Source: Clostridia bacterium | Lineage (GTDB): Bacteria > Bacillota > Clostridia > UBA1381 | Direction of reading: 5' to 3' | Assembly: GCA_045577675.1 (NCBI GenBank) | Contig: JAZNIV010000001.1 | Span: forward strand, 1 to 63,069 | Length of the DNA stretch: 63,069 nt | Shown here: positions 1 to 63,069 of the stretch, piece by piece | Numbering within the stretch: the stretch's first letter is position 1 | Layout: each line of letters begins with the position of its first letter | Program-made: the position numbers and the translations under genes | Notes under the pieces: model-generated | Database searches by the model: none | What the model saw: only the letters and a program-made list of their open reading frames with translations | Told to the model about the DNA's origin: nothing

Positions 1-856
1 TGTCCAAGGAATCATTAAGTATGTCTGTAAAGCTGCTGCTTTTTCTGTAATATGCATCAACCTCTTTACCAAAATAAATCAAAGAGTGTATGTCATCATA
101 TGCAACGCAAATAAAAGAAGAAAAAGGTTTTTCTCCAATCTGACAGGTGTTTTTATAAAAAATTGCCGGAAAATCATCTGATACCCTTACAAACCCATAA
201 GGGATGTTACTATCAGTAAGAACATCTTTTTTATATGCCTTATGCTTCATACTGTCTTTTGTGACTCCAAGTTCTCCATCTAATGATGAAACGTGCAGAT
301 ATCCCCAGTTAATTCTATAATCATCTCCGCTCACTTCCAACATATTTCTTTCGCCTCTTCCGCACCAGACTGATCTGTCGGTTCGTCCGAAAAGCACCTC
401 TTCATCAGGCTTATTTACTGCCATAAGAGATGAAAAATCAATATATACAGAACAATTATGCGTTTTTGAATCCAGTGATTTTATATTGTATGAAATGTAT
501 GAAACCGGTCTGCTCATAAGCTCAAGGTCGGTAAGTATTAACGGCGTTACAAAGCAAATCTCTAATTCAATCTGACCATCAGAAAATGTATATTTTGTTT
601 TCAAGGGTGTGACCTGCAAGTCAGTCTGTTCTATTGGCTTCGGACCGCATGAATTATAATATGGGTTATGCTTTAGTTTACCCATGAAAAGTGTTTGTAC
701 TCCGTCTACCGTTATTATACCTGTCATAGAATGCTGTGATCCGGTCCAATGCCTCGTTTGATCGCCGTAAAGAGTATCACTCATTGACCATACGCTGAAA
801 AATGGGTCGCAGGTTATAAGCGGATATGCCGGATATCTGCAATGGTTATTATTCAT
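1..856 (-). CDS. Glutaminase-A-like (DUF4964/DUF5127-type N-terminus) putative glycoside hydrolase. Only the N-terminal ~285 aa are present; the gene continues past the left window edge
   Basis: Not in the supplied ORF track because it is open to the window edge. My own minus-strand translation from the ATG at 856-854 reads MNNNHCRYPAYPLITCDPFFSVWSMSDTLYGDQTRHWTGSQHSMTGIITVDGVQTLFMGK... and the frame stays open to base 2. The YPLxTxDPFFSxWS..TRHWTG..VDG pattern is typical of the glutaminase A (GtaA)-like family N-terminus. Confidence 0.75.
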   Translation of the reverse strand, partial: MNNNHCRYPAYPLITCDPFFSVWSMSDTLYGDQTRHWTGSQHSMTGIITVDGVQTLFMGKLKHNPYYNSCGPKPIEQTDLQVTPLKTKYTFSDGQIELEICFVTPLILTDLELMSRPVSYISYNIKSLDSKTHNCSVYIDFSSLMAVNKPDEEVLFGRTDRSVWCGRGERNMLEVSGDDYRINWGYLHVSSLDGELGVTKDSMKHKAYKKDVLTDSNIPYGFVRVSDDFPAIFYKNTCQIGEKPFSSFICVAYDDIHSLIYFGKEVDAYYRKSSSFTDILNDSLD

Positions 857-1481
857 ATAAATCCTTGTATGATATATTTAGTCCTAAAATATATCAATAC
901 GCTCCTTTCTTTTAAACTTTTATGATATAATAAATATGAACACTGTGGAATTTTTATATTAATCTATAGCTTTGATTATTTAATTGAGTGTATATTTAAT
1001 TTTCAAAAAGCACTTTAAAGAATGCTTTGTTTGCCATGCACTTCTTTAGCTATATAATTTTTTTTAAATTTTCATTTTCTATTGACAAATCATAGTTACT
1101 CTCCTTTGTAATCATTAAGTTTTAGTATTGAAATCTATTACAGAATTGAACGAAAAAATATGTAGTTTTGCTATTATTTTCCATTAGACATTAATTATTA
1201 ACCAATATCAACTCAACTGTAGCGCATAACTTTTTAACGTTCCGCTTATAGGTCATATAAATAATTTATAAAAATAACAAATATAGAAAATATTTGCTGC
1301 ATCTGCTACTTGAGCGATGCTATACTCTCCGCTTCTTAACGGGTCACAAGATTGTTTCGGGAGGTATTTTGTATATGTGATGCGTAGAAGCTTTTTGTTT
1401 TTTTAAGCCATTATTAATATTTTTTTGATTTTCTTTATTGATTATTCTCATATTATATATTTGTCAAAAAACTTCCCAGAT

Positions 1482-1514
1482 AAAAAGCGGAAACCATTTA
1501 TTTCCGCTTTTTAT
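1482..1514 (-). terminator. Rho-independent terminator after the 953-aa hydrolase gene (symmetric, could act in both directions)
   Basis: Stem AGCGGAAA (1486-1493) / TTTCCGCT (1501-1508), flanked by an A-run and a T-run, about 45 nt beyond the stop at 1557. Confidence 0.7.
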
Positions 1515-1556
1515 ACCTTTAAATTATGTCTATGCTGTAGCCAATACGCATTAACG

Positions 1557-4418
1557 TTACTCCATCATATCATTTTTATACACCTGTAGCGAACAAAGAG
1601 GAAAAATAGTGTCTAAACTATCCCATAAAAACAGCCTTACAGTATCAAATTTTATACTCGAATCAGAGCTTGAAACATCATACGAATTTATCGCGTTACC
1701 ATCATATGTATCACTTGCTGTTGTAATATCAACTAAATTGTCATCCAAATATCTTGCACATATCACAGTATATATATCATCAATATTTATATTACCTACA
1801 CCAAAATCAATTTCGGCAGTAAGCTTTGAAGCATCAATGGAATTAATCCTTAAAGAACTAAGATTCACAATTCCATTTCGAAGCGACATTGTAATAGGAA
1901 TTTTCTCTTGTTCTATTGTATATTTGTACCTGTCACCATCTTCGCTTATAACATACGCATCCACTGCATCTTCACCGAAAACAGAAGCTTCAAAACTATA
2001 TGCGCCATTAGCTTGTGTCACAGACTGATCAAAAAATTTCATATAGTTTTCCATTCCCACGCCAAACATGGCATTTACCGGTAAAACAGTAAAAGCTACT
2101 CTCTTTCCGGCACATGCAGACACGATATTTCCCTCAACACTAATTGTCAGATCATCTTTTGTGCCAACAATAGGTTCTCCTGATACAGCATATATCGGTG
2201 CATCTGTTACCTTAATTACATTTCCTTCTACAACATCGTCAGCAGAAATCATGTTTCCTAACATATCATAATACGTCAGATTTTCATCATCAAAACAGCT
2301 TAGAGGCACACCATCTGATTCATTTGTTCTTGGAGTCCAAAGCATATAGACCTTTCTACCCGGTATTCCGGTAAATTTGCTGACATATGCTCCTATATAA
2401 TTTTCATTTTCTGTCGGTTTAATAACACTTTGAACTCCTGTACTTCCGGCAGTCAATCTGTTTAGTGCCGCAACTGCAAGATATCCATATTTAGCTGCAT
2501 ATGGCACATCTTCGTCCTTCCAGCATCTAAGAAGCCCAAAGTTTGATTCCAATGCATTTTTATCGGCCCCATCATTAATCAGATTATATATAAACATAAT
2601 CGAATCCGGATCAAACTCTTTTATGCATGCATACTGCCGTATAAGAAGTTTCGCTGCTTCATACTCACTTCCGACAACAGTAGTATTGTTTGTTGAATTA
2701 CGCGGAGCTGACGAGTATCCCATTTCTGTGAACCATCTTTTTGAAATTGTTAGTCCATTATTATTGTAAATCTTGTCAAATGCTGTTATGCGATCAACAA
2801 TAGGGGTAGAAATCTCATTAGTATCTGTAAACACACCTTCCGGAGCTTCATAATTCTTAGGAAGATGATATGTATGAAGAGTTGTTGCGTCCAATTTCGT
2901 GCCAAGCGTTTTCATTTTTTGCAACCCTGAATTAATAAGTGTTGATATGTTCCCCTTATTATCCACTACAGTCGTTGCCAATCCACCTACAGGCATATCA
3001 GGATTAACTTCGCGCACCGCCTTACATACTTGATTTGCTATTTCCCCCCAGCGTTCTCCTATTTTTTTATATTTATCTGCATCTGACGATATGTCAACAC
3101 CATCTAAATATTTTATAAACTCCGGTTCATTTTCAATCTCTATCATTTTTACAGCTTTTTGCGTAATCGATTCATTCATATATGACCGTACATACTCGTA
3201 AAGTTTATTGCTGCTAATAATATCCTTTGATGCAAGCGTTGATCTGGACTGATCAGCTTCTATAAGAGGATCAAGCATGGAATTTCCTGTGTCAATAATG
3301 GACAGCACATTAATACCATTTTCATATGCCGCATTATATGTATTCTGAACTTTTTTGGGCAATGTTCTCTTGCCGTATTCTTGTTCATAACCCTCCCAAG
3401 AAAATCCTTCTCGTAAATTTCCTATTCCTGCTTTGCTCATTAACGCTGTTCCGATATTCGGGTCACCTCTTAGCGTTACAAAATGAGCATTAACCCCCAA
3501 AGAAGCATTTTTTCTCTCATTAAGCATACATTTCGAAAATTCTAAATTTATGACCGTATGAATCTTCTTTTCACTGTTTGTTTCACCTGTAAATTCTATT
3601 TCCAGTTCGTATAATCCATATTCCGCCACTTCAAATTTCAAAGTGTCAAAATATACCTTTTTGGCAGCAAGATTGCGTACAAAACTATCACTAATAGTCG
3701 GATTTTCCTCTCTTATACAATCGGAGTCAAGTTTATATATACGATAATCCACTATAAATTTTGCTGCTGTTTCATCATTGTTTTTATAGGCTACCGATAT
3801 AGTTATAGGCTCCCCTGTAAAAAAGATGTTTCCATCATTTTCCGAAGTGATTTCATGTGTCAGCATACTGTAAGTATCATCTGTACTCACCTTAATATGT
3901 TGGATTGTTACAGGCACAGTTGAAAAACAATAGTTATCACTGCTTTTATATGATGTTACAATAAAATCTACCAACTCAGACCAGTTTCCATCCATAGATT
4001 GATTAAATAATGCTCCATAAATTTCAAAAACATGTGTTTGAGTTTTTCCTGTATCATTAAGAAATACACTTTCACAATACTTCGTCTTTGAGCCCGACCC
4101 TGCCTTATACTGCAATGTAAACCAACCATAGCCGCTGTCAACATAAGAAATCTCCACTTTATAATTCTTATATGACACATTCTCACCGCCAAGCCTTACA
4201 CCCAGTCTATACTTGTTGTCAGAAGGCACATCCGCATTAAGGATATAACCCCCATTCTTAGTATCCTGGTTTGCATCTGTAAAAATTTGTTCTATTGCAG
4301 ATGAAGGGGTTGTAAGATCGATATCTGCTATTATATTGTCAGTGTTTGATGCAAATCCGTGCATTGGCAATAAATTAAGTAATAAAATTGTCACCAAAAA
4401 TAAAGATAATTTTTTCAT
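1557..4418 (-). CDS. Secreted clan GH-A (beta/alpha)8 glycoside hydrolase with N-terminal CBM-like and Ig-like modules (family not assignable by eye)
   Basis: 953-aa ORF. Signal peptide MKKLSLFLVTILLLNLLPMHGFA. IEIENEPEF (acid/base NEP) and WFTEMGYSS (nucleophile Glu) signatures. Module order is paralogous to 10914-14360. Confidence 0.8.
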   Translation of the reverse strand: MKKLSLFLVTILLLNLLPMHGFASNTDNIIADIDLTTPSSAIEQIFTDANQDTKNGGYILNADVPSDNKYRLGVRLGGENVSYKNYKVEISYVDSGYGWFTLQYKAGSGSKTKYCESVFLNDTGKTQTHVFEIYGALFNQSMDGNWSELVDFIVTSYKSSDNYCFSTVPVTIQHIKVSTDDTYSMLTHEITSENDGNIFFTGEPITISVAYKNNDETAAKFIVDYRIYKLDSDCIREENPTISDSFVRNLAAKKVYFDTLKFEVAEYGLYELEIEFTGETNSEKKIHTVINLEFSKCMLNERKNASLGVNAHFVTLRGDPNIGTALMSKAGIGNLREGFSWEGYEQEYGKRTLPKKVQNTYNAAYENGINVLSIIDTGNSMLDPLIEADQSRSTLASKDIISSNKLYEYVRSYMNESITQKAVKMIEIENEPEFIKYLDGVDISSDADKYKKIGERWGEIANQVCKAVREVNPDMPVGGLATTVVDNKGNISTLINSGLQKMKTLGTKLDATTLHTYHLPKNYEAPEGVFTDTNEISTPIVDRITAFDKIYNNNGLTISKRWFTEMGYSSAPRNSTNNTTVVGSEYEAAKLLIRQYACIKEFDPDSIMFIYNLINDGADKNALESNFGLLRCWKDEDVPYAAKYGYLAVAALNRLTAGSTGVQSVIKPTENENYIGAYVSKFTGIPGRKVYMLWTPRTNESDGVPLSCFDDENLTYYDMLGNMISADDVVEGNVIKVTDAPIYAVSGEPIVGTKDDLTISVEGNIVSACAGKRVAFTVLPVNAMFGVGMENYMKFFDQSVTQANGAYSFEASVFGEDAVDAYVISEDGDRYKYTIEQEKIPITMSLRNGIVNLSSLRINSIDASKLTAEIDFGVGNINIDDIYTVICARYLDDNLVDITTASDTYDGNAINSYDVSSSDSSIKFDTVRLFLWDSLDTIFPLCSLQVYKNDMME

Positions 4419-4486
4419 GATGTACGCCTTTCTTAAAAGGTTTCTGTATTATATTTGTACTTTTTATATCTACTCCTGTTACTGTT

Positions 4487-7300
4487 TTAATTAATTATAT
4501 ATATTGCACGTGTTGTTTCATAGTTAGAAAATCTCATTATTCGCGAACAAGCAGTTCCGGCTGATCTATATTCCCTCACATCATCTGTCGTTCCTTCACG
4601 CACCTTGCCCATGTCACTGTCATATACTACACATGATAGTCCTTCCAAATAATAACACTCGTCATAATTCAGCCTTTTATGCTTATCATATGATGGAATT
4701 TCATAGCTCCACTTTACTGTGCTTCCATTTTTTTCGGTTACATATCCAAGAGTCAACTGTATTAATGGATTGAAATATGTATAATTTGCAGTATCGTAAC
4801 CATCATACCACCACTTCGGAGTATTCGGATTAGTACCTTTATTCAAGAAAACATTATCGTCAACATCATAAATCTTTAACACATCGACAAGCTCTCCTGT
4901 TTCTGTATTATAATTTCCCTTAATTATATCTCCTGCTTTTACATTGGAAAGATAGTTCTCGTTTTTTACATAAAAACTTACAGCAACCCCGTTTACAAAA
5001 CCCTCTACTTTTTTCACAATTTCATCATCTATGTTCAATGTAGTTAAAATCTTTGATACGACAATTGGATATTCATACTGAGTATATACAGGATTTGTCA
5101 CTAATAGAATATCACAAAATTCGTTTTCATCATTATAGTTATATCCTTCCACCATATACGACCTACCAGACCAAAGGGTAAAATTATTTATACTGTAATC
5201 TGACTCCTGCGGCATCAATCCTCCCCCTCCAGCAGGAGAAGATGCACTTACTCGAGTCCTGTCTGAATCATACAATAAGTATCCGTTTTCATCAATATAT
5301 GGTACTAAAATCGTGAGTGTATTATTTTTTGAATAAACCATATTTAAATCAAACCTGTATAATCCATCTGTACCATTAATATACTGACAGAGTTTCTTTG
5401 GATGTGATGAGGGGATCTGTGTCAATGTGTTTCTTGCATCCTCTTCCGGAGAAACATAAGCGGTGTCAAGCATTTTAATGTCCCCTTCATCATTTAATTC
5501 ATACAGAACAACCTGTGGCTTAACGCAGGGATTATTAACAGTATTCCACGGATTACTTAAATCATAAATCCCTGTCGTTCCTGGAATAGAATCTATTGCT
5601 ATAAGCAACCCAATACATCCCTTATAGAATACTCCATCTATTTTACCCTTATCTGCAAAATTAAATGTTGTTATTTCCTCCGCATCAGTAAACATTTTAA
5701 GTTTTATCATTTCGTTTTCAGAGTCAATAAAAACCTTCAGAATATATCCTACATTTTTTCCTTTTTGGTTTTCTGCTTCTATATAAGCAATCCTGTCAAA
5801 GCAGTCAATATAAAAATTATAATTTTGTCCAACTGATACTCTTTTTTCATATTTTTCATAACAAACAGGTTCAACAACATAATTATTGCCGTCATCCAAG
5901 GTATAAGAAATCTCACCGTCGTTATCATATCTATTCTTTACAACTCCGGTTACTATAAGCTCGGATGCTTTAACTGTTATCATAACATTATGTTCTGATG
6001 CAGCTATACTCAAAGGGGTATTTATATTAATATCATTTAATTCAATCGGTTCATTATCCGAATTAACAATCTTTACATATTGGTAATCCGTCAAATTTAT
6101 CATATTATCCGAATTAAGCTTATTGTAAATTATATTTTTATCAATATCTTTATTCCCAAGTACATACGAAGTATAGCTATCAATTACAACTATATCATAA
6201 TCATCATCTGATTTTCTTACAGTAATACTTCCTCTTCTTTGGTTGACATCAAAATCAGAGACAAGACTTTCAATACTTTTCAATGTAGGATAACCATTGT
6301 ATATAACCAATGCATTTTTTCCAATATTTACAGTTCTTAATTGGCCCTGCTGTTCATTTTTATAATATGTCAACTTATAAGTGGACGGATCGAAACTTTT
6401 AATTAATTTACTGTCAATAGTAATAACATTTTTGTCTATCCCTTTTTTACTTTTTCCGGCATATATTATTTTCCCTTCGCTTGAATGTCCACTTTGCGAC
6501 TCCTCATATACTATTTCTGCTTCTCCACAAAAAAGACTATCAAGATTCACACCCTTTTCAAGAGTATATTTTCCTCCATCAATAATCGCTGTATCAGCTC
6601 CAGCACCGTATGATTTATCCATTGTTTTTCCAAATACCGCATTAACAACACCCTTATTTTCCTTTAATCCACAGTAAATAGAAAACAATGTATCATCTGA
6701 AACATTATAAACAAAGCTTCCGCCTTTTTGTCCTTCTATCCTGTATATTCCGATAGAAAAAACGTTGTATAATAATTCCAGTGCCATTCCTTTTTTTAAC
6801 TCATTATTTACACCCGAAACAGGTGTCAGGTCCAAATAGGAAATGGTATCAATATATCCTTGCGGAAATCCGCCTCTCATCATTGCATAATCACCATATC
6901 CCGCAGCCGTAAGCAAAATTTTGCTTGCCTCCCCATAAGTAATGTTATCGTCCGGTCTAAATTTACCATCTTCGGCTGATGATATGTAATTAAGATCATA
7001 AAGAGCATTTATTGAATTATATGCCCAATGTGAATATGGTACATCTTTAAAATACATTTTTGTTTTATCAACCGGCTCTGCATGCAGTAAACGCGCCACC
7101 CAATCTGCAAACTCAGCCCTACTTATTCCAGCAGAAGTGTCAACTTCCCCATTATCATTCAATTCAATAATGTCCAAATATTTTAAAACCGCCAGAACTT
7201 TATCACTAATTTCATAGCTCTGTTCCTGCGCTGAAACATTAATTAACAACATCTGCAAAAACAAAACTGCACATAACAGCAAACTAAGTATTTTTTTCAC
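4487..7300 (-). CDS. Cell-surface protein with N-terminal S-layer-homology (SLH) repeats; function of the remaining ~750 aa unknown
   Basis: 937-aa ORF. Signal peptide MKKILSLLLCAVLFLQMLLINVSAQE. SLH-type segments ISRAEFADWVARLL and FKDVPYSHWAYNSINALYDLNYISS..GKFRPDDNITYGEASKILL. Confidence 0.75.
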   Translation of the reverse strand: MKKILSLLLCAVLFLQMLLINVSAQEQSYEISDKVLAVLKYLDIIELNDNGEVDTSAGISRAEFADWVARLLHAEPVDKTKMYFKDVPYSHWAYNSINALYDLNYISSAEDGKFRPDDNITYGEASKILLTAAGYGDYAMMRGGFPQGYIDTISYLDLTPVSGVNNELKKGMALELLYNVFSIGIYRIEGQKGGSFVYNVSDDTLFSIYCGLKENKGVVNAVFGKTMDKSYGAGADTAIIDGGKYTLEKGVNLDSLFCGEAEIVYEESQSGHSSEGKIIYAGKSKKGIDKNVITIDSKLIKSFDPSTYKLTYYKNEQQGQLRTVNIGKNALVIYNGYPTLKSIESLVSDFDVNQRRGSITVRKSDDDYDIVVIDSYTSYVLGNKDIDKNIIYNKLNSDNMINLTDYQYVKIVNSDNEPIELNDININTPLSIAASEHNVMITVKASELIVTGVVKNRYDNDGEISYTLDDGNNYVVEPVCYEKYEKRVSVGQNYNFYIDCFDRIAYIEAENQKGKNVGYILKVFIDSENEMIKLKMFTDAEEITTFNFADKGKIDGVFYKGCIGLLIAIDSIPGTTGIYDLSNPWNTVNNPCVKPQVVLYELNDEGDIKMLDTAYVSPEEDARNTLTQIPSSHPKKLCQYINGTDGLYRFDLNMVYSKNNTLTILVPYIDENGYLLYDSDRTRVSASSPAGGGGLMPQESDYSINNFTLWSGRSYMVEGYNYNDENEFCDILLVTNPVYTQYEYPIVVSKILTTLNIDDEIVKKVEGFVNGVAVSFYVKNENYLSNVKAGDIIKGNYNTETGELVDVLKIYDVDDNVFLNKGTNPNTPKWWYDGYDTANYTYFNPLIQLTLGYVTEKNGSTVKWSYEIPSYDKHKRLNYDECYYLEGLSCVVYDSDMGKVREGTTDDVREYRSAGTACSRIMRFSNYETTRAIYIIN

Positions 7301-7395
7301 AATTTAATCCTCACTTTCTATAACAATACACAGTATCGTGAAACAATATTTTCAACAATATCAAACATTATTTTTAATACCTTATATCATGTTAA

Positions 7396-10300
7396 TCATC
7401 GTTCGTATTGTAAAGTATTAAATAATATTTTCGCAGCCTCTGCCCTTGTTGCATTGTCAAGAGGATGAAATTCTCCATCATCATAGCCGGTTATAATTCC
7501 GGCACTGTATAGTGATGATACCGCCTCAGATGCATAATCACAAATCAATTCTGAATCCACAAATTTAATATCCGGTTTATTATCTGGCAGTTCAATATCA
7601 CACACCTTGCATGCATTGTAAATCATGACTGCCAAGTCCTGCCTTGTAATATCTTTTCCTGTACCGAACAGACTTGCATCCACACCGTTTATGATTCCAC
7701 TGTAATAAGCGCGTGCAACATATTTATAATACCAGTCTGATATTTTTACATCTTCAAAACTCATATTTTCACCTATTGTATTTAAACGAAATGCTTCTAC
7801 AAGCATTTTTACAAACTCCTCCCGCAAAACATTATTCATTGGCACAAATGTATTATCCGTACGTCCAGATATAATGCCGCGGCGATAAAGATCGTTAATG
7901 GCATCGTGCGCCCATGGTACACTTTCAATGTCATCAAATATACTTATACTCTCATTGTCATTAATGTTTGAAATCACAGGGAATACCACACCCGATAATT
8001 TTTTATCGGCAGATTGTGTGTTTTTTGAAGTATATGAACCACCCGAACCGCCCGATCCGCTTCCATTGCCTGTGTTACCGTTGCCTGACCCTTCGTTTTT
8101 CAGCTCTTTTATCTCTTCTTCAAGGGCTTCAACACTGTAAAATATTTTTCCGTTGATTGATCTCACAATATCATTCGATAAAGTATCTATACCCAAATAC
8201 TCAACTACATCCTTTATCATTTGTGTGTCGCCCGAATAGGATATTGCAGATAAACAAACCGCCTCTTTAAGCAGCTCTTCGTATATTTCAATCGAATCTG
8301 CCGATTTCAACATATTTATGATAAACTTATTTGCCTGATCGTTTTTGCTGAGATAGTATTTCTCATAGTCGCTTCCGCATATACTAATATCATATATTTC
8401 TTCTTGAGCATCACTTACTCGATTCGATTTTATTGCAGAAATGAGATATACTTTATTAAACAGTTCTTGCAGAATCTCATTCGAAATTGCTAGAGTATTA
8501 TTGCTATATTTCTCTACTAAATAATCATACATGATTTCTGAAGCAACTGCGTCATTCTCCACATAATAGTCAGATTTATAGGTAAGACCGGCTATATTTA
8601 CATCTATGGCATTTAATAAAGCTTCGCTACCGCTTTGTTCGACAATAACACTTCTTATTGCTTCTAAAGCAGCGCTGTTTTCTGTTTTATTGACATAGCT
8701 GAAAGGAACCCGCACCACATCTTGGGTGTTATCCTTTAATATAAATGCTGTATATTTACCCGGATCTCCCAGTGTAAAAAATGACACCATATCATTACCA
8801 TTATCCCGCATCAATCCCATATAAGCAAGGTTATTATTAACCGAATTGTCCTCAAGATTAAGTTTTCCCACATTTCCCTTAAATACAAGTACACATGCCT
8901 TGCTGCCATCCACCTTATAGCTGTAAGGCAACACAAACGTATTTTTATCAGCTATTACAATGGAACGGCTGTCAGCAGTTATGTTTTTTGCATCACTTGT
9001 CTTTAATCCGCCGGTATATGTTTCAGCACCGGAAACATATGTACCACTGGTTTTAAATACAAAGCCGACAAATTTCTTCCCCGTACCTGATTTAGCAATC
9101 TCAACTGTTTTTGACACCATTCCATAATCTTCATCATCAAAAACAATAGGTTTGAATTCTGAATCAATCATTCTCTCTGATATTTTCATTTTTCCATTCA
9201 CGGTTTTAGCTTCGGCTATATATTCGGCAACAGACATTAAATATTTATCATCCGGATCGGCATTCTTTTTAAAATTCGCTGAAAATACGGCTTCTTCCCC
9301 TGAAGCATCAATGTCTGAGGATATGAATGCAAAAGTTCCGTCATTTTTAGTCCGGAAATATATGTTCTGATCATCGTTATTCACCAATAGCCTACTGTAC
9401 TTTGAACGCATACCTCTTTTTAAACAAAGTTTATAGTTTTCGTTTGCAACAAGTTCCTCTTTAGGCTTTACGCGTATTCCTCTGTTGTTATTTATCACTT
9501 CAACCGTACATGGAACTATCTCTGTTCCGTTGCTCAACTCTATAATTTCATCTATATTACTCTCATCAAACGCAGAATTACAGATTAATTCAATCGCAGT
9601 GCAACTTGATGGTATTGGAGTATCCATTGTTACCTTTGTCCCATCAGCATCCATTGCAATTGTATTTTTCAGAACAGGCACCTGCACATCTTCTTTAGAA
9701 TACACCTTAATATTATCAAATCTTACATCCATCGGCTCAAGCTGCTTGTCCTGGTATACTCTAAGTCCAAAAAGAGCAATTCCTGCCATTTTATGTGTAT
9801 AAAAATCCTGTTTTGTTGTAGCATTAAATGGTTTTCCGCCATCAACGCTGACTGACAGTGTAGTCTGTGATACACCTATAGGATTCATCTCCAGATGTAC
9901 GCTATGCCACATATCCGGCTCCAAGTTCAAATAGTATTCCTCATCGGTAGGATTCAGTGATGTATCCGTAAATTTTTTTAATTCGTAATTTGTATAATCA
10001 GACGCATATCCAAATTTCGGAGCAACGCAATTAGTATCTGCGTTTTGTGTAATCGGATTTGAACCAATGGTAATATTTGCATCCATCGTATGCGTTGTTC
10101 CGTCCGGCAAAGTTATGTTTCCGCTGAAGTCCAGATCCTCCGCCAGCATACAAATAAAGAATCCGTTTCCGCCGCCGCGATATACATCAAAATCAACGCA
10201 TACCGGCATACCATAAGGAACGCTCTTGTCGAACCCTGTCATAATCCTTTGATGCGTGGTTTCACTCGCCAGTTTTAAAGCGCCGTCACCGCTATATCCC

Positions 10301-10887
10301 TGCACGCCTTGGTCCCGAAACATACCGTCAAGAGATATCTTGCCGCCTGCTCCGTTCTGTCTGTACCAGCCATTCGGAAAAGCAGTACCATTTGCATTAG
10401 AAGTAAAATCATCAAAGTTCTCATCAAAATATTCGTCAATGATAATCTGCATTGTTTTATCATCCGTCATAAATGGAAATATGAGTTCTTCGCTTAGCGC
10501 CGAGTCATCTGCACCTTTGATGCTTGTACCTATTTTCAATTTGTAGCTACTGCCTTTACTCATCAGCTCATGAATTGAAACAATAAGCTCTTTTTTATCA
10601 TCTTCTGCAAGAGTTGTACTTATGTTATTGTTCGTCCCATGTTCTTCATCTATAAGCGTTACCGCGTCAATAATACTTTCCTCATCAAGCTCAGTATTAA
10701 AGAAAAGATGTATTGAATCTGTTGCATACGGAATTACATCAAGTTCATCAGCTACAACCCTTTCAAGCATGCAGCACTCTACCGCAGATACGGATAACTC
10801 CTCTGCCCCCAATGCTATATTCGGCGTTGTAATGCATGAAGAGAAAAAAATTAAAGTTGCTAATAAGAATGTAATATTTTTTTTCAT
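7396..10887 (-). CDS. Secreted multidomain protein with a LamG/concanavalin-like module and three C-terminal SLH repeats
   Basis: 1163-aa ORF with a signal peptide. MDVRFDNIKVY strand typical of LamG-like jelly rolls. Gly/Ser/Asn linker GSGNGNTGNGSGSGGSGGS. SLH repeats FDDIESVPWAHDAINDLYRRGIISG, FEDVKISDWYYKYVARAYYSGIING and FVDSELICDYASEAVSSLYSAGIITGY. Confidence 0.8.
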   Translation of the reverse strand: MKKNITFLLATLIFFSSCITTPNIALGAEELSVSAVECCMLERVVADELDVIPYATDSIHLFFNTELDEESIIDAVTLIDEEHGTNNNISTTLAEDDKKELIVSIHELMSKGSSYKLKIGTSIKGADDSALSEELIFPFMTDDKTMQIIIDEYFDENFDDFTSNANGTAFPNGWYRQNGAGGKISLDGMFRDQGVQGYSGDGALKLASETTHQRIMTGFDKSVPYGMPVCVDFDVYRGGGNGFFICMLAEDLDFSGNITLPDGTTHTMDANITIGSNPITQNADTNCVAPKFGYASDYTNYELKKFTDTSLNPTDEEYYLNLEPDMWHSVHLEMNPIGVSQTTLSVSVDGGKPFNATTKQDFYTHKMAGIALFGLRVYQDKQLEPMDVRFDNIKVYSKEDVQVPVLKNTIAMDADGTKVTMDTPIPSSCTAIELICNSAFDESNIDEIIELSNGTEIVPCTVEVINNNRGIRVKPKEELVANENYKLCLKRGMRSKYSRLLVNNDDQNIYFRTKNDGTFAFISSDIDASGEEAVFSANFKKNADPDDKYLMSVAEYIAEAKTVNGKMKISERMIDSEFKPIVFDDEDYGMVSKTVEIAKSGTGKKFVGFVFKTSGTYVSGAETYTGGLKTSDAKNITADSRSIVIADKNTFVLPYSYKVDGSKACVLVFKGNVGKLNLEDNSVNNNLAYMGLMRDNGNDMVSFFTLGDPGKYTAFILKDNTQDVVRVPFSYVNKTENSAALEAIRSVIVEQSGSEALLNAIDVNIAGLTYKSDYYVENDAVASEIMYDYLVEKYSNNTLAISNEILQELFNKVYLISAIKSNRVSDAQEEIYDISICGSDYEKYYLSKNDQANKFIINMLKSADSIEIYEELLKEAVCLSAISYSGDTQMIKDVVEYLGIDTLSNDIVRSINGKIFYSVEALEEEIKELKNEGSGNGNTGNGSGSGGSGGSYTSKNTQSADKKLSGVVFPVISNINDNESISIFDDIESVPWAHDAINDLYRRGIISGRTDNTFVPMNNVLREEFVKMLVEAFRLNTIGENMSFEDVKISDWYYKYVARAYYSGIINGVDASLFGTGKDITRQDLAVMIYNACKVCDIELPDNKPDIKFVDSELICDYASEAVSSLYSAGIITGYDDGEFHPLDNATRAEAAKILFNTLQYER

Positions 10888-10913
10888 TATTATATATTTC
10901 CTCCATCTTTAAG

Positions 10914-13900
10914 CTACTTTGTCAACTTAAGATATGTAAATAAATCAGTATTCTTTGAGGCTCCTATGCCACTGGCATATTCCATCCAGCCCTTTCGACC
11001 GTCACCGTCATTATCGTTCCATAAAATAGAGAATCCCAGTTCCTGCCCGTCCATTGGCACAAAGTTCTCGTCACCTGTGATGTCACTCCATTTCATACTC
11101 CACTCATATATGGTTTTTTTATTAACATTATCTCGTTTAACAGCGGTCTGCGCACCCTCACAAATTCCGGCCGGTATGCCGTTCTGCGATCTGTATCTAT
11201 ATGTTGCACTGCCATCACCTGTCGGAAGCATAGCAATTCCAAATTCATTGTATTTTTGATTGCCCTGACCTGCTGCTACAAAGCCATCTCCATCGGGTAT
11301 AAACAGTCCGAACTGCAAACCGTCTCCTTTCCATAAATCTTTGGATTCGTTTGTTTGACAATGAATATCATCTGTAACTTCTGAATACAAATATAACCTT
11401 TCCTCGTCCCACATAAGCGAAACTTTTGTACTCAAATCTGAAGTTCCTTTCCATAGCATAGGCATGGATTCACTTGGTTTCTTAAAATTAGCAAGCTTAT
11501 CTGCAAACATCGCCGTATTTTCCGGCCACTCACCTTTTTCCATTTGCCCGTCTACCACCGGCGGATTGGTCGTATAAGTTGCCATTGTGAAGTCAAACTT
11601 GCTATTGTATGAAATCGGTTCTGTTCTGTTATTAATATAAATGTCATATGCGACCGAATACATTCCTTTACGCACAAGGTTAGGTATATCAAAATCAAAA
11701 GCAGCTGTCTTTCCTTTAGGAACGCAGCCTATATCTATCTTGCCCAATGCAGACAAATATTGTGGCGTCTGAAATTCTATATATCCGTACGCAGATTTTG
11801 TACATGAATTATTTTTTACCAAAACAGAGCCAATCCATTCATTATAATTCCCATTGCCTTTAGGCGAGAAAGAAAGCGAAACATCTGCCGCCTTATTAAT
11901 TACGACTGACGGACGCATCTGACATATAATCTGTTCTTCATCCTTTACGTTAATTATAATCTTGCTCTCCATTTCATCAGCTGAACCGGTGAATATTTTT
12001 AATGACGCAGTGCCGTCAACAAATCCCTTATTTTCCTCAACCTCCGCGCCGTCACAGACCTTTTCCACCTCGAGCTTGTACGGGTGTTCTGTATTTGTTT
12101 TCAGGCGAATATCCATTGTATCGCCCGTAGTCACCTCAATCTGCTTTGTTTCAAAATTTATAAGAGAGTCATTGTCTACAACACTAAAGTCCGAAAAATC
12201 GCCAACAATATATCCTACACTCTCATCAAGCATGAATGTAAAAATTCCATTCTTCCCATATACTGTAGTTTTATTTCCATATCTATCATAGTAATCAACG
12301 CTATCCGTACCGAGATTAAGTGTTACCTGTTCAGCTCCCAACACATCCCAAAGCGCAACAACATCCTTGCCAAATTTAGGGCTTTTGAAACGTTTTATGT
12401 GAATGTTATCACCTATGTCATATATACCATTACTCTCAATTTCTCCTCCAAGCATATAATTCATTCCGGCAAAAGCAAGATAAGTCTGACGCGGCACCGC
12501 AACCTTTCCTTCCACGTTATATTTTTCATATGCGGTACCCACCATACCAAAGTTATCCTCACGGTCCTGGTCAATTATACCTCCATCCTCAAAACGAAAT
12601 TCCAGGGATATATCGGCACTGTCAGTTGCTTCATATAATATCGCTGCTCTTGTAACCCAGTTTGCCTGATCATTAAAACTCGTGTTATCGCTGAATGCGG
12701 TAGTGTTTCCATATTCGGTAATCCACACCGGTATGTTTTCCTTGCCATATTCTGCCGCCATATTCTTGTACTTCCAAATCTCATCGACAATATTTGCTTT
12801 CTCCGGAGGCACACCACCGCTGGTATAAGTATGCAGCGTGATTGCGTCGACATAGTCCAGCATACCCTCCTCACATACGGTTTTCATCCAGTAGTTAAGC
12901 CGGTTTTCCATCATAATCATAGTTACCGACAATGAAGCCACTTGTGCATTGGGATTTATTTCTTTTATCAGCGGAGCACATTCCTTTACAAGTCTTGCCA
13001 AATCTTTCGGGGTTGCGCCATTTGTATTAAAATTCCCAATATCGGGTTCATTCCATATTTCATATAAATCACAGCTGTCTTTTAAAAGATTGGTCACATA
13101 AGATACATATCCTTTAAACCCTTCAATCTCTTCATCTGTTATAGGCATATCCCTGCCTTTTTCTGTATATAACGCATTTCCAAAAGCAAATTGCATGATT
13201 GCTTTTAATCCTTTTTTGCGCTGCATCTCTATGACCTTAAAAGGCTTTGTTGACCTTGCGTCAAAACTTCCCTTCGACTTATTTTCTACCGTATCCCACA
13301 TAAGCGCCACTCTGGTGCCCGGCATATTTGCCATATTAATTAAATCCAGGCACTCATCAATGCGTTTGTCTGGATATCTGTCAAGGAAATGAGAAACCCA
13401 TCCGAAACGGCTTCGGATTCCATCGGGGTCGGTTTTTACAATCGCGATTGTGTCTTCTTTAAAAGTTGAATGTACTTTACTGCCGTTTACTTCCGTGTCA
13501 ACGTCGATATAATATGTATACAGTCCGCACCGGTCCGTTTGAATGTCAGAATCAAGATTTTTTTCCTCACCGGCTGCGATCACAATGTTTTCACTTTTTT
13601 GCCACTGCTCGCAGCTGTCTTCATCCACAATTCGGAAAGTCACTGTCGCCTCAAGATCCTGTCCTGACACATTCGTAATTCTATTATGAACAATTTTACT
13701 TTCGTCATACCATCTATAAGTATTTCCGGGCTGATCATTATACGACTCAACATATAACGGATTAGCACCTGGTATTCTTTTTATTCTTATTGCACCTATA
13801 TACACATTGCAGCTTGATGCCGGAAGCATTGTACCCCTCTCACGGGATGAAATTTTAAGATCTCCGACTCCATCAATGCTGTTTGAAAATCCTGCATTAT

Positions 13901-14360
13901 CAAGTGTAAATGACGCAGTCTTCCATGTGCATGAGTTATCTATATATACTTCTTCCGCAATCTGGGCACCATAATCCACACTGTCATACCATACAATAAA
14001 ATATCCCATATCGCGGTCATAATAATCAATTTCTACTTCATATACCGAACCATCAATTTTCGAATTTCCCATACTGTCACTAAGATTAACATACATAGAA
14101 GCCGATGAATCCAAATTTGATGTAAGTTGCCACGCTTCACGTTCCTCCTGCGTAGTTACAGTAACCTTAGGACTCCACCCCATAGAAACCTTATCTATAT
14201 TCTTTTTTTCTACATCTTTGCCCAATACGGCATACGCTATATTTTCCTTATCTGCAATGTCTTCCTTGACAACAGCAGCTGCCGGGGAGACACTCCCCAG
14301 CAGCAGCGAAAATGTCATGAGCAGATTTATAAACAATACAACTCGTTTATTCATAATCAC
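10914..14360 (-). CDS. Secreted clan GH-A glycoside hydrolase with a C-terminal CBM9-like sugar-binding domain
   Basis: 1148-aa ORF with a signal peptide. YEIWNEPDIGNF (acid/base) and WITEYGNT (nucleophile). The C-terminal ~200 aa (VDGQMEKGEWPE..VSLMWDEERLYLYSEVTDD..LWKGDGLQF..ILWNDNDGDG) resemble CBM9/DOMON-like modules. Confidence 0.8.
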   Translation of the reverse strand: MIMNKRVVLFINLLMTFSLLLGSVSPAAAVVKEDIADKENIAYAVLGKDVEKKNIDKVSMGWSPKVTVTTQEEREAWQLTSNLDSSASMYVNLSDSMGNSKIDGSVYEVEIDYYDRDMGYFIVWYDSVDYGAQIAEEVYIDNSCTWKTASFTLDNAGFSNSIDGVGDLKISSRERGTMLPASSCNVYIGAIRIKRIPGANPLYVESYNDQPGNTYRWYDESKIVHNRITNVSGQDLEATVTFRIVDEDSCEQWQKSENIVIAAGEEKNLDSDIQTDRCGLYTYYIDVDTEVNGSKVHSTFKEDTIAIVKTDPDGIRSRFGWVSHFLDRYPDKRIDECLDLINMANMPGTRVALMWDTVENKSKGSFDARSTKPFKVIEMQRKKGLKAIMQFAFGNALYTEKGRDMPITDEEIEGFKGYVSYVTNLLKDSCDLYEIWNEPDIGNFNTNGATPKDLARLVKECAPLIKEINPNAQVASLSVTMIMMENRLNYWMKTVCEEGMLDYVDAITLHTYTSGGVPPEKANIVDEIWKYKNMAAEYGKENIPVWITEYGNTTAFSDNTSFNDQANWVTRAAILYEATDSADISLEFRFEDGGIIDQDREDNFGMVGTAYEKYNVEGKVAVPRQTYLAFAGMNYMLGGEIESNGIYDIGDNIHIKRFKSPKFGKDVVALWDVLGAEQVTLNLGTDSVDYYDRYGNKTTVYGKNGIFTFMLDESVGYIVGDFSDFSVVDNDSLINFETKQIEVTTGDTMDIRLKTNTEHPYKLEVEKVCDGAEVEENKGFVDGTASLKIFTGSADEMESKIIINVKDEEQIICQMRPSVVINKAADVSLSFSPKGNGNYNEWIGSVLVKNNSCTKSAYGYIEFQTPQYLSALGKIDIGCVPKGKTAAFDFDIPNLVRKGMYSVAYDIYINNRTEPISYNSKFDFTMATYTTNPPVVDGQMEKGEWPENTAMFADKLANFKKPSESMPMLWKGTSDLSTKVSLMWDEERLYLYSEVTDDIHCQTNESKDLWKGDGLQFGLFIPDGDGFVAAGQGNQKYNEFGIAMLPTGDGSATYRYRSQNGIPAGICEGAQTAVKRDNVNKKTIYEWSMKWSDITGDENFVPMDGQELGFSILWNDNDGDGRKGWMEYASGIGASKNTDLFTYLKLTK

Positions 14361-14399
14361 TCTCCTGCACTAAACATGTGATATATTTATATGCATACT

Positions 14400-17300
14400 T
14401 TATTTTAATTCAATGTTCTGCACAAGTGGTATGAGCGACGGATATTCCCATGTATAAATTTTACATATTGTTGCTCCTTCAACCGACTCGGGTTTCATAA
14501 CATTGCTAAAGTCAAACCGTCCGCCGGCAGTCGCCTCATATACTCCGCAATCTGATTTTAACAATAGATTATTTGCATTGTAATAGCCTATGACCACAAA
14601 AACATCTTTTGCATCTGATGTTGCATTATAACCTTCGATATTCAGATTAAAATCTCCGTCTATATCCGCATAACGATTAATTACTTTATATATATCCGGT
14701 GATTTTGTTTCTCCAAAATTCGTATTCGCATCAATCTTCTTTTGCAGACTGAATGTATCAACGCCAAAGCCGCCCTCTGATGCTGCTCCCGCAGTAAACG
14801 CTATTCTATAGTCTTTATCTAACTGCGATAATGGATTATCAGCAAATTCAACCATATTGCTTACAAGCAGATGATATTTTGTACCTTCCGTAAGATAGCC
14901 CGGCTTGAAGTAATATGAGCATGTCTTTTTATCATCTGAAAGCTTTATTTCATACGCGCCGTCTTTATTGCTCAAATAGTCGATTTTATCATCATATTCC
15001 TTCATAAGAGCAAGCATGCGTTCGTTAGCAACAGTATCCGATACAGGCGCGGAGAATTTAACGTCAAGCCTCATGGTATTTTCAGGAATAACTGCATTTG
15101 TCGTTCCCAGCAAGTCAGTGCAGGTACCATCAACAGCAACCGCCTTTATTGACTCAACCGCTTCTTTCTGGGAATTTGTTATTTTATTTCCATTATCATC
15201 CAGTTCATATACTCTGAGATCATCAATGTAAAGAGCTGAACGTATATCAGCATAGCTGGCTTTCAGCAATCCCATATAATCAATACCGATACCAACCATT
15301 TCCTTGTTCATGAAATCCTGTGAAGTAATAATTGAGCCGGAATTTCCTCCGTTTATGAATGTAATCTTTGCTTTAGGTGCTCCGTTTTCATCATAATACG
15401 GTTCAACTTTAATTGATACAGGATATAATTTGTCGGTTTCCGTAGGAATACTATCATAAGGAGTTCCCGGATCTTTACCGGATACATATTTAAATTGTCT
15501 GTCTTCCGTAGCCCATGTTGAAACATTATTCAAGGACGTTTTTGTATCAGGTGCAAATACGCCTCTGTTTGCATCCTCCTGTCTTCCGGCAGGCAAATCC
15601 TGAGTAGCAACATATGACGCTACGATATTTCCTGTGATATACGGTATATCTATATTAGCTCCTCCGGAAGATTTTACTCCTCGTTTTGTCGGTGTCATAT
15701 CTGATTCATCAAGCAGACTTATTGCAATGGTTTGCAAACTGTAACGCAGCTGCATATCCATTTCAATCACAAACGATTTGCCCTTTTTAATCGGTCTGTC
15801 AAAATATTTCTGCAAACGAGAAGCATACGGGACTCTCTCGCCAGCATCCCACTTATCTGCCCATAGATATCCCGAAACTGCCAGAAAAGGTCCTGAGGAT
15901 GTACATCCATCGGCTCTTGTTATAGTTGCTCTCCACGGATCAGTTTCATTAACCGCATAAGCACGGACTTGTCCATCAAATCCGTTATATAACTGCGCAT
16001 GACTGTTCGGTTTCCATTCAATGCCCCAGCCCGGATCGGTCCAGCCTCCTGCCGTTTGGAACCATACCTTATCTGTTGACCAATATGCACTGCCATATTT
16101 GTTCAGAGTCATCGGATATGTGTCAAAATCTTCATTCATTACATACGTGCCTGTTTTATAGACTTTAATATTGTCAAACGCTACGTTTCCTGTATTGCCA
16201 CTGCTGTCCTGATGTCTTGAAAGTCTGATTGCAGCAATACCCTTCTGATATTTTGAACGGTTCGGATCCGTCACTGTAATCGGGTCAGAATCGTCAACCT
16301 GTACCTTAAATGTACCCGCTTCAGTATCTACATCCACCTTAACTCTATGCCATGCATTAGGTGATACCACTGCATCTGAAACACGATTAAAAGCTGTAAA
16401 GCTATATCCATTCTGCGAGAAGCAAAGCTTATTATCCGTACTTCCAGCCGGTATGGCTGTAAGAACCTGATAGCTTCGTCCGCTTACATCACCGCTGCGG
16501 ACGTTAGCAACAGCGTCAAAATCCTGCTTTGACACATATCCAAAATTCCATCCGCCGTTTTCATGATATACGTCAAATTCAACAGTAAATTCACCCGTAA
16601 GAGGAGTTGAAGAGGGGAACCAATGCCATAAATTAAGGCTTTCTACGGGCTCTGTTGTGCTGCCTTTCATGTTCAGCGCAGTAGAGTTATCCAGAGTGTT
16701 TGTTACCGCATTTGCTTTTTCCTGATAACTTTTATAAGTATAGCCGTCAGTTAAAAACTTAGCGCTGCCATTAAAATTACTTGTTTTTTCATTGAAGGTC
16801 CAATTAACCGGATATGTACCGTCATAGTCATTGAAATCTTCATTCAAATAATAATATCTGCTTTCGGAATCTTTTACTGCTACGCTAAAATTCATCTTAG
16901 CCGGAACAGCGCCGGAAATCGCGCCTTTGAGAGAATTGCTGAAGCTAATTTCATAAATATCCCCTGAAAGACCCGGTTGTACCATTAGGGCAGCGTCAGT
17001 TCTGCTTGTATATATAAGTGTGGTTTCGACAGTGTTGCCCTGAGCATCCTTGACAATTATATCTCCGTCTCCTATTTCTTTGTTCATATATTCAGAAAAG
17101 GATACATTAATTACGCCATATTCATCGTCAGCAAAGTAATTATATTCAGCTGCTGCCGATACGCTGTCAGAAGCTCCGCTGTACTCATGCGCATAAAAAT
17201 TGTCAAGATATGCAAACGCCGCATTTGGATTAGCATCATCCGTACCGCTGTACGTTCCATCATTTATGGTTTCTTCATTTTTGTCTTTTCCCGGTTCCAA

Positions 17301-18098
17301 TATAGGATAAAGTCCCTTAATACCGTCAGCGTTAAATTGACCGTCCGTCACCTTAGTACCGTCAACGTATATGGTATATGTCTTGTTGTCAAGATCCCAG
17401 AATACATCTGTTTTTATCCATTCACTGTTTGCATATGTTTTTGATGAATACATCGATGAATCCTTCATATCATCATTATGACCGACATCAGTGCTTTTAT
17501 ATACAACTATCTTACCCGGATCTTTAGTATCTAAAATTAGTGAAGACCACGGATTGTTATTTCTAAAAGTGATCAGCGGTTTTTCGTTGCTTGCCTGTCT
17601 CGGATCATATGCATCTTCAGCAGAAGCAGAATCTTTTTCTGTTGTAAACTGAAAAACAACAAACTGCAATACATCTGTATTGTCGCTCTTAAAATCCCAA
17701 CTTGCATGGAGTTTGCCGTCAATCACTGTCTTTCCAAACATTTTGTAAAGAATAGAGCCGCTTTTATTCGCATATGAGCTGCCGACTCCCATCTTTACTC
17801 TGTTATTTCCCGTCACATCTTCTCTTTCATTACCTATCCTGCCCTCAGAACCCGAATACCATCCATTTGGATGATACTTTTGATTCCATCTGTTGTATTG
17901 GCTGGAGTAATCCGAAAAAGTATCAAAAATATTCACTTCGTCTACAGGATCAATCTTATACGCATTTGGCGTTGTAGTCGCAAATGCGGGTACATTTCCG
18001 AGAAAAATGCCCATAGCCAGCGTCATACTCAGAATTTTGGTTAAATTTCTTTTCTTCATAATATACATACCCTTCTTTCTATTTTTTTTATTAAACAC
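14400..18098 (-). CDS. Secreted giant protein with several LamG/concanavalin-like modules; no catalytic motif recognised
   Basis: 1232-aa ORF with a signal peptide (LSMTLAMGIFLGNVPAFA). Repeated domain-terminal strands AYLDNFYAHEY, VAFDNIKVYKTG and LYIDDLRVYEL. The true start is possibly an internal Met (MKKRNL). Confidence 0.7.
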   Translation of the reverse strand: MFNKKNRKKGMYIMKKRNLTKILSMTLAMGIFLGNVPAFATTTPNAYKIDPVDEVNIFDTFSDYSSQYNRWNQKYHPNGWYSGSEGRIGNEREDVTGNNRVKMGVGSSYANKSGSILYKMFGKTVIDGKLHASWDFKSDNTDVLQFVVFQFTTEKDSASAEDAYDPRQASNEKPLITFRNNNPWSSLILDTKDPGKIVVYKSTDVGHNDDMKDSSMYSSKTYANSEWIKTDVFWDLDNKTYTIYVDGTKVTDGQFNADGIKGLYPILEPGKDKNEETINDGTYSGTDDANPNAAFAYLDNFYAHEYSGASDSVSAAAEYNYFADDEYGVINVSFSEYMNKEIGDGDIIVKDAQGNTVETTLIYTSRTDAALMVQPGLSGDIYEISFSNSLKGAISGAVPAKMNFSVAVKDSESRYYYLNEDFNDYDGTYPVNWTFNEKTSNFNGSAKFLTDGYTYKSYQEKANAVTNTLDNSTALNMKGSTTEPVESLNLWHWFPSSTPLTGEFTVEFDVYHENGGWNFGYVSKQDFDAVANVRSGDVSGRSYQVLTAIPAGSTDNKLCFSQNGYSFTAFNRVSDAVVSPNAWHRVKVDVDTEAGTFKVQVDDSDPITVTDPNRSKYQKGIAAIRLSRHQDSSGNTGNVAFDNIKVYKTGTYVMNEDFDTYPMTLNKYGSAYWSTDKVWFQTAGGWTDPGWGIEWKPNSHAQLYNGFDGQVRAYAVNETDPWRATITRADGCTSSGPFLAVSGYLWADKWDAGERVPYASRLQKYFDRPIKKGKSFVIEMDMQLRYSLQTIAISLLDESDMTPTKRGVKSSGGANIDIPYITGNIVASYVATQDLPAGRQEDANRGVFAPDTKTSLNNVSTWATEDRQFKYVSGKDPGTPYDSIPTETDKLYPVSIKVEPYYDENGAPKAKITFINGGNSGSIITSQDFMNKEMVGIGIDYMGLLKASYADIRSALYIDDLRVYELDDNGNKITNSQKEAVESIKAVAVDGTCTDLLGTTNAVIPENTMRLDVKFSAPVSDTVANERMLALMKEYDDKIDYLSNKDGAYEIKLSDDKKTCSYYFKPGYLTEGTKYHLLVSNMVEFADNPLSQLDKDYRIAFTAGAASEGGFGVDTFSLQKKIDANTNFGETKSPDIYKVINRYADIDGDFNLNIEGYNATSDAKDVFVVIGYYNANNLLLKSDCGVYEATAGGRFDFSNVMKPESVEGATICKIYTWEYPSLIPLVQNIELK

Positions 18099-18120
18099 CC
18101 AGCTTGCCTATCCAGTGTCT

Positions 18121-19008
18121 TTAACCCTTAACTGCTCCCGAAAGTCCTCCCAAAATTTTCTTTTGAAGAACTAAAAACGCAATCATTGGCGGAATCATGG
18201 AAAAACACAAAACCATCAAGTGCCGATCAACCGATAGCTGCTCCTTAAGCAGAAATACTCTTACCCCTATCGGCTGCAACTGTATATCCTTAATCATAAG
18301 ATACGGCCAGAAAAATGTTCCCCAATTTCCCATAATACCAAAAATCGCCACTGTAATCATAATGGGTTTGCTCAAAGGCAATACCACCCTTGTAAAAACT
18401 CTAAATTTATTACATCCATCAATTTGTGCCGCCTCAATTAAGGACACCGATATCCCGTCAAAAAAATTCTTAAAAAGCAACGTATAATATGCGTTGGCAC
18501 CGGCCATAATCCACATCGGCCAATATGTATTTGAAAGATTAATATGTATTAACGGCATATCCACAAATGTCATGAATTTCGGCGCAATGCTAAGCGTAGA
18601 TGGAATCATCATCGTCCAGAGGACAAGCGTTTTTACAAAGGTACTACCCTTTGGCTTAAGTCTTGAAAGCACATATCCCGCAAGTCCGTTGCTTGCAAGC
18701 ATAAAACCCACGGCAACCACCGTCATATAAATCGTGACAAGGTACGTATTTCCAAAGTTCGAAAAAAACCACACCTCCTTTATCTTATCAAATGATATTT
18801 TCTTGGGAAATACACTGGGTGGAATTTGTAGAAATTCCTGCGTATCCTTAAATGCAGATAGCAACATCCAACAAAGCGGTACAATAAAGATAAGGCTAAA
18901 AAGCAGTAAAAATATCAATATCATTATATATACCGTTCTTCCCTTGGCGGTTTTTAATTCTATCGGCAGGATAAAACCCGTTCTGTTAATTTCTTTTTTA
19001 TTTTTCAA
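18121..19008 (-). CDS. Carbohydrate ABC transporter permease (MalG/CUT1-like)
   Basis: 295-aa ORF, multi-TM. EAA loop IEAAQIDGCNKFRVFTRVVLPLSKP. Confidence 0.9.
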   Translation of the reverse strand: MKNKKEINRTGFILPIELKTAKGRTVYIMILIFLLLFSLIFIVPLCWMLLSAFKDTQEFLQIPPSVFPKKISFDKIKEVWFFSNFGNTYLVTIYMTVVAVGFMLASNGLAGYVLSRLKPKGSTFVKTLVLWTMMIPSTLSIAPKFMTFVDMPLIHINLSNTYWPMWIMAGANAYYTLLFKNFFDGISVSLIEAAQIDGCNKFRVFTRVVLPLSKPIMITVAIFGIMGNWGTFFWPYLMIKDIQLQPIGVRVFLLKEQLSVDRHLMVLCFSMIPPMIAFLVLQKKILGGLSGAVKG

Positions 19009-19025
19009 CGTGAACTATCCCCTTT

Positions 19026-19946
19026 CTACAATGTATTATCAGTTTTCTTTTCAAGCCAAAAATAGATCAATGTAAATAATATCAGCACAAGAAACATAAT
19101 CATATTTGTAGCCAGAGAATTACCTACTTTAAAATCTTGAAACGCATATTTATATGACAATAGTCCAAGAGACATCGATGCGTTATTGGGTCCCCCGCCC
19201 GTCATTGCAAGCGGTTGCTCAAATATTTGAAAAATATTTATTACCTGCCCAACAAAATTTATGAGAAGTACTCCTGAAATCTGCGGAAGTGTAACACTCC
19301 ATATTCTCCTGATAAATCCCGCACCGTCAAGAAGCGCTGCCTCATATAAGTCGCGATTTATATTTTGTAATGCAGAATAATACACAAGCATTGTCCCGCC
19401 CATACCGCACCATGTGCAAGTAATGACTATAAGCATAATAGTTATATCAGCATTCTGCAACCACGCCATGGGTTCCATCCCCAATTTAAGCATAAGCATA
19501 TTTAAGAGGCCGGTTGCATTCGGAAAATATATGTAATACCACAAAAGCGATACCGCTACTGATGGCACCATTGCAGGAAAATACGTTGCAAACTTAAAAT
19601 ATCCGCTTCCTCTTTTTACCTCATTTAAAAGAATGGCTATCAAAATCGGAATCCAATATCCTATTACTATAGACCAAAATACATATTTAAATGTATTTAG
19701 CAAAGTTTGAACAAAATCCGTGTTTGTAAATACCTGCACATAATTTTGTAATCCAACAAACTTTCCAACAACATAACCGTTCATATCAAAAAACGACCAA
19801 ATTATACCTTTAAAGGTAGGCAACCATATCGTGATAAGTGCAAAAAGCAAAAACGGAAAAATAAGCAACCATGAGAGCGTATCTCGCTTGAACGTACTTT
19901 TAATTTTGTCCATCCTGCTCCTTTGTTTTTTTGCCGTACTCTTCAT
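19026..19946 (-). CDS. Carbohydrate ABC transporter permease (MalF/CUT1-like)
   Basis: 306-aa ORF, multi-TM. EAA loop YEAALLDGAGFIRRIWSVTLPQISG. Confidence 0.9.
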   Translation of the reverse strand: MKSTAKKQRSRMDKIKSTFKRDTLSWLLIFPFLLFALITIWLPTFKGIIWSFFDMNGYVVGKFVGLQNYVQVFTNTDFVQTLLNTFKYVFWSIVIGYWIPILIAILLNEVKRGSGYFKFATYFPAMVPSVAVSLLWYYIYFPNATGLLNMLMLKLGMEPMAWLQNADITIMLIVITCTWCGMGGTMLVYYSALQNINRDLYEAALLDGAGFIRRIWSVTLPQISGVLLINFVGQVINIFQIFEQPLAMTGGGPNNASMSLGLLSYKYAFQDFKVGNSLATNMIMFLVLILFTLIYFWLEKKTDNTL

Positions 19947-19960
19947 TACACCCTCCGCAA

Positions 19961-21349
19961 TTAATATGAAACATTATCCAAATAATTTTTCTGGAAATCA
20001 CTCGCTGCACTTGCAGCAAGCTGCTTAAGATCAATATTTTCATTCGTAAGTATAGACTGTATACAGTTGTCCAATATACTATAAAGCTGCTGACAATTTA
20101 TAGGTTCTTCCGCTTTTATCTGAACATTCTCCATATCAAAATATTCTTTATAATAATCAACATTAACGTTTGCGTACTTTTTCATCACGCTGTCCTTAAA
20201 ATCATTCATGCCGCCGCTTTTATAAATCTTAAATGGTTCTCTTTCAATTACAACATAGTTTTGCTCATTATCATTTTTGCATGTTTCCTCAACACTCTTT
20301 TCAGCCGCATCGGTTCTGTTTGGCGTATGCCCCATAGCTTCTGCCCATTTGAATACTGCATCAATTTGACCCTCTGATGCATATTTCGGCACCATGTAAA
20401 GATTTCCACCCATTAATGCGTATTGACCTTTGGGGCCGGCAGGAATTTTACCTATAGACACATCATCTTTATCCATGCCGTATTCAGAAACAAGAGCTCC
20501 AAACACATCCGAGGGAGCTATATACAACGCACCTTGACCTCCGGCGAGCATTTTTTGAGCCTCTTTACCATCAATAAGCGCATTGTCACTTAACGCATCA
20601 TATTTCCATTTCAAATCATAGACAAACTGTAGCGCATCAACAAATTCCTGGCTGTTAAATTTTGCAACCCACTTACCATTTTCTTTTTCCATAAAGTCTA
20701 CACCATATGCCCACGCAATCGACATGAAATTCCATCCACCGTGATTCTTCATTGTCGGCAAAATAAACCCGGCTTTACCGGTTTTTTCTTTTATCTTACC
20801 TGCAAGAACGGCAAGTTCATCAAGTGTCTTTGGATAGGGTATTGTACCGTCATCATTTAAAAGTCCGGCCTCCTTGAACACCTTCCTGTTTCCGACAAGC
20901 CCCATTGCGTACATATTAATCGGAATCATGTATATCTTTCCATCCTTCTGCAAAATATTCAGCATTTGGTCATTAAGATTATCTGTATATCCATATTCCT
21001 TCATTTTATCAGTAAGATCAGCTGCATAGCCCGCATCTATAACTTTGTCAATCTCAGTGTATGGGATTCTAAACACTGTCGGGAGCTGATTGCCGGCAGC
21101 TTTCGGCAAAAACGAATCAATGGTGAAACTCCACGTATCTCTCTCAACATTGATGTTAGGATATGAACTCATGTAGTCAGCACGGATACCCTCCCATTGC
21201 TCATACAATGACGGATTGGCATTTTTATCCGGCCAGTTGCCTACCGTTATTTCAATTTTATCTGTGTCCTTTGTTGTTTTCTCACCAGAGCATCCTGTTA
21301 TTGACGCCCCTATGGCTAACGCCATTATTAAACATACGATTTTTTTCAT
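19961..21349 (-). CDS. Extracellular sugar-binding lipoprotein of the ABC transporter
   Basis: 462-aa ORF. Lipobox ALAIGASITGCSGEK. Size and position immediately upstream of the two permeases fit this role. Confidence 0.85.
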   Translation of the reverse strand: MKKIVCLIMALAIGASITGCSGEKTTKDTDKIEITVGNWPDKNANPSLYEQWEGIRADYMSSYPNINVERDTWSFTIDSFLPKAAGNQLPTVFRIPYTEIDKVIDAGYAADLTDKMKEYGYTDNLNDQMLNILQKDGKIYMIPINMYAMGLVGNRKVFKEAGLLNDDGTIPYPKTLDELAVLAGKIKEKTGKAGFILPTMKNHGGWNFMSIAWAYGVDFMEKENGKWVAKFNSQEFVDALQFVYDLKWKYDALSDNALIDGKEAQKMLAGGQGALYIAPSDVFGALVSEYGMDKDDVSIGKIPAGPKGQYALMGGNLYMVPKYASEGQIDAVFKWAEAMGHTPNRTDAAEKSVEETCKNDNEQNYVVIEREPFKIYKSGGMNDFKDSVMKKYANVNVDYYKEYFDMENVQIKAEEPINCQQLYSILDNCIQSILTNENIDLKQLAASAASDFQKNYLDNVSY

Positions 21350-21451
21350 TGCAATCTACCTTTCTATTTTTTATATAAATAGTATAACATGCCCAAAAAA
21401 TAATATCAATATAACAAAAATGACTACAAAGTGGACAAAAATTACATACAA

Positions 21452-21482
21452 CAAAAAAAGCATAGAAATAATTCCATGCTTT
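21452..21482 (-). terminator. Weak intrinsic terminator/attenuator between the 727-aa gene and the binding-protein gene
   Basis: A/T-extended hairpin AAAGCATAG..CCATGCTTT with one mismatch. On the minus strand it is followed by a T7 run. Confidence 0.4.
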
Positions 21483-21512
21483 TTATTACTTCACAATATA
21501 TTTATACTATTT

Positions 21513-23696
21513 TCACCGATTATCACCGATAAAAATGATTTCACAGGATTTTCCGTTTTTAAAAACGATTTTCTTCCCCGTCAGGCTTGAATATAGTATT
21601 TCAACATCGTTGTCGATGGTAATATATACAGCATCATTACATATCTCTGCCTTACAGCCATAGCAAAGCATTTCATTATCTTCTTCTGCTATAAATGCCT
21701 TGTTCAGTACCGTTTCTTCCATACACTTGAAAATCTCATGTACATCGTTATCGCATACACCACCCTGATTTTCAATCATTATTGTTTTATCTTCAAGAAA
21801 CAGGGGACAAGAATTATAGCCACCGACAACAGGATTATCTTTTGACGCACGATACCAATCTGAAATCATCGGAATATACTGTTCACTTATAACAGAATCT
21901 ATGTATTTTCCCTGACATCCGGTATATGGCAACTTTACACTATTATATGCGTCAACAACAGCTTTTTCTGTATTCTTTACAAAAATTTCCGTTTTTAAAT
22001 GCGGTTCGCATACAAAACTCCATCTCAAATTCCCCTCCGCATTCATAAGCTGCAAGCATGCACCCAGACCATTTTCAAATTCTTTTAAATATATTGCTTT
22101 TCCTGTAAGCAAATAAAGATAATATTTCGCATATATAGTCCATGCTGTCCAACCATGGGGACTATTAAGCATATTACCTTTATAGTTCACATCATACTGT
22201 GCTTCCCAATAGCGTATACTCGCACCATTCATTCTTGTATCCGGAATGTTATTCTGTTCAAGACACCTATGTTTATTTATCATATATTCTGCAGCACGGA
22301 CATATTTTTTTCTTTCATTTTTCGGAAGTTCCAGCGCAAAGTATGCCAGCTGCAATGCCGCACATGAAATCATTCCATCTTCAAAAGTCATTTCTCCTTC
22401 TGTTTCCAGATTGTCAAGACGCTCCGCTAAATCATCAATAGCTTTTTTTACTGATTCGTAATGTTCCTTTCCTTTTTCTTTAAAATAATTTTCTGACCTT
22501 TTAAGTTCAGCGTGATATAACTCCATCAGAGATTTTGCCGGATATATAACGCAAGTGTAATGAGTATTTTTCCTATAATATCCTCCGTCCTGTTTTTGCT
22601 TTTCGACAAGCAAATCCCCATACATAGAAGCAAGCTTTAAGTATTCAAGCTCCCCTTCCGCTTCATATCTGTCCACCAAAAGACTAATAAAGCTGGAAAT
22701 GTTTTGTATTCTCTCCGGTATAACCTTCGGTCTTGCAGAATTAAAATCAAAAATCAAAGGCATTATTTCATCAAACATAGCGTTGATAGTGTTATCAAAC
22801 TCAGCATCGGGATAATGTTTCATTGCAAGATATCCCGAAAAAAATCCATACCAGCTCTCACAATGTGTTGTTGCCTTAGGTGGTTTGAACACTACATTTT
22901 CCCGAGCCTTTTCAAGATACCATTTATAATCATTTCTCACATAATATAACGCCTGTGTTTCATGGTCGTTCTCATCCCTTACATTCAATTTATACAGACC
23001 GACTTTGTCTGTATTTTTAGCTATCTCACCATCCGGCCCTATAATAATATCATCATATTTTTTTTCAGATATTATTCTATATGTTATTTTTTCTCCTATG
23101 CCCAATGTATATTTAGAGGATACAACAATCGGAATGCCGATTAAATGATTGATTTTGGCAAAAACATTTTTTTCATTCAATCCCGGCAACAAATATATAT
23201 TCAGCACGCGCTTTTCGCCCGGTTCTAAATATGATGCTTCTTTTGCGACTCTATCCGGCAGAGGAGGCTCACATATAACATCAAAATTAACATTCTCTAT
23301 TCTATGTCCATAGTTTCCTGTTTCAAGTATATTATAATCAAAACTATATCCTGCCGCTGAACTTCCGCAACATATTCCGGTCACATCACCATCTGGCGAC
23401 ATAAAAAAGCCATACATATGTGTCTTTTCAAAACGAAGCATCGTTGGAAACATTTTTTGATTCCATTCCGGATAACTTTCCATATATGTATCTATTCCAA
23501 GTTTGACAGATATTTTTTGAGGCTTATATCTGCAATCATTCCGATTAAACAATTCAACCCGAATAGATATACATTCATCAGTTTCATTCACATCCAATGA
23601 CATCTCAACATTATCATATATTGCTTTTGAATCCAGCAAAATTTCCTTTTCATCTTTTTTTATAAAAAGTTGTGGCATTCTTTTTAACACTTTCAT
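21513..23696 (-). CDS. Cytoplasmic protein of unknown function (possibly an alpha/alpha-toroid glycan-processing enzyme)
   Basis: 727-aa ORF with no signal peptide, lying within the sugar operon. I recognise no motif confidently. Confidence 0.5.
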   Translation of the reverse strand: MKVLKRMPQLFIKKDEKEILLDSKAIYDNVEMSLDVNETDECISIRVELFNRNDCRYKPQKISVKLGIDTYMESYPEWNQKMFPTMLRFEKTHMYGFFMSPDGDVTGICCGSSAAGYSFDYNILETGNYGHRIENVNFDVICEPPLPDRVAKEASYLEPGEKRVLNIYLLPGLNEKNVFAKINHLIGIPIVVSSKYTLGIGEKITYRIISEKKYDDIIIGPDGEIAKNTDKVGLYKLNVRDENDHETQALYYVRNDYKWYLEKARENVVFKPPKATTHCESWYGFFSGYLAMKHYPDAEFDNTINAMFDEIMPLIFDFNSARPKVIPERIQNISSFISLLVDRYEAEGELEYLKLASMYGDLLVEKQKQDGGYYRKNTHYTCVIYPAKSLMELYHAELKRSENYFKEKGKEHYESVKKAIDDLAERLDNLETEGEMTFEDGMISCAALQLAYFALELPKNERKKYVRAAEYMINKHRCLEQNNIPDTRMNGASIRYWEAQYDVNYKGNMLNSPHGWTAWTIYAKYYLYLLTGKAIYLKEFENGLGACLQLMNAEGNLRWSFVCEPHLKTEIFVKNTEKAVVDAYNSVKLPYTGCQGKYIDSVISEQYIPMISDWYRASKDNPVVGGYNSCPLFLEDKTIMIENQGGVCDNDVHEIFKCMEETVLNKAFIAEEDNEMLCYGCKAEICNDAVYITIDNDVEILYSSLTGKKIVFKNGKSCEIIFIGDNR

Positions 23697-23768
23697 TATT
23701 ACAACCTCTACCCTCCGTTATAATTTTACCTTTTCTATGATTTTCTGTATTTTTCCGAATTACAGTAA

Positions 23769-25406
23769 CTAAATATTAATTCCTTTGCCATTTGAATATT
23801 TTACTACTTCTTTATCTTTCGTCTGTTTATAGCTTTCCATAAATTCTAACTGCAAATGCTTCTTTGTTACAAATTCATCATATGCCTCTTTGATTTTGCT
23901 TACAGCATATTTAAGCTGCTCATCCGTATCGCATATCAGATCTTCTCTTCCCAGCCAATCATCCTGATTGCTCCCATTCAGAAAGTGGGAATAAAAATAA
24001 AAGCTCGGTCTGCCGCCGTATGCAATGAATTTTTTTCGGCTTTTCTCCTCCTTAACCGTATAATTCACCGTTGTCGTGGATGGGTTTGATAAAATTATGC
24101 CGTGATATACCAACTGCCAAAACGGTATTTCTTCATCAAATAAATTGCCTGTATCGCCTTCAAAAGTTACATACAAAGCATAATCAAGGTATGGTGCGGC
24201 AAAATCAAACGCGCCTTCCGAGGCAAAGCCTCCAAATAATTCGTGCGACAATCCGCCTATCTTCGCATATAGCTTCTCCGTATCCTGTTCGGTTGCCGGA
24301 TGATTTTTATCATAACATCTTCTAAGCGGCACAACACTCATAACGTCAATATAATGAAGTCCCGAAAATCCGAGTTTCGCTGCCTTGGGAAGTTCCTCTT
24401 TTGCAATTTCATATGCTTTTACAGGGCATAAATCATACATCGTACCGCCGCTCCACGCCAAATCATTTACCGCAAAGCTTCCGTCTGCCTTTTTTACAAC
24501 CATATCGTCTTTGGAAAACCCTTCCGATATATTGTACCAGTCTGTGCTGTTTGTATGGCATACAATCTGATAACCATTATCCTTTGCATATCCTATCAGC
24601 TCTTTTAGTTTTTCTTCTCCGCCAAGCTTTTCCTCAACCGGGAACATTTGCGGCCAGCGTCCGTCATGTCCGCTTTTATTCCATCCGACAAGACATATTT
24701 CCGCCTTATCTACTCCCTGCTTTTTTAGCTCGTCAATTATATCCTTTACTCTGTCAAATGTACACGCAACGTGCATTTCCGGCTCATTTTCAATCGTCTG
24801 TTCCAACACTGTAGGCGGCGCCGGTTTCCAGCCCATTCTGATACGGATTTCAACCGATTCTGCCGCATATGAAAGCGCAGGGTTATCCTTCATACGTTCC
24901 CTTATCGGCACACATGCGCCGCGGTCAAGCTGATATTTTCTGTATTCCCGTGCCATATCATTGTAATCTGCATTGTTATCAAGTCTGTGTATTTCCAACG
25001 ATATATCCTCATACGGTTTGTTTTTGTCAAGAACAAATCTCAGCGCCAGAAAATATTTATTGTTATTAACTCCTACGCGAACATGAAAGCAGTTTTTCAT
25101 TCCTGTTACAATTATCAGCGCTGCATATTCCTGCTTTTTGATGCCTGCTATCGGCATGAGATTTTGCTTTAAAACCAGCTCCTCATCTTCTTTTTTATCA
25201 AACCGGCAAAGATAACTGCCCACCTTATTAACATCTGCAATTACATAATATCCTTCTTCACCGGCGTTTGCCGCAAAGGCATCCATATTTATTTCAACAA
25301 ATTCAATACCCTTTTCTATTTTATTCTTTGGAATTGTTATTCTGCAAATTTCCCCGTTGTCATTCACAATCGGCTCATATATTTTTCCGCTATTATCTAA
25401 AATCAT
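23769..25406 (-). CDS. Cytoplasmic putative TIM-barrel glycoside hydrolase (tentatively DUF5696-like)
   Basis: 545-aa ORF. The segment LVGWNKSGHDGRWPQMFPVEEKLGGEEKLKELIGYAKDNGYQIVCHTN looks like a glycosidase barrel. Its start overlaps the upstream reductase-like gene by 14 nt. Confidence 0.45.
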   Translation of the reverse strand: MILDNSGKIYEPIVNDNGEICRITIPKNKIEKGIEFVEINMDAFAANAGEEGYYVIADVNKVGSYLCRFDKKEDEELVLKQNLMPIAGIKKQEYAALIIVTGMKNCFHVRVGVNNNKYFLALRFVLDKNKPYEDISLEIHRLDNNADYNDMAREYRKYQLDRGACVPIRERMKDNPALSYAAESVEIRIRMGWKPAPPTVLEQTIENEPEMHVACTFDRVKDIIDELKKQGVDKAEICLVGWNKSGHDGRWPQMFPVEEKLGGEEKLKELIGYAKDNGYQIVCHTNSTDWYNISEGFSKDDMVVKKADGSFAVNDLAWSGGTMYDLCPVKAYEIAKEELPKAAKLGFSGLHYIDVMSVVPLRRCYDKNHPATEQDTEKLYAKIGGLSHELFGGFASEGAFDFAAPYLDYALYVTFEGDTGNLFDEEIPFWQLVYHGIILSNPSTTTVNYTVKEEKSRKKFIAYGGRPSFYFYSHFLNGSNQDDWLGREDLICDTDEQLKYAVSKIKEAYDEFVTKKHLQLEFMESYKQTKDKEVVKYSNGKGINI

Positions 25407-26328
25407 CTACAGAAAACCTCCACACTTCACGCTTACGAAACGGCGTTTTAAATTTTCTTTTCAAGACGCCTTTTTCCTCCAAATGTACATAGCATTCCAC
25501 ATCACAGGCACGTCCGCATATCGAACATTGATAAGCATGCTGTGCCGGCGGATAAAAATATATTTTATCAAGAATTTTTCTTGCTGTTTCAGGCGTCACC
25601 TTTGCCTCGCCTGCAATAATCTCCAGTCTGTTATCAAAGCCGTCGAATGCTTCCGGCGGCATAAACGGATTTTTGGTTCCGTTAGCTCCGTTATAATAGA
25701 CAGCACACTGCCACGGGTCGACATTTCCGTTTTCATCAATCGCTCCACCCGGACATGCCTTAATGCATTTTCCGCATTTATCGCATAGATGCGGTGATAC
25801 CTCCTCTGTCGGCTCAATTTCCGCGTCGGTTAAAATAAAGCAATAGCGCACCATCGGTCCGAAGTCATCGGTTAAAAGTGAATTATCAAGTCCTTTTTCA
25901 CCCAATCCGCACTTTAGTGCTGTATCCAAAAAATCAATCTGCGCCTCGGATTTTCTGTTTCTGTATACTGCGTCATACGCAACCTCTGGGTTAGTACTGT
26001 TATCCTCTGCCATAATCTGCTGATGCCGCCTTTGCGGCAGGGCAAGAAATCCGTTTTCCTCCAGCATCATGGCAACCTTCAGCTGCGCCATCGGCATGAT
26101 GGTTTCCTCCATGTTTTCGATAGCCATTGTCGTATACTGATAGTACGTACTGCCTTCCTCAATTCCTCTGTATATTCCGCGCAAAATTCTGAAAGCAAGT
26201 CCTATAACCGTTTTTGTTTCCGGCATAATTTTAAAAATCGGATTATCCTTTGAAAATTTTTCAGCCGGAGCAAAACCGATAATATCCGCTCCGTTTTCCT
26301 TTGCAAGCTGTATTATCCTGTCCTTCAC
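25393..26328 (-). CDS. QueG/reductive-dehalogenase-superfamily-like Fe-S protein, paralogue 1
   Basis: 311-aa ORF. N-terminus LAKENGADIIGFAPA, then CGLGEKG, CDKCGKCIKACPGGAI, WQCAVYYNG..NPFMP and a second cluster CSICGRACDVEC. No signal or Tat peptide. Confidence 0.65.
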   Translation of the reverse strand: MKDRIIQLAKENGADIIGFAPAEKFSKDNPIFKIMPETKTVIGLAFRILRGIYRGIEEGSTYYQYTTMAIENMEETIMPMAQLKVAMMLEENGFLALPQRRHQQIMAEDNSTNPEVAYDAVYRNRKSEAQIDFLDTALKCGLGEKGLDNSLLTDDFGPMVRYCFILTDAEIEPTEEVSPHLCDKCGKCIKACPGGAIDENGNVDPWQCAVYYNGANGTKNPFMPPEAFDGFDNRLEIIAGEAKVTPETARKILDKIYFYPPAQHAYQCSICGRACDVECYVHLEEKGVLKRKFKTPFRKREVWRFSVDDFR

Positions 26329-26329
26329 C

Positions 26330-27232
26330 TTAAAACTCCCCTTTCAGATGCCTGTAGCAGGCAATATCGCACTTTCTTCCGCACAGACACGGCGCGTATC
26401 CCCACTGTGTATTCGGCAGAAAATTCATTTCCTTGTATATTTCTCTTGCCGATTCTGCGTCAAAATGCTTTTCTCCGCTTAATATCTTCTCACGCTCCGG
26501 ATTGTCTTTTAAAAATTCATCGGTAACAAACGGGTTTGATTTATGTGCGCCTTTGTAATAAACCGCGCACTGCCATGTATCAAGACCGTTTTCGCTGACC
26601 GCATTTCCCGGGCAGGCCTTTATACATTCTCCGCACTTGTCGCATATCGCCTCCGAAAGCGGCTCGTCACATTCCAGCGGTGCGTCGGTAATGATAAAGC
26701 AATACCTCATAAACGGTCCGTATTCACGGTTTATTATCTTCCCGTTTAATCCAACATCGCCTAATCCGCAGGCTTTTGCCGCCTTTCCGAAATCGATGAT
26801 TACATCCGGCACAGGCTTTCCCGGTCCTACCGCTTCAGCATGAATAAGCTCATACGTATCTAATACTTCGGGATTTGTGGTCTTATCACCCTTAATTCTC
26901 AAATTTGGTATCGCCTTTTGCAGACAGGCGTCATAACCCTCATTTTCTATCATTCCGCCTATTTTTAAGAGGAAAATTTCTGCCATTTCCTCATCTTCAT
27001 ATTTAACCCCTATAGTAGTATATGTATAATATTGATTTCCTCTGTCCATAGCCTTGTATAGGGCTTTCGGCACTAAAAAGCCAAACCCGATAATACATTT
27101 TGCATCCGGCAAAATCATTTTGGGATCTCTCTGCGGATTTTCTTCATCATATATGTTTCCGATACGACATACCGTCGCACCGAGTTCTTTCGCTTTTTTC
27201 TTTATGATCTCACTTGTCAGCATATTTTTCAC
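26330..27232 (-). CDS. QueG/reductive-dehalogenase-superfamily-like Fe-S protein, paralogue 2
   Basis: 300-aa ORF. KAKELGATVCRIGN, CGLGDVG, CDKCGECIKACPGNAV, WQCAVYYKG..NPFV and CLCGRKCDIAC. Confidence 0.65.
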   Translation of the reverse strand: MKNMLTSEIIKKKAKELGATVCRIGNIYDEENPQRDPKMILPDAKCIIGFGFLVPKALYKAMDRGNQYYTYTTIGVKYEDEEMAEIFLLKIGGMIENEGYDACLQKAIPNLRIKGDKTTNPEVLDTYELIHAEAVGPGKPVPDVIIDFGKAAKACGLGDVGLNGKIINREYGPFMRYCFIITDAPLECDEPLSEAICDKCGECIKACPGNAVSENGLDTWQCAVYYKGAHKSNPFVTDEFLKDNPEREKILSGEKHFDAESAREIYKEMNFLPNTQWGYAPCLCGRKCDIACYRHLKGEF

Positions 27233-27737
27233 CCTTTCTTTTCATGGATCGACAAATAATAATTGATGCAATAATTGATAATTCTGTCAAAAATTCGTTT
27301 ATAACTGTTGCAATAGAGTTGTAATGTATACCGTAAGTCAGCATACCTACCGATGCAAAAAATGCAAACGCTCTTGTAATGGTAATTTTTTTACTTCCGA
27401 AAGCTATTGTTGTCAATACTGAACTGACCGCCGGAACAATACTGTAAATACCCTTCCATGTCATCAGCGACGCCAACACAAACATAATGGAAAATACAAC
27501 GCACCACAGTTTGCTTTTTGCCCATTTTCTATCATAATGGTAAAACACAATCTCACGAAATATAGCAACAGATGTTGTTGCCGCCGCCGAGTAACTGAAT
27601 ATCATAAAATGATGCGCAGCCCAAAGAACATCGGTTGTAAGCTTTAGAATAAGTCTGTTTTTTCGCCGGCGCTGCCAATATATTATTGTTGATATCACCA
27701 TTGCAGCAAAGCCGATTAGCTGACCCACATTTTCCAT
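27210..27737 (-). CDS. YgjV-family (PnuC/SWEET-clan-like) inner-membrane protein
   Basis: The ORF track gives 193 aa. I prefer the start at MENVGQLIGFAAMVISTIIYWQRRRKN (ATG at 27737), directly after the cupin stop at 27739. Hydrophobic segments and the basic loop resemble E. coli YgjV. Confidence 0.6.
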   Translation of the reverse strand: MENVGQLIGFAAMVISTIIYWQRRRKNRLILKLTTDVLWAAHHFMIFSYSAAATTSVAIFREIVFYHYDRKWAKSKLWCVVFSIMFVLASLMTWKGIYSIVPAVSSVLTTIAFGSKKITITRAFAFFASVGMLTYGIHYNSIATVINEFLTELSIIASIIICRSMKRKGEKYADK

Positions 27738-27738
27738 G

Positions 27739-28065
27739 TTACACGCTCTTTTTCTCTGTATTACCCTTATTCGTGCTGCTGTTTTCCACAACCATAACAG
27801 TTGCGTCCTGACTTACCGTTATATGATGCCACTCACCTTTTGGAATGTTATACAGCTTGCATTTTTCCATGGTAACTCTTTCATTTTCGGTATATAGCGT
27901 AGCCTCGCCGGAAAGAAGCGCAAATGCCTCGTCTGTTTCAAGATGACGTTCAAGCTGTTTAAATTCCGAAAATCTTTCACTGTATCTTAAAAATCCGATT
28001 TTCCAGCCTTCAAACTGCATCATTACCTTAAAATCTTCACCGGAAAATTCGTATTTTTCTATCAT
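27739..28065 (-). CDS. Small cupin-fold protein (WbuC-like)
   Basis: 108-aa ORF. LERHLETDEAFALLSGEATLY..IPKGEWHHITV pattern. Its start overlaps the upstream stop by 4 nt. Confidence 0.6.
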   Translation of the reverse strand: MIEKYEFSGEDFKVMMQFEGWKIGFLRYSERFSEFKQLERHLETDEAFALLSGEATLYTENERVTMEKCKLYNIPKGEWHHITVSQDATVMVVENSSTNKGNTEKKSV

Positions 28066-29141
28066 CTGTCAAGCCTCCACGCTTTTTTGGTTCTTAGCGG
28101 CTTTTTAAATCTGTTCTCCATACAGCCGCCTTTCTTTTCCAGTATCGAAACACAGGCTCTTATGCAGCCGCCGCACTTTGCCATGTTATATCCGACCCAA
28201 CTTGGGAAATATTTTTGAAGTGCCGTATAAACTTTCATAATTTCCTGCTCATTTGCAACATCGGTTACACCCTCCATCAGGTCGAGCGCACCGTTTTCGT
28301 TTTTATCCCAGACCTCTTTGGGGACAAAAGGATTATAATATCTGCCGGCATGCGTATAAAAGGCATAGCAGCGCCACATATCAATATCGCCCCATTCGAG
28401 GATTTTACCATCAAGATTTACTGTGACCGTTTTGCCCGAATTAATAGCGGGAATACAGCCGCCCGGACATTCACGAACACAGGCACCGCACCTTCTGCAA
28501 AGGGGCTTACCGGAATACATCTCGTCATACTCCAGTACAGCGTCGGTAAAAATGAATGCCACTCTCTGCAGCGGTCCGAATTCCGGCGTCAAAAGCATTT
28601 TGCTCCATCCTATTTCGCCCAGTCCGCAGGCAACTGCTGCAATTCTGAACTGAAACTGTAAATCCGGCGCAACGCCGCCCTCACGCGCCGGTCTTGTGAA
28701 CTGTACACTGCGATGATGCGCCGTAGAGGTTTTTGCATTCTCATTAACTTCAATCTGCTCCTCCGGAGAAAGGGTGTTTCCCGGTGAACCGTCCATATCG
28801 GATACAACTCCTCTTGCTCCGGTATTACGATAAACAAAAGCCTCATAACCCTCGTCCTCGATTACCTTTCCGACATGATACAAAACTGCCGGAGCAAAGA
28901 TTTCATTAATTCCGCCGTATGCCATGGAAGGGTACTGATAAAACTGTGTTCCTTCTTCAATTCCCCTTTGCACTCCTCTCGGTATACGGAAAACAAATCC
29001 GATGCAGCTTTTAGCCTCCGGGAATAAAAACTGAGGATTCATCTCGTCCGGTGCACCGTCAAATCTTGACATAGGCGCAATTCCGCACGCGTCCGCTCCT
29101 GCTGCCAGTGCGGCCTCCTTAATCATTTTGCTTGTAAGCAT
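28062..29141 (-). CDS. QueG/reductive-dehalogenase-superfamily-like Fe-S protein, paralogue 3
   Basis: 359-aa ORF. AALAAGADACGIAPM, CGLGEIG, CRRCGACVRECPGGCI, WRCYAFYTH..NPFVP and CGGCIRAC. Confidence 0.65.
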   Translation of the reverse strand: MLTSKMIKEAALAAGADACGIAPMSRFDGAPDEMNPQFLFPEAKSCIGFVFRIPRGVQRGIEEGTQFYQYPSMAYGGINEIFAPAVLYHVGKVIEDEGYEAFVYRNTGARGVVSDMDGSPGNTLSPEEQIEVNENAKTSTAHHRSVQFTRPAREGGVAPDLQFQFRIAAVACGLGEIGWSKMLLTPEFGPLQRVAFIFTDAVLEYDEMYSGKPLCRRCGACVRECPGGCIPAINSGKTVTVNLDGKILEWGDIDMWRCYAFYTHAGRYYNPFVPKEVWDKNENGALDLMEGVTDVANEQEIMKVYTALQKYFPSWVGYNMAKCGGCIRACVSILEKKGGCMENRFKKPLRTKKAWRLDR

Positions 29142-29162
29142 TTTATCACCTTTCCTTTATCA

Positions 29163-30146
29163 TCACGGGCATCTCGCAATTCCCTGCGCCCACAGGCATG
29201 CGCCGCATGTGGGCTTTTCATTGAACATGCAATCCCTTTCATTGCTTAACCTATCGTCACAACCGTCACATAGTGTGCAGTCAGGAAATTCAAATTTGTG
29301 TACCTTATCCCTGAATTTTGTATACTCTGCACTATCCCATATCGTCTTTAGGGAATCTTTACATACATTCCCAAAGCTGTGACAAAGAACCCTTCTTTTT
29401 TCCTCAAAAAGATATGTATCACTGCTATGCAGCAGCTGCATACATGGGCATACATCCCCATTCCATTTAATAAAGCATTCATTTCCTTCTATAAACGGGC
29501 AAAAATCATGATATATCTCACTCTTATCACGTACCCTGGATCTTTTTCCAACCGGATATCCGGCATCATATACAGAATTTTCTCTGCTGATCGGATATGA
29601 CGGTACGCAATAGCTTAAATTTATTTCATCAGCGGAAAATCTGTCTGCAAAAACATTTATTTTTTCCGCCTCGGCAATATTATCGTCCATCATAACAAAT
29701 GTAAAGCCGAGTTTACAGCCATTCCTCTTTTTTGTAAAATAAGAAATATTTTTACACAGCGAGTCGAACATTGCGCCACGCTGAATTTTTTCATAGCTTT
29801 CCCTGTCAAAACCGTCCACTGATATCCACAGTTCGTCCAGCCCGTAATTTAGCAGCATATCCGTCATTCTTTCGTCAAGTAAAAAAGCATTTGTCAAAAT
29901 TACCGCAGTTTTTCCCGCCTGCTTAACTTCATAAACCATTTTACAAATATCGTTATGTACAAGCGGCTCCCCCATTCCTGCAAACATAACGGTCTGCAGG
30001 TTCGGCAGTTCCCCAATTGATTTCAAGGTTTTTTCAAATACTTCCCTGCTCATGTCCCCCTGCGGCTCATTTATCCAGCTTTGTCGGAAACACATTTTAC
30101 AGTTTAGATTGCACCGTGATGTCGCTTCAATATATAACTTATCCAT
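29163..30146 (-). CDS. Radical SAM enzyme with a SPASM-like C-terminal Cys-rich domain
   Basis: 327-aa ORF. CNLNCKMC (CxxxCxxC) at residues 12-19. The C-terminus has CPCMQ, CTLCDGCDDR and CGACLWAQGIARCP. Confidence 0.85.
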   Translation of the reverse strand: MDKLYIEATSRCNLNCKMCFRQSWINEPQGDMSREVFEKTLKSIGELPNLQTVMFAGMGEPLVHNDICKMVYEVKQAGKTAVILTNAFLLDERMTDMLLNYGLDELWISVDGFDRESYEKIQRGAMFDSLCKNISYFTKKRNGCKLGFTFVMMDDNIAEAEKINVFADRFSADEINLSYCVPSYPISRENSVYDAGYPVGKRSRVRDKSEIYHDFCPFIEGNECFIKWNGDVCPCMQLLHSSDTYLFEEKRRVLCHSFGNVCKDSLKTIWDSAEYTKFRDKVHKFEFPDCTLCDGCDDRLSNERDCMFNEKPTCGACLWAQGIARCP

Positions 30147-31170
30147 TTACATCCATCAGCTCTGACAAATCAATCAGCGCATTTTTATAATTTTCGCTGC
30201 ACTTATTGCAGGAAGTACAATTTTTATCGCAGAACAAATAGTCGTTTTTGAGCTTAGAGTTGTCAATCACAAACGGGTATATTCTTCCGGCATGATTGGG
30301 TTCTAAAATCTCCAGGATATTCCCGGTACACCTTCTGTTTACATAGCTTTTTAAAATAAGCAATGGCTTATCGGAAACTCTTGTTGCAAGCTTCATAGAA
30401 TCAAAATACGGCTCATACAAATTCACATCCTCCGGTCTTATGAAATTTGTATCGCGTATAAGTGAAATCCGCTTTTGGGGATTTTCCAGATATTCATGGC
30501 AAATGCCGAAAAAGTCATAGCAGTTATCCTTTTTTGCCATTTCACTTTCATGAGCAACAAGATTATCATGAAAAGTATGTGCCGAACAATGGTTAAGACA
30601 TCCGCTGTTTGCAAGAATATGCAGTGTTTTTCCGTTATCATAACACCATTTTTTGAGTTCCTTTATTTTGCCGAAATCACGGTTATATTCTCTCTGCATA
30701 TAATATCCGTCAAAATAATCCGCCAGATAATCCATTCCCTGTATGCTGCCAATCTCCATATTTACTGATGCACGCACACTTATATTTTTAAAATTGTTTT
30801 TTATAAACTTGGCAATAACCGGCGATGTGGTCGTAACGGAAGACAAATTGAAATTTTCCTTTATGTAGTCTATTGTATCGCCTATTTTGTTAAAGAAGTA
30901 TCGCGAAAGGCTGTCCGCTCCGTAGCAGTTACCGTTAAACAGCAGATTAAAAGCTATTCCGCTGTCATTTAGCACTTTAAGGTCGCATATTTGCTGTTCC
31001 ATTGCCTCCCACGGTGTGAGCTGCTGTGTCTGTAAATTCCGTCCATTCGGGAAATCGCCCCACGAAAAGTAAACTTCTTTGATGTTCTCCCTGCACCTGA
31101 TTATTTCATCAATAAACGAGCCGTCAGACAGCATTTGATAACCGACAGAATATTTCAATTTACTCACCAC
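30139..31170 (-). CDS. Uncharacterised protein with a Cys-rich C-terminus, translationally coupled to the radical SAM gene (a U32-like barrel is only a guess)
   Basis: 343-aa ORF. SGCLNHCSAHTFH and C-terminal CDKNCTSCNKC. 8-nt overlap with 29163-30146. Confidence 0.5.
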   Translation of the reverse strand: MVSKLKYSVGYQMLSDGSFIDEIIRCRENIKEVYFSWGDFPNGRNLQTQQLTPWEAMEQQICDLKVLNDSGIAFNLLFNGNCYGADSLSRYFFNKIGDTIDYIKENFNLSSVTTTSPVIAKFIKNNFKNISVRASVNMEIGSIQGMDYLADYFDGYYMQREYNRDFGKIKELKKWCYDNGKTLHILANSGCLNHCSAHTFHDNLVAHESEMAKKDNCYDFFGICHEYLENPQKRISLIRDTNFIRPEDVNLYEPYFDSMKLATRVSDKPLLILKSYVNRRCTGNILEILEPNHAGRIYPFVIDNSKLKNDYLFCDKNCTSCNKCSENYKNALIDLSELMDVNG

Positions 31171-31188
31171 ACTTTTTTACATTTACAT

Positions 31189-31211
31189 ATTGATTTTATC
31201 ATAAAATCGAT
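31189..31211. promoter_or_regulatory. Candidate operator palindrome in the divergent promoter region
   Basis: ATTGATTTTAT-C-ATAAAATCGAT, 10 of 11 arm positions complementary, between the divergently transcribed Fe-S operon and the AraC gene. The direct repeat TTTACATTTACA lies just upstream. Confidence 0.3.
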
Positions 31212-31270
31212 TTATAATAAATGTAGCAAACAAACATAAAAATACCAAAAACAAACATGGAGGTAATATT

Positions 31271-32119
31271 ATGCTGCTCTCCGCCATAAATCCTTTTATA
31301 CGTTTTGCGCAGCCGATAACCATTGAATGTATAGACAGCCACACAATTTCATATGATTCGCGGCTGTTTTACGTTCTCAGCGGCACGTGTACACTATCTA
31401 TTTCGGATAAGGATTACCAGTTAAAACCCGGCACACTTTTACTTTGGAAAAGCGCTACACCATACAAATTTTCTATCAACAGTAATATCAGCTTAATTTC
31501 CGTTAATTTTGACTATACACAAGAAAATATGCAAAAGAAAGATAGCCTTTCGCCTGTACTTCAGGAGAATTTTGAAGAGAAAAAGCTGCTGGAGAAAATA
31601 TATTTTTCTGATTTTAATATTTTGAACACGCCGATAATATTACAAAATATGCAGCATTTTGAAACAAAAATAAACTTAATTGTAAATGAATTTTCAATGA
31701 AGAAGCTGGGCTATGACGTTGTTTGCTCTGCGGTCCTAAAGGAGCTTATAGTTGAATCCGCACGTATTGCGCTTATTAATATTCCCGAAAATTCATGGAA
31801 AATTGAGAAAGCTGTACAATACATAGAACAGCACTATAACCACGAGATATCAAATGCAGAATTAGCTGCCTTTGTCGGCTACCACCCATACCATCTGAAC
31901 AGGCTTATGAAAAGCACAACCGGCATGACGCTGCACCAGTATATGCTAAACGTCAGAATTGAAAAGGCAAAGAGCGCCCTGCTTAATACCAATATGTCCA
32001 TTGCGGAAATTGCAGAATTGTGCGGATTTAAAAATTCGTATCACTTTTCCAATACCTTTAAAAGCAAAACACACTTTACGCCGTCGTCCTGGCGTAATAC
32101 AAGAAAAAGTATTTTATAA
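31271..32119 (+). CDS. AraC-family transcriptional regulator (cupin sensor plus C-terminal HTH)
   Basis: 282-aa ORF with a GGAGG RBS 8 nt upstream. C-terminal AraC HTH (ISNAELAAFVGYHPYHLNRLMK..IAEIAELCGFKNSYHFSNTFK). Confidence 0.9.
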   Translation: MLLSAINPFIRFAQPITIECIDSHTISYDSRLFYVLSGTCTLSISDKDYQLKPGTLLLWKSATPYKFSINSNISLISVNFDYTQENMQKKDSLSPVLQENFEEKKLLEKIYFSDFNILNTPIILQNMQHFETKINLIVNEFSMKKLGYDVVCSAVLKELIVESARIALINIPENSWKIEKAVQYIEQHYNHEISNAELAAFVGYHPYHLNRLMKSTTGMTLHQYMLNVRIEKAKSALLNTNMSIAEIAELCGFKNSYHFSNTFKSKTHFTPSSWRNTRKSIL

Positions 32120-32196
32120 TCAACTCCAGAGTTCTGAAAATCCCCATGCCAGCAGATATTTTTATGCTAATCCTTCATCAAAAATATAAATGCGCA

Positions 32197-32237
32197 GTAA
32201 CCCCGGTTGCCAAAATAGCTGACAACACAGGGGTTAC
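32197..32237. terminator. Possible bidirectional terminator between convergent genes
   Basis: GTAACCCC / GGGGTTAC 8-bp stem with a ~25-nt loop, between the AraC stop and the kinase stop. Confidence 0.35.
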
Positions 32238-32246
32238 CTAACAATT

Positions 32247-33992
32247 TCAGTACTTTTTTATATTCTTGCCGATTTTAAATCTTACCACCGTCCCCTGTCC
32301 AATCTCCGAACGAAATTCAAAATCATAATCACATCCATAGTATATTGAAAGCCGCCTATCAATATTATAAAGACCATATCCGCCATTAGAGCTGTTGCTT
32401 TTAGGAAATTTTGAATCTCCATCCCATTTGATTCCGACCCCATTATCTGATATTTCAAATATAATGCTCTCATCCTCCTCATAGCCTTTTATAACAATTA
32501 ATCCTTTGTAATCTATATTGTCAAAGCCGTGCTTTATGGAATTTTCCACAATCGGCTGGAGAACAACCTTTACCATATCATAGTCCACAATATTATTATC
32601 TATCTCATATCTAACATCAAACAAATCCGGAAATCTTTCCTTTTCAATTTGCAAATAGCATTTTAAATGTTCAAGTTCTTCATAAACCTTTACTATATTC
32701 TTTCCATTATGAAGTCCCAATCGCAAGAATTTTGCAAGATTAATAATCATATCATCAATTTCATATTCATCATTCTCCTTTGCTTTCCAGCTTATCGCAT
32801 CAAGAGTATTGTACAGAAAATGAGGATTAATTTGAGATTGCAGAAGGTTTATTTCCGTCACCCTCTGTTTTTCATTTTTAATATTAATTTCTTTTATCAG
32901 CTCATAAATCTTTGTACACATTATATTAAACTTCTCGTAGAGAAGACTAACTTCATTTTCATTCTTTATTTCATTTATGTCTTCTTCAAATTTTTTTTCA
33001 AAATTAATTTTTTCCATACGATCTGCAAGTATGACAATATCCCTTGATAAGCACCGCGACAACAACCCTGCCATCATAATTGCCAAAAGTATAATCACAA
33101 CCATTCCTGCAATAATCCCCAAAATTATACTATTCATCGTTTTAAAAAGCCACGCATCACAAATAATTCCTGTTATTTTAAAGTCATTTGTTATCAACGA
33201 TATATCTGTACTATAGTTGACAATTTTATAATCATTTTTTTTCCCTGTTTTGTATCCGATAAATTCTTCCGGCAAATACAACTTCTTTCCAATAATATTC
33301 TTCCCGTCAATATTATTTCCAAAGCAATTAATGATTATATCGTCAATCGAAATAAAAAAATAATTCTGTGATACATTCTGATTTGAAGCTGACAATCCAT
33401 CTCCAAAACTCGAACTGTTGACATAGAAAATAGCTTCGCCATATTTTATCCCTGTAGAATAATTATATATTGTTCTACCCAACGCACAATAATATTTTCC
33501 ATCATAAGTAATCACACTATCGGCTAAAAGCATCTGATATGATGAAAATTTTGCAAGATATTCATCATTTATTTGCATTTTAATATTCTCATCCCCAAAA
33601 TGATATTTACTCCCATCGTATGCAATAAAGTCCATAGCCAAAACAACGCTGTCTTTTGTTATTATTTTATTAAACATGTCGGACAGTTCACTATGCTTTT
33701 GTTCATATGGCATATCCTGTATGGAAATGGAATATATATCGTCTTCTGACTGCATAATTTGTGAAATTGAATAAATTCTGTTAAGCACAAGAGAAATATT
33801 ATCGCTTATACCATCAAAAATTGTTTCAGTATACTCCTGGCATTCATCTTCTATTGTCATTTTAGTATACAAATATAATGCAACAGTCCCCATAACTATA
33901 GCAATTGATGAACAAAACACGATCAACACCATGAAAGCGTGTCTAATATGTATTTTTGAAAAAATAGCTTTTATATGTGTTATATATTTCAT
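32247..33992 (-). CDS. Sensor histidine kinase, YesM/LytS type
   Basis: 581-aa ORF with two TM segments flanking a ~250-aa extracytoplasmic domain. QSQINPHFLYNTLDAI (His_kinase) and a C-terminal HATPase (DNGVGI..GGYGLYNI). Confidence 0.9.
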   Translation of the reverse strand: MKYITHIKAIFSKIHIRHAFMVLIVFCSSIAIVMGTVALYLYTKMTIEDECQEYTETIFDGISDNISLVLNRIYSISQIMQSEDDIYSISIQDMPYEQKHSELSDMFNKIITKDSVVLAMDFIAYDGSKYHFGDENIKMQINDEYLAKFSSYQMLLADSVITYDGKYYCALGRTIYNYSTGIKYGEAIFYVNSSSFGDGLSASNQNVSQNYFFISIDDIIINCFGNNIDGKNIIGKKLYLPEEFIGYKTGKKNDYKIVNYSTDISLITNDFKITGIICDAWLFKTMNSIILGIIAGMVVIILLAIMMAGLLSRCLSRDIVILADRMEKINFEKKFEEDINEIKNENEVSLLYEKFNIMCTKIYELIKEINIKNEKQRVTEINLLQSQINPHFLYNTLDAISWKAKENDEYEIDDMIINLAKFLRLGLHNGKNIVKVYEELEHLKCYLQIEKERFPDLFDVRYEIDNNIVDYDMVKVVLQPIVENSIKHGFDNIDYKGLIVIKGYEEDESIIFEISDNGVGIKWDGDSKFPKSNSSNGGYGLYNIDRRLSIYYGCDYDFEFRSEIGQGTVVRFKIGKNIKKY

Positions 33993-33994
33993 AT

Positions 33995-34882
33995 TTATTT
34001 ATCAATCTTTATTATAAATTCATTCATATCAATGCATAATTGTGATAATAACCTGTCTATATATTTTAAATACTTGTTGATAACATAAATTGAGACAACA
34101 AACAAAAATGCATCAGCAAGCATTATAATCAAAAAAAATTTCAATGCTTTAATATATATATTAATTCGCGAAAAACAAACATTAATTGTTATTTCATCAC
34201 TAAATGGATAAGAATATTTAATATAATAAAATCCATGTTTTTCCTTCGGCATTTTTACTATATTATCTATTGTCTTTACTTTATTACCAACAAGAATATT
34301 ATGTTGATTTTTGTCATTCATATAGATATATGCATTCTCATTCTGCTTATTATAAAAGTTATCCATTGATATCTCGAGCAATAACATACTGCAAATTTTT
34401 CCTTCGCTGTCTAGAATGGGCATACTTAATATTGCACAATTATAAATATCGTCAAATAAGTGCCATTTTGACAGGCTGCCATTATCTCTTTTCTCTCCCG
34501 ACTCAATATATTTTCGATATATATTATCTGAATTTGGTTCATACATATATGCATAGTTCTCTTCTTTAATAATATAATCAACAATGCTTGCATCTACTGA
34601 CATTATATTCTGCATTTGTGCACCTACGCTGAGCGTTCTATTACTAATCGCATCACCCAAACTGCCATTACCGCAATATATCGCCACATTTTCTTCTATC
34701 ATCTTAAGGTGCGAAGAAATATACATTGATACCTGTGTGCCCTCATCCTCTTGCTTGTTCCGAAAATCTTTGTCAGTAATATACAAATACATACTCAATA
34801 CTGTTATAATATGAATTATCAATATAAACAACACCGTTACAGTCAGTGTCCTTCTAAAATGTAAATATAATTTATTAAACAC
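33995..34882 (-). CDS. Membrane protein resembling the sensor half of a YesM-type kinase; no kinase domain
   Basis: 295-aa ORF. TM1 LTVTVLFILIIHIITVLSMYLYI, a ~200-aa extracytoplasmic region, TM2 FFLIIMLADAFLFVVSIYVI and a short tail. Lies between the response-regulator and kinase genes. Confidence 0.6.
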   Translation of the reverse strand: MFNKLYLHFRRTLTVTVLFILIIHIITVLSMYLYITDKDFRNKQEDEGTQVSMYISSHLKMIEENVAIYCGNGSLGDAISNRTLSVGAQMQNIMSVDASIVDYIIKEENYAYMYEPNSDNIYRKYIESGEKRDNGSLSKWHLFDDIYNCAILSMPILDSEGKICSMLLLEISMDNFYNKQNENAYIYMNDKNQHNILVGNKVKTIDNIVKMPKEKHGFYYIKYSYPFSDEITINVCFSRINIYIKALKFFLIIMLADAFLFVVSIYVINKYLKYIDRLLSQLCIDMNEFIIKIDK

Positions 34883-34887
34883 TCACT

Positions 34888-36432
34888 TTATCCCCCATAT
34901 TCAGAAGGTGTACATCCTGTTATTTTTTTAAACACTTTAGAGAAATATTTTGGATCTTGATAGCCTACCATAGAGCTTATCTCCTGAATTTGATATCTTT
35001 TGCTCTTTATAAGGTCAATCGCCATGTTTACTCTGTAATTTGTAATATATCCATTTATCGTTTGTCCGGTTTCTTTTTTAAATATACGCATTAAATACGC
35101 GCAGTCCAAATGCAAATAATCAGCAATCTGTTCCACGCTTATAGATAGCGCATAATGCCGCATGATATATATTTGCGCTTCACATACATGTTTTGAATAT
35201 TTACCGGAGAATTGCGCTTCAGAATGAGAAAAAATACATTCCACAGTTTTTATCAAATAATCGCGCATTTGCGATAACATCTCCAATTTGTTTACTTCTG
35301 CAATAGGACGAGGAATTTTTCCAAAAATCCAGACCGCCTGTGCATCATCCTTTGTTGCCAGATGTATAATCTGCAAAGCAAGCTCGGAAACAAAATCCTT
35401 TAAGCTGTCAATTTCCACATATTCAAATTTTTGTATAGTTTCAAAATGTTCATTGATAATCCGATTTACCTTTTCTCTTTCAAGGTTGCGAATTCCGTTT
35501 AATACTTCCGTAATTTTTTCAGAACTCATAAAGACACCTGCACTCGTTGCTTTTTCTGTTACCTCGCCCTTTTTTCCGCTATAATAAATAACACTTCCAT
35601 AACCCTTTATTGCTTTTTGAGACACCGCAAAAAGCGATTGCATCCATGCCTCGTTTATTTTGCATAAATCTTCAAACAACCGGCTGATTCCCATAACAAT
35701 CTGTACATCAAGCTCATTGACTATGTTGTTTTTTATCTGATTAATTATTTGACATATATTGGTCTGAGTTCTGGTATTTTGACAAAATATTAAAACTGCA
35801 ATACTTTTCTTTTGTATTCTGCAAAAGAAGACATTATATTGATATGATAATCGTTTCATTAATTCATGACTTGTTCGCTCATAAATATCATACTCTTCAT
35901 CAAACTTATTAATTTTTATCTGCATTGTTATAACAAAATAAGGCTCATTACTTAGCGAAATATCATATTTATTACATAACGCATCAATAACATTTTGATC
36001 TACGTTCTCCATATTCAATATTTCATACAAAAACTGCTGAAAAATAAGCATATTGTTTTTATAAATTTGGATCTTTACCTTTTCCAACACTTTCTCGAGT
36101 TCAGCCATATTTATGGGCTTTAAAAGATACGAAAACGCTCCATTGTCCATGGCTTTTTTTATATATTCAAAATTCGGATATCCTGTTAAAATAATTATTT
36201 GTATATTAGGATTAATGGATTTTATTTCAATCAAAAATGATAAGCCGTCTTTTACTTTCATAGATATGTCAGTTATGACAACATCAGGATTAAAAATCTT
36301 AGATTTCTCTAATGCCTCCTGACCATTTCTTGCCCTTGCAACAACACAAAATCCTCTGTCTTCCCATGGAAAAAGCCTTTCAAGACCATTTAAAACAGCT
36401 ATTTCATCATCTACCAGCATTATTTTCAGCAT
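34888..36432 (-). CDS. Response regulator with an AraC-type HTH output (YesN-like)
   Basis: 514-aa ORF. Receiver domain (MLVDDE..DVVITDISM) and C-terminal AraC HTH (VEQIADYLHLDCAYLMRIFK..YQDPKYFSKVFKK). Confidence 0.9.
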   Translation of the reverse strand: MLKIMLVDDEIAVLNGLERLFPWEDRGFCVVARARNGQEALEKSKIFNPDVVITDISMKVKDGLSFLIEIKSINPNIQIIILTGYPNFEYIKKAMDNGAFSYLLKPINMAELEKVLEKVKIQIYKNNMLIFQQFLYEILNMENVDQNVIDALCNKYDISLSNEPYFVITMQIKINKFDEEYDIYERTSHELMKRLSYQYNVFFCRIQKKSIAVLIFCQNTRTQTNICQIINQIKNNIVNELDVQIVMGISRLFEDLCKINEAWMQSLFAVSQKAIKGYGSVIYYSGKKGEVTEKATSAGVFMSSEKITEVLNGIRNLEREKVNRIINEHFETIQKFEYVEIDSLKDFVSELALQIIHLATKDDAQAVWIFGKIPRPIAEVNKLEMLSQMRDYLIKTVECIFSHSEAQFSGKYSKHVCEAQIYIMRHYALSISVEQIADYLHLDCAYLMRIFKKETGQTINGYITNYRVNMAIDLIKSKRYQIQEISSMVGYQDPKYFSKVFKKITGCTPSEYGG

Positions 36433-36781
36433 AATCCCCTCTCCTATATTCCACTAACAATATATAACCAAGCCTAGTTAAACATTTGCTTATTATATGA
36501 ATAATACACATCTATAATACTGCCTTTTCTCATAAGCAATTTTATAAAATATAATATGATTCATAAAACTGCCGGTAAATACTGCCAAGACCATATAGTG
36601 CTACCCTCATTTATATTGGTAGTGTATCATAGATTAAAATTACTGTCAAGGTATTCCAAAAGTTTACAAATATAGCACAAATTTCACTATAAAATATTTA
36701 TAAGTGTTAAGAGACATTTTAATATTTAATCGAAATATTTGAAATGCGTTTAGTATTTACCTTGATTGTGATATAATTTAA

Positions 36782-36853
36782 ATGACTCATTTTGAGAATC
36801 TTCAGTCCTGTTTTCGCAACTAACAGTATACTAGAGAATTCTCAATGAGTCAT
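36782..36853. repeat. Long imperfect inverted repeat (16 bp with a 2-nt bulge, ~38-nt loop)
   Basis: ATGACTCATTttGAGAAT (36782-36799) pairs with ATTCTCAATGAGTCAT (36838-36853). Preceded by an extended -10 element TGATATAAT (36769-36777). Confidence 0.6.
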
Positions 36854-36931
36854 CTATTTGGGACATTTATTTTATAACTTATTCTTTATAACCTGTAATA
36901 AAATTTCTAAATTCTTCGTATCAGGGCAAAA

Positions 36932-37126
36932 TCAAGAAAATAAAGTACATCCTATTTCTTTATATTGCTGTATTTTTTTTATCATTGCGGTTTCCGGTAC
37001 TTGAAAATATGTTGACATACAGGAAAGACACATATATTTCTGTGCACCTCTATTAACAAGTTTTTTAAACAAAGCGATTTCATCTTTTGTAAGTGCTCTG
37101 TCGCATTTCATGCAATTATACATCAA
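36932..37126 (-). CDS. Small zinc-ribbon-like protein
   Basis: 64-aa ORF with CMKC..(25 aa)..CLSC. Overlaps the end of the GH27 gene; the start is probably the ATG at 37123. Confidence 0.55.
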   Translation of the reverse strand: MMYNCMKCDRALTKDEIALFKKLVNRGAQKYMCLSCMSTYFQVPETAMIKKIQQYKEIGCTLFS

Positions 37127-38243
37127 TCAATTTCCCTCTCAAAATATGGCAAGTATGTTCTTTGGTTTCAGCAGAATAAAAATCTCTTATTACCCCTAAT
37201 TTTTCTCCTGTAACTACATCATGCATATCAAGTCCCTTGCCTGAAGTATATGGTATTCCCAAATCAACAAACGGAATAGTTAAATGGGTTTTGGAGTCAC
37301 TGTAATTATAAAACGCAAGAACATATTCATTATCAGAAAGAATCTTGAACAAGATTCTGTTTCCCCCTGGAGCTTCAATCATTATCGGAGGTCTGCACTC
37401 CGCATCTTGATTAATTGAAATCAGTTCTTTATTCTGCATCAATTCTTTACAATACCCGTCAATTTTTCTTATATCTCCCCCCATAATAAGAGGTGCGCTA
37501 TATAGACACCATAATGAGAACTGCATAAGATATTCTTCATCGGTACATACACACTCTTCCATACCTACAAGCCCTTTTCCGTACATACCGACAGTAAGCA
37601 TGTCTATGTCATTGTAGCAACCCGGACCGGACATTGAAAAATTATTCTCCTGCTTTAAAATAATATCTTTGAATGAATTAAAATTATCAAATATATCACC
37701 TGTCGAACGATATGTATGTGCTCCTATTGAACGCATCCAGTTCCATGATTCATAATGTCCCCAATTACAAGCAGCCAATAATATTTCTCTTCCGCACGAA
37801 CGCAATGCCATGCTCATTGTAAGATATGCGTTTTTGCTGTTTCCGCATGCGGGGAAATTACAGAAATCATATTTCAAGTAATCGATTTCCCATTGCGCAA
37901 ATGTCATTGCATCCTCATATTCATGACCATAGCTTGACGGAAATCTCGCGCAGGTCAAAATTCCGGCACACGAATACATTCCGAATTTAAGTCCCTTTGA
38001 ATGAATATAATCCGCAATGTATTTCATTCCATGAGGAAATTTTTCCGGATCGGGTACAAGATGCCCATCCTTATCTCTTTGTCTTAATGCCCAACAGTCG
38101 TCAATGATTACATACTCATATCCCAACTCCTTATAGCCTTTTTCAACTATAGCATCGGCCGTTTCCATAATCAGTTTTTCGTTAATATCTTTTCCAAAGG
38201 TATTCCAAGAATTCCATCCCATAGGCGGTCTGTTTGCTAACAT
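37116..38243 (-). CDS. Alpha-galactosidase, glycoside hydrolase family 27
   Basis: 375-aa ORF. PPMGWNSWNTF, YEYVIIDDCW and IDYLKYDFC are GH27 hallmarks. Confidence 0.9.
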   Translation of the reverse strand: MLANRPPMGWNSWNTFGKDINEKLIMETADAIVEKGYKELGYEYVIIDDCWALRQRDKDGHLVPDPEKFPHGMKYIADYIHSKGLKFGMYSCAGILTCARFPSSYGHEYEDAMTFAQWEIDYLKYDFCNFPACGNSKNAYLTMSMALRSCGREILLAACNWGHYESWNWMRSIGAHTYRSTGDIFDNFNSFKDIILKQENNFSMSGPGCYNDIDMLTVGMYGKGLVGMEECVCTDEEYLMQFSLWCLYSAPLIMGGDIRKIDGYCKELMQNKELISINQDAECRPPIMIEAPGGNRILFKILSDNEYVLAFYNYSDSKTHLTIPFVDLGIPYTSGKGLDMHDVVTGEKLGVIRDFYSAETKEHTCHILRGKLIDV

Positions 38244-38462
38244 AATTTTCCTCCTTTATCGGTTTTACACAAAATTAGAATAGTTTACACCGATATTTAT
38301 TTTTTTTATATACAACTGCATTATATATCTCATCATAATGAATGTAAACGTAATTTTATTACTTTTTGGTGTAATAATATTGCCTTTTAAACAAAATATA
38401 TTTATATAATAAACATTGTGATCTAAAAGTCAAATATTTTATTACATATATACTAATGGAAA

Positions 38463-40679
38463 TTAATATATATCGCTTAAGAATCTGTCAACCACCAACT
38501 GTCTAAACTGTGGCGAGAGACTCGCAAAATATGCGGTAAAACCTGTTACACGGACCACCAAATCCGGGTATAAATCAGGATTTTCGTTTGCCGCCATAAG
38601 CTTCTCTCCGTCTAACACATTTATATTTATCAGTGTTCCGCCCTGTTTAAAGTGTCCTTCAATCAGCGACATTACGGCATTTATTCCAGCATCATCGCAT
38701 TTCACATGCGGATCGTATTCTATCTGCAGAGGCGCAGTATTTCCATATCCGCACTGCACTCCTGCAATACCGTTTGACTGTGCCGTCGGCGCTCCGTCCT
38801 GCCTGAAATGAGGATTCGGATTTGCACCGTGGGATATAGGCTCCCCATCCTTTCTGCCGTTCGGTGTCGGGCCTACAGCTTTACCATATTCTATTGTTCT
38901 CGCCCAGCTAAACCAACCCGGTATTAACTGCCTTCCTTCAGGCATTTTCTGTTGCTTAACCGTCTGCGACCATGTTTTTGTAAGTCTTACTGCCCACCTG
39001 TCGGCATCTGTTCCGCCATGACAATACTTTGGTGTGGAATTTAATATAAGACGGGTTCTTTCATCAGAAAAATTTTTGTCAAGCGCCTCATACATTTCGT
39101 CCCACGAAAGTACTTTCTCCTCCTCAACTCTGAGTTTCAACGCCGCAAATGAATCCGCAACAACCGCAAGACCAGCTCCGTCTACACCGATGGTATAAAG
39201 CTGTGCACATTGGGATATATCTTCGCCCTTTTCTATAGAGTTATTCATCATCAGATTCATTACAAGCTCAGGTGTGACCTCCCATTGATGATCAAGATGA
39301 AGATTTATCCCACAAGCTGTAACATCAACCGCCCGTTTCAAATGCTTTACAAATAATTCATACAATCTTTCGGTTGAACATTTCTCTTCGTTTCTCATTT
39401 CCTTAAGAGCAACCTCAAAAACCTTTGCTATATTTATCTTGACGGTATCATTCATAGGAAATTCCTTGCCCGGAACACACATCCAGTTGCAGCCTACAGC
39501 TATTCTTTCCCTTGCTGTTTTTTTGTCTATGCCGTTACGCATATACCCCTCTGCAAGTGCTTTATCATTACAAAATCTTGGCCATGCGTTTTTGTTTTTA
39601 ATAAGATAATATACTGCTTGGCGCAAAAATTTCTTATCACAGTTTTCATGTACTCTAACTGTCAGATTACATGATATATTTATACTGTCCGCCGCTTCCA
39701 GAATCAGATATGAGAGATGATTTGTCATATCATTGTCATTTTCATCTACGCCGGAAAGCTGATAGTAGTGCGGATCTATAAGAAGCAGATTTGCAATCAG
39801 AAATTTTGCTGTTTCGTCATCTAAAATTCCTGATTTCACATCATGTTCGTAATAAGGATACAGCAGAACATCCATTTGAAAACCCGCACCGTCACGAGTA
39901 TAAATCCTTGAAGCACAGTTAAAATATGCCGTCCATTGACAAACCTCATGGAAAGTTTTTGGTGCGCCAAACTTAATATTTTCGTTTACATCAAGCATTT
40001 TTTGAAGTGATTTTTTTATTTCCGGACGCTTTTCGTCCTTTAGCAGTCTTTTAATTTCATCAATATGTCTTTGAATAAAATCAATTATGGCAAGAACAAC
40101 CTTTTCCTCAGCGTCATAAAAATCCTTTTTATCGGGATTTATCTGCCTGTATTTTCTTATTTTTTCAAGAAATCCTCCAAATCCGAGTTCAAATCCTATT
40201 CTGTAATCGCAGGCAAAATGTGCATCACTATCAATCCCCGTCTGTATATTATATTTCTCCTGATCAGGCTTCAGCTCATCATACGGGAAACGCTGCTCAT
40301 CCCAGCGTTTGCTCCACTGTGCAGTTGAGGTGTTCATAAGCTCTGCAATTTTAGGATTCTTCTTAAGCCAATCAGGCATATAATGTAAATCTCCCCTGTA
40401 GTTTACAAGCATATCACGCCATCTTCCGCATAACATTTCCATAGAATCAACATATGCCGGATGAGCATTTATAACTCTTACAAAATTTTCACTCATACCG
40501 TCATATCCGTAAAAGCTGCCGTTTGAGCTGTTATACCATGGCTCTACTTCATAATCCTCCGGTATAGGCACTGTTCCGAAGTCATCAAGATCAGTATATC
40601 CGTTTTGTTTGCGTTTTTCCAGTGTATGACGGATTTTTGTCTTCCTCATCAGCCTCAGTCTGTCAGCGTATGAAAGCAT
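38463..40679 (-). CDS. Glycyl radical enzyme (PFL-like fold), divergent and short, substrate unknown
   Basis: 738-aa ORF. C-terminal glycyl motif VVRVTGFTAYFASLSPQF (Gly713, 38541-38543). Thiyl loop AVGCNWMCVPGKE (Cys397, 39489-39491). Confidence 0.85.
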   Translation of the reverse strand: MLSYADRLRLMRKTKIRHTLEKRKQNGYTDLDDFGTVPIPEDYEVEPWYNSSNGSFYGYDGMSENFVRVINAHPAYVDSMEMLCGRWRDMLVNYRGDLHYMPDWLKKNPKIAELMNTSTAQWSKRWDEQRFPYDELKPDQEKYNIQTGIDSDAHFACDYRIGFELGFGGFLEKIRKYRQINPDKKDFYDAEEKVVLAIIDFIQRHIDEIKRLLKDEKRPEIKKSLQKMLDVNENIKFGAPKTFHEVCQWTAYFNCASRIYTRDGAGFQMDVLLYPYYEHDVKSGILDDETAKFLIANLLLIDPHYYQLSGVDENDNDMTNHLSYLILEAADSINISCNLTVRVHENCDKKFLRQAVYYLIKNKNAWPRFCNDKALAEGYMRNGIDKKTARERIAVGCNWMCVPGKEFPMNDTVKINIAKVFEVALKEMRNEEKCSTERLYELFVKHLKRAVDVTACGINLHLDHQWEVTPELVMNLMMNNSIEKGEDISQCAQLYTIGVDGAGLAVVADSFAALKLRVEEEKVLSWDEMYEALDKNFSDERTRLILNSTPKYCHGGTDADRWAVRLTKTWSQTVKQQKMPEGRQLIPGWFSWARTIEYGKAVGPTPNGRKDGEPISHGANPNPHFRQDGAPTAQSNGIAGVQCGYGNTAPLQIEYDPHVKCDDAGINAVMSLIEGHFKQGGTLININVLDGEKLMAANENPDLYPDLVVRVTGFTAYFASLSPQFRQLVVDRFLSDIY

Positions 40680-41451
40680 ATTTTTTCAGTTCCTCCATAT
40701 ATCCCTTTGACGGAATTTCAAATTTATTGATTGTCCTTCCCAATGCAGCGCGTTTCTGCTCACCCAGCGGGTGATACGGCAAAAGCTCATATCGGACAAC
40801 ATTGTCCAATTTCTTGACAAAAGCAGATATTTCCTCAATACCCTGCTCAATCCTGGGAATAACCGGCGTTCTTATAATAACAGGTATACCCAACATACTA
40901 ACCTTTACTATGTTTTTCTTTATTTGCTCATTGCTGGCGCCGGTATATTGTCGATGTATTCTATCATCCCATATTTTCAAATCAGCCATTATGAAATCGA
41001 GATTGTTAAAAATCCCTTCATTATAGTATATCAGCGAGGTTTCTATGGCACAGCCAATGCCGTTTTCCCTGCATTTTAAAATAATTTCTTTGAGAAAATC
41101 CGCCTGCGCCAACGGTTCACCTCCTGAAAAGGTCACGCCGCCTTTACTCCCGTAATAATCTTTATCCTGCATAATCTCACTAAGTAATTCGTTCGCGTCG
41201 TATTCCTTTCCGCAAGTTACTCTTGCGCCGGAATAACAGCCTTTATCACACATATTACAGCCAATACACTTCTCTGGATAATACATAATTTCTTTTTCAA
41301 ATGATATACACTCCGGATTATGACACCATTTGCAGTTCAGCGGACAGCCTTTAAAAAATACCGTGGTTCTTACTCCGTATCCATCGTCAACCGATGACCT
41401 CTGAATATCGGCTATGAGTGCTTTACTCATAAATATATTCCTCTTTACCAC
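40663..41451 (-). CDS. Glycyl-radical-enzyme activating enzyme (radical SAM)
   Basis: 262-aa ORF. CPLNCKWCHNPE plus a ferredoxin-like insert CIGCNMCDKGC. Overlaps the GRE start by 17 nt. The likely real start is MSKAL at 41430. Confidence 0.9.
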   Translation of the reverse strand: MVKRNIFMSKALIADIQRSSVDDGYGVRTTVFFKGCPLNCKWCHNPECISFEKEIMYYPEKCIGCNMCDKGCYSGARVTCGKEYDANELLSEIMQDKDYYGSKGGVTFSGGEPLAQADFLKEIILKCRENGIGCAIETSLIYYNEGIFNNLDFIMADLKIWDDRIHRQYTGASNEQIKKNIVKVSMLGIPVIIRTPVIPRIEQGIEEISAFVKKLDNVVRYELLPYHPLGEQKRAALGRTINKFEIPSKGYMEELKKYAFIR

Positions 41452-42535
41452 TTGAAGAACTTTTTATAGCAGCATCCATAATTGCCATTATTTCCATATT
41501 CTTTTCAAGCGTAAGCATGCTGTGAACATTTTCTCCGGATCTTATACAGCTTGCAATATGCCATGGCATATTCCTATATTTATCATCCCATTTTATCTGT
41601 GGTATTGCTATCTCATTACCATACGCATCATATGCTTTGACATCCGGATCATTCTCTGCTCCGCCAGTACATACAACAACGCCTTCACTGCATATTACCA
41701 TAGGACCTGACGGTATAACAGCTCTCGGTGTTGTCCATGTTCCCTCTATAACAGACATTCTGTCGTCATATTTTACAATTGCCGCAAAATTATCCTCTGT
41801 ATCGCCAAAGGGTGTGTTTAAGTTCGCGCCATAAGACATTACACTCTTTTCACCATCTCCGAGCAACCATTTTGAAAACAGGCAACCGTAGCAGCTTATA
41901 TCAAGGAATACGCCTCCGCCGCGGGAAAGCTTATGCCACCATGTTTTTGAGCGTTGCTCATCTGTCATTTCCTCCGCATTTTCAGATACTCCCCTGTGCT
42001 TTGCGCCCTTTCCGAGAGGGCCGGTATGACCGTTTATGTACCTAAGTTTTATCGGTTTGCCGACAACGCCCGAATCCACAGCTTCTTTTAATCTGTGCAT
42101 ATACTCGCGCCATATAACAGGCCAATTAACTACTGCCTTAATACTATACTTTTGGACAGATTCCTGTATTTTCTTTGCTTCCTTATAGCTTATAGCTATC
42201 GGCTTCTCAATACACACATTCACATTCCGTTTTGCACATTCCTCAACGACCTCCGGCTTCTGCACATTTTCCGTAAGGATAAACGCAATATCCGGCTTAA
42301 GTTCGTCAAGCATTTTTTTGTAATCATCATATATATTTTTGCAATAATTGTTCTTTACATTTTCCATGTTCCAAACCGGCGTGTACCTCAAATCCGGTAT
42401 CTGCTCAACGTCTGATTTTACGTCTGCTGCACCTGCAAGCACAAAATCAGGCTGTTCGCTTATATAGAGTGCAATCTCATTTACATGCATATGTGAAAAT
42501 CCAATTATAACCGCTTTTATCATATTAATCTCCAT
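41423..42535 (-). CDS. Gfo/Idh/MocA-family NAD(P)-dependent oxidoreductase
   Basis: 370-aa ORF. N-terminal Rossmann start MIKAVIIGFSHMH and the EKP motif CIEKPIA. Confidence 0.8.
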   Translation of the reverse strand: MEINMIKAVIIGFSHMHVNEIALYISEQPDFVLAGAADVKSDVEQIPDLRYTPVWNMENVKNNYCKNIYDDYKKMLDELKPDIAFILTENVQKPEVVEECAKRNVNVCIEKPIAISYKEAKKIQESVQKYSIKAVVNWPVIWREYMHRLKEAVDSGVVGKPIKLRYINGHTGPLGKGAKHRGVSENAEEMTDEQRSKTWWHKLSRGGGVFLDISCYGCLFSKWLLGDGEKSVMSYGANLNTPFGDTEDNFAAIVKYDDRMSVIEGTWTTPRAVIPSGPMVICSEGVVVCTGGAENDPDVKAYDAYGNEIAIPQIKWDDKYRNMPWHIASCIRSGENVHSMLTLEKNMEIMAIMDAAIKSSSSGKEEYIYE

Positions 42536-42555
42536 TTTATTCTTTATATAAAACT

Positions 42556-43635
42556 CTATCGTAAATCGGCTGAGTAAACCTCTTTACCAAGTTCTGCCGA
42601 TTTATAAGCCAGCTCGATAATCTCTGCAACATTTACTGTTTCCTCCGGCTTAATATCCGGCTCTGCCTCTCCCTTTAACACTCTGCTTAAATTATCTGCT
42701 ATATAGATATGTCCCGGGAAAACAGAATCATAAGGGCACTTAACGAGCTGAAGCTGTTCTGCCCCTGTTTCTCCGTAATAAATTTTACCTTCCGGCAACT
42801 CAATACCGCTTTTGTGACTAAGCAGTCTTATATCCGATGTTTCCGGCATATTTGCCGCCCACGCAGCCTTAAAGCTTACTTTTGCACCATTTTCAAATGT
42901 AATCATTCCGCATGAAAAATCCTCAACGTCCATTTCCTTAGGATTAAATCTGCGCTGATTATGTACTTCTCCGGTTAAAGCTCCGCTGCCCTTAAGAGAA
43001 CCTATTTCATCAACAAAATTCTGCATTATCGACGCATTAACAGACTTTACCTTTGGATTTCCCATAAGCCATACAAGAGCGTCGATCATATGTACTCCTA
43101 TATCTACAAGCGCACCACCGCAACTTATTTTCTTTATGTGGAAAGTACCCCATGTAGGTATTCCTCTCCTTCTTGTTCTTGAAAGCTCCCCGTAGTAAAT
43201 ATTATCCATTCCGCCGCCGTCAATAAACTTCTTTGCTGCGAGCCGCTCAGGAGTATATCTCATGCTCTGGCATGCCATTAGAACCTTTCCGTTTTTCTCA
43301 GCATAATCAAACATCTCCTGGGCATCCTTCTTTGAAAAGGCAAGCGGCTTTTCGCACAAAACATTTGCTCCGTGCCGTAATGCTTCAAGCGTATATTCCT
43401 TATGGAAGCAATTCGGAACACACACCGATACTACCTCAGGCTTAAGTTCCTCAAGCATCCTTTGTGCATCAGTATACCAATGCTGTATATTGTGCCTTTG
43501 TGCCGTATCGCGTGCCGCATTTTCATTTACATCGCATACCCCTACTATTTCATAGTCCTCCGGAAACATTCTATATGCCGGAATATGTGCGCTGTTTGCA
43601 ATCATGCCGCAGCTTATAATACATACCTTAAACAT
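42556..43635 (-). CDS. Gfo/Idh/MocA-family NAD(P)-dependent oxidoreductase
   Basis: The track ORF extends to 43734. I prefer the ATG at 43635 (MFKVCIISCGMIANSAH), which is preceded by AAGGAGG. It has the motif CEKPLA. Confidence 0.8.
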   Translation of the reverse strand: MFKVCIISCGMIANSAHIPAYRMFPEDYEIVGVCDVNENAARDTAQRHNIQHWYTDAQRMLEELKPEVVSVCVPNCFHKEYTLEALRHGANVLCEKPLAFSKKDAQEMFDYAEKNGKVLMACQSMRYTPERLAAKKFIDGGGMDNIYYGELSRTRRRGIPTWGTFHIKKISCGGALVDIGVHMIDALVWLMGNPKVKSVNASIMQNFVDEIGSLKGSGALTGEVHNQRRFNPKEMDVEDFSCGMITFENGAKVSFKAAWAANMPETSDIRLLSHKSGIELPEGKIYYGETGAEQLQLVKCPYDSVFPGHIYIADNLSRVLKGEAEPDIKPEETVNVAEIIELAYKSAELGKEVYSADLR

Positions 43636-44386
43636 CACATACCTCCTTAAGGAAACCAAAGGTTTCTTCATCCGGCTTTGTTGCTCTGTATTCAAGTCCG
43701 ATATATCCGTCATACTGCATTTTGTTGATTTCATTTAAAATACTTACATAATCAACAATTCCTGTTCCGGGCTCGTGTCTTCCGGGAGCATCCGCAACAT
43801 GAAAATGACCTATTAATGATATATTTTTCCTTATTTGCTCAATGGAAAAATCACCTGTCATATTCTGATGGTAAATATCATAAAGCATCTTGATATTCGG
43901 GCAATCCGCTTTCCTTATAAGCTCAAATACAGGCTCTGCATAAGGCATTGAATATCCGACGCGGTCGGTGCAGTTGAGCGGTTCTATAACGAGCGTTATG
44001 TTCTGCTTCTCTATAATCGGTTTTGCCGCCTCAAGACATTTTAAAATATTTTCCTCGTTATACTCTGCATTTTCTCCTATAAGAACAATCATTGCTTTTG
44101 CGTTAAGCCTCTTATAAACCGGAATACTTTCCTCCAGTGCATTCAGAAAATCCTCTGTCCTTCCGTCATTCAATATTCCCCGCGACAAGTCAAATGACAA
44201 ACTCTCATTGCTGCTGTCAATATTGAATACTGACACATTCATGCCGCTTTGGACAATTTTGTCTATATCCTTATTTGTCCACTTCCAGAATTCTATTGTA
44301 TCTATACCGGATTTTTTCACCTTTTCCGGGCGGGCATAAAAATCACAGTATGAGAACATCATATCAATGCATACACTCAACTTCAT
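43628..44386 (-). CDS. Xylose-isomerase-like TIM-barrel protein (sugar phosphate isomerase/epimerase or hydroxypyruvate-isomerase-like)
   Basis: 252-aa ORF. IEFW, LVIEPLN, HFHVADAPGRHEPGTG and GLEY are typical metal/barrel motifs of this family. Confidence 0.75.
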   Translation of the reverse strand: MKLSVCIDMMFSYCDFYARPEKVKKSGIDTIEFWKWTNKDIDKIVQSGMNVSVFNIDSSNESLSFDLSRGILNDGRTEDFLNALEESIPVYKRLNAKAMIVLIGENAEYNEENILKCLEAAKPIIEKQNITLVIEPLNCTDRVGYSMPYAEPVFELIRKADCPNIKMLYDIYHQNMTGDFSIEQIRKNISLIGHFHVADAPGRHEPGTGIVDYVSILNEINKMQYDGYIGLEYRATKPDEETFGFLKEVCDV

Positions 44387-45665
44387 AATACTTACTCATA
44401 TCCTCATAATTAGCCTTAAGCTCATAGGTTATTTTTTGCCAATCCTCCGGAGCATTTCCCATATCGGGAATATCCAAAAGCTCACCGCCTTTTAACGCAG
44501 ACTCATGAGCCACCAGACCGGGAATCATATATCTTGCACTATCCCATGCATTATTCGGCGGTAATTTGCCCGTCATAACCGCACGCACAAAATCGTCAAC
44601 AAGAAACGGGTGAGAATTATAATGACTAAACTTTGGTGTATTTCGCATTGTCTTAGGGAGTCTGCTCCTATCCTGAATAGGTGCAAATCCCTCAATATAT
44701 TTTACTGAAATAGGATCATGAGCCATATCCATTGTTCCGTTTTTTAAATCCTCATTATATTCTATAGTGTTAACAAGCGGTCCCACATCTTCTATATACG
44801 GATTCTCTCCGCTTGCAACACCTCTTTGATATGTATGGTTTGTAACCGAGCACTCATACGCTCCTTTATCGCCATAAAAACAGGTAATATATGATGATGG
44901 CTTATTGATTCCGACCCTTCTGAATTCATTAATACGCACTACACCTCCGCCCGACATTTGAAAAAGTGCTGTTTCATTGCTGAACGGATTTGACCAGTTG
45001 TTTTTATCCTCACCATAGATATTATCCTCATGATTATCGCGTAAACCCATGCATGATACCTTTGTTGCGTACTCATTAATTGCAGAAAAAATCATAGATA
45101 TCGAATGTGTAGGGTAAAACATCGGCGGAATTCCTGCCACTCTCTGCCATTTATCTCCGCCCGAACGCTTGAAATCATCATACATCTCACATATGTCATG
45201 GTAATACTGCGACTCACCATAAACAAATCGTCCCATTTCTCCTGATTTGTATTTTTCGCGGCAATATATTGCACAGGGATAATAATAACAGGTTTCACCC
45301 ATCATATATATAAGTCTTGTCTTTTGTACAAGTTCTACAATTTCTTTTATTTCCTCAATCGTACACCCTATCGGAACAGCGCTGTAAACATTCTTCCCTC
45401 TTTTCAGTGCCTCGATAATCATTGGCCCGTGCAAATGTCTTTGAGTAAAAATCGCAATACTGTCCAGATCAGGCGCTTTGTCAAGCATTTCCTCAAAAGA
45501 AGAAAATCCCCTTTTGATACTATGTTTCTTCATTGATGCTTCTACTCTACTTTTGTCAAGATCTGCAAGAACAACCTCTTCAACATCCGGATGAATATTA
45601 AACAATCTTATAAAATCGTCCGAAAATTTTCCAATACCAACTATCCCTATCTTCATTGCTAACAA
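44364..45665 (-). CDS. Gfo/Idh/MocA-family oxidoreductase (long form)
   Basis: 433-aa ORF with the N-terminal Rossmann start MKIGIVGIGKFSDDF. Overlaps the downstream gene by 23 nt. Confidence 0.75.
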   Translation of the reverse strand: MLAMKIGIVGIGKFSDDFIRLFNIHPDVEEVVLADLDKSRVEASMKKHSIKRGFSSFEEMLDKAPDLDSIAIFTQRHLHGPMIIEALKRGKNVYSAVPIGCTIEEIKEIVELVQKTRLIYMMGETCYYYPCAIYCREKYKSGEMGRFVYGESQYYHDICEMYDDFKRSGGDKWQRVAGIPPMFYPTHSISMIFSAINEYATKVSCMGLRDNHEDNIYGEDKNNWSNPFSNETALFQMSGGGVVRINEFRRVGINKPSSYITCFYGDKGAYECSVTNHTYQRGVASGENPYIEDVGPLVNTIEYNEDLKNGTMDMAHDPISVKYIEGFAPIQDRSRLPKTMRNTPKFSHYNSHPFLVDDFVRAVMTGKLPPNNAWDSARYMIPGLVAHESALKGGELLDIPDMGNAPEDWQKITYELKANYEDMSKYYEVECMH

Positions 45666-45782
45666 CTTCCCTCTTTGCTGATATAATATAGTTTTTATAT
45701 TTTTATTATATCTTCAATATTTATTTTTTCAATGGAGAAAATAATCCATTTATTGTACAATACGCTCATACTTTTATGCAAA

Positions 45783-45819
45783 CAAAAAAACAGGACTCAA
45801 GTATTTGTCCTGTTTTTTA
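45783..45819 (-). terminator. Intrinsic terminator overlapping the 3' end of the AraC gene
   Basis: AAAAAACAGGAC / GTCCTGTTTTTT 12-bp stem with a 10-nt loop. On the minus strand it is followed by a T-run. Confidence 0.6.
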
Positions 45820-46606
45820 GCTCACCCGGAGTAATTCCTATGAAATGTTTAAACAATTTATGAAAATAGTTTATATCCGGAATATTAACTGCTTCCGCCG
45901 CTTCTCTGACATTATATTCTCCTGTTTCAATCAATGTAACCGCTTTTTTTATCCTAAGATAGTTTCTGTATGTAACAGGAGGCATACTCTTGTATCTTGC
46001 AAATAATTTTCTGAAATTACTCTCACTTGTGTTACACATTGCAGCCAACTCTGTAACTCCTATATCCTCTAAATAATGATTTTCAAGATGCACAATTCCT
46101 TTATAAATTATACTGTTTTTATTTTTTATTCTTTTATATGTTATATCGCAAAACAACCTATGCATAATCTTATAAACACCGGAAAGAACTTCAAGTTCGT
46201 ATCCCAGTTCACCTTTGTTCCATACATCAAGTAAGCCGGCAAACATCTCAAAATAAACACCATATTTGTCTTTTGCCGCAATACATATTTTATTTGGAAA
46301 TCGCACATAAAAATCGTCATGATTGAAATTAACCGATATGTATTTTCCTTTTTCTGATATATTCCATTCAGATGTATATGTTATGTCTTTAGGAAGATAC
46401 AGAATATCACCTTTTCCAGCAATAATCTGTTCCTTTGTGCCTTTATTAAAAATAATTTTCCCTGATTGCACATAGAAAAATCTTGAAAACATTTTTTCAT
46501 TCTTTCTGCATATATATGTTGATGGAGGAACAACCTCTCCAGAGTACACCCCAAATTTGTAGCTTATTGAGTCAAATTCGTTTATCTTAATTCCAAAATC
46601 ATTCAT
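45797..46606 (-). CDS. AraC-family transcriptional regulator (cupin plus HTH)
   Basis: 269-aa ORF with a C-terminal AraC HTH (VTELAAMCNTSESNFRKLFA..IPDINYFHKLFKH). Confidence 0.9.
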   Translation of the reverse strand: MNDFGIKINEFDSISYKFGVYSGEVVPPSTYICRKNEKMFSRFFYVQSGKIIFNKGTKEQIIAGKGDILYLPKDITYTSEWNISEKGKYISVNFNHDDFYVRFPNKICIAAKDKYGVYFEMFAGLLDVWNKGELGYELEVLSGVYKIMHRLFCDITYKRIKNKNSIIYKGIVHLENHYLEDIGVTELAAMCNTSESNFRKLFARYKSMPPVTYRNYLRIKKAVTLIETGEYNVREAAEAVNIPDINYFHKLFKHFIGITPGELKNRTNT

Positions 46607-46805
46607 AAATATATCTCCTGATATCCCTTATTTATTTTTCATTATTCTTTTATTCTAAATACTAAAATCTCAATCAGAAAAGCCGAGCATGAGTTCTTTT
46701 AACCTAACTGCAATATATCATAAATCACTATGATATGTCAAGGGCATTCTTAATGTAAAAAACTCCTGGAAACAGGTATGCTGCCCATTCCCAAGAGGTT
46801 TATCA

Positions 46806-47204
46806 TTATGCTGCAAATTTGCTCCTTCCTTTAGAAAGAATTTGTCTGCACGCAATTTCAAATTCACTAAGTTTTACAAAGTTATTCTGTCCGCCGGTAT
46901 AATCATGTGTATTTTTTGCCTCACGCACAAGAACATTGTTATACCAGTTTTTGTCATATCTCACATCACCGATACTGAAATACATACACCGGTTGTCCTC
47001 GCTGCATATAAAGCCGGAAATCTCATAATACCCTCTGATAAAAACTTTCAGCATATATCCGCTGTCCTTAAGCTGGGCATTGATTTCTGACCGTATATTT
47101 ATTGCAAATTTCACATAATCCTTTGCCGGTCTGTTCTCAATCGGTTCAAAGTTATAGTTGTGCCACTTTTCAATATTTTTTGTCTTATACATTTCTTCCT
47201 CCAT
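46806..47204 (-). CDS. Hypothetical protein (mobile element)
   Basis: 132-aa ORF. The likely start is the second Met (47192) behind GGAGG. Ends in ...SKFAA. Confidence 0.6.
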   Translation of the reverse strand: MEEEMYKTKNIEKWHNYNFEPIENRPAKDYVKFAINIRSEINAQLKDSGYMLKVFIRGYYEISGFICSEDNRCMYFSIGDVRYDKNWYNNVLVREAKNTHDYTGGQNNFVKLSEFEIACRQILSKGRSKFAA

Positions 47205-48012
47205 TCTTTACATACCACTCATCAAGTATTTTCCACAGCATTGTTTCACACTGTTTCAATGTGTATTCTTTTGGGAAATAACCCTTGAGCCGTTTTTGGT
47301 TTATCGAAATATTCTTTTCCTTTACAGTCTCATCAAGAATTTGATGCAGTGCCACTGTGTCCAGCCTTTCATTCTCCGCCAGTTCGCGTATGCTGTGCGC
47401 TTGTTTGTAGTTCACCGTACATTCCTCCGCTTCAATATGGTTATTTACCATATACTGCGGTCGAATCTTCAAAAAGGACAGCTCAACGCCGCCGGTTAGG
47501 GATATGATTTTTTTATCCACCTTATCAAGGAGCTGAAAAATCAAATTTGTCAGTCTGATATATCTGCGCGCATTTCTGCCGCTTATATCGTTTTGTATTC
47601 CCAATTCCTCCTCGCTCCACTTCTGGACATCATGTCCGGAAGTGCGCTGCCCCTGATGCTTAAGTGCCTCATATTTCAATCGATAAGCGTAGGCTTTTTC
47701 GCTCGGCAGAAGATTTTCTCTTTGTATATTGCTGTCCACAAGCAAAATTGCCGCTTCATCATCATCCAGCCGATACACAAATGCCGGTATCTCATCAAGT
47801 CCGGCAAGCTCGCACGCGCGTTTTCGCCTATGCCCCGATATGATTTCATACTTTCCGTTTTCTATCGGACGCACTAAAATGGGTATCAGCACACCATACT
47901 TTCCGATACTGTCCGCAAGCTCATACATTTCCTCATCATCGCATACATGATACGGATGTTCGGAAAAGCCCTCCAGCTTACCTATTTTTATTAATTCCGC
48001 TTTCTTATCCAT
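47185..48012 (-). CDS. ParB-like N-terminal-domain (nuclease/partition) protein
   Basis: The track ORF extends to 48048. I prefer the ATG at 48012 (MDKKAELIKIG), preceded by GGAGG. ParB box GHRRKRACELAG. Confidence 0.8.
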   Translation of the reverse strand: MDKKAELIKIGKLEGFSEHPYHVCDDEEMYELADSIGKYGVLIPILVRPIENGKYEIISGHRRKRACELAGLDEIPAFVYRLDDDEAAILLVDSNIQRENLLPSEKAYAYRLKYEALKHQGQRTSGHDVQKWSEEELGIQNDISGRNARRYIRLTNLIFQLLDKVDKKIISLTGGVELSFLKIRPQYMVNNHIEAEECTVNYKQAHSIRELAENERLDTVALHQILDETVKEKNISINQKRLKGYFPKEYTLKQCETMLWKILDEWYVKNGGRNV

Positions 48013-48081
48013 TACTACCTCCAAATATACGCAGCAAGAGGACACCAAACGGTATCCTCTTGCTGTAAATTCAAGACTTTT

Positions 48082-49062
48082 TTACGCCGCCAAACCATAA
48101 AGCTTCGAGCCCTGCACATTCAATTTCAGCTGGTCTCGCATACCCTCAAGCAGCGTAAAGTTTTCGTCTATTCCTGATAAATTCTGTTTTAAAAGACTTT
48201 CGTACTCTTTCTTTTTCCTCTGCAGTTCTTCGATTTTCAGCGACCAGCGGTCCAGTATACGCTGTGAGCTGTTACCGTTTCGTATGAGCCTTGAAATATT
48301 TTTCTGATATTCCTCAATCTCGCGGCCCATATCAAAATAGAACTCATGCGCCATTTTCTTCCTCTGTGTTTCATCGTCAGCTACATACATCGAATTTGAG
48401 CTGATATATTTTGCATTTCTGCCATCCGCATAAACAAACAGATTTTCCTTTGCCAGCAGTTCAAAAAAGGTTTCAAGAAGGTCTATCTTATGCATATAGT
48501 CCTTTGGCACAAAATAGTGATGGCCTTTGGCTGAAATGCTGATTGCATGCAGTGACGCCATATACTTTTCAACCATATTTTCAATGCTGCTGTTGGAAAC
48601 GCAATCACGATAAAGGGAAAAACGATTGTTTGCCTCATCAAAATATTGAATAACCCTGCTGTCACGGCAAAGGTCATAACCTGAAAGCTGCATTATACCC
48701 ATTTCCTTATCAAGCGTAATATTAGCAAGCTTTCGGTAATTATTTGTACTGTTCATCAGTGTTTCTTCAACAAGTTCGCGCGACAGAATATTGTTGTCAC
48801 CGCGTTTGTTATCGCGGCAATAAATTTTGAGCACTTCATTTCCCTCCTGCTCAATCCTGTCATAAATATTGCTTGTTGCACTTTTGAACGCGTCCGTGAT
48901 CGACCCTTTTTCTGAGACACTAACGGGGAATCCTATCTGTTCGCATATTTCCTTTACTCTTTCCGTTTTCACAATAAGTCTTGGGAAAGAATAATACATA
49001 TACTTTCCCATAATCTCCGACTGCTGACCGTTCTCTGTGTTAATAATCATAAATTTAGACAT
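48082..49062 (-). CDS. Hypothetical protein with a C-terminal coiled coil (mobile element)
   Basis: 326-aa ORF, ends in ...LYGLAA. No motif recognised. Confidence 0.6.
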   Translation of the reverse strand: MSKFMIINTENGQQSEIMGKYMYYSFPRLIVKTERVKEICEQIGFPVSVSEKGSITDAFKSATSNIYDRIEQEGNEVLKIYCRDNKRGDNNILSRELVEETLMNSTNNYRKLANITLDKEMGIMQLSGYDLCRDSRVIQYFDEANNRFSLYRDCVSNSSIENMVEKYMASLHAISISAKGHHYFVPKDYMHKIDLLETFFELLAKENLFVYADGRNAKYISSNSMYVADDETQRKKMAHEFYFDMGREIEEYQKNISRLIRNGNSSQRILDRWSLKIEELQRKKKEYESLLKQNLSGIDENFTLLEGMRDQLKLNVQGSKLYGLAA

Positions 49063-49081
49063 ATGTTTTCTCCTCTCAAAT

Positions 49082-50143
49082 CTATGCTGCTCTTAGCCGC
49101 AGTTTTTTTGCAGCCATATAGTCGTCTATGCCGTTATAGCGCGGGTTCCAGTTATATTCTGTATACTCCACACCCATATCAGCAAGACAATCTTTTATTC
49201 TTTCGACAGCAGCTTGTACATTTACGTTTTTTCGTTTATCCATATCAAGAACAAGATTTACCCTTTTAATATCCATATCAGATATCGTTCCGGCAAGGTG
49301 GTCTACTGCATTCACTCCGGGAACTGCAAGAAACAGCTTGCCGCCTGACAGCACACTTGAAATATCGCCTTTCATCGGTCCCTCAGTCAGATATGCTGTT
49401 TTTGAAGATGTGTCTCCGACAACATGAACCCAGCTTTTTACACCTGTTCCTCCCGGATAACCGTTGGTCGAAAACCAGCGAAATTTCTTACCTTCGCCGC
49501 TTGCCGGATCGAGCCGAACCTGCAAGCCTTGAATGTACCCATCCTTATCGCACACCGGTATCAGGATTCCGCCGTATTTGTTGATATACATTTTCCGGCA
49601 GCCGTCTTTATCCCGGTAAAAGCCCGGGATACCGTCAAGATCGTGCTTTTTTTCCAGCTCCTTTATCACCCTTTCCCGATATACGGACTCCATCGGCATA
49701 CTTTTATACATAAACCTATAGATCTCGTTAAAGGTCAGTCCCCTGTTAATAAGATTGTTATAGTGTTTGGGATGAAGTTTTAACATATTTAATAGGTCAT
49801 AATAAACATTGTGCCGCTCTTTAAGACTTCTTATCGGTTTTTCAGGTTCCGGACAGACAGCAGGTATCGGCTCGTCATTATAAAGCCGCTTTAAAGTTTC
49901 ATAAGTCTCTTTATTACTCAGTCCGTAAATCTTGGCATAAAGCGAAACGCTGTTGCCCTTTTCATTACACCGAAAGCAGTGGAACTGCTCCTTTGCTCGA
50001 TTGAGTCCGAGATGGTATTTGCTGTCGCCGCAGAAGGGGCATCTCGCCTTAAACTCTGCACTGCGGCTTTCATACTGATACAGCTTTATACCGCAGCGCT
50101 TCGCAACCTCAATAATATCAAAGCTCATATATTCACACATCAT
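49082..50143 (-). CDS. DNA primase-like protein (CHC2 zinc finger plus Toprim-like domain)
   Basis: 353-aa ORF. CPFCGDSKYHLGLNRAKEQFHCFRCNEKGN aligns with the DnaG zinc finger. Toprim-like TEGPMKGD and VLDMDK. ATGA overlap with the upstream gene. Confidence 0.8.
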   Translation of the reverse strand: MMCEYMSFDIIEVAKRCGIKLYQYESRSAEFKARCPFCGDSKYHLGLNRAKEQFHCFRCNEKGNSVSLYAKIYGLSNKETYETLKRLYNDEPIPAVCPEPEKPIRSLKERHNVYYDLLNMLKLHPKHYNNLINRGLTFNEIYRFMYKSMPMESVYRERVIKELEKKHDLDGIPGFYRDKDGCRKMYINKYGGILIPVCDKDGYIQGLQVRLDPASGEGKKFRWFSTNGYPGGTGVKSWVHVVGDTSSKTAYLTEGPMKGDISSVLSGGKLFLAVPGVNAVDHLAGTISDMDIKRVNLVLDMDKRKNVNVQAAVERIKDCLADMGVEYTEYNWNPRYNGIDDYMAAKKLRLRAA

Positions 50144-51861
50144 GCTGCCTCCTTCATCTGCTGTCCGGTTTTTGCCTGCACAGTCAGCGGCATACGTTTT
50201 GCAAATGCAAGTATGACTTGATTGGACATAGCATCAAGACCTGCTGTGATACTCTCTGCATTATCTATGTAGGTCGGATAACAAAGGCCGGTGAGGTTCT
50301 GTAAAAGCTTAGACACCTCCAGTCCCGCCTTGATTTTCTCTGAGTTTGATATCCAGCGATAGTCCTTGCCGTCATAGGTGAAACGGAACGTATCCTTGAT
50401 TTCGCCCGTGGATTTAACCACCTCAAAAAGCCGTATTGCCGCGTGATTCATTTTGAGCTTTGACAAGGTGATTTCGGCACGTTTTGCTTCATACTCCTGC
50501 AATGCAGCAATGATTTTTTGAAGCCCGGAAATCTGTTCAAAAAGCGCTGTATGCTGATTCTCCAACTTTTCAATCGTCTGCATTTCCTTCTCCGTATTGC
50601 ACATAGCCTCAACTTTCGCAGAATAAATTTCTATCTGCTTTTGCAGTTCTGAAAGTTCTTTGTACTCTTGTTCGGAAAGATTTCCACGGCTGATTTTGCT
50701 GTCTTGTGCGTCTGCATTTTTCAAACTGTCGATCTCTGACTGAACTTTTTTAATATCGTCCGCCTTATACTTCTCAAAAACAGCCATGCTCTGCCTATCC
50801 ATTTCTTCAAGCTTTCTGACAGCTTCTCTGGCAAGCTGTCCCTCCTCCCGCACTGCAAGAACGTCTTTTTTGAACGCAGCGATTATCTCCCTGATATTAT
50901 CCTCGGTAATCACTGTACGGCAGGTAGGACATACTTTGCCCACCTTGAGATTTGCAGCCTGTGCCTCGTATGATTTATATTTCTGCGCCAGAACATTGAG
51001 CTCCGTTTTTGCCTTCATAAGCTCTTTTGTGTACTTTGACTCATAGCCTTTTGCCTTTATCTCGGCAAGCTTTTGATAAAGCTCCTGTATTTGGAAAGCG
51101 TTTCCGGTCTGGGGTTTTGCTTTCATCGCTTCTATATCAATTCCCCGGTACTGTTTTTCCTCCAGTTCATTTTTACGGTTTACAAGACTTTCAAATTCCT
51201 TGATAACGGAGTCAATAGTATTCTCCGCCTCTGAAAACCGTTTTTTGAGTGCGTCTATCTGCCCTTCCAGATGAAGTGCATTTTCATTCAGCTCACGAAT
51301 TTCTCTCCGCTTATCCTTTATACACACTTCAGGTTCGGCAAAATCCTCCGCCTCCAGCAAAGTTTTAGAGATTTCACTCAAGCGGTCAAGTATCTCATTT
51401 TTCGGAATACCCGGCATGAGTTTTTGCAGAAATTCTTTTCCGTCGCCCGCCAGCTTTTCAATAAAATACAATGGGTTAAGAATTGACAGAAAGACATTTT
51501 TCTCCGCAAACACCGATGCCATATCCACCTGACGCATACTGTGCCCGTCAAGCATCGCTGATGACTCGGAGCCTGATTTTGTACGCAAAAGATTGTGTAC
51601 CTCTCCGTTTTCATCGGCAAAACACACCTCGACCGACATTTTATCAGCATTTGGATTTTTCAGCCTGTCACATGAATTCTCACCCCAAAAGGGTGTTCCG
51701 CAGAATGCAAAGCTTATCGCGTCGGCAATAGTAGTCTTTCCTTCGCCGTTTGCGCCTATAATATATGTCACCTTATTCATATCCGCTTCATATGGCTCTA
51801 AAAAACGTTTGAAACCCTCCATTTTCACTTTTAAAATAGTAATTTCTTTAATTTTGTCCAT
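50140..51861 (-). CDS. Rad50/SbcC-like AAA ATPase with a coiled coil and a CxxC hook
   Basis: The track ORF extends to 51891. The likely start is MDKIKEITILKV (51861) behind GAGGAGG. Walker A GANGEGKTT, mid-coil VCPTCRTV and C-terminal YIDNAES. Confidence 0.75.
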   Translation of the reverse strand: MDKIKEITILKVKMEGFKRFLEPYEADMNKVTYIIGANGEGKTTIADAISFAFCGTPFWGENSCDRLKNPNADKMSVEVCFADENGEVHNLLRTKSGSESSAMLDGHSMRQVDMASVFAEKNVFLSILNPLYFIEKLAGDGKEFLQKLMPGIPKNEILDRLSEISKTLLEAEDFAEPEVCIKDKRREIRELNENALHLEGQIDALKKRFSEAENTIDSVIKEFESLVNRKNELEEKQYRGIDIEAMKAKPQTGNAFQIQELYQKLAEIKAKGYESKYTKELMKAKTELNVLAQKYKSYEAQAANLKVGKVCPTCRTVITEDNIREIIAAFKKDVLAVREEGQLAREAVRKLEEMDRQSMAVFEKYKADDIKKVQSEIDSLKNADAQDSKISRGNLSEQEYKELSELQKQIEIYSAKVEAMCNTEKEMQTIEKLENQHTALFEQISGLQKIIAALQEYEAKRAEITLSKLKMNHAAIRLFEVVKSTGEIKDTFRFTYDGKDYRWISNSEKIKAGLEVSKLLQNLTGLCYPTYIDNAESITAGLDAMSNQVILAFAKRMPLTVQAKTGQQMKEAA

Positions 51862-51896
51862 AAGCTTCCTCCTCTTAAAATATGATTGCACCGTTA

Positions 51897-52667
51897 TTAA
51901 GCTGCTATATCATAACCCGTTATTATGTTATATGCTCCGGCTTGATTTTTTCCCTTTCGTATCCGCACATTCGTAATTCGTGTACCGTTTTGAAGCCGAT
52001 TGTCCACGCCTTGCATATATGCCTTATAGCGCGTCCCATCGCGGCTTAGTATCAGTGCGCTGTTTTCATCACGCACCTCAACTGCATTTACTTCAAATAC
52101 AGGATGATCTTCTGTCGTTTTAGACTTCGTATTATCTGTCTGTTTTGGTTTGTCGGACGCTGCGTTTGAGAATAGTTTATCAACCGTTTTATTATATATC
52201 TCTGTCAGCTTTTGCTGTCCGCTGTCGGTAATATAGTAGGTTCGTCCCCACTGCTTAACCGATACATTTTCTGCATTGAATTTATACAGATAGCGTCCGA
52301 TATTCCATTTGACAGCACATCTTTTGAAGGAGTCAGACAGTCCGCCCTTGACAGGCTCATGCTCTGTATTCTCTGCACCGTCGGTTTTGCCTATCCATTC
52401 CTTCAGGTCTTCATCATAGATATATATGGTACAAAGCTGCGCATATATCGGCTTGCCTTGATCGTCTATGCCTTTCCATTCACGGTAGTCGTCCTTCCAT
52501 CGGTTTTGACCAACTACCGCGTCAAGCCTGTCGGCAATCGCGCGTGCATCCAGGTATGGTACTGCTATTCCGGTCAATTTTTCCTTATTGATATTCTGCA
52601 GCCGCCACTTTACATCGCTTGACGGAAACGGTTTGCCAAATTCCTCGAAATATTTGTTCTCAGCCAT
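51897..52667 (-). CDS. Rad52/Sak-like single-strand annealing protein
   Basis: 256-aa ORF. FPSSDVKWRLQN..VPYLDARAIADRLDAVVGQNRWKDDY resembles the Rad52/22 family N-terminus. Confidence 0.65.
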   Translation of the reverse strand: MAENKYFEEFGKPFPSSDVKWRLQNINKEKLTGIAVPYLDARAIADRLDAVVGQNRWKDDYREWKGIDDQGKPIYAQLCTIYIYDEDLKEWIGKTDGAENTEHEPVKGGLSDSFKRCAVKWNIGRYLYKFNAENVSVKQWGRTYYITDSGQQKLTEIYNKTVDKLFSNAASDKPKQTDNTKSKTTEDHPVFEVNAVEVRDENSALILSRDGTRYKAYMQGVDNRLQNGTRITNVRIRKGKNQAGAYNIITGYDIAA

Positions 52668-52676
52668 AATTTCCTC

Positions 52677-53339
52677 CTACTTCCGGTTTATAAAATCCTG
52701 CAAAGTTTGTCCGTTGGGAATAAGCACATCGGAGTAATAGAAATCCGGTTCTTTTTCCTTTAAAAATTCGAGCATCGTACGGTATTCCATATTAAGACGT
52801 GTATTCTGCGGCGTATAGTAGTCGTTGTTATCCGGCATTGTAAAAATATAATACGGCATGTTTTCCAACTGCCACAGATACTTCACCGGCGGCAGCGCAT
52901 TACTGCCGATACACATGCTGAAATCCATAACATTTGAAAAAGGATATTTATACAGCCTTGTATCTTCCTTTAAAATTCCCATATCCGCCACCGTAACCTT
53001 AACAGATTCTACCTTCCCGTATCTGTCAAGCCAAAAGCCGTAGATAAGCCTCGGTATCGGAAAGTCCGTATACCCGGTTCTTTCATAAACCAAATTCATT
53101 CTCCTTGCTTTTAATTCCAGCGCAACAAACCGCCTTAATGTATTGGTTTCCCTATATGCAACACAGCCATCCGGCAGGACTCCGGTTTTGCACTCGGTCA
53201 TCTCCGATGACTTATTTAATATATCGCAAAAAGTATTCATATCAATAACCTTATGCTTCTTCCGCCGTCCCGCAGTATAGTCAACCTCAACATTCAGATC
53301 ATCGTTTACACAAAAATTCATTCCTATCAAATCATTCAT
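52677..53339 (-). CDS. Putative prokaryotic E2/UBC-like protein
   Basis: 220-aa ORF. Flap-plus-Cys motif YPFSNVMDFSMC(143)IGSN at about 52905-52943, similar to HPN[IV]..G.IC of E2 enzymes and to prokaryotic E2 families linked to E1/JAB. Confidence 0.45.
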   Translation of the reverse strand: MNDLIGMNFCVNDDLNVEVDYTAGRRKKHKVIDMNTFCDILNKSSEMTECKTGVLPDGCVAYRETNTLRRFVALELKARRMNLVYERTGYTDFPIPRLIYGFWLDRYGKVESVKVTVADMGILKEDTRLYKYPFSNVMDFSMCIGSNALPPVKYLWQLENMPYYIFTMPDNNDYYTPQNTRLNMEYRTMLEFLKEKEPDFYYSDVLIPNGQTLQDFINRK

Positions 53340-53947
53340 AATGCTGCCTCCAATGTTTCCGGCATATCAGCGTATTGCATTTTAAGTTCACGAAGTTTTC
53401 TTGTATATGCGTCAAAAATCGTTATCAATGCGATAACCACACCCGTCAAATTGCAGCAGCCCATGTTATAATCCAGATATATATGTATTGAGCTGGCATA
53501 TTTATGATTGATTTTTGTCCGCATATAACACCCCATTCCACCGCATATATAGCAATCAGTATTATAAAGCCATCTTTTAACAAAATCCGCCATTTCGCAC
53601 CTTTTCATTCGGTACTCCTTGCCGGATATTTGTCTATTTTTGTAGAGTTGGTACAGTCTGCGGTAATATTCGGTCATATCGGTACTTGAAAAGAAAAACT
53701 CGCTGTACAAAGCTTCGGAATCTTCATCAAAATTCCCGTTTTCATCCCGCATATATATTACCTTTTCCTTTACAAACTCCGCCGCATCATATAAATGTTC
53801 CATTTCTGTTTCATAATAGCTTTCAATATCTGCATCAAGCTGCGCATACGCTTTGGCAACACTTATCCCGCCTGCATCGTATGCCTCCTTCATAGCCTGG
53901 AGGATATTAAAAAAGGCGCTAATATCCGTGCTGCATAATTTTTCCAT
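53336..53947 (-). CDS. Hypothetical protein (mobile element)
   Basis: 203-aa ORF with an ATGA overlap with the E2-like gene. Cys-rich patch CYICGGMGC..GCCN. Confidence 0.6.
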   Translation of the reverse strand: MEKLCSTDISAFFNILQAMKEAYDAGGISVAKAYAQLDADIESYYETEMEHLYDAAEFVKEKVIYMRDENGNFDEDSEALYSEFFFSSTDMTEYYRRLYQLYKNRQISGKEYRMKRCEMADFVKRWLYNTDCYICGGMGCYMRTKINHKYASSIHIYLDYNMGCCNLTGVVIALITIFDAYTRKLRELKMQYADMPETLEAAL

Positions 53948-53956
53948 AACTGCCTC

Positions 53957-54265
53957 CTAATAGTATGTTCGTTTACCCGAAAAGATACCTTCGGCTCTGC
54001 GTATAATGTCAAACAGCTTACCGGCAGAATCCAGTTTCGGACAGATCGTTTCCTCAAAATACTCCATATAGTCCTGCAGGTCATCGCAGGTGAATTTTAA
54101 AAAATCCAAATCACCCACTTTGAAATCCTTGTCATTTACCATTTGTACTATAATGGTATCGTGCAGATACCGGAATCCCTTACTGTATTCCCTTTCTTTT
54201 TTAGGTCTACTCCTCAGCTTCACTATGCTGTCGTAGAAGCTCTGTTTATTTAATTCCATTTCCAT
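53957..54265 (-). CDS. Hypothetical protein (mobile element)
   Basis: 102-aa ORF with AAAGGAG 9 nt upstream of the ATG. Confidence 0.6.
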   Translation of the reverse strand: MEMELNKQSFYDSIVKLRSRPKKEREYSKGFRYLHDTIIVQMVNDKDFKVGDLDFLKFTCDDLQDYMEYFEETICPKLDSAGKLFDIIRRAEGIFSGKRTYY

Positions 54266-54279
54266 TACATTTTCTCCTT

Positions 54280-55638
54280 TTAAGACAATCTTTTCACTCC
54301 GTCAGCAGTCAAAATATTAAAAATCATTTTATTGACCTTGGTTTCTGTCAGCGTGTTGTTCTCGTGATCAAACCACTTTTTTGTATTCTTTACCACTCTG
54401 CCCTTTATAACGTGCGGATGGTCGCAGTCCATGTACCCATTTATCAATCCGCTTCCGCCTATCAATCCGACCTGTCCTACCGAAAGCGGCAGAAGCGGTC
54501 GCTTTTCTACAGCGTCAATGCGGCTTTGCTCAAACAACATATCAATAGATTTTGACCCGGCAAGCTGTCTTTTAAGTTCTCCCACATTAAATTCGGTACC
54601 CTTAAAGACCTCTACCTTCTTTTCCCTATCAGGAATACGGTAGGTAAGCGGTTTCAACTCCGATATAAACGGTATTTTTTCCGGCAGCATCGCATACTGC
54701 GAAAGTATTTGAGCCTGTTCGCTTCCGTCAGCTTTTGTCTTTTTTACACCGATTATTGCAATCTGTTTGAATTTTGAAAATTCCTTATCCATAAAGCGGA
54801 ATACCGAAATATTTTCGAAATTATCACAGATGATACGGCATATATCCCCTGTCAGGCGGTAGTATGGAATAACATAGATCATAATCCCGTCTGTCATAAG
54901 CTGATGAATGCTCTCGACCAGAAAGCGTTTTTCATGACGCGCTCTGCCATTTTCATTTATAACCGACAGATACGGCGGATTTAAAAACAACACATGAAAC
55001 GCTTCCGAACTGATATGCGAATAGAAATAGCTGCCAAACCCCACGCGGTCAAGGCGCGTTTCCGCTTCCTCTGCACGGCTTCTGTCAAGTTCAATACCAT
55101 ACGTAACAGCATTTTCCTGCATCGCCAGCATATTAAGCGCCAAACCGCAGCCGCAGCACGGGTCAAGCATATTGATTTTCTCTTTCGGGAACGTCAGACC
55201 GGCTTTAATCAGCTTGATATGCTCCAAGTCGGTCGGATAATATCCGAGCCGGATATTATTCATCAAGCGCCCGACTTTTGATGCGTCTGTCGTCTGTTCC
55301 GGTATCAATCCGCGCATATGCCGAACTGCTGCTATCAATTGTGTATAATCCGGCGTCATAAGGTTGAATTTCCTGACGGCCGGATACAGCTTTGCAGCAA
55401 ACTCAGCTCCGTCCTGAATATCGCATTCGCAAAAAAGAAGCCTTAGCGCCTGTACATTTTCCGTCAGTCCGGCTTTCATGCTTTCAAGCTCTTTATATAC
55501 CTCCTGCGCGCTTTTCAGATTATTTCTCCCGCGATATACCTCTATCGCATTACGCTTCACAGGCATCGCTTCAAGCATACCGTCGAGGCTCCTGCCAAGC
55601 TCTGCAAATCTTTCGAGCACATAATAACTTTCTGACAT
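54280..55638 (-). CDS. N6-adenine DNA methyltransferase (orphan; no cognate nuclease seen)
   Basis: 452-aa ORF. Motif I LDPCCGCGLAL, GIELD, and motif IV FLNPPY (residues 218-223). Confidence 0.75.
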   Translation of the reverse strand: MSESYYVLERFAELGRSLDGMLEAMPVKRNAIEVYRGRNNLKSAQEVYKELESMKAGLTENVQALRLLFCECDIQDGAEFAAKLYPAVRKFNLMTPDYTQLIAAVRHMRGLIPEQTTDASKVGRLMNNIRLGYYPTDLEHIKLIKAGLTFPKEKINMLDPCCGCGLALNMLAMQENAVTYGIELDRSRAEEAETRLDRVGFGSYFYSHISSEAFHVLFLNPPYLSVINENGRARHEKRFLVESIHQLMTDGIMIYVIPYYRLTGDICRIICDNFENISVFRFMDKEFSKFKQIAIIGVKKTKADGSEQAQILSQYAMLPEKIPFISELKPLTYRIPDREKKVEVFKGTEFNVGELKRQLAGSKSIDMLFEQSRIDAVEKRPLLPLSVGQVGLIGGSGLINGYMDCDHPHVIKGRVVKNTKKWFDHENNTLTETKVNKMIFNILTADGVKRLS

Positions 55639-55821
55639 TTACGCAGCCCTCCTGAGCTCCTGATATATATTTCTCTCAACTCTGCGTATATGTCTGGCTC
55701 GCTGCAGGTGCGGTTTTCCGTCGGCGCCGATCGTCTCAACGCTTTCCGTCACCGTTGTGACCGTTTTATCCATTGTCATAACAACCTCTTTGTTTTGGGT
55801 AAATATCATATTTTCTCTCAT
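55639..55821 (-). CDS. Small protein downstream of E1 (60 aa); role unknown, weak Ubl candidate
   Basis: The track ORF extends to 55872. I prefer MRENMIFTQNK.. (ATG at 55821) behind AAGGAG. Ends in ...ELRRAA. Its stop abuts the methyltransferase ATG. Confidence 0.45.
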   Translation of the reverse strand: MRENMIFTQNKEVVMTMDKTVTTVTESVETIGADGKPHLQRARHIRRVERNIYQELRRAA

Positions 55822-55864
55822 TTTTATTAACTCCTTTTTTAGAAATCTTTTCAGACTCATCTTA

Positions 55865-56584
55865 CTACGCAATTTTTTTCATCAGGTTTTTTCTTGCGGA
55901 AAACGCCACTCTCATGTTTTGCAAATTGCCCTCAATCAACAGGTAATACAGCATTGACACAATTGCCGCTGAAGCCATAACATTAGCAGCAATCGACTGC
56001 GGTGCGGATATACTGTGTTCAGCACAGGAAAGTTCGGACGGAAATTTTTCAATATCTGTTAAAATATCCGGATAAATACGTGCGGCCGGCTTTGAAACAA
56101 CGCGCCCGTAACGCTTTGCTCCGCATACAACCTGTCCTGTAAATTCACCGTTTCCGGAGTCGATGTAAATAAGGTTATCCATCGTGTTAAAAACATTATT
56201 GCACATTATTCTTGAACGGTTATTATCCACAGCACCAATCAGTATTCCGATAGGCTCTAAATCCCCGCTGCCTGTTTTCATACTCAGCAATTCACGCAAG
56301 CGTTCTTCGTCTTCAATATATTCGGGAACATATTCTGTTTCAATGCCGAACACACCCGAATACCTTGCCGCCATAACATTTGCTTTATTTTTGCCAACAT
56401 CATTGCCTGCAAAATTCTGTCGTATCAGATTTTTCTTTTCTACTGTGTCACCGTCTGCAATAACAATGCGTATATCCCGTTCAGACGCATATGCTATTCT
56501 GTAAAGATGCGGAATAACATATCCGCCCGTTCCGCCTGCACCTATAATAACAATATTTACAGGTCTGTCCATCTCCAGCTTCAT
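55865..56584 (-). CDS. ThiF/MoeB-type E1-like adenylyltransferase (adenylation domain only)
   Basis: 239-aa ORF. VIIGAGGTGGY, IADGDTVEKKNLIRQNF, DVGKNKA, GAVDNNRSR and IDSGNGEFTGQV. Confidence 0.85.
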   Translation of the reverse strand: MKLEMDRPVNIVIIGAGGTGGYVIPHLYRIAYASERDIRIVIADGDTVEKKNLIRQNFAGNDVGKNKANVMAARYSGVFGIETEYVPEYIEDEERLRELLSMKTGSGDLEPIGILIGAVDNNRSRIMCNNVFNTMDNLIYIDSGNGEFTGQVVCGAKRYGRVVSKPAARIYPDILTDIEKFPSELSCAEHSISAPQSIAANVMASAAIVSMLYYLLIEGNLQNMRVAFSARKNLMKKIA

Positions 56585-57888
56585 AACTGCTCCTCCTTAT
56601 GCTCGCCAACAATCGAAACAGCATCAAGCCAATAATCCGGAAAGGTATTTTTCCGCATTTCAAAAACCTCTGACGGATCTATTTCAACGAACTTGCCTCC
56701 CACCGAAATTCTTGTTCTGATCTGCGGGAAAAATTTATCCAGTCTGCCGATTACTGTATATATACGCGTTGCCTTTTCATCATCATTATCTATTTTAGAA
56801 AAGAATGCGCTCATTCTGTTATGCGAATGAATTTCCATGACAAGCGTGTATTCATCCTCAGGCAAATCCGGTAAAGCAGCCGATATTTCTGTCCCTGTAA
56901 CTCTCTGCTCAGGAACATACACCTCATATCTATGCCGCTGCTCCGACCAGTAAACCGCCGCCATCGCCTCTACTGCATAATCCTCGGTCACATAGCTTTT
57001 GAAGAAAGCGATTATCTGCTTCAAGATACACTCCGGTATCTTCGGCAAAGCCGGGATAAACCCGGCTCTTACCTTTTGATATACGTCTGCTTTTTGCGCT
57101 TTTGCAATAAACGCTCCTGCCTTCGTGTTTCTCACCTCATAAATGTTCCCATCATCAGACGGAACATAGCAAATCGCCTTTTTCTTTCCTATAGCGTCGG
57201 CAAGGCTTGTATATGCACCTTTGTATTCCGCCGCAAATCCTTTTTTCTTTGCAGCAACACAAGGCGTTATCTTGCATACAATATCCTCTTCCTTGCCGGT
57301 CTTTTTCTTGGCAAGACCATCAGTAAATTCTTTTGACTTTTCTATGTCCTTTTTAATGCTCGCAATGGTTGTTTTTTTCGGCTCTGAAATCTGCTTTGAT
57401 ACAGTACCGTACTCCACCTTCCATTTAACTGCCTGCGCATCGTCAAGCTCCGGGAAATCGTCCGACTTCTCGTATCTTAACTTATCAAAGGTAATTGAGG
57501 GATCTGCTATCTCCTCATTCGCCTTTCCGTAAACAAATACCGGCAGCTTATCCTTTAGGCTGCTCTTGATCTCTTCTGCTTTTTTCTCCTTTGCCGCGGC
57601 AACTGCTGCTTCAAAGGGATTATCGTCCTGCTCTGCGGAATTTTCTTCGGCAGCAGGCTTCGCCTCCGATATATCGGTTTGTAGGTCATTTATTTCCTCC
57701 TTCACAGGTTCAGGTGTTAATTCGGATTTGCTATTCTCCGGCGTTTTTTCCGGCTGTACGGTTTCTTTGACTTCTGATGAAAATATACTTTCCGCACCTC
57801 CGAACAAATCGTCTGCCATATCAAATCCGCTTCCCAAATCCAAATCTCCGCTTTCTCCGAAAATGTTCAAATTGTCTTTCTCCAACAT
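56581..57888 (-). CDS. JAB/JAMM metallopeptidase with an acidic low-complexity N-terminus
   Basis: 435-aa ORF. Exact HxHx7SxxD motif EIHSHNRMSAFFSKID (56788-56829). The N-terminal ~110 aa are rich in D/E/P/S. 4-nt overlap with the E1 gene. Confidence 0.85.
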   Translation of the reverse strand: MLEKDNLNIFGESGDLDLGSGFDMADDLFGGAESIFSSEVKETVQPEKTPENSKSELTPEPVKEEINDLQTDISEAKPAAEENSAEQDDNPFEAAVAAAKEKKAEEIKSSLKDKLPVFVYGKANEEIADPSITFDKLRYEKSDDFPELDDAQAVKWKVEYGTVSKQISEPKKTTIASIKKDIEKSKEFTDGLAKKKTGKEEDIVCKITPCVAAKKKGFAAEYKGAYTSLADAIGKKKAICYVPSDDGNIYEVRNTKAGAFIAKAQKADVYQKVRAGFIPALPKIPECILKQIIAFFKSYVTEDYAVEAMAAVYWSEQRHRYEVYVPEQRVTGTEISAALPDLPEDEYTLVMEIHSHNRMSAFFSKIDNDDEKATRIYTVIGRLDKFFPQIRTRISVGGKFVEIDPSEVFEMRKNTFPDYWLDAVSIVGEHKEEQL

Positions 57889-57950
57889 AAATTTCTCCTC
57901 CGTTTTTTTTACTTGTTTTTTGTGTCCCTATCGCTGAAGATATCACCTCC

Positions 57951-58283
57951 CTATGCTGCCATATCGCAAAGTGATACGGGCATTGGTGATATATGTGAAA
58001 GCCGATAATTACACCGGCTGAGTTTTTGACATATTTCCTCGCTCATATCCCTGTCGTCGGGAATGATATCGGCAAATGCGAGCGTATCGGTAATCATATA
58101 ATCAAGACTCAGTACGTGCCCTTCACGTTTCTTCTTCGCATAATAACAGGACAGAGCCGAACGCATATGGTTTTTTGCGATTGTTTCAAAGCTGTAAGCC
58201 TTCAAATCCTCACGCTCGTCGTACTCCTTGACTGCACGCAGAAACCGAAACACTACCACATCATAAAACTCTTCCTTCGGCAA
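57951..58283 (-). pseudogene. Sigma-70 region-2-like protein fragment, apparently 5'-truncated by the IS
   Basis: FYDVVVFRFLRAVKEYDEREDLKAYSFETIAKNHMRSAL resembles sigma region 2.1-2.3. The frame stays open upstream into the IS end, the track start is a TTG, and no region-4 HTH is present. Confidence 0.4.
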
Positions 58284-58288
58284 ATGCG

Positions 58289-59757
58289 AGTCTGTGAAAG
58301 AATTTCTGTAAATAGTAGAAAAGCAAGGTCTTCTATGATAAAATAAAAATCATAGGAGGCCTTAAATTATGGCAAAAGAGAAGAAAACAGTACACAAAGT
58401 ACAAATGACCGAAGGGAAAAGAAACATTATCCGTCAGTTGATTGAGGAGTATGATATCGAAACAGCTACAGATATCCAAGATGCTCTCAAAGACCTTTTA
58501 GGCGGAACTATCAAGGAAATGATGGAAGCAGAAATGGATAATCACCTTGGCTATGAGAAATCAGAACGCTCCGACAGTGATGATTATCGTAATGGGTACA
58601 AATCAAAACGAATTAACAGTTCTTATGGTAATATGGATATTCAAGTGCCACAAGACCGAAAATCAACCTTTGAACCTCAAATAGTGAAAAAACGTCAGAA
58701 AGACATCTCCGACATTGACCAGAAGATAATATCTATGTATGCCAAAGGCATGACAACCAGACAGATAGCAGATATTATAGACGATATATATGGCTTTGAA
58801 CCATCTGAAGGTTTTATCTCTGATGTAACAGATAAGATACTTCCACAGATAGAAGACTGGCAAAACAGACCACTCGACGAAGTTTATCCAATCGTCTATA
58901 TAGATGCAATACACTATTCTGTTCGTGATGAAGGTGTTATCCGCAAGCTTGCTGCTTATGTAATTCTTGGTATTAATACAAGCGGTATGAAGGAAGTATT
59001 GACTATTAATGTCGGTGACAATGAAAGCTCTAAATACTGGCTTTCTATCCTTAACGAATTGAAAAACAGAGGAGTCAAAGATATCCTTGTTCTCTGCGCT
59101 GACGGACTTACCGGTATAAAAGAAGCAATCGGTGCAGCATTCCCTAAAACAGAATATCAACGCTGTATAGTGCATCAAGTCAGAAACACTCTTAAATATG
59201 TGCCGGACAAAGACAGAAAAGCCTTTGCAACTGATTTGAAAACAATATACCAAGCTACAGATGAGAGAAAGGCATTGGAAGCCTTAGAGAGAGTTACAGC
59301 GAAATGGACACCGAAATATCCCAACACTATGAAACGTTGGAAGGATAACTGGGATTCCATTTCACCAATATTCAAATTCTCAACCACCGTCAGGAAGGTA
59401 ATTTACACAACAAATGCTATTGAAAGCCTGAATGCCACATACCGCAAGTTGAACCGCCAAAGAAGCGTATTCCCGAGCGACACGGCTCTTTTGAAGGCTC
59501 TATATCTTTCAACTTTTGAAGCAACGAAAAAATGGACTGTAACCATCCGAAACTGGGGGCAGGTTTACGATGAACTAAGCATCATGTATGAAGGCAGATT
59601 GCCTGAATAATTAAAAAAACACGTCAAAAGGTGGTATGGATTTTACACTTCCTCTTGACGTGCCTAAAATTTCGTGGTATACATAAATATAGTCGATAGA
59701 TTATTTTGCGGCTTAATTAATCAAGTAATTATCATAGAAGATCTGTATTTACAGACT
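58289..59757 (+). mobile_element. IS256-family insertion sequence
   Basis: Imperfect terminal inverted repeats: left AGTCTGT..TCTGTAAATA..TCTTCTATGATAA, right (reverse complement) AGTCTGTAAATACAGATCTTCTATGATAA. They enclose a single Mutator-type transposase gene. Confidence 0.8.
58369..59610 (+). CDS. IS256-family (Mutator-type) transposase
   Basis: 413-aa ORF with a GGAGG RBS. CADGLTGIKEAIGAAFPKTEYQRCIVHQVRN is the family signature. Confidence 0.95.
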   Translation: MAKEKKTVHKVQMTEGKRNIIRQLIEEYDIETATDIQDALKDLLGGTIKEMMEAEMDNHLGYEKSERSDSDDYRNGYKSKRINSSYGNMDIQVPQDRKSTFEPQIVKKRQKDISDIDQKIISMYAKGMTTRQIADIIDDIYGFEPSEGFISDVTDKILPQIEDWQNRPLDEVYPIVYIDAIHYSVRDEGVIRKLAAYVILGINTSGMKEVLTINVGDNESSKYWLSILNELKNRGVKDILVLCADGLTGIKEAIGAAFPKTEYQRCIVHQVRNTLKYVPDKDRKAFATDLKTIYQATDERKALEALERVTAKWTPKYPNTMKRWKDNWDSISPIFKFSTTVRKVIYTTNAIESLNATYRKLNRQRSVFPSDTALLKALYLSTFEATKKWTVTIRNWGQVYDELSIMYEGRLPE

Positions 59758-60282
59758 TTATTTCATACTCTCGGTAATAGCAATAGAACTGTGGGCTAGT
59801 AGGGTTGAAATTAAGGCTATGTCATTTCCTGATATATGGTAGATTTCTGTGGCATACATTTTTCTAAAAGAATGTGTACCAACTCTTTCAAGACCTAAAT
59901 AGTCACAAACTCTTTTCAGGTGCTTTGATACACCTCTACTGCTGATATTAAACAATTTACTATCTGGTTTTATGCCATTTTCTAATGCATAGGTTTGCAT
60001 ATATGTATATATTTCTGGTGATATGGTAAATGTTCTTACTTTCTTTGTTTTCTGCTCTCTGAAATTATTAAAATGGTATCTGTTACCATCTTTGACAAAA
60101 TCACAAAGCCTTATAGAAAGGGTGTCATTTATTCTTAAACCTGTATTTGCTTGGACTACAAAAACACTTGCTATCTGCTTATTGGGATAGCATTTCCCTT
60201 TTTCATCCTCAAACCCAAAAGTTATTGTTTCTATGATTTTTTCATATTCAGATTTTTCTAATGGTCTGCATTTTTTATTCAT
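59758..60282 (-). pseudogene. Tyrosine recombinase/integrase catalytic-domain fragment that ends before the catalytic Tyr
   Basis: 174-aa ORF. TGLRINDTL (Arg), HSFRKMYAT (HxxR) and LLAHSSIAIT (His), then ...ESMK-stop. The stop codon directly abuts the IS right end at 59757. Confidence 0.65.
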
Positions 60283-60377
60283 AAAATCTATTCCTCCTAA
60301 CTAACTATTTTTCACTATTTTGTTCCTAAAAAATTAAGGGATAGTTCCTTTAATTTGTATATTTTAAGGGTATGTAT

Positions 60378-60405
60378 GAAAAACCCTTATATTTAGGGGT
60401 TTTTC
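60378..60405 (-). terminator. Intrinsic terminator after the 136-aa gene
   Basis: GAAAAACCC / GGGTTTTTC stem with a 10-nt loop and T-runs on both sides. Confidence 0.6.
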
Positions 60406-60442
60406 ATTTCCTAAAATATATCTTTTAGGAACTTTTATCTGA

Positions 60443-60853
60443 TTAAATATTATAACTGTCTAACATACTGCCTTTATCAAGAACATAAGTACAATCTAAT
60501 TCTTCAACCTTTTTCATTGTTATTGTCTTATCTTTTAATACCAAAGAATGATAGTTATGTATGCAAGTTTGAATACTGCCACCTTGTTCTGAATATACCA
60601 ACTGTTTTTTATCCCTATCAAACACCAGAAAAATGTTATCTGTAACCATATAATCTTCAGTATCTTCTTCATAAGTCATAAGGTCTGCATAGTGTATGTT
60701 TATATTGAGTTCTGGTAAATGATAAAAACTTGTAGGGCAATATATCTGATACTCATTTTCACTTTCTTCAATTACTTTACCACCCATAATATCACCAATT
60801 ATTTCTACTACTTCTCCAAGTTCATTATAAAGTTCTCTAACCTTGAATGCCAT
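60443..60853 (-). CDS. Hypothetical protein
   Basis: 136-aa ORF that overlaps the upstream gene by 17 nt. No motif recognised. Confidence 0.55.
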   Translation of the reverse strand: MAFKVRELYNELGEVVEIIGDIMGGKVIEESENEYQIYCPTSFYHLPELNINIHYADLMTYEEDTEDYMVTDNIFLVFDRDKKQLVYSEQGGSIQTCIHNYHSLVLKDKTITMKKVEELDCTYVLDKGSMLDSYNI

Positions 60854-61397
60854 AATCAGTACCCCCTTGTTTATTTATATATCTGTAAAGTGTAGTTTTG
60901 CTTATTCCTGAAATTGCTGTAATCTGTTCTACTGTCAGATTACCACTTTTATATAGTTCAATAGCCTTTTGTATATCTTTTTCTTTTGGTGGTCTGCCAA
61001 CCCTACCTTCTGCAACTGCTTTTTGATATGCAATCTGTTTTTTCTTTTCAAGCAAATGTTTATGTAGTTCCAGATATGCTTTCAGATTATTATAAAAATC
61101 TTCCCCAGAAAGAAAAGGCTCAATGCAACTGCATAATGAAATCTTTTTGTTTTTCAGCATTATAAATACCTTTATTAAATCTTCCATACTGTCAGCCAAA
61201 TCTTCAACTGACCTGACAACCAATCTGTCTTCTGGCTGAATAAGATTAAATAATTCATTCAGTTCTGTTCTTTCATTCCCATCCATATCAAAGAAAATAT
61301 TATTATCTTCTATTTCCATTTGTTCTATAAGGCTGAAAAGAGGTTGATTATTTCTCTTTTCTTCTCTATTGTTTTCTAAAACATAAGCCCATAACAT
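60837..61397 (-). CDS. Serine-recombinase (resolvase) homologue lacking the catalytic residues but retaining the C-terminal HTH; probably a DNA-binding regulator
   Basis: 186-aa ORF. WAYVLEN replaces YARVSTxxQ (Ser to Leu). VEDLAD replaces LDRLGR (both Arg lost). The C-terminus GRPPKEKDIQKAIELYKSGNLTVEQITAISGISKTTLYRYINK is a resolvase HTH_7-type motif. Confidence 0.65.
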   Translation of the reverse strand: MLWAYVLENNREEKRNNQPLFSLIEQMEIEDNNIFFDMDGNERTELNELFNLIQPEDRLVVRSVEDLADSMEDLIKVFIMLKNKKISLCSCIEPFLSGEDFYNNLKAYLELHKHLLEKKKQIAYQKAVAEGRVGRPPKEKDIQKAIELYKSGNLTVEQITAISGISKTTLYRYINKQGGTDYGIQG

Positions 61398-61667
61398 ATA
61401 ACCAACCCCTTTCCATAATCTATATAATTTTGAAACTGCTCAAAACCCTATAGGATAAATTAACTATTCAAAAGTGTCAGAAATAAGTGTTGAAAATAAT
61501 TCAACTTTTTTCCAACCCTATAATTTTTGGTAGTAAAAATAACTATAAAAGGTATGTTTAAAAATGAGTAAATTATAAAAATAAATTAAAAGTGTTGTCT
61601 ACAAATATTCCTATTATCTCTATAAGGTTTTGAAACAGTACCAAAATCTATAACATATTGGCAATCA

Positions 61668-61979
61668 TTATTTATAGGTGATTACTTCTATGTCATATAC
61701 TTTTTTTAACTTATCTACAAACAGTAGATATTCTTCTTCATTATCTGCTATATGTTTAGGTGAATAAATAAGTAAATACTGAAAATCTTTATATTCTTTT
61801 AATCTTTTCACTTCTCTTAAAATGTCCTTAACACCACCAAAGGTCACAATGCAATCTAATATTTTAATATTTGGATTTACACATTTTGTGGTAATCATTG
61901 AAACCTGATAAGCCAGAGATTTTATACTTTTCTTATCTGATTTGGTTTTAACAGCCATTACTGAATACTTCATTTCCAT
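61668..61979 (-). CDS. Hypothetical protein (faint resemblance to a degenerate resolvase catalytic domain)
   Basis: The track ORF extends to 62030. I prefer MEMKYSVMAV.. (ATG at 61979), right after the upstream stop at 61981. YLLIYSPKHIADNEEEYLLFVDKLKKVYDIEVI recalls the resolvase beta-alpha core. Confidence 0.45.
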   Translation of the reverse strand: MEMKYSVMAVKTKSDKKSIKSLAYQVSMITTKCVNPNIKILDCIVTFGGVKDILREVKRLKEYKDFQYLLIYSPKHIADNEEEYLLFVDKLKKVYDIEVITYK

Positions 61980-61980
61980 A

Positions 61981-62190
61981 TTATTCAACCCCTTCCATAT
62001 CTTCAAAGTCTGCAATATTATCACAGTCATTTGTGTACCATTTAAAATCTAACAATTCATCATATAATGTTAATTTCTGGTTTTTACTGTCAATCTCAAA
62101 ATAAATACTACTACTTTGATTTCTCATCTTCTCTAAAAACTCTACTGCATATTTGGGTATCCTGAAACTAATATTAACTTCTGTTCTCAC
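61981..62190 (-). CDS. Small protein, possibly a ribbon-helix-helix DNA-binding protein
   Basis: The track ORF extends to 62253. A GTG at 62190 is preceded by AAGAGGGGG at 8 nt. The N-terminus RTEVNISFRIPKYAVEFLEKM fits a strand-helix RHH start. Confidence 0.35.
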   Translation of the reverse strand: MRTEVNISFRIPKYAVEFLEKMRNQSSSIYFEIDSKNQKLTLYDELLDFKWYTNDCDNIADFEDMEGVE

Positions 62191-62508
62191 AACTATAACC
62201 CCCTCTTGCTTTGTGGGGTAAGTAACAGAGCCTTGCAGATTGTACCCTTTCAAACCTTGTCATAGACAGTTTAAGTAGCCAACCCTTCCCAGAATGATTA
62301 CTTACCCTCTTATAAGAATATATATCTATTTGTCCATAAAAGTTCTTTTATGTCTTGAAAAAGGTATTTATGTATGTTTTTCTTTTATATATGTTAAAAA
62401 TCACTTTTTGCCAAATAACCTTTTTGAAACATCACTATCAAAATTAAAATATTTTCCCCATAAAGCATTAAGAATATATTTTTAATATCTTCTTTTAAGA
62501 ATGGTTTT

Positions 62509-62533
62509 ATGAAGTAGGTATAACCTACTTCAT
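62509..62533. repeat. Perfect hairpin with an 11-bp stem and an ATA loop
   Basis: ATGAAGTAGGT-ATA-ACCTACTTCAT. Confidence 0.9.
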
Positions 62534-62545
62534 ATCTTAATTAAG

Positions 62546-62576
62546 GTATATATAGGTGCATAGCACCTATATATAC
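62546..62576. repeat. Perfect hairpin with a 14-bp stem and an ATA loop
   Basis: GTATATATAGGTGC-ATA-GCACCTATATATAC. Confidence 0.9.
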
Positions 62577-62644
62577 TACTAACTATATTACAAACCTTAA
62601 AATCACCCATAAACATTGAAATAACAAACTTTTATAAAAATCAG

Positions 62645-62682
62645 GGTGGGGTTTCCCCATTAAAAAGGTGGGAGTTCCCCAT
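62645..62682. repeat. Tandem direct repeat of a 16-nt unit containing a GGGG-N3-CCCC mini-palindrome
   Basis: GGTGGGGTTTCCCCAT (62645-62660) and GGTGGGAGTTCCCCAT (62667-62682), 22-nt period. Confidence 0.85.
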
Positions 62683-62736
62683 AATTTTTTACAATTAGTT
62701 GATATTACTGACTGTATCTATATTTTTTGAAAACAG

Positions 62737-62765
62737 TTGACTTAAGTTAGAATTAATTATATAAT
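62737..62765 (+). promoter_or_regulatory. Near-consensus sigma-A promoter
   Basis: TTGACT (62737-62742), 17-nt spacer, TATAAT (62760-62765). Confidence 0.6.
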
Positions 62766-62771
62766 ACTATC

Positions 62772-62880
62772 AAACAAGGTTCATTCTATGTCTTGGGGCA
62801 AACCCAGATATAATACAAAAGGCAAAATAAAATATCAAATGAGCCTTGTGAACGAAAGTTCACAAGGCTCATTTTCTTTT
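62772..62880 (+). ncRNA. Candidate small RNA of about 100 nt, or a leader with an attenuator
   Basis: Bounded by the consensus promoter and a strong intrinsic terminator. No credible RBS or ORF inside. Contains GGGGCAAACCC, which shares the GGGCAAA word with the downstream repeats. Confidence 0.45.
62839..62880 (+). terminator. Strong rho-independent terminator
   Basis: 15-bp stem ATGAGCCTTGTGAAC-GAAA-GTTCACAAGGCTCAT followed by TTTCTTTT. Confidence 0.85.
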
Positions 62881-62903
62881 ATGGAGTTGAAATAGGCTAA
62901 CCT

Positions 62904-63069
62904 TGTTGAGTATGTTGAATATGGCATAAAAAGGGCATTTGTTGGCATTTGTGCAGGGCAGATTAGGGCAAAATTGAGCCATATTGAGCCAATAAAAATG
63001 AATATTGAGCAAAGGGCAAATTATAAATCAGTTTGCCCCCAAAATTAAAAATGGCTTTGCCCTTTAACA
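62904..63069. repeat. Iteron-like cluster of short phased repeats, running off the window
   Basis: TGTTGA x2 (62904, 62913). GGCATTTGT x2, 10 bp apart (62934, 62944). GGGCA x3 direct (62956, 62966, 63014) and TTTGCCC x2 inverted (63032, 63056). ATTGAGC x3 (62973, 62983, 63004), the first two 10 bp apart. Confidence 0.7.

Follow-up and report, generated by a model that had tools for sequence, protein, structure and literature searches.

The cassette described here is probably a diverged but complete example of the “6d”/PRTRC type of bacterial ubiquitin-like conjugation operon, consisting of a Ubl, an E2-like protein, a JAB peptidase and a ThiF-type E1, with the modifier fused ahead of the JAB domain. 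It belongs to an ~11.5-kb replication/recombination operon built into a mobile element of gut Clostridia, and all kit ORFs lie on the minus strand of the window, i.e. the whole stretch of 63,069 nucleotides that was analysed (Table 1). What was observed is homology, conservation of catalytic residues and of gene order, and a domain predicted to adopt a beta-grasp fold. The operon family was described bioinformatically in 2006 (Iyer et al. 2006, PMC1779556). An initial annotation of the DNA had recognized an E1, an E2-like and a JAB gene of PRTRC type on a mobile element, and this assignment was supported: PRTRC models were the best matches for all three proteins, with profile-profile support for JAB and E2, and every ORF and motif quoted is present at the positions given. 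The Firmicute setting, which had been pointed out as well, is not new in itself, because Bacillus cereus and B. thuringiensis were already listed for the 6d-type operon (PMC1779556) and 159 Firmicute megaplasmids carry E2 homologues.

Table 1 Features of the module in the window, with domains of the JAB fusion protein listed below it
Position	Strand	Feature	Evidence and remarks
46806..47204	-	132-aa protein, terminal gene of module	C-terminus FAA; homology to loci L002/L030 stops at its stop codon (module boundary)
47185..48048	-	ParB N-terminal-domain protein	ParB_N 1e-19; motif ISGHRRKRA
48082..49062	-	DUF6744 protein	Pfam 1.9e-76; C-terminus GLAA
49082..50143	-	Zn-ribbon/DUF3854 primase	Profile match; C-terminus RLRAA
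50140..51891	-	SMC/Rad50-like ABC ATPase	AAA_15, AAA_23, SMC_N matches, weak Rad50 zinc hook; C-terminus KEAA
51897..52667	-	Rad52/22-family single-strand annealing protein	Pfam 5e-14; C-terminus YDIAA
52677..53339	-	220-aa E2-like protein, Prok-E2_D/PRTRC_B relative	Cys143 at 52911-52913; Prok-E2_D 4e-4, PRTRC_B 1e-3
53336..53947	-	Fast-evolving 203-aa protein	Directly upstream of E2-like gene; from alignment
53957..54265	-	Conserved 102-aa protein	C-terminus is a conserved aromatic pair
54280..55638	-	DUF6094 NPPY methyltransferase	Pfam PF19587, E 1.7e-104
55639..55821	-	Conserved 60-aa protein	C-terminus RRAA; homologues in 13 genome loci
55865..56584	-	Single-domain ThiF-type E1, 239 aa	ThiF 4e-16; PRTRC_ThiF 1.4e-27 (best match)
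56581..57888	-	435-aa fusion: acidic disordered N-terminus, helix, predicted beta-grasp Ubl, JAB-N, JAB/JAMM peptidase	Prok-JAB 3e-7
57619..57888	-	Acidic low-complexity N-terminus, ~90 aa, invariant D17-L18-G19	Alignment, sequence
57238..57546	-	Predicted ubiquitin-like beta-grasp domain, residues 115-217, end AAKKKG217	AF2 model, Foldseek, alignment
56584..57237	-	JAB-N and JAB/JAMM domain	JAMM motif at 56788-56835
57951..58283	-	Sigma-70-like small protein, first gene of operon	C-terminus MAA; weak sigma70-ECF match (E 0.0075)

The top NCBIfam matches were PRTRC_A for the JAB protein (8.5e-18, residues 270-402), PRTRC_ThiF for the E1 (1.4e-27) and PRTRC_B for the E2-like protein (1e-3). Checks with PRTRC TIGRFAM, Prok-E2 and Prok-JAB models, as proposed in the initial annotation, gave a divided result: the best matches are PRTRC and the Pfam Prok-JAB match (3e-7) exceeds its cut-off, but all core proteins score under the curated NCBIfam cut-offs (PRTRC_A 64.6 vs 101.8, PRTRC_ThiF 96.6 vs 144.75 and PRTRC_B 18.6 vs 131.45 bits). 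Profile-profile comparison with hhalign supported the relation of the JAB protein to PRTRC_A (97.5%, 186 columns, residues 201-404) and of the E2-like protein to PRTRC_B (93.6%, E 2e-7, 171 columns), with the cysteines of the latter pair aligned.

The C-terminal domain of the 435-aa protein carries, as previously noted, a JAMM motif (residues 352-367, EIHSHNRMSAFFSKID) behind an acidic N-terminus of ~90-110 aa, and in the alignment of homologues the JAB-domain residues E307, H354, H356, S364 and D367 are invariant. R253 and W314 do not vary either and match an Arg and a Trp described as conserved in the JAB-N of family 6d (PMC1779556). The gene overlaps that of the E1 by 4 nt, as had been reported, and the E1 is indeed a bare ThiF/MoeB/E1 domain in which each of the motifs quoted for it was found. 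Its GxGGxG, RQ, D.G..KA, VDN..R and SC motifs are common to proteobacterial PRTRC ThiFs, and Cys187 (window 56024-56026) is conserved in PRTRC ThiFs from both Firmicutes and Proteobacteria. The classification of the 220-aa ORF as E2/UBC-like stands with regard to its active-site stretch, YPFSNVMDFSMC(143)IGSN, and its relation to PRTRC_B: Cys143 and YPFSNV are invariant in 22 homologues, Asn136 is invariant as well, and a precomputed PF14460 match exists for 12 of 21 homologues. The UBC fold itself was not recovered. Structure prediction, suggested earlier as a check, yielded a model (pLDDT 72, active-site loop <50) for which the PDB fold search returned no UBC match, the best hits being unrelated folds with E 0.1. 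The E2s described for 6d have a conserved His after the Cys, which this protein lacks.

The cassette had been regarded as having no obvious Ubl. It was correctly stated that no small ORF of the module ends in Gly-Gly and that the 60-aa ORF ends in RRAA; however, a predicted beta-grasp domain with an invariant KKG end is located inside the JAB ORF. We propose that this domain is the modifier and that JAB cleaves after Gly217. The AF2 model of residues 88-230 (pLDDT 76) has the topology b1-b2-a1-b3-b4-helices-b5, and the majority of its top 50 Foldseek matches in the PDB are ubiquitin-like or beta-grasp structures, with probabilities of up to 0.91 at E-values of 0.2-0.7, none of them significant or reaching E 1e-3. 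HMM searches with the Prok_Ub and PRTRC_C models gave no match in this region. The spacing DPS...[YF]PEL is common to the domain and PRTRC_C, and DPS...FPEL of the region aligns with PRTRC_C (hhalign P 0.021). The domain ends in an invariant xKKG, PRTRC protein C in KG as a free C-terminus; Gly217 is invariant in 23 of 23 aligned homologues, including those from Thermobacillus and Subdoligranulum plasmids. Homology to PRTRC_A begins directly after the Ubl, from residue 201. Some canonical PRTRC_C proteins extend beyond KG, which means that other family members already require processing at this Gly.

We hypothesize that the front half of the 435-aa protein, comprising acidic tail, helix and beta-grasp domain ending in KKKG217, supplies the modifier, and that the JAB/JAMM back half, acting in cis or in trans, would cleave behind Gly217 to expose the Gly carboxylate. 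The 239-aa E1 would then adenylate Gly217 and load the modifier onto Cys187, from which the E2-like protein might take it on Cys143 and hand it to target lysines. The freed JAB domain could undo the modification. No target and no E3 is evident for the cassette. Eukaryotic DUBs with internal UBL domains provide a precedent for another arrangement, in which the peptidase keeps the beta-grasp domain permanently for docking or regulation and never releases it, the 220-aa protein is a non-catalytic E2 relative, and the cassette either performs no conjugation or uses a host ThiS/MoaD-like protein. This would fit the UBC fold not being recovered by fold search, the non-significant E-values behind the Ubl prediction and the failure of any HMM to detect the domain. 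We nevertheless consider it unlikely, as the Gly at the exact domain end is invariant and the basic KKG mirrors the free C-terminus of PRTRC_C, Cys143 and its motif are invariant and aligned with the PRTRC_B cysteine, and the E1 has lost neither its conserved Cys nor its ATP-binding motifs.

Ala-Ala C-termini are concentrated in the module, where 7 of 14 ORFs have them compared with 0 of 36 other ORFs in the window (Fisher p = 3e-5). Counted as distinct tails, AA ends occur in 29/30 for the Rad52-like, 39/43 for the SMC-like, 50/57 for the DUF6744, 18/37 for the primase and 12/19 for the 203-aa protein; all 12 distinct tails of the 60-aa protein end in Ala (RAA, EAA or RVA), and 120 of 120 Rad52 database homologues have the AA end. 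Each of the four Ala codons and each of the three stop codons occurs in the tails. In type II CBASS, the C-terminus of the cGAS-like enzyme is the substrate of Cap2 and Cap3. This is mirrored by a scheme without any Ubl, in which the E1 adenylates the Ala-Ala ends of operon proteins (Rad52-like, SMC-like, primase, DUF6744, 60-aa protein and the E1 itself), the E2-like protein joins these proteins to targets and JAB undoes the linkage. Operon family 6b, with a non-Ubl substrate that has a conserved disordered C-terminus, offers a precedent (bioRxiv 10.1101/2022.03.31.486616). The restriction of the ends to this operon and their retention while the preceding residues drift would agree with such a scheme, as would the AA ends of accessory genes that join the operon, e.g. 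DnaN, the position of five of the seven AA-ending ORFs of a complete 168-kb plasmid inside the module, and the [KR]AA ends of some proteobacterial PRTRC ThiFs. We regard direct conjugation as rather improbable. The operon has a predicted beta-grasp modifier terminated by Gly, and a surrogate substrate is therefore unneeded; moreover, positions -3 and -4 ahead of AA vary strongly, in contrast to the tails that E1s typically recognise, the AA end is present in only 12 of 109 diverse ThiF relatives, and Ala-Ala-COOH is well known as a signal for ClpX. ClpXP recognises Ala tails and ssrA tags as signals (PMC8012679), and in E. coli it degrades the SMC-like repair protein RecN via a C-terminal signal (PMC10714372). 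By analogy, the Ala-Ala ends of the E1 and the DNA-handling proteins are most simply read as ClpX-type degrons or remodelling tags; if they are degrons for ClpXP, these proteins would be kept short-lived.

The bacterial E1/E2/JAB systems that have been characterised serve in defence (PMC10557695; PMC11601603), and the cassette might accordingly be an anti-phage module like Bil or type II CBASS, carried as mere cargo without a role in the establishment or replication of the element. Weak PADLOC E1-E2 (Cap2) model matches of the E1 domain point in this direction, as do toxin-antitoxin and Abi genes (HipA, AbiEii) that some relatives have close to the module. The genetic setting argues against it and makes this reading doubtful. 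The PADLOC search gave no match for the JAB or E2-like protein and no known effector. The kit genes do not form a cluster but are dispersed among methylase, Rad52-like, SMC-like, primase, DUF6744 and ParB genes in a translationally coupled operon with start/stop codon overlaps between neighbours, and the initial annotation had rightly placed a ParB-like gene, an adenine methyltransferase and a recombination gene (Rad52-family) in the same string. This order recurs in >100 Clostridia loci; it is fixed across >60 loci and was kept in 36 genome, 24 long metagenome and 8 IMG/VR loci, down to ~35% identity. Canonical PRTRC on megaplasmids likewise adjoins ParB, SSB, DnaN and sigma genes; the ParB protein scores 72.8 bits with the PRTRC_parB model (cut-off 278.6). 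The Sigma-70-like gene, whose protein has homologues of 138-173 aa, has lost its 5' end here to an IS256-family insertion, and homology to L030/L002 does not continue past window position 58303.

By position, the 203-aa protein corresponds to the 'alpha-helical protein' of family 6d; it has no detectable homology to PRTRC_F. The 102-aa protein sits where canonical operons have the small Ubl gene; no relation to that Ubl was detected (hhalign P 0.5-0.9 to PRTRC_C, E and F), and neither it nor the 60-aa protein had a family match in Pfam and NCBIfam profile searches.

Biosynthetic ThiF/MoeB membership, which the initial annotation had named as speaking against its assignment, and with it a sulfur-transfer enzyme beside unrelated genes, is extremely improbable: the E1 matches adenyl_thiF and MoeB models weakly, but it reaches 96.6 bits with PRTRC_ThiF vs 39.6 with adenyl_thiF (biosynthetic models <=39.6), the surrounding region has no ThiS/MoaD, thiazole or molybdopterin genes, and the linkage of the E1 to JAB and E2 is conserved. 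Judged by its sequence, the ThiF protein is not biosynthetic. Among the matches listed (60 of 561 records), every non-Firmicute plasmid homologue of the E1 is annotated as PRTRC ThiF.

The module forms a single, tightly packed and co-directional gene string on the minus strand, running from 58283 to 46806. Neighboring ORFs share ATGA stop/start overlaps at the JAB/ThiF, SMC/primase and h203/E2 junctions, and between the 60-aa ORF and the methylase gene the stop and start codons abut (TAAATG). E1 and E2 are encoded by separate genes 2.5 kb apart. Homology to close relatives ends at 58303 and at 46806, and downstream of the latter position genes for sugar metabolism and regulators follow. On the upstream side the sigma-like first gene is truncated at its 5' end by an IS256-family element, which also separates the module from an upstream part that is present in relatives (SSB, VWA, bpMoxR, DnaN, PcfM). 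Interrupted in this way, the operon in the window may lack its native promoter.

Genes of the module and the adjoining insertion element. The last column gives the distinct C-terminal tails ending in Ala-Ala (AA), pooled over the compared genome loci (L001-L036) and metagenome loci (L054-L133).
Gene	Product	Coordinates	Strand	AA tails
1	sigma-like small protein		minus	5/12
2	JAB protein, 435 aa	56581-57888	minus	3/26
3	E1, 239 aa	55865-56584	minus	9/24 (Ala-ending 17/24)
4	60-aa protein	55639-55821	minus	8/12 (Ala-ending 12/12)
5	DUF6094 NPPY methyltransferase (methylase)		minus	0/22
6	h102, 102-aa protein	53957-54265	minus	0/16
7	h203, 203-aa protein	53336-53947	minus	12/19
8	E2-like protein, 220 aa	52677-53339	minus	3/46
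9	Rad52-family annealing protein		minus	29/30
10	SMC/Rad50-like ATPase	50140-51891	minus	39/43
11	Zn-ribbon/DUF3854 primase		minus	18/37
12	DUF6744		minus	50/57
13	ParB_N protein, 287 aa		minus	0/2
14	h132, 132-aa protein	46806-47204	minus	4/4
	IS256-family element	~58304-59750
	IS256 transposase	58369-59610	plus
	IS256 inverted repeats	58326-58341 / 59729-59744

The three enzymes belong to the same families as those of the 6d operons, which were defined bioinformatically in 2006 by Iyer, Burroughs and Aravind (PMC1779556) and equal the PRTRC system, covered by the models TIGR03734-03742 (ParB, E, C for the Ubl, F, B for the E2-like protein, A for JAB, and ThiF). The JAB protein matches Pfam Prok-JAB (3e-7) and, as its best NCBIfam model, PRTRC_A (8.5e-18; 64.6 bits versus a cut-off of 101.8), the E1 matches ThiF (4e-16) and PRTRC_ThiF (1.4e-27; 96.6 versus 144.75 bits), and the E2-like protein matches Prok-E2_D (4e-4) and PRTRC_B (1e-3; 18.6 versus 131.45 bits). 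All three miss the curated NCBIfam cut-offs (TIGR03735/36/37), with a PRTRC model still the best for each. Profile comparison with hhalign agrees for the JAB family against proteobacterial PRTRC_A (97.5%, E 9e-12, 186 columns, residues 201-404) and for the E2-like family against PRTRC_B (93.6%, E 2e-7, 171 columns, cysteines matched). The E1 is a bare single adenylation domain, for which the biosynthetic ThiF and MoeB models score far below PRTRC_ThiF (≤39.6 bits). It has GxGGxG, RQ, D.G..KA, VDN..R and Ser-Cys (Cys187) in common with the PRTRC ThiFs of seven proteobacterial and Nitrospirota plasmids, and among the matches listed all E1 homologues on non-Firmicute plasmids are annotated as PRTRC ThiF. 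The ParB is a generic ParB_N protein (PRTRC_parB 72.8 versus 278.6 bits). Judged by sequence comparison, the locus is best described as a 6d/PRTRC homologue outside the membership of the curated models.

The PRTRC-like interpretation in the initial annotation holds as far as the cassette is concerned, and the motifs that it quoted are all in place: those of ThiF in the 239-aa ORF, the JAMM motif EIHSHNRMSAFFSKID at residues 352-367 of the 435-aa ORF, and YPFSNVMDFSMC143IGSN in the 220-aa ORF. Two other parts of it did not survive. The novelty drawn from the Firmicute host was overstated, since the 2006 description of 6d already notes B. cereus and B. thuringiensis (PMC1779556), and the statement that no Ubl is apparent is overturned by a predicted β-grasp domain with an invariant terminal Gly that is fused ahead of JAB.

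In the 435-aa protein the JAMM site is intact, and E307, H354, H356, S364, D367, R253 and W314 are invariant in the homologue alignment. R253 and W314 lie in a JAB-N domain and match the conserved Arg and Trp described for the JAB-N domain of 6d (PMC1779556). Homology to PRTRC_A covers the protein from residue 201 onward only, and the stretch ahead of it equals the peptidase in conservation. Modelled with AF2 (pLDDT 76), residues 88-230 form a helix, β1-β2-α1-β3-β4, two short helices, β5 and a floppy AAKKKG tail; as modelled, this is the strand and helix order of a β-grasp fold. Foldseek comparison of the model with the PDB gave no significant match (E 0.2-0.7), with the top 50 being mostly ubiquitin-like or β-grasp domains, including the Afadin RA domain (probability 0.91), FERM F1 lobes, PB1 domains, FAT10, di-ubiquitin, Bacteroides fragilis ubiquitin and elongin B. 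The domain and canonical PRTRC protein C have the spacing F.F.G..DPS...[YF]PEL in common, and hhalign of the region against protein C yields P = 0.021, with unrelated controls at 0.26-0.92. Gly217 of xKKG is invariant in 23/23 aligned homologues, including distant proteins from Subdoligranulum and Thermobacillus plasmids. Canonical protein C likewise ends in ...KG and is extended beyond KG in two plasmids; the family thus already involves processing at this Gly. Because Pfam and NCBIfam HMM scans of 18 homologues found no match to Prok_Ub, PRTRC_C or ThiS in the region, the Ubl assignment rests on the predicted structure, the motif spacing and the invariant terminal Gly. A separate small Ubl gene is absent, and the Ubl is found in fused form, as a predicted β-grasp domain at residues 115-217 ending in KKG217. 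Taken together, these points make it most likely that the modifier is produced fused to the N-terminus of its own peptidase.

Other small proteins of the operon were considered for this role. For h102, which occupies the place of the Ubl gene in 6d, no similarity to PRTRC_C, E or F was found and the C-terminus is an aromatic pair, and the 60-aa ORF gave no family match. h203, located where 6d has an "alpha-helical protein", was considered as a zinc-binding protein of the E3 type and rejected on account of its non-conserved cysteines. In hhalign, h102 and h203 reach P 0.26-0.92 against PRTRC C, E and F, and both are counterparts by position only. In the h102 family, which has no family match either, the last two residues are always an aromatic pair (YY, FF, CY, FY) behind a conserved core, GFxYLH...DFSKFT..DL.EY..YY. 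Residues 1-90 of the fusion protein (57619-57888) are acidic and disordered, with an invariant Asp17-Leu18-Gly19 and recurring Phe and Gly positions. They would remain on the released modifier and might act as a short linear motif or by mimicking DNA.

Cys143 of the 220-aa protein, aligned with the cysteine of PRTRC_B, is invariant among the homologues, as are Asn136 and YPFSNV, and 12/21 homologues have a precomputed Prok-E2_D match. However, the fold search did not return a UBC domain: the AF2 model (pLDDT 72, pTM 0.61, Cys loop below 50) found no UBC match in the PDB by Foldseek (best E 0.1, unrelated folds) and only two uncharacterized viral proteins in BFVD, and no solved relative turned up when the PDB was searched by HMM. 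An absolutely conserved His C-terminal to the Cys is a trait of 6d E2 proteins (PMC1779556), whereas the homologue alignment contains no invariant His after C143; MPDNND aligns where PRTRC_B has a His-containing stretch (NFTHPN in Polaromonas). The protein can thus be taken as a PRTRC_B/Prok-E2_D homologue with a conserved Cys and a putative UBC fold.

The sequence data show homology, conserved catalytic residues, a predicted fold and fixed synteny; beyond these we infer a cycle of cleavage, activation, transfer and reversal. JAB would cleave after Gly217, and E1 would adenylate the freed 217-residue modifier, composed of acidic tail and β-grasp domain, and load it onto Cys187. Cys143 of the E2-like protein would then accept the modifier and pass it on to lysines of targets, and JAB could reverse the modification.

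Of the known systems 6d/PRTRC is the closest, and the locus has further traits in common with it: an E2-like protein that has a conserved Cys but not the classical HPN His, a Ubl with a ...KG terminus, rapid evolution of the protein encoded just upstream of E2, and siting on plasmids or islands in the neighborhood of ParB, methylase, SSB, DnaN and sigma genes. In contrast to 6d/PRTRC, where the Ubl is a separate gene of ~70 aa, it stands here N-terminal to JAB behind the acidic tail of ~90 aa. The 60-aa gene, the DUF6094 methylase, h102 and h203 split E2 from JAB-E1, PRTRC_E and F are not recognizable, the ParB is a short protein of generic type, the E2 lacks the His behind its Cys, and all scores are below the curated cut-offs. 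Moreover, the cassette is obligately embedded in a Rad52/SMC-like/primase/DUF6744 operon with AA ends. Also comparable are the compact E2-JAB-ThiF cassettes of Bacilli megaplasmids such as Thermobacillus composti pTHECO01 and the 235-kb plasmid of B. thuringiensis israelensis; E2 homologues of 25-37% identity are found on 159 plasmids, and Thermobacillus has the same Ubl-JAB fusion (...GGKKG) and a gene upstream of E2 ending in EAA. Their E2, JAB and E1 genes are, however, contiguous in this order, AA ends are few, and a linked Rad52/SMC/primase/DUF6744 block is missing.

The locus belongs to none of Bil, Bub and CBASS. Type II CBASS Cap2/Cap3 (family 6b) uses the same E1, E2 and JAB chemistry, with a conserved C-terminal tail as E1 substrate, but Cap2 is an E2-E1 fusion acting on a CD-NTase, whereas a predicted β-grasp modifier and neither a nucleotidyltransferase nor an effector is present here. 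Bil (BilABCD) and Bub also comprise Ubl, E2, JAB and E1, and Ubls with extra N-terminal regions, pre-processing of the Ubl by JAB and frequent component fusions appear in the parts of the literature consulted (PMC10557695, PMC11601603). Unlike the bare domain found here, the Bil E1 is multi-domain (IAD + AAD + CYS), and the Bil Ubl is a separate gene rather than fused to JAB. The Bub fusions in the consulted parts are Ubl-E2 and JAB-E1, or E2-E1 with DUF6527, and a Ubl-JAB fusion with a bare E1 lies outside the architectures outlined there for Bil and Bub (PMC11601603).

The gene order is kept in 36 genome loci, all from Clostridia and mostly from Oscillospirales-type MAGs, in 24 long metagenome loci, in 8 IMG/VR contigs and on a 168-kb Subdoligranulum variabile plasmid (OY725881.1), and synteny persists to identities as low as about 35%. 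Gut Clostridia of humans and animals carry the module in abundance: the counts are 496 JAB and 416 Rad52-like homologues, both at E up to 0.001, and 546 DUF6744 matches in the metagenome scan. Relatives carry additional genes for DnaN, SSB, bpMoxR/VWA, PcfM, YqaJ, SNF2 and DUF3849, some together with a large serine recombinase. The genome loci L011 (5086-18861) and L012 (5083-18885) have only a 13.8-kb unit in common, at 94% identity and in unrelated flanks. It consists of the module and about 3.4 kb including a HipA-like kinase, and no recombinase was noticed among its ORFs, one of which was domain-scanned. Because of these added genes, the unit in unrelated flanks and the generic PADLOC matches, we conclude that the module is a mobile replication and recombination block of the "establishment" type and not a known defence island. 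PADLOC returned generic domain matches only and zero matches for the JAB or E2-like protein, and neither family searches nor PADLOC detected a CD-NTase or effector domain in the module. A phage origin, to which one unannotated phage-collection match and the 8 IMG/VR contigs could point, is rejected, as the flank ORFs sampled from three of these contigs include no phage structural genes.

The second feature of the operon lies at its C-termini. An AA end is found in 7/14 module ORFs and in 0/36 of the remaining ORFs of the window (Fisher p = 3e-5). On the complete 168-kb Subdoligranulum plasmid 7 of the 167 ORFs end in AA, 5 of these in the module, and DnaN and other accessory genes that joined the operon are AA-ending as well. 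For the Rad52-like protein, 120/120 of the database homologues listed have AA at the C-terminus, mostly as YDIAA. A [KR]AA end occurs in 3/7 proteobacterial or Nitrospirota PRTRC ThiFs, and AA ends in 12/109 diverse ThiF relatives. A nucleotide-level cause, for instance a ribosome-binding or coupling motif such as GGAGGCAGCATGA, fits a few junctions in the window and is rejected as the general cause: across loci the ends draw on each of the four Ala codons and each of the three stop codons, and therefore selection acts on the protein.

Two readings at the protein level were weighed. The Ala-tail signals of ssrA and RqcH, with Ala-Ala-COOH as core, are read by ClpXP (PMC8012679), and the SMC-like repair protein RecN of E. 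coli is degraded by ClpXP via its C-terminus (PMC10714372). Because of these precedents we favour, by analogy, that the AA ends serve as built-in ClpX-type degron or remodelling tags. As in the known ClpXP signals (ssrA ...LAA, RqcH Ala tails, RecN), the ends stand on SMC-like and other DNA-handling proteins; in contrast to them, the signal-like end is common to up to ~10 proteins of one operon that also encodes E1, E2, JAB and Ubl. A direct functional tie of the AA ends to E1/E2/JAB, either as extra E1 substrates or as a target mark for an E2 working without E3, is kept alive by the CBASS precedent, in which the conserved C-terminus that Cap2 adenylates belongs to a non-Ubl protein (bioRxiv 10.1101/2022.03.31.486616); we regard it as improbable. 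E2 occurs alongside DNA-handling genes in 23/24 long metagenome loci, a count that does not separate the two readings and that covers 10-kb flanks, with JAB and ThiF often farther out and just two E1-less loci (L142 and L143).

If the AA ends are ClpXP degrons, the mobile element would time its whole establishment programme via built-in instability. If they are instead E1 substrates or targets, ubiquitin-like chemistry would extend to a non-Ubl client set: as substrates, the Rad52-like protein, the SMC-like protein, the primase, DUF6744 and E1 itself would be ligated via their C-termini, comparable to cGAS in CBASS. In either case one operon would combine a ubiquitin-like ligation machine with dedicated DNA-establishment clients. 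The 6d/PRTRC systems are common on large plasmids and islands, and in the literature searched, the PRTRC papers listed, going by their titles and abstracts, are genome, transcriptome or unrelated studies and none gives an experimental function. The enzymology of the Clostridia variant is as expected for 6d/PRTRC, and its defined modifier and AA ends offer unusually direct experiments. The variant pins the candidate modifier to residues 1-217, with KKKG as the terminus, points to likely catalytic residues in JAB (H354/H356), E1 (C187) and E2 (C143) and ties the system to fixed DNA replication and recombination partners, and the operon-wide AA ends are clear-cut, conserved and simple to mutate.

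Several smaller observations concern relatives and neighbors. The two E1-less loci are without JAB and E1 and retain E2 and the DNA-handling genes. L142, a 712-kb contig, carries an IS110 insertion, and in L143 a sigma-like gene and a methylase gene, both truncated, abut each other downstream of an AAA_14 ATPase gene; both loci look like deletion or insertion derivatives. In two PRTRC variants on Vibrio and Shewanella plasmids (L044, 5773-5997; L047, 5756-5980) a hypothetical gene of ~74 aa directly follows ThiF, where the window has its 60-aa gene; the sequences look unrelated. Around a CPTC motif, the SMC-like ATPase weakly matches the Rad50 zinc hook (E 0.0036), which suggests that it may form a Rad50-like hook dimer; its best defence-library matches, LmuB and mad3, are generic. 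No tmRNA was found in the window. The region 59758-62253 has a low GC content (28.5%) and zero homology to module relatives; it contains a 174-aa tyrosine-integrase fragment, a 186-aa resolvase-like remnant and small ORFs without assignment, and looks like debris of another element. Five very large ORFs (937-1232 aa) follow one another on the minus strand at 1557-18098. A cluster at 38463-45665 encodes a PFL-like glycyl-radical enzyme with its radical-SAM activase, three GFO/IDH/MocA oxidoreductases, a sugar-phosphate isomerase-like TIM barrel and an AraC regulator, and in the compared locus L037, AraC-family and GFO/IDH/MocA genes are located in a comparable place beside the module end.
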